Assembly (NCBI RefSeq): GCF_000829235.1
Contig: NZ_AP012549.1
Location: forward strand, 990,001 to 1,022,000
Reading direction: 5' to 3'
DNA length: 32,000 bases
From: a cyanobacterium endosymbiont of Epithemia turgida isolate EtSB Lake Yunoko
GTDB taxonomy: Bacteria > Cyanobacteriota > Cyanobacteriia > Cyanobacteriales > Microcystaceae
Shown here: one piece after another, positions 1 to 32,000 of the stretch
Layout: each line of letters starts with the position of its first letter
How positions within the stretch are numbered: the first letter of the stretch is position 1
Position numbers and translations under genes: made by a program
The notes under the pieces: generated by a model
Told to the model about the DNA's origin: nothing
What the model saw: only the letters and a program-made list of their open reading frames with translations
Databases searched by the model: none

Positions 1-825
1 CCGGAAGAATTGCAAGAGATTGAGACTTTAATTAATAGTTGGATCTCCGAAGCGTACGATACCCAGATATCAGTTATGGAGTTAAAAAAAGCTAGAGATA
101 AAGGAGCAATTGCTATGTTTGGGGAAAAATATAGCACAGAAGTTCGGGTGATAGATATTCCAGGAGTTTCTATGGAATTATGTGGGGGAACTCATGTTAA
201 GAATACTGCCGAGATTGGACTATTTAAAATTATTCATGAAAGTGGTATTTCTTCAGGAGTAAGACGTATTGAAGCGGTAGCAGGTCATGCGGTTTTAGAA
301 TATTTAAATGTGCGGGAAATAGTAATCAAAGAACTTTGTGATCGCTTTAAAATTAAACCCGAAGAAATTAGCAATCGTATTAAATCTTTACAATCTGAAT
401 TAAAAACTACTCAGAAAACATTAGAATTAGTAAAGCAAGAACTTGCTATTGCTAAATCTGATAAATTATTGAGTGAAGCTGAGGCGGTTGGTTCCTTTAA
501 GATTTTAGTTTCAGAGATGGGAGATCTAGAAGGAAAAGATTTACAAACTGCGGCAGAAAGACTACAACAAAAATTAGGAGAAGCTGCGGTTATTTTAGCT
601 TCAGTTTCTAGTGAAGGAAAGGTTAATTTAGTGGCTGCATTTAGTAAAAAAGTTAACAAAGAAAAGAAACTGATGGCAGGCAAGTTCATCGGTGAAATTG
701 CCCAAATCTGCGGAGGAGGTGGCGGAGGTAGTCCTAATTTAGCTCAGGCAGGGGGAAAGAATACTAGAAAGTTAGCTGAAGCTTTATTAATGGCTAAACA
801 GCGGTTAATAGAGCAGTTGCAATAA
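1..825 (+). CDS. alaS: Alanine--tRNA ligase, C-terminal part (5' end lies outside the window)
   Basis: The reading frame is open from base 1, so the M at 10 is internal. It contains the AlaRS second-additional/editing-domain motif FGEKY...MELCGGTHV...GVRRIEAV and the C-terminal DHHA1-type G-rich motif CGGGGGGSPNLAQAGG. Stop codon TAA at 823-825. Confidence 0.9.
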   Translation, partial: PEELQEIETLINSWISEAYDTQISVMELKKARDKGAIAMFGEKYSTEVRVIDIPGVSMELCGGTHVKNTAEIGLFKIIHESGISSGVRRIEAVAGHAVLEYLNVREIVIKELCDRFKIKPEEISNRIKSLQSELKTTQKTLELVKQELAIAKSDKLLSEAEAVGSFKILVSEMGDLEGKDLQTAAERLQQKLGEAAVILASVSSEGKVNLVAAFSKKVNKEKKLMAGKFIGEIAQICGGGGGGSPNLAQAGGKNTRKLAEALLMAKQRLIEQLQ

Positions 826-838
826 TGACAAAAAAGGG

Positions 839-871
839 TGAGGAGAAAATTATTTTACTTTTTCTCCCTCA
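839..871 (+). terminator. Imperfect hairpin just downstream of alaS (possible terminator)
   Basis: The core stem is ggagaaaa (842-849) pairing with ttttctcc (860-867) around a 10-nt loop. It extends to tgagg/ccctca with a 1-nt bulge. No clear T-run follows, so the terminator call is weak. Confidence 0.3.
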
Positions 872-2189
872 GCCCCAATTCTAAACTCAGTGCTTTTCCT
901 GATGTAAGTTATCATCTTAGATGAAGCAAAAATTTTAATATCTCAAACACATAAATTTATTCCATAAACCAATACTATTTGAGTAGTGAAAGAATTGAAG
1001 ATAATAATTTAAATTAATTAGAGAGCCGGTTTCTGTCAATTCAATCAATTAAGTAAGTATCGTCTTTTCGGTATTAATTCTCATTACTGTTTAATAAGTA
1101 GTTCTTCTTATTTACTCATGACCATCTCATTATACAAATGATACTTTGATCTTAACCTATAAGATAAGTAATCACACTACGATTATGTTATGTCCAACAA
1201 CATGGGCTAGTCTGTAGTTGTGATAATTAAAAACCTTTTTGAGGCCTTGCTAAGTCTACTTGATGTGAATTTTATTTTAGCTCATCATCATTTCATGTTT
1301 TAACTAATCAGCTTTTTTGTACTAAAAATAACTAATTGTTAATTAATGAATTATGATATTATTATTTTAAATATATTCAATAACTATAAAAATTAAGTTT
1401 TTATAGAAAAAATAAATATTTATTAAACAACACTTTTATTTATTTAATCATATTTTTTTATAGCTAACTTAGAAAATTTATAACATTAATAATTTCTTAA
1501 TAATAAATAATACAAATTTTACTTTTGGTATTGGTTATATTAGGATATTTGCTGCCTTATAAATTCTCCTATAATTTAGGATTTCCTTTTTTATTGGTCT
1601 AGAGAAACCAAACTATGGAAGATTAAATAATCATCCTATCTTATTAATCTGATAGCTAACCATCCCTGGACTATTAATTGCTAGGTGGAGGTTTTCTAAA
1701 ATATCTGATTCCCAATGTTTGGTTTATCTTTTGATTGTATCCAATGACCATTATGAGTTAAGTCCTAATTGCAATAAACAAGTTAATTGTCCTTAGTTAA
1801 TTTTACAAAAACTTACTGATCGGGCATCGTAATAAGTAGTAAATCCAATAACTCGCTTATCGACAAAGAGATTAGTGATGTTTTAGAGTATATTCAATAA
1901 CATTTTCTGGTTCTTCAACACGAAGTCTTACCCAAGGAGTTTCATGATGAAAACAAATTTTGAGTAAAAATAACTTTTATATTTCAGCAGATAAAAATAT
2001 TATCTATTTGCTCCAAAGGTCTTTGTTGCTGATTAAAAAACATGTTAATTGCCCCGAATTTAACTATAATTTTTACGTTATAACGTCTCTATGTTTTACC
2101 TTGGAGCAAGGATTCATAATCAAGGAAATTTTTTATAAACCTGTTTGTGATATGATCACTTATTTCTGAGTTAAAAACCTCTTTATTGT

Positions 2190-3346
2190 TACAATGTCTG
2201 CAATGGCTTTTTAGTACGGTGAGTTACCTCAAAAATACCCAAAATCACTGTTTCGACATATTCTTTGACCAAGTAGGAATACAAGGACCAGTCATCTTGA
2301 GCCATCCTTAGGCTATGAGAGAGCTTTCGATCTAAAGATTGCAAAAAATTCAGCGTATCAAGTTAATACAATAAATTGTTCCAACTTATTTTCGGGGATG
2401 ATCTCACTACAATGATAGATGGCGGGCGATTACCGTTACGATGGTGCTCTTTTTTCATGGCGAACGACTCAAAAGCTATGAAGACTTAACAATATATATC
2501 ACTAAAGAAGTCATGGATTAACTTCCAACAGATAAATCATTTCTAGCACGAAGTGCCATGCAATCTGCCTCTCTAAAAGTTTTTACGGAAACTATCTTTG
2601 GAATCAATCAGTCGGGGAGAGTTTTCCTGAAGACTCCAGAGTCTTATAGGTCAGTTGTACAGATATTCTTTTTTTGCTAATGGAAGCGCGAGACAAAACA
2701 GGAGAAACCCTTAATGATAATGAATTATTACGCGATGAACTAATAGTCCTATAAATTGCAGGTCATAAAACAAGACAGCGATGACCTGTAATTTATGTTG
2801 GCTTCATCATTCCTTCGACGTCAAAAAACTCCTTTTCAAAGAGTTAGCTAATTTTGAGGATTCGCTTAATCCAATAGCAACCTTCTGTCTCGCTTACTTA
2901 ACGACGATTTGTAGTTAAATTTGACGAATTCTACCGGCGGCGATGTTAACTTTTCCTCAAATCGCCTAAAAATAGGTCGATATTTTGGTTTATTCCATTG
3001 TGCCAAAAACTCTTCATTATGGGCCGTATCTACTTGACCTTGCAACAGGAAAACCTTTATGCTGATATTTGTGAGGTTAGACCAGAACACTTTCTGGAAA
3101 AGCAATATTCTCCCTATGAGTTCGCTCCTTTTGGAGGTCTGGTGGTTTATCGTTGTTTGGAAGAAATTTTAGCTAAATTCGAAACAAAGTTAGTTCTGAA
3201 ATACTATTGTCTCAGGTTATTAACTAAAGTTATGGGAGCAACAACCAGAAACTTATAACGCCATGGCTTGACTTTAATCTCCAACTCGGGGAGTTAAAAT
3301 GATTAAGTTGAAAGTCTTAGACAATTCACCTCAAAGAAAGACCTAA
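2190..3346 (+). pseudogene. Cytochrome P450 pseudogene (CYP120-like cyanobacterial type), with multiple frameshifts and stops
   Basis: Homology is fragmented over several frames. LRDELIVL*IAGHKTRQR (~2730-2790) resembles the I-helix AGHETT. PEHFLEKQYSPYEFAPFGGLVVYRCLEEILAKFETKLVL (ORF 2998..3258) resembles PERF...PFGGGxRxCxG...E.KLVL, the heme-binding loop, here degenerate. A C-terminal PTRGVKMIKLKV fragment ends at TAA 3344-3346. The 5' boundary is approximate. Confidence 0.7.
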
Positions 3347-3397
3347 CTTAATAGAGTCTAAGGTAAAACTCTTGATTTCATATTACTTGCGTCCTGA

Positions 3398-6300
3398 ATG
3401 TTAAAACTTTCCACCCATAGTATTTTAAAAGTCCTCGTCGGCAGTTTATTTGGACTGTGGATAATCTTTGAATTACTCTCCCATCTGGTGGTGGAATCTC
3501 TTTGGTTTCATGAGTTAGGCTATCTGAATTCCTTTTTAAAGCGGTTACTGTGGCAATTTGGGCTATTTGGTATAACAACAGGATTTTCTCTTGTTTTTTT
3601 ACTAAAGAACTTACACCAAGCACAGTATTATCAATGGCATTCTATCCCAGAACCCTATTCTCTCCAGAAAGGACGACACATGAGGAATAGGAGCAATCAC
3701 ATCCAAAAAAACTATCAAACCTCATTTCCGGAATCCCGTTCCTTTGGTCTATCTTGGTTATTAACCCTAGTGATGTTCTTGGGAACACTTATAGGATTAA
3801 TGTTACTATACTACAGTCAAGTTGCTTATGATATTTGGACTCCTGATCTAACTCTTCCAAATATAACTCCCCCGCTTCCTTCTCCTTTTTATTTCAATTC
3901 TATACCAAAACTTTTTTCTCAAATTTACCAGCAGCTTTGGAAAGTTGGAGTTGTTGGGGGATTAATTCTTTTGACTTTATTGAGAAGAAAATACTATCTA
4001 AAAGCCATGGCTATCATTTTTAGTATTATTTTTGGCTTAGTAATATCAGGGAATTGGACAAAAATTCTTCAGTATTTTAACTCAAACCTTTTTTTGACAA
4101 TAGATCCTCAATTTGGTAGAGACATCAGTTTCTATGTTTTTGAGTTACCGTTTTGGAAATTGCTTAATTTTTGGTTAGGTGGACTATTTATCTACGGCTT
4201 TGTCGCCGTTAGCCTTACTTATCTCCTATCGGCTAACAGTCTTTCTCAAGGAGAATTTCCAGGGTTTTCGCGCCACCAACTACGTCATCTGTATCTATTA
4301 GGCGGTTTAACTATCTCGATTGTAGGATTGCGCCATTGGTTGAACCGTTATGATCTTTTATATTCTCCCCGTGGAGTAGTTTATGGGGCAAGTTACGCCG
4401 ATATCCATGTGTCATTACCGGTGGATACCACCCTATGCGTCTTAGTCACAGTGATCGCTGTGTGGTTACTTGTTAAAGCTATAACAGGATTCGGTCCCCC
4501 CCCCCCTGTACAACCTCTTAAAAGTAAGAATAGACCTTATTTTCCTTTTTCTACCCTTCCTTTTATTTTATATTTAATAATTCTCTTTTTTGGTTCATTC
4601 GCGACTGAAGTAGTTCAAAGTTTTGTGGTTGAACCGAATGAATTAGTACGAGAACGCCCTTATATTGAACGGAGTATTGCCCTAACCCGTGCCGCGTTTA
4701 ATTTAGATAAAATTCAAATCGAAACCCTTGATGCTACTGGAACCCTGACAGATGAAGATCTGCAAGATAATCGCCTAACTATCAAAAATATTCGTCTGTG
4801 GGATGCTCGTCCTTTACTGCAAACAAACCGTCAACTGCAACAGATTCGTCTTTATTATAAATTTCCTGACGCAGACATTGATCGTTACAGAATTCCTATA
4901 GAAAATGAATGCTTATCCTCCAATATAGCTAAACAACAAGTATTAATTGCAGCTAGGGAGCTTGATTATAATGAAGTTCCTGAACAAGCTAAAACCTGGG
5001 TTAACAAACATTTAATTTACACTCACGGCTATGGATTTACTATGTCTCTAGTCAATCGAGTCGATCAAGGGGGATTACCATCCTATGTTGTCCAAAATAT
5101 TGGGACAACCAGCAATGCAGGGGAATTACAAACCTCAAGTGCTAATATTTGTGACAGTATTCCTATTGATAACCCTCGTATCTACTTTGGGGAATTGACC
5201 GATACTTATATCATGACTAATACGGAGTTACAAGAATTAGACTACCCCAGCGGTCAGGATAATGCTTACAATATCTATGATGGTCAAGGAGGTATCTCTA
5301 TTGGTTCGGCGGTACGAAGACTACTATTTGCCGAGTATCTCAAAGACTGGCAAATGCTGTTTACCAAAAATTTTACGTCTCAGACTCGTTTATTGTTTCA
5401 TCGTGATATTAACCGTCGTATTCGTAAAATTGCCCCTTTTCTACACTTTGATCACGATTCTTATTTAGTCAGTGCGAAGGTAGATGACTCTAACTCTAAT
5501 AGGTTAGTCAGTTCCAGTACACTCTATTGGATTGTAGATGCTTATACCACCAGCGGTGGCTATCCTTACTCTGATCCAGGAAAACACAGCTTTAACTATA
5601 TTCGCAACTCCGTCAAAATCGTAATTGATGCCTATAATGGAGACGTACAATTCTATGTTGTTGACCCGAGTGATCCTATCATTGAAACCTGGCAACAAGT
5701 TTTTCCAGACTTATTTAAGCCTCTAGAAGAAATGCCTATCACCCTAAAGGCACATATCCGCTATCCCAAAGACTTGTTTAATACCCAATCAGAAAGACTG
5801 TTAACCTATCACATGACTGATGCTCAGGTATTTTACAATCGTGAAGATCAATGGCGTATTCCCCAGGAAATCTACGGGAGAGAACGACAGCCCATTGAAC
5901 CTTATTATCTTTTAATGCGTGTGACTGGAAAGTCTCAAGAATTTATTTTAATCAACTTTTTTACGCCTACAAGTCGTAACAACTTAATTTCAGGTTTATT
6001 TGCTCAGTCTGATGGAAAAAATTATGGCAAATTAAATTTGATTCAATTACCCAAGCAACGAGTCATTTATGGACCCGAACAAATTGAAGCTTTGATTAAT
6101 CAAGACCCAGTAATTTCTCAACAGATTTCCCTTTGGAATCGTCAGGGATCTCGTGTTATTCAAGGTAATCTTTTAGTCATTCCTTTTTTTGCTGAACAAT
6201 CTCTTCTTTATGTAGAGCCCTTATATTTAGAAGCAGAGCAAAATAGTCTTCCGACGTTGGTAAGAGTCATCGTGATTTATGAAAATAAAATTGTTATGGC

Positions 6301-6415
6301 CCAGAATTTAGATAAGGCACTTAAATCAATTTTTGAACCTTTAAAATCTACTTCTGAGACAATTATTCGATCTCTTACAAAAGGAGAAGGACAAACATTA
6401 CCAGAATTAAAATGA
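3398..6415 (+). CDS. UPF0182 family membrane protein (COG1615-type, ~1000 aa)
   Basis: 1005-aa intact ORF with an N-terminal multi-TM region and a large soluble domain. It carries family-typical blocks: YTHGYGFTMS, FFTPTSRNNLISGLFAQSDGKNYGKL, GPEQIEALINQDPVISQQISLWNRQGSRVIQGNLLVIP and LLYVEPLYLEAE. Confidence 0.85.
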   Translation: MLKLSTHSILKVLVGSLFGLWIIFELLSHLVVESLWFHELGYLNSFLKRLLWQFGLFGITTGFSLVFLLKNLHQAQYYQWHSIPEPYSLQKGRHMRNRSNHIQKNYQTSFPESRSFGLSWLLTLVMFLGTLIGLMLLYYSQVAYDIWTPDLTLPNITPPLPSPFYFNSIPKLFSQIYQQLWKVGVVGGLILLTLLRRKYYLKAMAIIFSIIFGLVISGNWTKILQYFNSNLFLTIDPQFGRDISFYVFELPFWKLLNFWLGGLFIYGFVAVSLTYLLSANSLSQGEFPGFSRHQLRHLYLLGGLTISIVGLRHWLNRYDLLYSPRGVVYGASYADIHVSLPVDTTLCVLVTVIAVWLLVKAITGFGPPPPVQPLKSKNRPYFPFSTLPFILYLIILFFGSFATEVVQSFVVEPNELVRERPYIERSIALTRAAFNLDKIQIETLDATGTLTDEDLQDNRLTIKNIRLWDARPLLQTNRQLQQIRLYYKFPDADIDRYRIPIENECLSSNIAKQQVLIAARELDYNEVPEQAKTWVNKHLIYTHGYGFTMSLVNRVDQGGLPSYVVQNIGTTSNAGELQTSSANICDSIPIDNPRIYFGELTDTYIMTNTELQELDYPSGQDNAYNIYDGQGGISIGSAVRRLLFAEYLKDWQMLFTKNFTSQTRLLFHRDINRRIRKIAPFLHFDHDSYLVSAKVDDSNSNRLVSSSTLYWIVDAYTTSGGYPYSDPGKHSFNYIRNSVKIVIDAYNGDVQFYVVDPSDPIIETWQQVFPDLFKPLEEMPITLKAHIRYPKDLFNTQSERLLTYHMTDAQVFYNREDQWRIPQEIYGRERQPIEPYYLLMRVTGKSQEFILINFFTPTSRNNLISGLFAQSDGKNYGKLNLIQLPKQRVIYGPEQIEALINQDPVISQQISLWNRQGSRVIQGNLLVIPFFAEQSLLYVEPLYLEAEQNSLPTLVRVIVIYENKIVMAQNLDKALKSIFEPLKSTSETIIRSLTKGEGQTLPELK

Positions 6416-7176
6416 ACAACTATCAGACTAAGACTAACGCTCTAATTTTTGGAGCATCAAGAGGAATTGGTTTAGGGTTTGTTAAAGCTCTTCTTGAAAA
6501 ACAAGACGTTAATATTTATGCAACTTATCGTCGTACAAATTTATCCACCGAATTACTTTCTTTGGAAACTACACATCACCAGACACTTCATTGCTTAGCA
6601 GTAGATGTAACAAAAGAAGACCAAATTACTAACCTTTCGGATTATATACAGCAGCAAACGGAATCTAAACTTCATCTAGTAATTAACTGTGTGGGAATTC
6701 TACATCAAGGAACCTTACAACCTGAGAAAAGTCTCAAACATATTAATTTAGAGAACTTGGTTTATTATTTTCAAGTCAATAGCATTGCCTCGGTTTTAAT
6801 TGCTAAACATTTTATGCCATTATTTTGTCATTCTAATAAAAGTATCTTGGCTTTTATTAGTGCAAAAATCGGGAGTATTCATGATAACCATTTAGGAGGT
6901 TGGTATGGCTATCGTGCTTCTAAAGCTGCTCTAAACATGTTTATGAGAACGATTGCCATAGAGTATAGTCGCAAATGCTCCCAAACAATTGTAGTTAGTT
7001 TACATCCTGGAACGACTGATACAGATTTATCAAAACCTTTTCAAAAAAACATTCCCCCCCATCAGTTATTCTCAATAGAGAAAACAGTCAATCAACTACT
7101 AGAAGTGATTTATAGTTTAACTGCAAACGACAGTGGATATTTTATTTCCTGGGAGGGCAATCGTGTGCTCTGGTAG
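6412..7176 (+). CDS. Short-chain dehydrogenase/reductase (C-factor-like SDR)
   Basis: Has the cofactor motif GASRGIGLG near the N-terminus and the catalytic YRASKAALN (YxxxK). The ATG overlaps the upstream stop as ATGA (6412-6415). Confidence 0.85.
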   Translation: MNNYQTKTNALIFGASRGIGLGFVKALLEKQDVNIYATYRRTNLSTELLSLETTHHQTLHCLAVDVTKEDQITNLSDYIQQQTESKLHLVINCVGILHQGTLQPEKSLKHINLENLVYYFQVNSIASVLIAKHFMPLFCHSNKSILAFISAKIGSIHDNHLGGWYGYRASKAALNMFMRTIAIEYSRKCSQTIVVSLHPGTTDTDLSKPFQKNIPPHQLFSIEKTVNQLLEVIYSLTANDSGYFISWEGNRVLW

Positions 7177-8172
7177 CTTTATTGAAGTTAAGTCTTAACT
7201 CAACTTTAATAAGAAGAACTATTTTACCCTCGATTGATTTCTGATTGACGTAATTAACATTGTTCTTAATTAAACTTAGTTTGTTCTTAGAAGATGACAG
7301 CATTCTCTTTGATAAGAGTAAATATATACTATCAAGTTTTAACTAAAACTAACAGACTTTCCATAATAATTAATCCCGTCGCTCAAAATTGCCACCTTAT
7401 CACAGTAAAAAAAGTAATGCCTAATACATACACTATTGCTGCTATCCCTAAAGTGCGGGACTTCAGACTTAAGTCCTCACCCTATTAATGAGTATCCGAT
7501 GGCATATAATCTTAACTAAAGATGAGATAGATACATTAATACCTAATTTAAACAAATTACCACAGTCATTAAGAATAACTCACACTAAACATCAAAGATA
7601 GCCCGAGCACAGAGTATCTATTGGATGAGTTTTACCTTCTCCTAAAAATAGATTGAGCTAATCATTCTAGTTGTTCCTATTTCAATGAAAATAGACCCAA
7701 AAATTGTTTGGTTTATCCACCTGACAGAAGAAAATTGAGAAGTCATAAAAATAGCTACTGATAATAGACATAAAACAACAAAAACTTTATTTGAATTGTC
7801 TAAATAGTGTTTTAAAACCTGCAAAACGAGTTTATTTAGATTTAAAAAGTCCATTTAAGGTGTCAAAGTATGTAAATCACAATTTTTAATCGTTTAACTA
7901 ACTAAATTATCAGTTAACTTAACATATAAGTTATTTTCTGGTAAAACCAGAAAGTCTATTTTTATTGAAAATTAATCCCTTTCAATTATTAAGTCTTCTC
8001 GACTTATTTCGACGTTTTTTCGTCAACTTTCTGTTTACAGTTATGATAGTGGCAGGTGATTTATTACACTAATCAACCAACAAATCCTACCCGCAAGGAA
8101 TTGTCTTAGATGTTAGTTTTAAATATTTTAGAGTTGCGCTTATCTTAACGATGAATAACTGAGGAGACTCCC

Positions 8173-8553
8173 GTGAATAATAAGTTCCAAAAATTTGTCT
8201 GGCTCAATAACTTCGGACTTAACTACTTGTTGATATTCTTATTGCTAGGACTGTTTTTGAGTTGGATAGGGTTAGGCTGGGTCCTTAATAGCTTTCTTAT
8301 CCTTGTCGCTTTAATTTTTATTGCTCCAATGATCGTTTTATGGAGAATACGCTGGTGGCTTCAACGGGATTTAGTTGAAAATAAGTGTCCAGTCTGTAGT
8401 TATAGGTTTACGGGATTTAATAAAACTGAAGGCCGATGTCCTAATTGTGGTGAACCTCTCAAGATAGAAGAAGGGCATTTTTATCGCGTTATCCCACCAG
8501 ATACAATTGATATTGATGCTGTAGAAGTCTCTGTCAATCAATTGGAAGACTGA
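8173..8553 (+). CDS. Small membrane protein with C-terminal zinc-ribbon (CPVC...CPNC)
   Basis: 126-aa ORF with a GTG start preceded by GAGGAG (8161-8166). It has two predicted TM helices followed by CPVCSYRF...GRCPNCGEPL. Function unknown. Confidence 0.6.
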   Translation: MNNKFQKFVWLNNFGLNYLLIFLLLGLFLSWIGLGWVLNSFLILVALIFIAPMIVLWRIRWWLQRDLVENKCPVCSYRFTGFNKTEGRCPNCGEPLKIEEGHFYRVIPPDTIDIDAVEVSVNQLED

Positions 8554-8822
8554 TTAAATAAATCATATCAATTGTTGATGATAATAGTTGTTAAGACCTA
8601 ATTTTTAGTGAGTGATCGCAAAGTAACTGTTATATTATTTAAAGTTACGTCGGCTTTTAGCAAAGAAAAGTTGCTCTGCGCGATAAACTAGCTTATAGTC
8701 TAATTCAGACTTTTTAAAAACCCTAAAACAATATTACTCCTTAATGTACAAGAAATTTGTCTCGTAGATAGTTTTCTAGATTGCCAGTAAGGATACCTTT
8801 TAGATATGCTAAACGTATGGAC

Positions 8823-8863
8823 GCCAAGACCCCTACAATGAAAAGTCTTGTAGGGGTCTTGGC
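8823..8863. repeat. Perfect 16-bp hairpin (9-nt loop), relatively GC-rich, 93 nt upstream of the psaC remnant
   Basis: gccaagacccctacaa / tgaaaagtc / ttgtaggggtcttggc, read directly from the sequence. Confidence 0.8.
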
Positions 8864-8955
8864 CGATGAATGAGGAAGCTGCTTCACATACGGACTATCA
8901 GTCTTGAGTGAGATGTGTCATGAAAGAAATCACTCGGCTAAAAAGACGACAATCA

Positions 8956-9208
8956 ATGTCTCATAACGTCGTAAAAATTTACACCATTTGTATCGGCTGC
9001 ACTCAATGTGTTAGGGCTTCTCCCCTTAATGTTTTGAAGATAGATAGTCTTTTGGGATAGCTGCGGGGTTGGTCAGATTGCTTGATCTTCTTATATAGAA
9101 AACTGTATTGATTGTAAGCGACATCAAACAACCTGCCCGACTAATTTCTTTAGTGTATGTGTTTATTTATAGACATACACTGCTCTTGGTATGGGTTTTG
9201 CCTACTTA
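8956..9208 (+). pseudogene. psaC: Photosystem I iron-sulfur centre subunit PsaC, pseudogene
   Basis: The ATG frame gives [35 protein letters not shown] frame shifted by one nt gives [51 protein letters not shown]. Both are collinear with canonical PsaC ([80 protein letters not shown]). Lesions are one frameshift, two in-frame stops, cluster-ligand Cys->Ser (ACP->ASP), Cys->His (KRCE->KRHQ), and stop TAA->TTA. Confidence 0.92.
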
Positions 9209-9271
9209 GGATGTCTTAATTTAAGTGTGCAGCATACTAATTTTTTTATAAAATCTGAGCAACTTTCCCAC

Positions 9272-9307
9272 ATAAAGGGAGCAGTTTGCTCCCTTTATTG
9301 TATTTTT
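9272..9307 (+). terminator. Rho-independent terminator downstream of the psaC remnant
   Basis: Perfect 11-bp stem ataaagggagc / agttt / gctccctttat, followed by tgtattttt. Confidence 0.6.
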
Positions 9308-9359
9308 AAAAAAATTAATTGTAGTGGGGTAAACGATGATGAACCTACAGGTTAAAAAA

Positions 9360-9872
9360 TAAGTTGAAGCAGAGACAGTCCCTGATTTTTATGTAACGAT
9401 TTCGATAATTTTATTACGTTACTCTAATTGCAATAAAGGTTATACGCAAATTATCGTTACTTTTCGTCGTGGAACACTCCCTTCAAACAAAGTATATGAT
9501 AATGACATCAAAATGGAATAAGAGTGGTTCTCACTCTTATTCCATTTTGATAAACAATTGTATTAAGTTAATCTACTGTCTTGCAGATAGATTGCCGCCT
9601 GTTTTTTCTAAAGTTAAGATTAACTAAAAACAGTTCAACAAGTGAAAAAACTTGAACACAGACAGGGAATAAACAAAAACAAACTGTTTAATTTCATAAT
9701 CTTTAGCTAAATTAACTAAGTTTTTGATTCTTTGATAATCTATCTGATACGGTCCCGTCGTATCAAAACTGGAGCTAACTCCAGTAATATTAAGTAGTAT
9801 GTTGCAATCAGTAACAGCCTCGATTAGACTTTCTGATTTGAGAACATCACTAACGACCAACTCAACTTCAGA
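9360..9872 (-). pseudogene. NAD(P)-binding NmrA/PF13460-like atypical SDR, truncated and frameshifted pseudogene
   Basis: Minus-strand fragments lie in three frames. They are EVELVVSDVLKSESLIEAVTDCNILLNITG...QIDYQRIKNLVNLAKDYEIKQFVFVYSLSVFKFFHLLN (ORF 9624..9860), KKQAAIYLQDSRLT*Y, and LFEGSVPRRKVTIICV*PLLQLE*RNKIIEIV. All are collinear with the ~220-aa cyanobacterial/plant NAD(P)H-binding family. The N-terminal GxxGxxG part is missing beyond the palindrome at 9852-9894. Confidence 0.6.
9508..9550. repeat. Perfect 19-bp hairpin (5-nt loop) inside the NmrA-like pseudogene
   Basis: tcaaaatggaataagagtg / gttct / cactcttattccattttga. Confidence 0.85.
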
Positions 9873-9894
9873 GGGAGAAGTTGAGTTGGTCGTT
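9852..9894. repeat. Perfect 18-bp hairpin (7-nt loop) at the 5' truncation point of the NmrA-like pseudogene
   Basis: aacgaccaactcaacttc / agaggga / gaagttgagttggtcgtt. Arm 9852-9869 encodes EVELVV on the minus strand. The other arm is its inverted copy. Confidence 0.85.
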
Positions 9895-10186
9895 TATAAA
9901 ATTTTTACTAAGATTTTAACTAAAATTTAATGACTGGTCAGTTATTGAATAATATATCCCCTTATCTATACTGCTACTAATGTTTTCATCTGTCTCTACT
10001 TAAGTCGTTTGTCTGACTGGACTGATTTAATTCATATTTATCAGTCTAAATACTTAAAACCTGATAAGGTTGCCTAGTATTTTTCTTTAAGATAAAATAC
10101 AAAGATAATTGGTTATTCCTTTTTTCTAAAAAAAGAGAGCCTTTCAACAGATTAAATTAACTTTAAATGTTCTATAAAGGTTTGCT

Positions 10187-10897
10187 ATGGAATGCCAATG
10201 GACTGAGAATAACTCAACTGATGTATCTCAACTATCAGACCCCCTTGCGAAAAATCCGATTTTTTTCCAGACGCAGTTTGTTGGCTATATGGAAATGTAC
10301 AGTAATCAGCAGACAGTAACTAACTATCTCAATGCTCATCAAGAATGGTTTTGTCGTTGTGCTAAACCGATGAAAACTGAAGCTATGGGAAAAAATGGTT
10401 ATATCTTATCGGTAGGACGATTTGTTTTTTTGGGATATAAAGTGGAGCCCAAAATAGCTGTGGTTTTATTGTCATCGCAAGATGGAGTTTACCTAATGAA
10501 TACTATTCCTCTTCCTGAAAAATCTGATTTAGGTTATGAGATAGATTATAAGGCCTCTATGCAATTAGAGGAAGTTTCTGCCAAACTAGCAGGAGAGGGA
10601 ATAGGAAAAGCTTATAAAAAGCAAGGCTTATCTCAGTTACCAGACGTGATTACTAAAATTCGATGGCAATTACAGATAAATGTTGCTATCCAATTTCCTA
10701 AATTTATTCACAAGTTATCTTCAATAGTAATTCAAAAAACTGGCAATCACTTTATAAGTCAGATTATTCACCAAATTTCTCCTAATCTAACTTATAAAGT
10801 TCAAAAAGACTTTCATACTTGTCTTCATCTTCCCGTACCTCCGAAAAGTAGCCGCTACTTAAAGAAAGTTATAGTTTCTAGAGAAGACGCTATCTAA
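10187..10897 (+). CDS. Conserved cyanobacterial hypothetical protein (tentatively DUF1997-like)
   Basis: 236-aa intact ORF with higher GC than its flanks. The pattern F..QF.G.M..Y....V..YL..H..W...C..PMK.E..G.NGY.L..GRF.F.GY.VEPKI..VL recalls DUF1997-type proteins. The family assignment is from memory only. Confidence 0.55.
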   Translation: MECQWTENNSTDVSQLSDPLAKNPIFFQTQFVGYMEMYSNQQTVTNYLNAHQEWFCRCAKPMKTEAMGKNGYILSVGRFVFLGYKVEPKIAVVLLSSQDGVYLMNTIPLPEKSDLGYEIDYKASMQLEEVSAKLAGEGIGKAYKKQGLSQLPDVITKIRWQLQINVAIQFPKFIHKLSSIVIQKTGNHFISQIIHQISPNLTYKVQKDFHTCLHLPVPPKSSRYLKKVIVSREDAI

Positions 10898-11645
10898 AAT
10901 AAGGATTTAAAGACTCAAAGGAAATCTGGTACAAGCCTAGCCCTATTTTTGTCTAACTAATTAGTGCGATAGTGAGACTAATTAGTCGAGCTCGAATGAG
11001 CGTAAAACAGAACAGAAAAGTGACAATTTCTAGATACCAGGCTGCCTAAAAATTTAGCTTTTAGGTATTTCTTTCTAAGAAAGAGGAGGACTGTAAAATT
11101 ATTTGAGGTGTGAAAGAAAAAGAAGAAAGTAATTATATGATTTGAATAACAAGAAAAACAATTAAACATAATAGTAATGTGCAAACTGAATAGAAATTTT
11201 AGTGATATTTAATCAAAACCTAGACTGAAAAGTAAAAATTTTGCGGAAATTATGAATAAAAAGATATATGAAGCTGACAAATGCTGTTAAGACAAAAGAA
11301 TAGAGATGGTAATTATTCTTGATGATGACTTACTGCATGTAAGTAGTTTAGTTCAGGTTAAACTGAAATAATCAGAAGAATAATAGTTATATATATTTTT
11401 ATACAAATTTATAGTTAAGAACTCAATCCAATGGAAAGGGAATAACATCAAATAAAACCTTATTAAATTAGAAATTATAAAATGATCACAAGTATTTTTG
11501 AATATAAATATATCCTAGCTAAAATAGTTAAATAAAGTTTTTATAAAAATAGTTTTATTAAAAATAACATTTTAAGTAATTTATTCTTTAAACATAGTTA
11601 ACTAACTTAGTTATTAACAATTGCCAAAACTTGATTTTTTTCCTT

Positions 11646-11700
11646 ATAAACATAGTTAAGTATATAGTCTATTTTAGACTATATACTTAACTATGTTTAT
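11646..11700. repeat. Perfect 26-bp hairpin (3-nt loop), the longest palindrome in the window
   Basis: ataaacatagttaagtatatagtcta / ttt / tagactatatacttaactatgtttat. The 13-mer taaacatagttaa also occurs as a direct copy at 11589-11601. Confidence 0.9.
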
Positions 11701-11959
11701 TTATATTTATCTTACTTACTCGAGTTTTAAGAATTGTAAATAAATTAGCCCAATACTATGTTTTTGAACAATTTTTTTAATATCTGAGTTAATCTAATTT
11801 TTCAGAATAGTTACGGTTAAAAACGAGGATTTAGGAGTCTAATATCTGCTATTTCTCTACAAAATCCTTTAAATTATCTCAACACTTCTTGATTTATCAA
11901 TCAAACTACCTTTAATCTATATATTCTGGCAATAGAATATTTTATTGATTTTTTTATCA

Positions 11960-13460
11960 TAATCTTGATCTAATTATAAATTATGACTATCTCCATCGAG
12001 ATAATCACTAACCTTGATTTTGTCCAAAATTATAATAATTTTATTCTACCTATATTATCTTAAATAGATAGTATTAAATAGATGAGGTGATAAACTTTAT
12101 AAAAATATAAAAAGAGATTATAAATGACCAGAATTTATCCTAATGATTGATTATGTTAAGACTATTTTTTGGCTTTACTAAGTCAAGTTTTTATAAAAGT
12201 TTACCCACTAACCACTTGATTGTCTCTAAGGTTGTCTAATTCTCTTAGTCGACAAATTATACTTATAGATTATTTAAAGTATCGATTTGCTCAAATTACT
12301 GAAAAATTAGCCATCTATCGAGGAACAGTCAAGAGTAGTTCAATCAATACTGTGGTAGTCAAACAGGAAATTTTACCTCGTACCGTAATTTTTATTAACA
12401 ATGGTCAGGTGAAAGTCTATTTTTAGGTAGGACTTTCAGCCCGAGAAAGAATAACTTCAAGTCGTTACGCTCTCCAAATCTTATGTCAATATATCCCAGA
12501 TATGGTTGAGCACGCCTTTAAATATGGGGTTATTTATCCTTTAAATCTGTAAAATAGCCTTAAAATTACCTAAACAAGACAGAAAATACCAACTAGTTAC
12601 GTTAACAATTCATAAACAAAAGATTAATAACTTTTGTGGATAATTGAGCTGTTTTACTAGGAATTAGGAGAATTAATCTCCGTTTCCTATAATAAGGATG
12701 TAATTCCTTTTCAATCATCAAAATTATGGCATTATTTATGGGTGATAGTTATCATCATGGTAGATCAACTCTACTCAGAACAGTAGAATCAAAAGTTTAT
12801 AACCATATTCCAGGGGATAGACTATTATTTATAGTCACAAATCCAGAAGTAGTTAAAATTAGTCCTAAAAATAGAAGAAGTATTGTGGGAGTTAATATTT
12901 CTCCTTTTATTAATTGATTATCCTAAAACAGTTCCACCGAAAATTTTTTAACAACTACTGCTAGTGAAAGTAGCTCCCAAGTTGCCAATATTATTGAAGC
13001 CTTTGAAGCGGGGCTAGAGTATTATTAGTGAATGAATATACAGCCACAACCAATTTTATAATCTGTGACCTGTCGAATGCAACAATTAATTGCTAAAGAT
13101 AAAGAACTAAATTACCCTTTATTTATAAAGTTCGACAATTATATATAGATTATTGGGTATCTATAATCTTAGTAATGAGAGGTATTAAAAATCATTTTTA
13201 TGTAGCTTATAAGGTAATTATTATGGAATTTTTTAGTAATTTAAATATTACTAACTGAGCTATAACAATAGCTTAATAATTCATAAATATTCGTCCGACA
13301 GAGGGACATATAAGTTTTATCAGATCATTCCCAAAATTCTTTTATCATAAAGTGTTGATCCTAGTAGAGAAAACCAAGCATTTACAGTTAAAGTTCGAGA
13401 TGTAGATCAGAAAGCTTTTAGGATAGAAAATATTGATTTAAAGACAGTAAAACCTTGCCG
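11960..13460 (+). pseudogene. ABC-class ATPase (COG3044 / ABC_ATPase family) pseudogene
   Basis: The fragments are GDSYHHGRSTLLRTVESKVYNHIPGDRLLFIVTNPEVVKISPKNRRSIVGVNISPFIN (cf. GGG.HGKSTLL.A.E.GVYNHIPGDGRE.VVT.P.AVKIRAEDGR.V.GV.ISPFIN), TTASESSSQVANIIEAFEAG, TATTNFIICD..RMQQLIAKDKE and VSIILVMRG. An upstream piece is VKVYF*VGLSAREKKITSSRYALQIL. They are spread over several frames with many stops. Both boundaries are approximate. Confidence 0.65.
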
Positions 13461-13633
13461 TTAATTTCAGATAAAATAATAGCTTGTGCGTAACGGGATA
13501 GTGGAAGTTAAAGTTATTAATTTTAAAAAGCTATTAAATATTAAAATGTACTTTTATCTTTCCTTCTAATCCTCTGATTTTAAAGCAGGATAAATTCAAT
13601 TCCTATTGTTAAATGCATTGAATTAAAGTCTTA

Positions 13634-14449
13634 CTAGAGAGAAGTTGTGCCTGTTCCTTTAAACATAAACCAAGAGAGGAAAAAATTAACAACAAATACA
13701 GCTAATAAAGCTGTTACAACTGCTGTCGTCGTGGACTGTCCTACCCCCTTAGCTCCCCCCGTAGTAGTCAAACCCCAACTACAACCAATCACCGCAATTA
13801 AACCCCCAAAAACAATTGATTTAATAATCGAAGTCAATAAATCCCAAAGCTCAAGAAAATTACGGGCAGATTTTAAAAAAACTACTGGAGAGATATCGTA
13901 TAAACTATCAGCAATTAATAACCCCCCGGCCATCCCAGTCATCAAGGAAAGAAGATTTAAAACTGGCAACATCATACAACAGGCTAAGACACGAGGAACC
14001 ACTAAGTAATCGATAGGGTCAGTTTTCAGCATATAAAGAGCATCAATTTGCTCCGTTACGCGCATTGTTCCGATTTCGGCTGCAAAAGCTGATCCCACCC
14101 GTCCTGCCACCACCACAGCTGTGAGAACGGGAGCTAATTCTCTTGTTAACGCTAAGGATAAAACGCCGCCAACGGTACTGGCTGCGCCAAAATGAATAAA
14201 TTCCCTAGCTACTTGAATTGTAAATACCATTCCTACAAATCCTGCCGTCACTAAAGCAATTGTTAGGGACTCAGGTCCAACCACACTCATTTGTTCAAGG
14301 GTGTTGCGTCGGTGGATTCTGCTTTTCAGCAAGTGAAAAAATACTTGTCCTCCTAAGAAGATGGCTGCTAGTAACCGCTCAAACCATACAGCAAAACCGC
14401 GACGGGTACTTGTCTGGTTAGTCATTGACTTCCTATCCTGTGAATTCAT
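13634..14449 (-). CDS. mlaE: MlaE/TGD1-family ABC transporter permease (lipid transport)
   Basis: Multi-TM protein with MlaE-typical blocks: QM..VGP.SL.IALVTAGFVGMVFTIQ, ELAPVLTAVVVAGRVGSAFAAEIGTMRVTEQIDAL and DP..YLV.PRVLA. The ORF track begins at a TTG (14470). I prefer the ATG at 14449, and the ATG at 14425 is also possible. Confidence 0.85.
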   Translation of the reverse strand: MNSQDRKSMTNQTSTRRGFAVWFERLLAAIFLGGQVFFHLLKSRIHRRNTLEQMSVVGPESLTIALVTAGFVGMVFTIQVAREFIHFGAASTVGGVLSLALTRELAPVLTAVVVAGRVGSAFAAEIGTMRVTEQIDALYMLKTDPIDYLVVPRVLACCMMLPVLNLLSLMTGMAGGLLIADSLYDISPVVFLKSARNFLELWDLLTSIIKSIVFGGLIAVIGCSWGLTTTGGAKGVGQSTTTAVVTALLAVFVVNFFLSWFMFKGTGTTSL

Positions 14450-16679
14450 GTCTCTTTCATTATCAACCAATGATTCCCAATTCCCCTAGGTTTCATTTTT
14501 CACAAACAAGAGTAAATCGTAGTAAATAGCCACTAGTTCTTGTCAAAAACCTACTATACCCTAAGATTTTGGGAAAATTTTTATGCCACAACTTAGGTAA
14601 TCTAACCGGTATAATTGACGGACTAAGTATCTTTCCTTTGTTGAATAGTATCAACTGCAATTGAGCGCACCAAACTATAAATACAGTTGGAAAGATCGAT
14701 AATATCTTCAAAGGAGATTTTTGCCTGTTCAGAGGTATTTACTAAATTTATGACCTGTTGAATTTCTTCTTAATATTGCTATCATAATTAAATTTATTTG
14801 ACTTTGGATTTGCAATATAATTTGTTCAATATTTTTTATAAATTTGGTTTAATACTCAAATAACTGACAGTATAGTCATAGAATATTAGAATTATCTTCA
14901 TAGGTTTTAGCTTCAGCTATAGGCCGAATAATCGTAGTTACTTCTTGATAAGTTCTCTGTTTATAAGTAAAATTATCGTCATTTGGTAGTCTACAATAAC
15001 TCCTTTGTTATACTATTGCCTCTCTTGTCACAACTTGGTTATGATAATTATTTTTAATATCTGTGGTGTCTTTTATCCTATCACAAATTTTTTTAGGTAA
15101 CTCATCGAGCTGAATATAAAATCGTAATATAACCTAATCAAATTAAAACTTCTTTAGAACTATCCTCTTCATTGTTTAATACTCACTCACCTGGACATAA
15201 GGAGAAATATGATTCAATAACATTTGTTAGAAGTGTAATTTTTTTGACATTAAGTTATTTCATATCTCCAAATACTTTTATCAATAGCTAATCCTAAAAT
15301 ATATTTTTTAAAATGACAATGAAAATAATTTCAGGAAAGTTCGTTTTCAGCATAATGCAATCACCTAAAATTTTTCCTAAATCAACAACCTAAATTATCT
15401 GATTCCATAAATTAATAACTTTTAGTAATACCATAAAAACAGTATAAATAAACGTAGTATAATTAGAAATATATTGGGTGACTTCTTTAGCGAAAGTGAG
15501 TATATTTTTTCTAAAAATTGTAAAAACCAAATTTAAGAGGAGATTTTTTATATTTAACTCTTCCTAATTAATAATTGTCAAATATCTTGATCTTTCGTAA
15601 TCTTTGTTGTGAGTTTATTTTCTGAAAAATTGGCATTTAATAAATAAGGTTAAATATTTATTTGCTGGAATAGATAAAGTGATTGCTATCTAATATTTTA
15701 GGCTAAATTAAAAGAACTTTGTTATTACTAAGTCCTTAAACAATGAGGAAAATAACATTAGTATCAACTTCCATAGGTAAGTCTCTTTATATTTGATGCT
15801 AATTATCAATTAACTCTTCAGCCTTTATTCTGTCTAACTTAAGAAAAATTAATAAATTACAAAAAAAGTAAGCTAAACTCATCTTATATTTCCTGAATAT
15901 GAATTTATTAATTACACACAATTACTTTAGTATTTATTGTTAAAGTTAAATATACTAATGAGTTGTTTGTAATAAAATAAATAGATTTATACTTACTTAA
16001 TTTTAGCCTTAATTATTCTAGAAAAATAAAATATAAAATTGAATGATATTTTCTTAATTTTTTTTCATCTCTAAACTTTTAATTAATTGGTACTCTATCA
16101 TTTTTATTTATACTTATTAAGTGTTGCCCATTCGTAACACAAAATATAATTTATGGTCATGATATAAATAATTAAATATTTTGGATAAACAATTACAGAT
16201 TTAATATTTGGATTAAGCGGTCAAATACCAAATTAAATATAAATAAAAAACTCAATTAAAGTAGAGCAAGATGACTGAAATAAAGCTTCAGTCGAAGTTA
16301 TTCAATTTGCTAGCCACTTAAGTTTTTATCAAGAACTGTTGTAACCAACTAAAACAAACTAAATAGGTTAATCTGTCAATATAAAGAGATGACCAATATG
16401 GCTAAATTTTTATTAATACCGTCACCACCGAACTTATCATTTAAAAATGATACTGTAAGTGTAAAAATAAAATAGGGAAGAGATTTTAACTTCCTAGGTT
16501 TTCGAGTAAGCCTAATCGTTATTATACTTACCTCTTTTATTTATTTCAGAAAACATTTTAGCGGGAAATAACACTTTATCAGTAATATCTACATTAATTT
16601 ACAAATTTTTTTTAAAAAAAAATTATTAGTTATTGATACTCATTTAATTTTCTTGAGCTTAAGTTTTGCTCTAATTCCT

Positions 16680-16841
16680 TTAAAATAAAGTATAAATAAA
16701 AGGGGCAATAACTGATCCTTGTGTCAATACAATTAAAGTGCCTAATAACACTAATGTAATAACTAACGGAGCTAACCAATACTTTTTACGCTCATTAAAA
16801 AATACCCATAGATCTTTGATTAAATCAATAAATCCTTCCAT
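16680..16841 (-). CDS. DUF5989 / SxtK-like small membrane protein (53 aa), absent from the supplied ORF track
   Basis: Hand translation gives MEGFIDLIKDLWVFFNERKKYWLAPLVITLVLLGTLIVLTQGSVIAPFIYTLF*. The RKKYWL.P...LLG.L.V...GS..APFIYTLF C-terminus is the family hallmark. Its ATG shares one base with the upstream TAA (TAATG at 16839-16843). Confidence 0.75.
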   Translation of the reverse strand: MEGFIDLIKDLWVFFNERKKYWLAPLVITLVLLGTLIVLTQGSVIAPFIYTLF

Positions 16842-17245
16842 TAATATGGTTTCTCCATGCTAATTTTTTCTTTAATAAAACTTGAAATACGATAAGTTTC
16901 TAGACTAGGATTAATTTTTTTCATTTGATCTCGATTAAATAACCGCATAATAAATGCCATGGGAGTGACAACAAAAAAGAAGATTAGACCCAAGATAATT
17001 CTTGTATTAATCCAAGCAAGTACCTGCGCGACTTTCATCCAATTGTTATAAATTGGACCGAGAGACTGGGGAATAAAAGTTGCTAACCCATACATTACTC
17101 CGGTAATAAACCAGGGAGTTAATGGCAACTTATGCCCTCTAATTAAAGGCATAAATAACCCAAACAATCCAGAAATAATTGTTCCGGTTAATAGCCCAAA
17201 ATTTCGTAATTCTTTTCTATTTAACTTAGGAATTTCATGATACAT
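16841..17245 (-). CDS. SxtJ-family membrane protein
   Basis: 134 aa with a K.ELRNFGLLTG...FGL..P N-terminus, 3-4 TM helices and a WINTRIILGLIFFFVVTPMAFIMRL block. It sits between a carbamoyltransferase and a DUF5989 ORF, the typical arrangement. Confidence 0.75.
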   Translation of the reverse strand: MYHEIPKLNRKELRNFGLLTGTIISGLFGLFMPLIRGHKLPLTPWFITGVMYGLATFIPQSLGPIYNNWMKVAQVLAWINTRIILGLIFFFVVTPMAFIMRLFNRDQMKKINPSLETYRISSFIKEKISMEKPY

Positions 17246-17290
17246 ATCTTTAATATTTAATTCAATAAATAATAAAAAATATTTTTTCTA

Positions 17291-19141
17291 TTAATCTAGT
17301 TCAAATTTATCTTGCCACTCATTATTTTTCTGCCATTGTAGTTGTTCTGATTTAGCTAGTAAATAATTTTCAATCACTAAATAGTCCATCTCAGTACGCA
17401 TAAAACAACGATAAGCATCTTCAGGGGTACAAACAATTGGTTCTCCTCTAACGTTGAAGGAAGTATTAACCAATACTCCACATCCTGTTAATGTTTCAAA
17501 CTCTTTAATTAATTGATAGTAACGAGGATTAGTTTCAGAATGAACAGTTTGTATTCTTGCCGAATAATCAACGTGGGTAATAGCAGGAATTTGTGAGTGA
17601 GGAATTTTTATTTTTTTTATGCCAAAAATTTTTTTTTGTTCATCCATCATTGATATATGTAAATCTTCTTTTACAGAAGCAACTAATAACATATAAGGAC
17701 TTGGTTGATCTAATTCAAAGTAATCAGAAACTCGTTCAGCCAAGACCGAAGGTGCAAAGGGACGAAATGACTCTCGATATTTAATTTTTAAGTTCATTAT
17801 TGACTGCATTTTCTCGTTACGAGGATCACCAATAATTGAACGATTACCTAAAGCACGAGGACCAAATTCCATGCGTCCTTGAAACCATCCAACCACATTG
17901 CCTTGAGCAATAATTTTAGCTACTTTTGAAAATAATTTATCGTTATCTAGACGAATATATTGAGCGCCAATATCATAAAAATATCTACCAATTTCTTCAT
18001 CATGAAATTGAGGACCTAAATAAGTTCCTTGCATTCGATCTAACTCAATTTTTGAATCACTTATATTCCGGGGATTTTCTAAATATTGATACCAAATTGC
18101 TAGAGCTGATCCAATTGCCCCTCCTGCATCCCCTGCGGCAGGTTGAATCCAAATATCTTTAAATTTACCTTCCCGCAAAATACGTCCATTAGCGACGCAA
18201 TTTAAAGCAACACCCCCGGCTAAACAAAGGTTATCTACTTCTAATTCTTTGTAAACTGTATTGGTTAATTTTAAGACAATTTCTTCAGTCACTCTTTGGA
18301 CTGAAGCTGCAATGTCCATTTCTCTTTGAGATAGCTTACTTTCAGGTTTACGGCGAGGGGCACCAAAAAGTTGGTCAAACTTCCTATTAGTCATTGTTAA
18401 CCCCGTTGCGTAATTGAAGTATTTCATGTTCAGGCGGAATGTGCCATCTTTCTTAAGATCAATTAAATTTTCTAAAATAATATCAACATATTTGGGTTCA
18501 CCGTAGGGGGCTAATCCCATTAGCTTGTATTCTCCAGAGTTAACTTTAAAACCAATATAGTAAGTAAAAGCAGAATAAAGTAGTCCTAAAGAATGAGGAA
18601 AATTGATTTCCCATTGAGGTGTTAATACATTATTTTTTCCTAGCCATAAAGATGTTGTCGCCCATTCTCCCACTGCATCTAGACACAATACCGCAGCGTC
18701 ATTAAAAGGACTGGGGAAAAAAGCAGAGGCTGCATGAGATTGATGATGTTCTGTAAACAATAATGGTGGAAGTTCAGAAGATTGACAATTAGCAAGCTTA
18801 GCTAATTCTCTTTTGAGGATGGTCTTGAGATAAAGTTTTTCTTGTAACCAAGCTGACATCGCCACGACAAAAGAACGAAATCCTTGAGGTGCGTACGCTA
18901 AATAAGTTTCCAACAGACGTTCAAAAGTAACGATTGGTTTCTCATAAAAAACAATATAATCTAACTTTTTTAGAGAAACTTTTGCTTCTGCGAGTATATA
19001 GAGAATAGAATTTTTAGGAAACTTTGCATCATGTTTCTTACGAGTGAAGCGTTCTTCTTGGACTGCAGCTATAATAGTTCCTTCTTCAACCAAAGCTGCT
19101 GCACTGTCATGATAGTAGGCTGAAATCCCTAAAATTCTCAT
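17291..19141 (-). CDS. Carbamoyltransferase (NodU/CmcH/SxtI family, COG2192)
   Basis: 616 aa with the canonical N-terminus MRILGISAYYHDSAAALV. Further family blocks are EERFTRKKHD, LCLAGGVALNCVANG, FGPRALGNRSI.GDPR, RESFRPFAPSV, HVDYSARIQTV and VLVNTSFNVRGEPIV. Confidence 0.92.
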   Translation of the reverse strand: MRILGISAYYHDSAAALVEEGTIIAAVQEERFTRKKHDAKFPKNSILYILAEAKVSLKKLDYIVFYEKPIVTFERLLETYLAYAPQGFRSFVVAMSAWLQEKLYLKTILKRELAKLANCQSSELPPLLFTEHHQSHAASAFFPSPFNDAAVLCLDAVGEWATTSLWLGKNNVLTPQWEINFPHSLGLLYSAFTYYIGFKVNSGEYKLMGLAPYGEPKYVDIILENLIDLKKDGTFRLNMKYFNYATGLTMTNRKFDQLFGAPRRKPESKLSQREMDIAASVQRVTEEIVLKLTNTVYKELEVDNLCLAGGVALNCVANGRILREGKFKDIWIQPAAGDAGGAIGSALAIWYQYLENPRNISDSKIELDRMQGTYLGPQFHDEEIGRYFYDIGAQYIRLDNDKLFSKVAKIIAQGNVVGWFQGRMEFGPRALGNRSIIGDPRNEKMQSIMNLKIKYRESFRPFAPSVLAERVSDYFELDQPSPYMLLVASVKEDLHISMMDEQKKIFGIKKIKIPHSQIPAITHVDYSARIQTVHSETNPRYYQLIKEFETLTGCGVLVNTSFNVRGEPIVCTPEDAYRCFMRTEMDYLVIENYLLAKSEQLQWQKNNEWQDKFELD

Positions 19142-19433
19142 TTTCCTGTGATCTTCCCCTTTGTTACACCATCGACTATGGAAACCCTAAGTACTTTACA
19201 AGTCAAGGTATAAGATATCATAATACAGAATTTCTCGGACTCATGAGCTACACATTAACTCTATTTTCTCTTTCGGCATTTCTTGTTCGATCACACCCAA
19301 AACTATGCTAATATCTAAGATTCTATGTGTTAATGAGTAAAAATAAAGTAATACAGAATATAATTGTTGAATATCTGCAATTTTTTCAAGACATACTCAG
19401 TGACTTTATTACAAAAATATATGTGACCAATTG

Positions 19434-19486
19434 AATAATTATTTTCTATGTGAAGAACAATAGCTCTCACATAGAAAATAATTATT
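19434..19486. repeat. Perfect 20-bp hairpin (13-nt loop), ~290 nt upstream of the carbamoyltransferase start
   Basis: aataattattttctatgtga / agaacaatagctc / tcacatagaaaataattatt. Confidence 0.85.
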
Positions 19487-19964
19487 TCAATCAATTTTTT
19501 CAACTCGAACATAATTTTTTTCTCTATATTTATTCATATTTTTGTTTGGTATTTTTATAAAAAATCTTACTGCACTAAGATTCAATCTTTCATCATTATA
19601 AGCAACTTCACGTGTTTCTTACTTGATACATTCATCTAGATGAACATCAGGATGGATTTTCTCTATATCATGGGAACCCTACGTCCCCTATATCTGAGAT
19701 AACTTTGTTGTTATATCTCATGTTTGGCTAACAAACAAGCTCATCTCAATATCATAACAGCTAATTTTGGGCTGGGTTACTTTAAATTTTAGTAGCGGAA
19801 ATAAAGAATAATCTCCAATAAAGTTGTCATACTCTTTATCAATATTCCGTCTTAACCCATATCTACACTCTACTGAAGTTATACACCATTGCTAAACTAT
19901 TCAAAACTTGTTATTGTGATTTGCAGTAGTTTGCGATGTACACTTTTTTAAGTTGTTACTCACT

Positions 19965-20153
19965 ATGACTAATTTTAATCAATATGAAAGAAAATCTGGT
20001 TTCATCGCCTACGCTGAAACTTTGAATGTCCGTCTAGCGATAATTGATTTTGTTGCTGCCTTGATCACTGAGTTAGTCACCGCTCAAGGAGTTCTCCATT
20101 TACAGAGTTTGCTTGAAATTCTTAGTTTGCGTCCTATTAATCTCATTGTTTGA
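19965..20153 (+). CDS. High-light-inducible (Hlip/CAB-like) protein homologue, divergent and possibly decaying
   Basis: 62 aa from ATG 19965: MTNFNQYERKSGFIAYAETLNVRLAIIDFVAALITELVTAQGVLHL.... Compare the Hlip core FGF...AE..NGRLAM.GF.....E...GQGVL. E, N and R are kept, but F->S, NGR->NVR and GF->DF, and there is an atypical C-terminal extension. Confidence 0.5.
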   Translation: MTNFNQYERKSGFIAYAETLNVRLAIIDFVAALITELVTAQGVLHLQSLLEILSLRPINLIV

Positions 20154-20184
20154 CTGGGTTCTCCCAGTCAAACAATGAGATTAA
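20137..20184. terminator. Perfect 22-bp hairpin (4-nt loop) between convergent hli-like ORF and sigA; likely bidirectional terminator
   Basis: ttaatctcattgtttgactggg / ttct / cccagtcaaacaatgagattaa. The left arm covers the last hli codons and its TGA (20151-20153). The right arm ends 5 nt before the sigA stop (20190). Confidence 0.6.
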
Positions 20185-20189
20185 TTTTA

Positions 20190-21329
20190 CTAGCGGACAT
20201 ATTCTTTGAGAATACTATTGCGATTAGGATGTCGCAATTTCCGTAAGGCCTTAGCTTCGATTTGACGAATCCGCTCGCGAGTGACATTAAAGATTTGTCC
20301 AATTTCCTCTAAGGTTTTCATGCGTCCGTCATCTAAGCCATAACGTAGCCGGAGAACATCCCGTTCTCGTGGACTTAAGGTATCGAGAACATTTTCTAAA
20401 TCTTCCCGCAGTAGATTTTTAGAAACTTCATCTTCTGGATTTTCTCCATCAGCTTCAATAAAATCTCCCAAGCGGGAGTCTTCTTCCTTACCAATAGGGG
20501 TTTCTAGTGAAATAGGTAATTGGGCTGATTTAGCAATAAAACGAAGCTTCTCGATGGTCATTTCCATACGTGTAGCAATTTCTTCTTCAGTAGGTTTACG
20601 GCGCATTTCTTGGGAAAGAATCTTAGTAGTTTTTTTTATTCTAGAAATGGTTTCGTAAAGATGAACTGGAAGGCGAATGGTACGCGATTGATCGGCAATT
20701 GCTCTAGTAATAGCTTGACGAATCCACCAAGTAGCGTAGGTCGAGAATTTATAACCCTTTTCGTGGTCAAATTTTTCGGCTGCTCGAATTAAGCCCAGAG
20801 AGCCTTCTTGAATCAAATCCTGGAAAGATAGTCCCCTATTCATATATTTTTTAGCAATAGAAACCACCAGACGTAGGTTAGAATGAACCATTTTGTCCTT
20901 AGCTCTACGTCCTAAAAAGAGACGGCGTTGGAAGGCATGCCAATCGATATTGACGGCCTCTGCCCATTCCTTCTCAGTGGGGAAGCGTCCCATGTGTTCA
21001 CTAAGTTGTTCTCGAATTCGTTCCAATTCAAGAAGATCAGCAATTTTACGAGCCAATTCAATTTCTTCTTCAGCACGCAAGAGTCGAATACGACCAATTT
21101 CTTGAAGATAAACCCGAATTGAATCCTCTGTGTAAGGTTTTTTCTTACTTTGAGCGCGACGGCGAGAAGCACTTAGTTTTCGGGTATTTTTCCCTTCTGG
21201 TCCAGTTAGTCCCTCATCAAGTACCACATCATCAGCCGATGCTTGTATGGCTTCATCATCATCGGGGATGAAGAATCCCACATCAATCTGAGGTTCAGTA
21301 AGGGTTAATAGCTCATTAGCCTGCGTCAT
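20190..21329 (-). CDS. sigA: RNA polymerase principal (group 1) sigma factor
   Basis: Carries region 1.2-4.2 hallmarks: [85 protein letters not shown], and the helix-turn-helix [31 protein letters not shown] place the start at ATG 21329 (MTQANELL, preceded by aaggag) rather than the GTG at 21359. Confidence 0.92.
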
Positions 21330-21739
21330 GCCGTTTTCCTCTTGCTCCTTGAAGTGCACAACTAGAAGATAGGGTGTGATAGTAGAATTTACGAATCCAA
21401 CCTCCCTAAAGTAGACTTATCTGAGAGTGATTCGTAAGGTTTCTTGGGAAAAAGCAGTTCGAACTGGCTTGCTTGGGGTTGACTATCATAAGAACTATGA
21501 GTCTGAAGCTACCAGTTTGGAAAGTTCCCAAGAACAAAGTCCGGGGTCAAAAAAATTCAAGACCTCTCCGATTGTAGCCTCGATTACCAAGAATCGGGTA
21601 AGGTTTTTGTTTTAATTGCACAATATCATTTAAGATTTCGGATAGTGTTGAAGAACACTGGATAAGAGATAACTGGACATTTAGATTTAATTAGGTGAAG
21701 ACATGGTTAATGGAGGTCATTAACAAACATATCTCGAGC

Positions 21740-21771
21740 GAAGAATTGCGTTGTTATCAACGCAATTCTTC
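21740..21771. other. Perfect 14-bp hairpin in the long sigA upstream region
   Basis: gaagaattgcgttg / ttat / caacgcaattcttc. Function unknown. Confidence 0.5.
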
Positions 21772-22247
21772 ATAATTCACTTACCTAGCTAGTCTTAGAA
21801 AAACTCGAGGATAGACCCAAGTATTACTTGAGCCTAGGGAGGTCTAAGCTTAGGTATACTTATCGGTCTTAATCTTCAAAACTAGGCAAAGCTCCTCAAC
21901 ACGGGTTAAATCATTAGTCATCGTTTTGAGTTTTTCATCAAAGTTCGAGGACATTCATCCCCAATAAACGAGAATCTTGACTGACAGAAAAACAGTACGT
22001 TTATCCTTGAAAAAGAAAAATTTTGTGCCCCTGCTATTCATAACGTTAGCAAAGTTTCTTCTGTACCGATCACTTAAGCATAAAGAAAATCGAACTAATG
22101 TGAAAGTTTGATGACCTAGACTTTTATATTAATCGCTGCACTTACTCTAAAGTTGCCTTAGTAATAATCCTGTTATAATCGTTGAACTCTGCATTTGACT
22201 ATGATTTACATCATACTTCTCTAAACAGAAGTTAATAAATATCGTGG

Positions 22248-22286
22248 TTAAAAAAAGCTTTTAGTGTTAACAACACTAAAAGCTTT
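22248..22286 (-). terminator. Rho-independent terminator of the crtE/PAP2 operon
   Basis: Perfect 15-bp stem aaagcttttagtgtt / aac / aacactaaaagcttt. On the minus strand it runs into a U-tract, the complement of A7 at 22250-22256. It lies 67 nt downstream of the PAP2 stop. Confidence 0.7.
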
Positions 22287-22353
22287 GTCCGTTACTTGTT
22301 CGACTCAGTGCAAAAAGCCTCAGTCAAGAACTCTAGAGAAGTGGTGCTTAATA

Positions 22354-22809
22354 TCAAAAAGCAGGTAGAGCTAACACTGAAACGCCAACCCCCCAAGCCA
22401 AGCCGACAAAAACCTGAAAAGGTGTGTGACCCAGTAGCTCTTTCAACCGCTCTTGATTAAGATGATGTCCATCTTGAAAAAATTCATCTAGAAGTTGATT
22501 GAGAATCTTTGCCTGTGCTCCTGCGGCTTGACGAACGCCAGCCGCGTCGTACATCACGATTACCGCAAATAGAGAAGCAATGGCAAATTCTGGAGTATTC
22601 CAGCCGACGGTTAATCCTACACCGGTAGCTAATGCTCCTACTAGAGCAGAATGCGAGCTGGGCATTCCTCCAGTATTGACAAGATAGCCCAGATTCATTT
22701 TACCGTTACGAAATATCTCAATAATTGTTTTTAATGCTTGTGCCGAAAAACAAGCCAGCAAAGACGTCGAAAGGATTGGATTGTAGAAAATCGTCTCAAA
22801 ATCGTGCAT
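22354..22809 (-). CDS. Divergent PAP2 family protein (DUF212, acid phosphatase/vanadium-haloperoxidase-related)
   Basis: 151-aa membrane protein with the GGMPSSHSA motif and a family-typical MYDA.GVR block. It starts 20 nt downstream of crtE on the same strand. Confidence 0.85.
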   Translation of the reverse strand: MHDFETIFYNPILSTSLLACFSAQALKTIIEIFRNGKMNLGYLVNTGGMPSSHSALVGALATGVGLTVGWNTPEFAIASLFAVIVMYDAAGVRQAAGAQAKILNQLLDEFFQDGHHLNQERLKELLGHTPFQVFVGLAWGVGVSVLALPAF

Positions 22810-22829
22810 GGTTAATTTTTAAAGAGCAT

Positions 22830-23759
22830 TTAATTTTTGCGGGTGACGATAAAGTTGGCGATCGCCCTTAATGGGTCAGCCTTAGCTCCGTAGGGTATTA
22901 ATTCGGTAATCGCTCCACTTACTAAGTTTTGGGCTTGTCTTTTTGATTCTTCAAGGCCCCAAAGGCTTGGATAAGTTGCTTTTTGATCTCGCAGATCTTT
23001 TCCAGATGTTTTCCCTAATTCTTCTTTGGTGGAGGTGATATCTAAGATATCATCAACAATTTGAAATGCTAAACCAATGTTTTGAGCATATTGAGATAAT
23101 CTTTGCACTTCTTCTTCTGAAGCTCCAGCTAGGATAGCCCCTGACACCACTGATGTTTCCAATAAAGCTCCTGTCTTACGAGTATGAATGAACTTTAAAG
23201 TATCAACACTAATATCGTCTTGTCCTTCTGATTCTAAATCCAATACTTGACCGCCGACTAATCCAGCTGCCCCTACCGTACGACCTAAGCGGGCAAGAAC
23301 AGTAATTAAATTGTGGGGAGCGACGTTACGCGTTTGGGTAGCTGCATATTCAAACGCATAGGCCAGTAAACCATCTCCAGCCAAAATTGCAATATCTTCC
23401 CCATAAACCTTGTGATTTGTTAATTTCCCTCGACGATAGTCGTCATCATCCATTGCCGGGAGATCATCATGAATTAAAGACATGGTGTGAATCATTTCTA
23501 AAGCACAGGCAGTAGGCAATGCTATTTCGTTGGTGCCACCCATCAACTCACAAGTGGTTAAGCAAAGAATTGGGCGCAACCGCTTTCCTCCGGCTAGTAG
23601 CGAGTAGCGCATTGCTTCATAAATTTTTTGGGGACAAGTAATGGAAAGGGAACTATCTAATGCTGCTTCAACAAGTTGTTGTTTTTCGTTAAGATAGGAC
23701 GCAAGGTCGAAATGTAATACTTCCCGTTGCGCCACAAGGTTTTCGCCTGTTGTGACCAT
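22830..23759 (-). CDS. crtE: Geranylgeranyl diphosphate synthase (type II polyprenyl synthetase)
   Basis: Has the first Asp-rich motif [17 protein letters not shown] and the second, FQIVDDILD, plus GGKRLRP. I place the start at ATG 23759 (MVTTGENL) rather than the TTG at 23783. An intact HIP1 octamer lies at 22858-22865. Confidence 0.9.
22858..22865. repeat. HIP1 (GCGATCGC), the only intact copy in the window
   Basis: Exact octamer read in ggcgatcgcc, inside crtE. Confidence 0.9.
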
Positions 23760-24934
23760 GTCTAAATACCTTGAACCAAGCAACTTTTTTGATATTATCT
23801 TTATTCAGTTTACACCGAGATCTTCCTTACTCGACTTTAAGCAGCCATTTTAACTCTCCTAGTCACAATGTTCTCATAGTTTATCCTATGCTTGAAAGAC
23901 GTGTGATAAACAGTATCTGCCTTTAGATCAAGTAAAAATATGCTATTACTAAGCGTTAATACTTCAAATTCTAAATTATCGGACATATTGCGAGGACTCA
24001 CATCAGCTTTTTACTGGGGAAAACCCTGATGGGGAGCGGGAGAATTTGTTTAAGTTATCCAGTATTGACATTCAATTTTCTTATGAACGTGAACGGACCA
24101 ATTGATCATTTGGGAACTCCTTCACTTAAAATTAAAGACTGTTTTTTAGGAAATAAAGCGATTTCTTCAGGCTCAATAGTTTGGGGGGGGGGATAGAGTT
24201 GTCCTGTTGATTTGTCAACATGGTGATATTTTCTCTCTTTATCCTTTCAATTGGAGGATTGCCCATTTCTAAGAAAAATAAAGACAATTGTATGGTTGAG
24301 TGGATATATCTTGTAAATTATCATCATAAAAACCATAAAAAGAACAGTTTGACAGTTATTAAGTGACAGTCAATAATCAGACTACAAGTATTTTTTAAAA
24401 TTTGCGTTTCTAGTCAATATTCTCCTAAAAAACTTCAGGAAAAAATCGAATTTTTTTTTTATATTCAACTTAAACACTTATTTTATAAGCAGTTAAAACA
24501 AGGCTTAAACTGAGACTAATTATTACGCTAAGAACATTCTACACTTTCTGAGCCCTAAATTTTATCAGATCATCAATATTTTTTTATAAAAAAATGTGGC
24601 TCTTCTAGAGTGAGTATGATAGATTAGTGGCTAATGACTTCTAAAACTCTTGTTTTAACTGTATTCTATAACTCTGATAACTTTGTCTTGAATAATAATT
24701 AATTTTTTGGAATATTCGAAACCTTGTAAAGTAAAACATTCAGATTCTTTTATTGCAATTTTGTAATAGTTAGTCTAGAAAAATCACAAATTTCATCTTA
24801 ATTGACCGTAACAATTCTAAACAATTCGTTAAATTCATAGTTGCCTTTCCTTCGATATTTTTCTGACATCTAATTTTGATAATTGCTATATCGATTACCT
24901 TTAATCCTTAATCATTACTAGTTAATATAATTTT

Positions 24935-26182
24935 ATGTTGTACTTTTCAAAAAAAATCAGCAAAGTTTTCTTTGTGATTACTTTACTAATAACAGTTAAG
25001 AACCCTAATATTGTGATTCATTCATTACCGGTATTGGCTCAAGTTCAACAACTTGAACCCAACCCTTTAGAAACTTTTATCGAGGATCCTCTTCTTCCTT
25101 CAGTGCCCCGTCCTCTCACTTCATTTGAACAACGTAAACTGAGAGAACAGCTAAATACTTTAAATGCTGAAGCTCAAACTCAGCTGCACGCGGACAATGA
25201 TAATGTAGCCTTCAAAATTTGGTATCGGGAATTGAGATTGCGAAGAGTTTTAGGACGTTTAGAAGAGATTAAATCGTTAGGAAGAGTAGGAGAAATTGCT
25301 TGGAATCGGACACGTACTGAAGATGTCCAAGTTATTAACAAACGATTAGTTACTTTACAAGAATTATCAGAAAAAGAAGATTCTTTAAGTTCCGCTTTAT
25401 TAATGGCATTAGCGGATGCTTATAAAAAACTACATGCTTTAGATAATTCCTTAGCTATCTATCAAAAAGTCCTCAATAATGCCCGTCAAAATAATGACTC
25501 TATTGCTGAAGAAGCTGCTATCAGAGAGTTAGGTCAATTGTATTTAGCTAAATTTGACTATCCCAAAGCTGCTCCTATTTATGAAGATTTACTCAATCGC
25601 TCCCAAACTAGACAGAATATCTTAGAAGAAGGAGTGTATCTGCAAATATTAGCTGAGATTTATGGACGATCTTTGCAACCGGAAAATGCAGCTAGAATCA
25701 AACAGAAGTTAGTTGAAAACTATCTATCAAGTCAAGAATTAGAGTTAATTCCTTCTCTGAAAACTGCCATAGGAAAAGATTACGAAATTTTAGGAAACCC
25801 AGAAATTGCAAGTCAAAACTATCAGGAAGCTTACTCATTAGCTTGGTCATTCCAATTATTTGGAGCAGCAGCAGAAGCGTTAACACAATTAGGAAACCTT
25901 TATCAAAAATATGATCAAAATGACTATGCTTTACAGATTTATAAAAATTTAATTCAAGTAGAACAATTATCCTATAATTATTATGGATTAATGAGAGTCT
26001 ATGAAAAAATTGGCCAGATTTATATGGTTAGTCAACAATATGAATTAGCTTTAGAATTTTTTAAAAAAGGATTAATCTTAGCCCAATCTCTTAATTATAA
26101 ACAAAATGACTTTTTAGCTTATATACAAAAAGCTAATACAAGAATAGAGGGAGGAAAAATCAAAAAAGAAGTTAGTCCTTGA
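24935..26182 (+). CDS. TPR-repeat protein with N-terminal signal/anchor
   Basis: 415 aa with a hydrophobic N-terminus (FFVITLLITV). It then has repeated ~34-aa units with A..Y...L/A..Y.KAL spacing, for example LALEFFKKGLILAQSLN and AIYQKVLNNARQ. Confidence 0.75.
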   Translation: MLYFSKKISKVFFVITLLITVKNPNIVIHSLPVLAQVQQLEPNPLETFIEDPLLPSVPRPLTSFEQRKLREQLNTLNAEAQTQLHADNDNVAFKIWYRELRLRRVLGRLEEIKSLGRVGEIAWNRTRTEDVQVINKRLVTLQELSEKEDSLSSALLMALADAYKKLHALDNSLAIYQKVLNNARQNNDSIAEEAAIRELGQLYLAKFDYPKAAPIYEDLLNRSQTRQNILEEGVYLQILAEIYGRSLQPENAARIKQKLVENYLSSQELELIPSLKTAIGKDYEILGNPEIASQNYQEAYSLAWSFQLFGAAAEALTQLGNLYQKYDQNDYALQIYKNLIQVEQLSYNYYGLMRVYEKIGQIYMVSQQYELALEFFKKGLILAQSLNYKQNDFLAYIQKANTRIEGGKIKKEVSP

Positions 26183-26195
26183 CCAAAAAGATAGC

Positions 26196-26230
26196 CCAAA
26201 TATCTAATGGAAATAGATATTTGGCGTTTT
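26196..26230 (+). terminator. Hairpin plus T-run between convergent TPR gene and selU
   Basis: Perfect 11-bp stem ccaaatatcta / atggaaa / tagatatttgg, followed by cgtttt. A second 6-bp hairpin (gttttc...gaaaac, 26226-26245) is adjacent. Confidence 0.45.
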
Positions 26231-26264
26231 CAGATGTTGGAAAACTCTTAACTACTTTTTTGCA

Positions 26265-27311
26265 TCATAGATTTTCTAATATTTTTTCTATCTTTACAGA
26301 GTTATACTCAGAAAAAGAAATGCTTTTCTCAAATCTATTATAAGTTTTTTTTATAGATTTGCGATAGGCAGGGTCATAGTGAGTGATCAATAAGTCTTGT
26401 GCCAAATTAAACCATTTTTTTTGATCAATCCATCTAAACCAATCATCTATTTTCTCTTTCCCATAACGAGATTTAAGATAAGTTAGTCTATTTTTTAAAA
26501 TGTTCGGGTAGGTGATTAAATAAGTATATTCTCGTAGTAAAAAGTTAACTCTTTCGCGCAGAGGAAGTTGTACTTCAATACAAGGTGATTCTTTCATTTT
26601 ACACCAAAGTTTTGAAGGTAAATAAACTTCACCGATTTTGTAACTTTCTGATTCAACCCATATAGATTTGGTAATATCAAAGCTTTTAAATTGTTGCAAT
26701 AAAAGCGAATCAAAATATTTTTGTGATGGTTGATAATCTATCTTTTTTGCCCATTCTTTTCCTAAAAGTGAACCTCGATGATTTGCTATCTTTTCTAAAT
26801 CTAAAACTTGATAGCCTTGTTTAGAAAGCTGATGTAATAAATTAGTTTTACCAGTTCCTGTTAATCCACAAAGGATATTATAATTGAACTCTAACGGCAA
26901 TACTTCTAATTTTTTTCGTACATATTTGCGATAAGTTTTATAGCCTCCTTCTAATACTTTAATCTGCCAACCAATTTGGCTTAAAATAATGGCTAAACTA
27001 TTTGATCGTTGACCTCCTCGCCAACAATAAATTAAAGGAATATAATTTTTATTTTTTCCTAAAAAGTAGGTTTCTAAAAAATAACTAATATTTTTTGCAA
27101 TTAGTGAAGCCCCTATTTTACGAGCTTCAAATGGAGAAATCTGTTTATAAATTGTTCCAACTTTTTCCCTTTCTTGGTTATTAAGAACGGGTAAGTTAAT
27201 AGCTCCAGGAATATGATCTTCCATAAACTCATTTTCAGAACGGACATCAATAATTTCACTACAATCATTTTTCTCGCTAATTTGATTAATAAAATAAGGT
27301 AAATTTACCAT
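26265..27311 (-). CDS. selU: tRNA 2-selenouridine synthase (rhodanese + P-loop)
   Basis: Has an N-terminal rhodanese domain (IIDVRSENEF.EDHIPGAINLP...N.ER..VGT.YKQ) and the active-site motif YCWRGGQRS. The Walker A motif is GLTGTGKT. The length of 348 aa is typical of the family. Confidence 0.85.
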   Translation of the reverse strand: MVNLPYFINQISEKNDCSEIIDVRSENEFMEDHIPGAINLPVLNNQEREKVGTIYKQISPFEARKIGASLIAKNISYFLETYFLGKNKNYIPLIYCWRGGQRSNSLAIILSQIGWQIKVLEGGYKTYRKYVRKKLEVLPLEFNYNILCGLTGTGKTNLLHQLSKQGYQVLDLEKIANHRGSLLGKEWAKKIDYQPSQKYFDSLLLQQFKSFDITKSIWVESESYKIGEVYLPSKLWCKMKESPCIEVQLPLRERVNFLLREYTYLITYPNILKNRLTYLKSRYGKEKIDDWFRWIDQKKWFNLAQDLLITHYDPAYRKSIKKTYNRFEKSISFSEYNSVKIEKILENL

Positions 27312-28222
27312 AATCTAGTTTAATTTATTATCAATTTATAGGAATCAAATATATAAGAGGTAATTCTGATTTAAAATTTTCGGTCAATATTTTAATATTA
27401 ACACATCTGGTTTGTTATAGCAAAATGCCCCAAGAAACTAACTTTATTTAAAAATAAGTATTCTCCCTCAAAAAATTACTATTAACTGTATAGATTTTAT
27501 CTTTAAATAATTAGCTTATAGTAGTATTAAATATAATTTGAAAGTTAATTTAATCAGGAAATAACACTCATAATAATTTAAACTGCTTATAATACTAAGA
27601 GAACATTTTTCTTGACTTACTTTTAATAACCAAGGTTTCCTTACATTGATTATAAAAGCAGAAGTTATAGAACTGAGTATCTGTTCTTCAGTACCAATAG
27701 CATAGCATTGTTTTTGCTCCGATCAGTTTATAAATATTTACAACTGTGAGTTTAGCTGTCAAATCATTCATTTGATAATAGAATAAAATTATATTTTCTG
27801 AAACATTTAAGACATTACTATTACTAAAGTTCAAGGTAGTCCAATTATTAAAAATTGCACTTACACGAAGATATACAGATAGAATAGTAAGTTACTCATA
27901 TACTTTCACTAGGTTGAAATAAAAGATTGAATTATTTATATAAATTTTTTTTATAAGTCAACCTATAATTAACTACTATATGATTAGCACTTTTCTCCTT
28001 ATAAAAGGACTGTTATCAATTTTATAAATAAAAAATTACTAGACTGAAGGAATACTTATGTAAGTTTTTTACACAAATAAAGTAATCATACCAATATTTA
28101 TTAATAATGGTAACTTTTATGCTAGTTTAATAGCAGCTTATAAAGCTAGATTTAAAAAAAATAAGCTGTATTTTTATAGAAAATCTTTTTTAAAATAGTC
28201 ATAAAAAATGTTCGGTGTTTTT

Positions 28223-28273
28223 TAGTACTCAGCTAAATAGATTAATGTAAATTATCTATTTAGCTGAGTACTA
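28223..28273. repeat. Perfect 20-bp hairpin (11-nt loop) in an AT-rich desert
   Basis: tagtactcagctaaatagat / taatgtaaatt / atctatttagctgagtacta. Confidence 0.85.
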
Positions 28274-28511
28274 GTGCAAGGTAAAATAACCATTAAAAAT
28301 AATCCAGTTATTACTGCTGTACCAATTATATTTACTTCCTATTTTAATACTTATAAACTTGGAAAATTTACCTAATAGTATTGATAATCAACTATGCACT
28401 ACTCACTCAAAAAATGTATTGTAAAAATAAAAATAATAGTATTTTAGTTTTTAATTTTATAGATTCTATTTATAGAGAGAGAAAATTTATTCACACTAAG
28501 CTCAAATAAAT

Positions 28512-28549
28512 CATAAAAAATAATTGTAGTGAAACAATTATTTTTTATG
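28512..28549. repeat. Perfect 16-bp A/T-rich hairpin (6-nt loop) in an AT-rich desert
   Basis: cataaaaaataattgt / agtgaa / acaattattttttatg. Confidence 0.8.
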
Positions 28550-29678
28550 CAATCCCCATATATATTAATATTAGATAATTGGTTTCTTATCTATGTAGAA
28601 TAAATAGACATGATGGGAAAATCTACTAATGATAGTACTATTTCTAGTATCTATATAACTGCTTATAAGGCACAAATGAAAGAAACCCTTAAAGAAATAT
28701 TGTTTTTCCCCATCGTCAGCGTATCTTTAACATTCAATTTAAATAGGTTGTGAGTATTATATAATTAATTTTTTATTTATAAGTTAATAATTATTAAACT
28801 TGTTTTATATAAAAAAGTGATGTTATCCTTTGTTTAATTTCACTTAATTTTTTATTACCTAAAATAATTAATATATTGATTGTTGCATTACAGTGCAGGT
28901 TTCTGTAAATTTTTCTTATAGAAATAATTATTATTTAGATAATTTATACTATTAACTAATCTGTTTTACTCTAACTTTTTATTACTTTTATTTTAGGTAT
29001 AAATATATTTATTATGACATTTATTTTAGGTTTATTTAGTAGTATTTAGAGCCAGTTTAGTTGAACTATATTTTTTTAGTGTTTAACAAATATAAAATAT
29101 ACATTAATTATTACTATAATAGTTATTATTTTTACAGTCAAATAAAAAATTATTTTTTTATTTTTAACAAAGTAGATATATAAACAGTACTATTACTAGT
29201 TTAATTACTAAGATTAGGACCAAAAGTTTCAGTGTTGCTAATAATTATTGCCAATTTAAACCTGTTAAAGCCATACTAGTTTTGTCTTGATTGACTACCC
29301 TAGTAGCAGCGTATTAGTGAATTTGCATCATTTAACAGTGATGGTTAAGCTAGTAATTAGGGATGCTAGTATCAGCGGGATGTATCTAAGAAGTTATTGT
29401 TATAATCTCCAATTAGGACCTGCCATTGTTTTAGTTACGCCCAGGTTATTTGTAATAGCTTTGCTGTTGATTCTTCGATATAGCTTACTGAACCAGTCCA
29501 TTTTAGGGGCCTTAAATTTTTGGGAGGAATTGATTATCCATTTATTATAATTATTATATAAGTTAAAAGATATTTTTCTTTAGAATATCGATTTTTGGCT
29601 ATTTTAAAAAATTAATATAAGATGACGAAATGTCTGTTTTCAGTTAATATTAGGTTTAAATTTTAAACAGTAAATTAC

Positions 29679-30605
29679 ATGAGAATTCTAGTGACAGGCG
29701 GTGCTGGTTTTATTGGCTCCCATTTAATTGATCGCCTAATGGAACAGGGGCATGATGTCCTGTGCTTAGACAACTTCTATACAGGTCACAAACGCAATAT
29801 TGAAAAGTGGTTTGATAGTCCCTATTTTGAACTCATCCGTCATGACATTACTGAACCCATTCGTCTTGAAGTAGATCAAGTTTATCATCTTGCATGTCCA
29901 GCCTCTCCGATTCATTATCAATTTAATCCCGTTAAAACGATTAAAACTAACGTTCTAGGAACCTTGTATATGTTGGGTTTAGCTAAACGGGTTAAGGCAA
30001 GATTACTGTTAGCGTCTACCTCGGAAGTTTATGGAGATCCTGATGTGCATCCCCAACCTGAAGAATATAGAGGCAATGTTAACTGTACAGGGTTGCGAGC
30101 TTGTTATGATGAAGGAAAACGGGTCGCTGAAACCTTGGCTTTTGAATATCATCGAGAACATAAAGTTGATATTCGGATTGCGCGGATTTTTAATACTTAC
30201 GGGCCACGAATGTTAAAAAATGACGGTCGTGTTGTTAGTAATTTTATCGTTCAAGCCCTAGAAAGAAAACCTCTAACAGTTTATGGAGATGGCTCTCAAA
30301 CTCGGAGTTTCTGCTATGTTTCCGACTTAGTTGAAGGTTTAATTGGACTTATGAATAATGATTATATTGGCCCAATCAATTTAGGTAATCCTGGCGAATA
30401 TTCTATCCTAGAACTTGCCAATATTATCCGAAGAATGATTAATCCTGATATGAAATTAGTCTATAAAGATTTGCCTCAAGACGACCCCCGAAAACGGCAA
30501 CCGGATATTACCAAAGCCAGCATCTATCTAGGTTGGGAACCCAGGATTTCTTTAAGAGAAGGTTTAGAGTTAACTATTAGAGATTTTCAGCAGCGAGTTT
30601 ATTAA
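29679..30605 (+). CDS. uxs: UDP-glucuronate decarboxylase (UDP-xylose synthase)
   Basis: Begins [19 protein letters not shown]...GH.V.C.DNF.TG.K.NI. It also has [17 protein letters not shown] and the catalytic Y.EGKR. At 308 aa it is an extended SDR typical of UXS. Confidence 0.9.
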
Positions 30606-30649
30606 ACAATTATTGACATTTAAATCATAAATTTAAAGGATAAAAAACC

Positions 30650-31996
30650 ATGCGCGTTTGTGTCATTGGAACTGGTTATGTTGGGTTAGTAACAGGAGTT
30701 TGTTTAGCCCATATTGGTCATAATGTTATTTGTGTCGACAACAACGAAGAAAAGGTAAAGTTAATGAAGTCGGGACAGTCCCCCATTTATGAGCCTGGAC
30801 TTTCGAAATTGATGCACGAATCGGCCGATGTCGGACGGTTAGAATTTACAGTAGATCTGGCCACAGGGGTAGCCCACGGAGAAGTTCTTTTTATTGCAGT
30901 GGGAACCCCTGCTCTACCTACCGGCGAAAGCGATACCCGTTATGTGGAAGCGGTTGCTCGTAGTATTGGTACTAACTTATATCAAGGGTACAAAGTAATT
31001 GTCAATAAATCTACTGTTCCCATTGGTTCAGGGGACTGGGTAAGAATGATTGTGATGGATGGCTTAAACGAACGTCCCAATAATGGTAAGGTCGAGTTTG
31101 ATGTGGTTAGTAACCCAGAGTTTTTACGAGAAGGGTCAGCCGTTTATGATACTTTCAATCCTGAGCGCATTGTTTTAGGGAGCAATAGTAATAAAGCCAT
31201 TGCCATGATGCAAGAACTCTATAGTCCTTTAGTGGAGCGTAAATTTGCTAATAATACTGCCTTAAATCCTGTTCCAGTGGTAGTAACTGATTTAAACTCT
31301 GCAGAAATGATTAAATATGCGGCAAACGCATTTTTAGCAACCAAAATCAGCTTTATTAATGAAGTGGCTAATATCTGTGATCGCGTCGGAGCCGATATAA
31401 CTCAAGTAGCTAAAGGGATTGGATTGGATTCCCGTATTGGTAATAAATTCTTACAAGCGGGTATTGGTTGGGGAGGGTCTTGTTTCCCGAAAGATATTTT
31501 AGCTTTAATTCATACTGCAACCGATTATGGTTATGAAACAGAGTTACTCAATGCTGCTGTAGCTGTCAATAAACATCAGCGACTAATTGTTATTGAAAAA
31601 CTACAGCAGGAACTGAAGATTCTCAAAGGTAAAACCATTGGCTTGTTGGGGTTAACTTTTAAACCTAATACCGATGACATGCGAGACGCTCCATCTTTAG
31701 TCATCATTGAACAACTGAATCGTTTAGGGGCTAAAGTTAAAGCTTATGATCCGATTGTTTCACAATCAGGATTAAGTCATGGACTATCAGGAGTTATTAT
31801 TGAAGCCAACCCCGAAATGTTAGCCGACAGCTGCGATGCATTAGTGTTAGTAACAGGCTGGCAAGAGTTTCTTAAATTAGACTTTGAAAGAATGGCCAGT
31901 TTGATGGTTAGTCCTGTGATAATTGACGGTCGTAACTTCTTAAACCGATCTCAACTTGAATTTTTTGGCTTTCGTTATTTAGGAATTGGTCGGTAA
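30650..31996 (+). CDS. ugd: UDP-glucose 6-dehydrogenase
   Basis: Has the N-terminal GTGYVGLVTG Rossmann motif, NPEFLREGSA, and the catalytic-Cys block GIGWGGSCFPKD. A C-terminal block reads LTFKPNTDDMRDAPS. TAA at 31994-31996; the start is 44 nt after the uxs stop. Confidence 0.92.
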   Translation: MRVCVIGTGYVGLVTGVCLAHIGHNVICVDNNEEKVKLMKSGQSPIYEPGLSKLMHESADVGRLEFTVDLATGVAHGEVLFIAVGTPALPTGESDTRYVEAVARSIGTNLYQGYKVIVNKSTVPIGSGDWVRMIVMDGLNERPNNGKVEFDVVSNPEFLREGSAVYDTFNPERIVLGSNSNKAIAMMQELYSPLVERKFANNTALNPVPVVVTDLNSAEMIKYAANAFLATKISFINEVANICDRVGADITQVAKGIGLDSRIGNKFLQAGIGWGGSCFPKDILALIHTATDYGYETELLNAAVAVNKHQRLIVIEKLQQELKILKGKTIGLLGLTFKPNTDDMRDAPSLVIIEQLNRLGAKVKAYDPIVSQSGLSHGLSGVIIEANPEMLADSCDALVLVTGWQEFLKLDFERMASLMVSPVIIDGRNFLNRSQLEFFGFRYLGIGR

Positions 31997-32000
31997 TTTG

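Follow-up and report, generated by a model that had tools for sequence, protein, structure and literature searches.

An old, neutrally decaying relic of psaC in the spheroid-body genome of the diatom Epithemia turgida

The genome of the cyanobacterial endosymbiont of the diatom Epithemia turgida contains a stretch that resembles psaC, the gene for the FA/FB iron-sulfur subunit of photosystem I (PSI), broken by a frameshift and stop codons. The locus raises the question of whether this copy is dead and, if so, for how long, the original prediction having proposed fairly recent inactivation. The genome (AP012549) is reportedly that of Nakayama et al. 2014; the window, that is, the whole stretch of it analysed here, is 32 kb long (Table 1). 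Our analysis indicates that positions 8956–9208 are almost certainly a non-functional relic of psaC, for which we infer the absence of residual function. We place the relic in a history of relaxed selection, neutral AT-biased decay, and slow deletion, to which we assign a probability of roughly 95%.

Table 1. Features of the window discussed in the text (positions counted from the first nucleotide of the window)
Feature	Position	Strand	Evidence or remark
Cytochrome P450 relic, multiple frameshifts and stops	2162–3358	+	tblastn; intact in L069
SDR gene, intact, = BAP17498 of the E. turgida endosymbiont	6412–7176		identical protein
Relic of 233-aa hypothetical gene	7230–7791	-	tblastn; intact in SU2
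126-aa ORF 5′ of psaC, intact, without Pfam family	8173–8553	+	ORF comparison
16-bp perfect inverted repeat, former psaC 5′ region	8823–8863	+	alignment
Decayed ribosome-binding site, AAAAAG (AAGGAG in SU2)	8940–8945	+	spacer and psaC alignments
psaC pseudogene relic, 81 of 81 codons alignable	8956–9208	+	tblastn, TIGR03048, codon table
In-frame 3-nt insertion (GTA) after codon 5	8971–8973	+	common only to E. adnata spheroid body
C21S (TGT to TCT), 4Fe-4S ligand cysteine lost	9019–9021	+	codon alignment
4-nt insertion (GATA/ATAG tandem duplication), +1 frameshift at codon 27/28	~9040–9043	+	tblastn, codon alignment
In-frame TGA, codon 41 (SU2: TCG)	9083–9085	+	codon alignment
C54H (TGT to CAT), second 4Fe-4S ligand cysteine lost	9122–9124	+	codon alignment
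In-frame TAG, codon 70 (SU2: GGG)	9170–9172	+	codon alignment
1-nt T insertion (9206) between codon 81 and old stop	9206–9209	+	alignment
Former psaC terminator hairpin, 12-bp perfect stem, loop GTT, T-rich tail	9272–9298	+	folding, sequence
Relic of 210-aa NAD(P)H-binding (PF13460) gene, convergent with psaC	9368–9953	-	tblastn
DUF1997 gene, intact, = BAP17500	10187–10897	+	identical protein
Relic of 576-aa ABC_ATPase (PF09818) gene	12086–13452	+	tblastn
Methyl-accepting chemotaxis protein gene remnant	14617–14998	-	tblastn
CheW gene remnant	15096–15497	-	tblastn
ORF identical to BAP17513	29679–30605		identical protein

A tblastn search of window positions 8801–9400 with PsaC recovered all 81 codons in two collinear HSPs lying in different frames (joint E = 3e-22), with 72% identity over codons 1–28 and 52% over codons 28–81. 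The relic opens with an ATG at 8956; codons 1–27 are in one frame and codons 28–81 in the +1 frame. Homology to PsaC is full-length, and the repaired translation matches the NCBIfam model TIGR03048 (E = 1.4e-29, 102.1 bits); even with the frameshift and stops conceptually repaired, it stays below the curated equivalog cutoff of 130.65 bits, whereas the intact PsaC of the free-living cyanobacterium SU2 scores 187.4 bits. The SU2 protein matches chain C of the PSI structure PDB 9l0a with 100% identity and has all eight cysteines; its gene was the reference for the codon-aware alignment by which the lesions were placed.

The alignment bears out the reading of this segment as a psaC pseudogene together with most of the damage first described. 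The frameshift predicted near codon 30 is a 4-nt insertion at codon 27/28, the in-frame TGA and TAG fall at codons 41 and 70, and the two replaced 4Fe-4S cysteines are those of C21S and C54H. PsaC carries two CxxCxxCxxxCP motifs, which supply the cysteine ligands of the FA and FB clusters; here six of the eight ligand cysteines are left, and no uninterrupted ORF of about 81 codons with a stop exists. The stop was said to have mutated to TTA; TTA does stand at 9206–9208 and the stop is lost, but the cause is the insertion of a single T, codon 81 being TAC at 9203–9205 and the old stop persisting out of frame as TAG at 9207–9209. The in-frame GTA insertion at 8971–8973 is an additional lesion that the earlier description did not include.

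In a scan of reference genomes, the closest matches to the DUF1997 gene, which lies 1 kb 3′ of psaC, were from the spheroid bodies of R. gibba (84%), R. gibberula (81%), and E. clementina (80%), followed by the free-living "unicellular cyanobacterium SU2" (74%). Among free-living cyanobacteria, SU2 is the one most closely related to the spheroid bodies as a whole (bioRxiv 10.64898/2026.03.19.712447). In every spheroid body examined, psaC is dead at the syntenic site or deleted; it is intact only in SU2. A second outgroup, Rippkaea orientalis PCC 8801, has a psaC that is not syntenic with the UPF0182 gene, and no remnants of its neighbouring photosystem II (PSII) genes (psbEFLJ and ycf48) were found in the window.

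The endosymbiont of E. adnata 19Bon2 (CP076462, locus L065) has a psaC relic 97.4% identical to that of E. turgida over 425 nt, with every E. turgida lesion present. Errors of sequencing or assembly in an intact psaC might have been suspected behind the frameshift and stops, since tandem duplications of 4 nt and changes of single bases can arise as errors; the E. adnata genome is, however, an independent assembly from a different species and laboratory, and because it shows identical lesions, sequencing error is excluded. Further against this explanation, whose probability we regard as negligible, the replacements affect two ligand cysteines and many residues that are conserved elsewhere, and four further spheroid-body genomes hold dead copies with extra lesions of their own. 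The shared lesions must also be older than the split between E. turgida and E. adnata, since all of them occur in both.

Comparison of the five freshwater spheroid bodies (E. turgida, E. adnata, R. gibba, R. gibberula, and E. clementina) separates old changes from later ones. The T inserted at the stop codon is found in all five and is lacking in both SU2 and the more distant lineage L069, described below. Also common to the five are K35G (which takes two nucleotide changes), A36V, E55K/Q, R66C, and A71T/K; D9A (D9T in E. turgida) and G33S are common to the four lineages with an alignable 5′ half. Frameshifts and nonsense codons inside the ORF, by contrast, vary by lineage in the codon alignment. 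In R. gibba the 5′ half of the relic is unalignable or lost, 13 nt have been inserted, and codon 53 reads TGA. In R. gibberula codon 40 has lost 1 nt and codon 63 reads TGA, while in E. clementina codon 16 reads TAA, codon 27 carries a +1 insertion, and codon 53 reads TGA.

Deeper loci were reached by a search with the UPF0182 protein, which yielded the marine E. pelagica endosymbiont (L068) and a lineage represented by two Logan assemblies (L069/L070) that branches below E. pelagica in a single-gene neighbor-joining tree. No psaC is detectable at the E. pelagica locus; 87 bp stand there in place of the roughly 1 kb that begins where the 126-aa gene ends and runs into the NAD-binding gene relic. 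The L069 relic has a 1-nt deletion at codon 6, C21Y, a stop at W31, a deletion of about 20 nt, and C51Y; it retains the original TAC-TAA stop and shares with the other relics only S4N, T45I, and R66C. Two of these three replacements are C-to-T-type transitions, which could be parallel.

No disabling frameshift or nonsense lesion common to all sampled lineages was found. Because the T insertion occurs in five of five freshwater lineages and is absent from L069, the first unambiguous disabling lesion belongs to the ancestor of the freshwater clade. The three shared missense changes, together with the published uniform lack of photosystems, suggest that selection had been relaxed before that ancestor.

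Divergence between the relics also counts against a recent break. Among lineages it amounts to 0.17–0.23, against 0.12–0.19 at four-fold degenerate sites of five flanking intact genes, although raw divergence at such sites is a less than perfect measure of neutrality when the GC content is 33%. Since the relic has diverged at least as much as these sites, no constraint on psaC is detectable over the whole course of the radiation. The symbiosis has been dated to about 12 Mya (PMC5638926) and to about 35 Mya (PMC11070190).

These results bear directly on the proposal that psaC broke lately in the E. turgida lineage, which would account for the perfect terminator hairpin and for the fact that all 81 codons can still be aligned. 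Every lesion is present in E. adnata as well, and the loss of the stop and at least six replacements reach R. gibba, R. gibberula, and E. clementina; the relics differ from one another at a neutral level; and the symbiosis is millions of years old on either published estimate. The claim of fairly recent inactivation is therefore not upheld, and we consider it very improbable that any such late event occurred. The relic is old and neutrally decaying, not recently broken.

The hairpin on which that claim leaned is real: the original prediction described it as still perfect, and it has a stem of 12 bp with five G-C pairs, a loop of three nucleotides, and the tail TGTATTTTTA, giving the form of an intrinsic terminator (a G+C-containing stem-loop followed by a T-run). 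Its predicted RNA folding energy is -17.8 kcal/mol (z = -6.3). The orthologous 3′ segment reaches the same value in E. adnata (-17.8 kcal/mol), -14.6 for the functional gene of SU2, and -13.2 in E. clementina, where the stem has one G·U pair; in R. gibberula (-5.1) and R. gibba (-1.7) it folds no better than shuffled sequence. The structure is thus ruined in two lineages, and the segment is deleted in E. pelagica, so that conservation among relatives gives no sign of selection. Relative to SU2, the E. turgida stem has grown from 10 to 12 bp and two G·U pairs have become A-U; a hairpin stronger in a dead gene than in the functional one argues against reading it as a remnant of recent activity. 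Between the two close relatives, both with a perfect stem, the loop is inverted (GTT in E. turgida and AAC in E. adnata). The nearest intact gene 5′ of the hairpin ends about 720 bp away, at 8553.

Loop inversion is not confined to this hairpin. E. turgida and E. adnata were compared over 17 kb (97.8% identical), a perfect hairpin being defined by a stem of at least 8 bp and a loop of 3–10 nt. Twelve such hairpins occur in the 17 kb (mean of 4.6 in shuffles), and in five (7935–7953, 8823–8863, 9272–9298, 9507–9551, and 9852–9894) the loops of the two genomes are exact reverse complements, amounting to five loop flips in 17 kb at 2.2% divergence. At 8823–8863 the flipped loop is 9 nt long, and one stem pair is A-T in E. 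turgida and G-C in E. clementina. The repeats at 9507–9551 (20 bp) and 9852–9894 (18 bp) have perfect stems and lie within what remains of the NAD(P)H-binding gene convergent with psaC; neither the intact SU2 copy of this gene nor its relics in R. gibba, R. gibberula, and E. clementina contain them. Seven of nine adjacent bases at 9852–9894 differ from R. gibba, all of them creating pairing, and the pattern at 9507–9551 is similar. The alignments show that both repeats arose de novo, one arm having been rewritten in the common ancestor of E. turgida and E. adnata.

The window thus contains both clustered rewriting of an arm to the exact reverse complement, with length unchanged, and inversion of the spacer between close relatives. 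Together, arm homogenisation and spacer inversion are known to mark quasi-palindromes at which the DNA polymerase has switched template (PMC8794818; PMC8604942). Template switching during replication is the most likely mechanism by which inverted repeats are created or perfected, and loops flipped, in this genome, dead DNA included. It may further be that template switching is unusually active in the E. turgida/E. adnata lineage, where it would write perfect hairpins of 16–26 bp into decaying genes, keep or improve old terminator stems, and flip loops at a rate like that of point substitution; this broader proposal is tentative, and we rate its chances a little below even. With stems lost in sister lineages, improved, made de novo (perfect hairpins of 18–20 bp in the adjacent dead gene), and loop-flipped by mutation, a perfect stem is uninformative on age; in the E. 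turgida genome it is evidence of neither recency nor function.

A different possibility is that the locus is still useful: the relic might be recoded by programmed frameshifting or readthrough, its 5′ ORF (8908–9060) might yield a 50-aa peptide, or the segment, including its two hairpins, might act as a structured or regulatory RNA. The relic and hairpins have been present for millions of years, the stems are perfect in E. turgida and E. adnata and nearly so (one G·U) in E. clementina, and the pair that differs between E. turgida and E. clementina at 8823–8863 is compensatory. Such pairs are nevertheless accounted for, without selection, by the homogenisation of arms during template switching (PMC8794818; PMC8604942), and no Rfam family was matched anywhere in the window. 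Recoding and a small-peptide function are rejected on the neutral divergence of the relic, its lineage-variable lesions, and its decayed ribosome-binding site. Divergence at or above the four-fold-site rate counts against residual function of any kind, as do the variable positions of the lesions (the R. gibba 5′ half being unalignable and E. clementina having TAA at codon 16) and the deletion of the whole segment in E. pelagica; retained function is accordingly very unlikely.

Neighbouring housekeeping genes had been described as intact, and this is correct for UPF0182, SDR, the 126-aa ORF, DUF1997, and MlaE; these are, however, interleaved with at least six other gene relics, which with psaC lie within about 13 kb (2–15.5 kb of the window). 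The relics were found by tblastn with intact SU2 genes or, for the cytochrome P450, with the intact L069 gene. The 126-aa ORF is conserved in SU2 and in all spheroid bodies examined except L069/L070, in which no such gene was called. Other intact genes are the 3′ end of alaS and those for SxtJ-like and carbamoyltransferase proteins, a group-1-type sigma factor, DUF212, a polyprenyl synthase, a TPR protein, a rhodanese-domain protein, UDP-glucuronate decarboxylase, and UDP-glucose dehydrogenase.

A 97-nt "tRNA-Gln" called by ARAGORN inside the NAD-binding gene relic is a false positive, rejected because Rfam shows no family in the window. Concatenated stop-free fragments of at least 30 aa from intergenic positions 826–3144, 19142–20189, 21360–22353, and 23784–24934 gave nothing credible in Pfam, the search leaving out 10898–12085, 15498–16840, and 27312–29678; the intergenic stretches searched are too degraded or were never coding.

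Overall, the window has the traits of a spheroid-body genome (33–34% GC, low coding density, and many relics), with a GC content of about 33% (21–41% per kb) and about half of its length in ORFs of at least 90 aa; published figures for spheroid-body GC, coding density, and relics are given in PMC11131595. The organism is an obligate, non-photosynthetic, N2-fixing endosymbiont (spheroid body or diazoplast) of E. turgida. A non-photosynthetic rhopalodiacean endosymbiont had been predicted from the sequence, in agreement with the literature and with three of the four window proteins tested, which are identical to published proteins of the E. turgida spheroid body (EtSB) (BAP17498, BAP17500, and BAP17513). 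EtSB lacks most PSI and PSII genes, and RgSB lacks functional ones (PMC5638926); no rhopalodiacean endosymbiont has the proteins of PSI (eleven of them) or of PSII (PMC12903740). The sequence analysed here covers 32 kb, and the whole-genome lack of an intact psaC paralogue and of a functional PSI/PSII set is taken from published reports (PMC5638926; PMC12377750; PMC12903740).

The following history would connect these observations. Photosynthesis may have become dispensable when the host diatom supplied fixed carbon, and purifying selection on psaC would have ended no later than in the common ancestor of the freshwater lineages sampled, and probably earlier. Missense substitutions and the extra nucleotide at the stop codon were probably the first changes; each lineage would later have acquired frameshifts, nonsense codons, and deletions independently. 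The psaC relic would since have drifted at the neutral rate under AT-biased mutation, through point mutations and small indels, and would eventually be deleted, as has already happened in the more reduced endosymbiont of E. pelagica. Spheroid bodies lack transposases, yet their coding density is low (bioRxiv 10.64898/2026.03.19.712447), and the persistence of the psaC relic is attributed to the slowness of deletion in transposon-free, structurally stable genomes.

As a discovery the psaC relic matters little: with a published genome and a published phenotype, a dead psaC is in substance already known. The term "psaC" has no occurrence in the searchable texts of spheroid-body papers (a set that excludes the 2014 genome paper and the GenBank annotation), and the supplements of PMC11131595 and PMC5638926, which cover intact genes only, have no psaC entry. 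The locus illustrates that the lifestyle of an organism can be read from a single pseudogene; the analysis corrects the timing, the relic being old and neutral with E. pelagica as the end-point, and cautions that a perfect hairpin beside a dead gene is no molecular clock in the E. turgida lineage. Hairpin dynamics, a side observation, are possibly the sole new element; if they hold genome-wide, they would amount to a hitherto undescribed signature of mutation during the early decay of endosymbiont genomes, and would warn that in such genomes neither "intact" terminators nor compensatory changes in stems should be read as signs of function or recency.

Among known systems, template-switch mutagenesis offers the parallel for the hairpins: clustered substitutions, arm homogenisation, and inverted loops recur at five hairpins of the window, although the process has been described in yeast (PMC8604942), great apes (PMC7954356), and Proteobacteria (PMC5941160), and a limited literature search found no report of it in spheroid-body genomes. 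For psaC itself, the nearest precedent is the photosystem loss of EtSB and RgSB (Nakayama & Inagaki 2017, PMC5638926), which concerns the same genome and phenomenon, with photosystem genes absent or pseudogenised, about 100–150 annotated pseudogenes, and low coding density; biologically there is no difference, and the lesion-by-lesion history of psaC is added detail. The plastomes of non-photosynthetic (mycoheterotrophic or parasitic) plants likewise contain psaC pseudogenes after the loss of photosynthesis while housekeeping genes stay intact (PMC4958920; PMC7238169), but these are ancient organelle genomes of about 100 kb, in contrast to a 2.8-Mb endosymbiont chromosome early in reduction. 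UCYN-A, the nitroplast, is a related N2-fixing endosymbiont of the Crocosphaera group with a reduced genome. It has lost PSII only and retains PSI (PMC12377750; PMC11070190), as the original prediction had supposed, so that an intact psaC is expected there, whereas in E. turgida the gene is a relic.

The psaC relic of the E. turgida endosymbiont is flanked in the window by six more gene relics (see table), and counterparts of all six are intact in SU2, a free-living relative with an intact psaC, or in lineage L069, an early-branching spheroid-body-like endosymbiont. Near position 2655, the cytochrome P450 relic differs by a 170-bp indel from L065 (the corresponding locus of the E. adnata endosymbiont; CP076462), with E. 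turgida having the shorter form. This indel illustrates how dead DNA is still being deleted.

ARAGORN called a 97-nt tRNA-Gln at 9697-9793; a search by Rfam found no tRNA anywhere in the window. The site falls within the relic of the NAD(P)H-binding protein gene and can be aligned to the SU2 coding sequence. Because the call has no Rfam counterpart and lies inside a dead protein gene, it is almost certainly spurious.

G+C content falls to 21-25% at 1001-2000, 11001-12000, 15001-17000, and 27001-29000. These four stretches contain no ORF of at least 90 aa, with the sole exception of a 134-aa SxtJ-like ORF (16841-17245) that overlaps the stretch at 15001-17000 in part. The Pfam search covered one of the four (1001-2000, as part of region 826-3144) and gave no match there. 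All four are presumably gene remnants decayed past recognition. The minus strand at 16841-19141 carries two intact genes, one for an SxtJ-like protein (PF19588) and the other for a carbamoyltransferase; in E. adnata and E. pelagica, the corresponding locus also has a small DUF5989 ORF. This small cluster is conserved, having been kept amid heavy gene loss.

Gene relics and perfect inverted repeats in the window; the last column marks hairpins whose loops are inverted relative to L065
Feature	Position	Setting	Loop inverted
Cytochrome P450 relic	2162-3358		
Relic of 233-aa hypothetical gene	7230-7791		
NAD(P)H-binding protein gene relic	9368-9953	minus strand	
ABC_ATPase gene relic	12086-13452		
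Methyl-accepting chemotaxis protein gene relic	14617-14998		
CheW gene relic	15096-15497		
Hairpin	7935-7953		yes
Inverted repeat, 16 bp, G+C-rich	8823-8863	former psaC 5′ region	yes
Hairpin	9272-9298	former psaC terminator	yes
Inverted repeat, 20 bp	9507-9551	NAD(P)H-binding gene relic, minus strand	yes
Inverted repeat, 18 bp	9852-9894	NAD(P)H-binding gene relic, minus strand	yes
Inverted repeat, 26 bp, 3-nt loop	11646-11700	AT-rich intergenic DNA downstream of DUF1997	

Both inverted repeats within the NAD(P)H-binding gene relic originated in situ in the ancestor shared by the endosymbionts of E. turgida and E. adnata, with no change in length; in each, a cluster of substitutions turned one arm into the exact complement of the other. 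Neither repeat was found in SU2 or in three other spheroid bodies. Such rewriting of an arm in place, as read from the alignments, is the signature of template switching.

The repeat in the former psaC 5′ region is perfect in E. turgida, E. adnata, and E. clementina and imperfect in SU2. At one position of its stem, E. turgida has A-T and E. clementina has G-C, a difference that may reflect either a compensatory change or independent homogenization of the arms. The repeat downstream of DUF1997 has imperfect arms in E. adnata.

Between the window and L065 (97.8% identity overall), the loops are exact reverse complements in five of the 12 perfect hairpins, all five located in dead or non-coding DNA. 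Each of the five amounts to a small inversion of the loop.

Other spheroid-body lineages differ at this locus. The spheroid body of E. pelagica, which is marine and more reduced, has deleted a segment of about 1 kb in which the psaC relic and its hairpins lay (L068, 14300-14386), and the SDR and DUF1997 genes, intact in E. turgida, are also gone. The spheroid-body-like lineage L069/L070 (Logan assemblies SRR28397362 and SRR28397344) is positioned below E. pelagica in a neighbor-joining tree of UPF0182. In this lineage, the P450 and SDR genes are still intact, and psaC is dead, with lesions of its own and the original stop codon still present.

Follow-up and report, generated by a model that had tools for sequence, protein, structure and literature searches.

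Two perfect hairpins that lie inside a dead PF13460 gene of the Epithemia turgida spheroid body (diazoplast), a nitrogen-fixing endosymbiont of a diatom, are very probably scars of quasi-palindrome correction by template switching in this endosymbiont lineage. The window analysed here comprises 32,000 nt (C1:990001–1022000) of the closed E. turgida spheroid-body genome (G000; 2,794,318 bp, 33.4% G+C), and positions below refer to this window unless prefixed with C1. The locus was anchored by the DUF1997 gene (10187–10897, plus strand; Pfam match and anchor search), the intact divergent neighbour of the pseudogene, and was compared in a six-way alignment of G000, the sister endosymbionts G003 (the closest relative), G006 (the Rhopalodia gibberula spheroid body, 3,020,309 bp) and G001, and two free-living relatives with an intact orthologue, Cyanothece sp. 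PCC 8801 (G007; 4,679,413 bp) and G002. Hairpin densities were compared among five separately assembled endosymbiont genomes (G000, G003, G006, G001 and G004).

Two perfect hairpins in a PF13460 pseudogene

On the minus strand of the window lie the remains of a PF13460 NAD(P)H-binding (NmrA/Ycf39-like) gene, identified by a Pfam match (E = 2.8e-5) and by syntenic orthologues, in agreement with a preliminary description of this DNA. Alignment with the intact orthologues places its ATG at 9989 and its former stop at 9365. Both free-living relatives possess an intact PF13460 gene of 209–210 amino acids at the same place, divergent from the DUF1997 gene, and the three sister endosymbionts carry a pseudogene at the orthologous position. 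In the six-way alignment, collinearity between the G000 pseudogene and the intact gene extends from ATG to stop; the pseudogene contains nine stops in the reference frame and four indels. The four endosymbionts have several lesions in common: 9 nt are deleted from the GxxGxxG region, the frame is shifted by +1, and codons 19 and 130 have become stops. The gene was therefore already dead in their common ancestor. Given that both hairpins occur in G000 only and are missing from every sister genome aligned, they were not its killers. The pseudogene had initially been thought to end at the second hairpin; as it runs from 9989 to 9365, both hairpins are internal. The sole terminator-like call within 8600–10300 (9272–9298; ATAAAGGGAGCA gtt TGCTCCCTTTAT followed by a T-run) sits just past the 3′ end of the pseudogene and is partly kept in G001 and G003.

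Hairpin 2 (9852–9894) has arms of 18 nt (9852–9869 and 9877–9894) that are 100% complementary and enclose a 7-nt loop, with a DNA fold of −20.2 kcal/mol (z = −10.3; 0 of 200 shuffles were as good). Its left arm (AACGACCAACTCAACTTC) is the donor, consisting of ancestral coding sequence (EVELVV on the minus strand), as had been recognized before, with an identity of 1.00 to G003; the loop (AGAGGGA, 9870–9876) is not inverted relative to that of the relatives. The right arm reads GAAGTTGAGTTGGTCGTT in G000 and GAAGTTTTCCTGCCTGTT in G003, and has been overwritten in the tract 9883–9891, where seven differences from G003 are found within 9 nt with no indel and a length change of 0 (5–6 substitutions after polarizing with G001, G006 and the free-living sequences). 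Each right-arm change is the Watson–Crick partner of the left arm; by our own arithmetic, at least seven changes in 9 nt that are all complementary have a chance of approximately 2.5e-9 given the 11% divergence of the flanks. The ancestor already had a 6-bp core (AACTTC/GAAGTT) and a distal AAC/GTT, and the relatives are paired at 11, 11 and 9 of the 18 positions (11 in G003).

The right arm had been described as an inverted copy that replaces the upstream gene body. A literal inverted duplication of this kind, in which fold-back priming after a break inserts a copy of the EVELVV segment over that gene body, does predict a second arm that is an exact inverted copy of coding sequence, and is nonetheless extremely unlikely: the alignment contains neither insertion nor loss, the right arm sits on the ancestral ‘TAKEIL’ codons and keeps 11 of its 18 ancestral bases, and past this arm the gene continues collinearly for its N-terminal 95 nt, up to the ATG at 9989. 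What happened to the right arm was the overwriting of about 9 nt in place.

Hairpin 1 is likewise real and perfect, but is slightly longer than first reported (19 bp at 9508–9550): its arms (9507–9526 and 9532–9551) are 20 nt long, 100% complementary and separated by a 5-nt loop, with a DNA fold of −20.2 kcal/mol (z = −9.9; 0 of 200 shuffles as good). The right arm is positioned on the ancestral ‘VRPGGLKN’ codons, consistent with the earlier placement of this hairpin at an RPGGL-type segment. The inner 7 nt of this arm (CACTCTT) are ancestral, and its outer tract (approximately 9539–9549) was overwritten with the left-arm complement, involving a 1-nt deletion and about five substitutions relative to G003 (CACTCTTAAGTCCATCAGAAT); here G003 has AAGTCCATCAGAAT and G000 has -ATTCCATTTTGAT, the exact complement of the left arm. 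The left arm, on the ancestral ‘SDPILM’ codons, is mostly ancestral and bears two G000 changes (9521 C>A and 9526 A>G) that now pair with the ancestral CACTCTT of the inner right arm. Hairpin 1 is a mosaic in which both arms served as donor; the expectation that one arm is ancestral and the other its copy holds for hairpin 2 and not for hairpin 1, where both arms changed. As the loop (GTTCT, 9527–9531) is not inverted relative to the relatives (GTCCT and GTCTT), the mosaic implies at least two events with opposite donor arms. The length change of −1 nt is fixed by the donor arm. Of the 20 positions, 12 are paired in G003 (with a core of GAGT../..ACTC), 8 in G001 and 8 in G006.

The orthologous segments of the two hairpins fold no better than shuffled sequence (−4.1 and −4.8 kcal/mol in G003, −2.2 and −4.8 kcal/mol in G002). 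Collinearity of both arms with ancestral sequence, which the preliminary description had regarded as incompatible with its reading, holds for their position and not for their sequence.

Perfect hairpins across the window, the genome and its sisters

Ten perfect hairpins with arms of at least 13 nt are present in the window, and each was aligned to the three sister genomes. Nine of them became perfect in G000 only, from ancestral inverted repeats that were shorter or imperfect, with length changes of −9 to +3 nt; several are mosaics and three have reverse-complemented loops. At 11646–11700 (26-nt arms), G003 has only a 10-bp core and the left arm was overwritten from the right. At 19434–19486 (20-nt arms), overwriting of the right arm added 3 nt, and all three relatives carry the 13-nt loop in reverse-complemented form. 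The hairpin at 20136–20185 (23-nt arms), located 4 nt past the stop of a sigma-70 gene (20190–21359, minus strand), has a 24-nt perfect complement in place of a 33-nt imperfect ancestral right side (−9 nt). The hairpin at 21740–21771 (14-nt arms) is a mosaic with both arms as donors and a loop inverted from ATAA to TTAT; at 22254–22286 (15-nt arms) overwriting of the right arm removed 2 nt, and a single base of the left arm changed towards the right arm; the hairpin at 28223–28273 (20-nt arms) is a mosaic according to the sister-genome alignment; and at 28512–28549 (16-nt arms) it was the left arm that was overwritten, with inversion of the loop from TTCACT to AGTGAA. The ancestral structure at 20136–20185 is two-tiered and imperfect, with an inner stem (ACTGGGTT/AACCCAGT) and a T-run in all three sisters; a template switch at this site may have remodelled a real terminator. 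The G003 orthologue of the region around 11600 has a perfect 18-nt hairpin of its own (TACCAAAGCTTAATGATT / AATCATTAAGCTTTGGTA; G003 locus 13855–13892), of which G000 keeps only the left-arm homologue and is without approximately 54 nt of the G003 sequence; either an event in G003 added length, or G000 underwent a deletion.

The GC-rich hairpin at 8823–8863 (16-nt arms, GCCAAGACCCCTACAA / TTGTAGGGGTCTTGGC) is also found in G003 and G001 as a conserved structure, in which one pair has changed in a compensatory manner in G001 (A-T to G-C). It carries the GTAGGGG motif of a repeated palindrome family in PCC 8801 (GTAGGGGTCAACGG and similar), and is probably either a retained functional element or a relic of this family. 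A 47-bp palindrome beyond the window (C1:1311810–1311856), GC-rich in its core (AGTAGAGTGGGCA T TGCCCACTCTACT), has been retained by all four endosymbionts, with covariation at several positions of its arms, and is a candidate functional palindrome (for example, a protein-binding site or RNA stem). If the hairpins of the pseudogene were likewise selected elements—terminators, stems for RNA stability or processing, or protein-binding palindromes—that arose through compensatory change, they would belong with this conserved minority with covarying arms and with the slight excess of G000 hairpins found within 10 nt after a stop codon (4.1% versus 1.1%). We consider such an origin very unlikely. 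The two hairpins are inside a dead gene, lack a T-run, were not called as terminators and are missing from all sister genomes, and their bases were replaced several at a time rather than by stepwise compensation; the best Rfam scores were 21–29 bits against thresholds of 41–90 (E ≥ 0.09), with no match near threshold, and 88% of G000 hairpins are not near gene ends. The lineage specificity of the two hairpins bears out the earlier view that they are not conserved regulatory elements.

The whole G000 genome contains 534 perfect hairpins (arms of 14–34 nt, loop of ≤20 nt), against 1–2 expected from whole-genome block shuffles. Most (494; 92%) are outside open reading frames (ORFs) of at least 100 amino acids, with a density of 38 per 100 kb as opposed to 1.5 per 100 kb in ORFs, and intact ORFs are depleted of hairpins 25-fold. 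The proposal that palindrome formation destroys genes in this genome is not supported, given this depletion and the prior death of the PF13460 gene. No sequence family was found among the 534 hairpins, the sequences of which are unrelated. A dispersed mobile palindromic repeat (MITE, REP or RPE-like), for which the repeated palindromes of PCC 8801 offer a precedent, is so improbable as to be almost negligible, because the arms of both pseudogene hairpins are unique in the G000 genome at up to two mismatches, the 534 hairpins form no family and the orthologous loci show no insertion. In 20-nt windows, perfect stems (164) outnumber those with one mismatch (64), and stems with 1–3 mismatches are also well above chance; a surplus of perfect over one-mismatch stems together with an excess of decayed ones fits birth as perfect hairpins and later decay.

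We further compared G000 hairpins with the sister genomes over 380 kb that are syntenic in three sisters and contain 76 hairpins (64 alignable, 60 of them to G003). Only one of the 60 is perfect in G003 and 45 are less than 75% paired there. The worse-conserved arm has an identity of 0.59, compared with 0.76 for shifted controls (p = 5e-18) and 0.80 for the flanks. Relatives are nevertheless paired at 0.61 of the homologous positions versus 0.28 in controls (p = 1.6e-41), and the ancestors were therefore quasi-palindromes. Turnover is similar in the reciprocal direction: only 5 of 42 G003 hairpins, 3 of 44 G006 hairpins and 2 of 46 G001 hairpins are perfect in G000. Two ancestral quasi-palindromes were each perfected independently, from opposite donor arms, in different genomes (G000 versus G003 at C1:1307266–1307310, and G000 and G001 versus G006 at C1:1043179–1043214). 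No bias was found in which arm was overwritten (17 versus 14), and there is thus no strand-specific signal; the weak cumulative GC skew does not allow replichores to be defined. Relative to G000, G006 and G001, G003 carries an inversion of about 90 kb (approximately C1:1,220,000–1,305,000 in G000).

Perfect hairpins with arms of at least 14 nt occur at 19 per 100 kb in G000 and at 11–24 per 100 kb in the first samples of G003, G006, G001 and G004 (15–19 for G003, G006 and G001 in 437-kb samples). Sequencing or assembly artefacts, such as the chimeric inverted junctions that whole-genome amplification can introduce, are exceedingly improbable in view of these similar densities in five separately assembled genomes. 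Some hairpins are common to several genomes and carry later changes, decayed stems with 1–3 mismatches are in large excess, and the overwritten tracts are short, in place and adjacent to a prior core stem, unlike chimeric joins.

Mechanism and rate of hairpin formation

The two hairpins display a prior imperfect repeat, clustered changes that raise complementarity, and a sequence and length set by the donor arm, all of which are features of template switching. Spacer inversion is found elsewhere (19434, 21740 and 28512; 3 of 15 decidable loops in the 380 kb) and not at these two hairpins. Arm homogenization combined with spacer inversion is the published signature of template switching (PMC8604942, PMC5941160, PMC8794818), and a corresponding signature is described for quasi-palindromes (PMC7202029). 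Lineage-specific templated copying between arms upholds the quasi-palindrome correction suggested in the preliminary description, and copying would have taken place during replication rather than through another route of arm-to-arm conversion.

In the proposed mechanism, DNA synthesis across the two weak inverted repeats would switch template, with the nascent strand using the opposite arm, whether its own or the one across the fork, as template for a short tract before returning. Each event overwrote in place about 9–11 nt, which became exactly complementary to the partner arm, and sequences paired at 11 of 18 and 12 of 20 positions were turned into perfect stems of 18 and 20 bp. These events postdate the split from the sequenced sister endosymbionts and struck a gene that was already dead. 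Longer stems fold more readily, and a site that has once been perfected should therefore be prone to further rounds; hairpins would grow and remain perfect until point mutations outpace correction. The process would act on all unconstrained DNA of G000, and independently in each sister endosymbiont, with selection clearing its products from working genes.

Arm-to-arm correction could also proceed without replication, if a hairpin or cruciform were extruded and its stem mismatches repaired in either direction, or if short-patch recombination took place between the arms. Cruciform correction or short-patch gene conversion would leave an identical scar, and the mosaics with both arms as donors (several hairpins, including hairpin 1), the lack of bias in the overwritten arm and the intact MutS are all compatible with this route. 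We nevertheless judge it distinctly unlikely: base-by-base mismatch repair cannot yield the reverse-complemented loops at 19434, 21740 and 28512, contiguous tracts with indels (for example, −9 nt at 20136) are not easily explained, and AT-rich cores of 4–7 bp would rarely extrude in duplex DNA. Template switching thus remains the preferred reading.

Free-living PCC 8801 has far fewer perfect hairpins, at approximately one-twentieth of the density in G000. Its values are 1.0 per 100 kb in the first 200 kb and 1.5 per 100 kb over all 600 kb sampled (9 hairpins). Per base outside ORFs, the values are 40.8 per 100 kb in G000 and 9.7 per 100 kb in PCC 8801, which points to a real excess in G000. 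These figures do not separate a higher rate from greater tolerance, because non-ORF DNA in a free-living genome is under stronger constraint and has a lower AT content. A single repeat family (GTAGGGG(T/C)...) accounts for all eight palindromes that PCC 8801 has outside ORFs, and for arms of at least 18 nt PCC 8801 has none, compared with 18 expected at the G000 rate (P = 1.5e-8). The excess in endosymbionts would reflect tolerance, a raised rate or both.

A raised rate is not explained by the loss of any of the repair and nuclease genes searched (SbcD, RecJ, xseA, MutS and RecQ). Every endosymbiont searched has intact SbcD, both RecJ paralogues, MutS1 and the main RecQ. The gene for the large subunit of ExoVII (xseA) is missing from all five endosymbiont genomes, and also from PCC 8801 and at least eight other free-living relatives searched; we rejected its loss as the cause of a raised rate, as the hairpin-poor PCC 8801 is without it too. 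The gene is patchy across this cyanobacterial family. A second RecQ-family helicase paralogue (approximately 480–516 amino acids, 318–330 bits) is present in the free-living G002, G005, G019 and G020 and absent from the endosymbionts G000, G001, G003 and G004, which is only a lead. The diazoplast lineage might have acquired a heritably raised rate of short-range template switching, beyond the effect of having more neutral DNA, for instance through loss of this helicase or a change in the replisome or in fork processing, a possibility that we regard as rather doubtful. If true, one of the main forces behind the turnover of spacers and pseudogenes in the transition from bacterium to organelle would be the writing of hairpins, along with the flipping of loops and re-perfection, and this would foreshadow the hairpin-rich non-coding DNA of plastids.

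Comparison with known systems

Template-switch mutagenesis has left an unusually clear natural trace at this locus: the rewritten copy can be set against the intact gene of the ancestor and the pseudogenes of three sisters, so that donor, recipient, tract length (approximately 9–11 nt) and order of events are visible. More broadly, five related endosymbiont genomes with hundreds of independent long hairpins each provide a near-neutral data set on hairpin birth, growth, loop flipping and decay, with which one can ask whether genome reduction raises template-switch mutation. For annotation, a long perfect stem in one of these genomes should usually be taken as debris of mutation and not as a regulator; for phylogenetics, multi-base template-switch events inflate apparent divergence.

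The template-switch model of quasi-palindrome mutation is said to go back to Ripley in 1982, and the Lovett laboratory reportedly developed quasi-palindrome reporters in Escherichia coli thyA and lacZ. As in quasi-palindrome mutation (PMC7202029), an imperfect repeat at the present locus was made perfect by clustered templated change with little or no change in length. In contrast to mutation in the E. coli reporters, we are dealing with fixed evolutionary events that have produced arms of 18–34 nt, hundreds of them per 2.8-Mb genome. The nucleases that restrain the process in E. coli offer no explanation: the genes for RecJ and SbcD are intact, and a hairpin-poor relative lacks ExoVII as well.

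Evolutionary studies of template switching have dealt with proteobacterial inverted repeats (Lavi et al. 2018; PMC5941160) and related events (Monttinen and Loytynoja 2022; PMC8794818), and arm homogenization with spacer inversion is known from yeast inverted repeats (PMC8604942). The G000 hairpins resemble these cases in that repeats were perfected, homogenization went in either direction, spacers were inverted and enrichment rises with arm length. Those systems, however, involve short repeats (mostly under 10–12 nt) or RNA genes, whereas the products in G000 are long, mostly non-functional, turn over quickly between sisters and are concentrated in the pseudogenes and spacers of a shrinking genome. 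Intrinsic (Rho-independent) terminators are also DNA-encoded stem–loops, and a few of the conserved window hairpins may be terminators; the two pseudogene hairpins differ in having AT-rich perfect stems of 18–20 bp, no T-run, a position inside a pseudogene and no conservation.

Small inversions associated with hairpins and inverted repeats in non-coding chloroplast DNA were reportedly described by Kelchner and Wendel in 1996. Palindromes in coding sequence are documented for Nematomorpha mitochondria (PMC6649704). Like these organelle-type genomes, G000 is rich in one-off hairpins with flipping loops, but it belongs to a young endosymbiont that fixes nitrogen, not to an ancient organelle, and its hairpins avoid coding sequence. 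Two spheroid-body genome papers later than that of 2014 (PMC4128115) make no mention of hairpins or palindromes, and none of the papers listed by a full-text search brings such structures together with diazoplasts or spheroid bodies; the scale of the process in this genome appears not to have been described before. The mechanism itself is already known. In this young, organelle-like genome it is its products that stand out, by their length, their number and their turnover.
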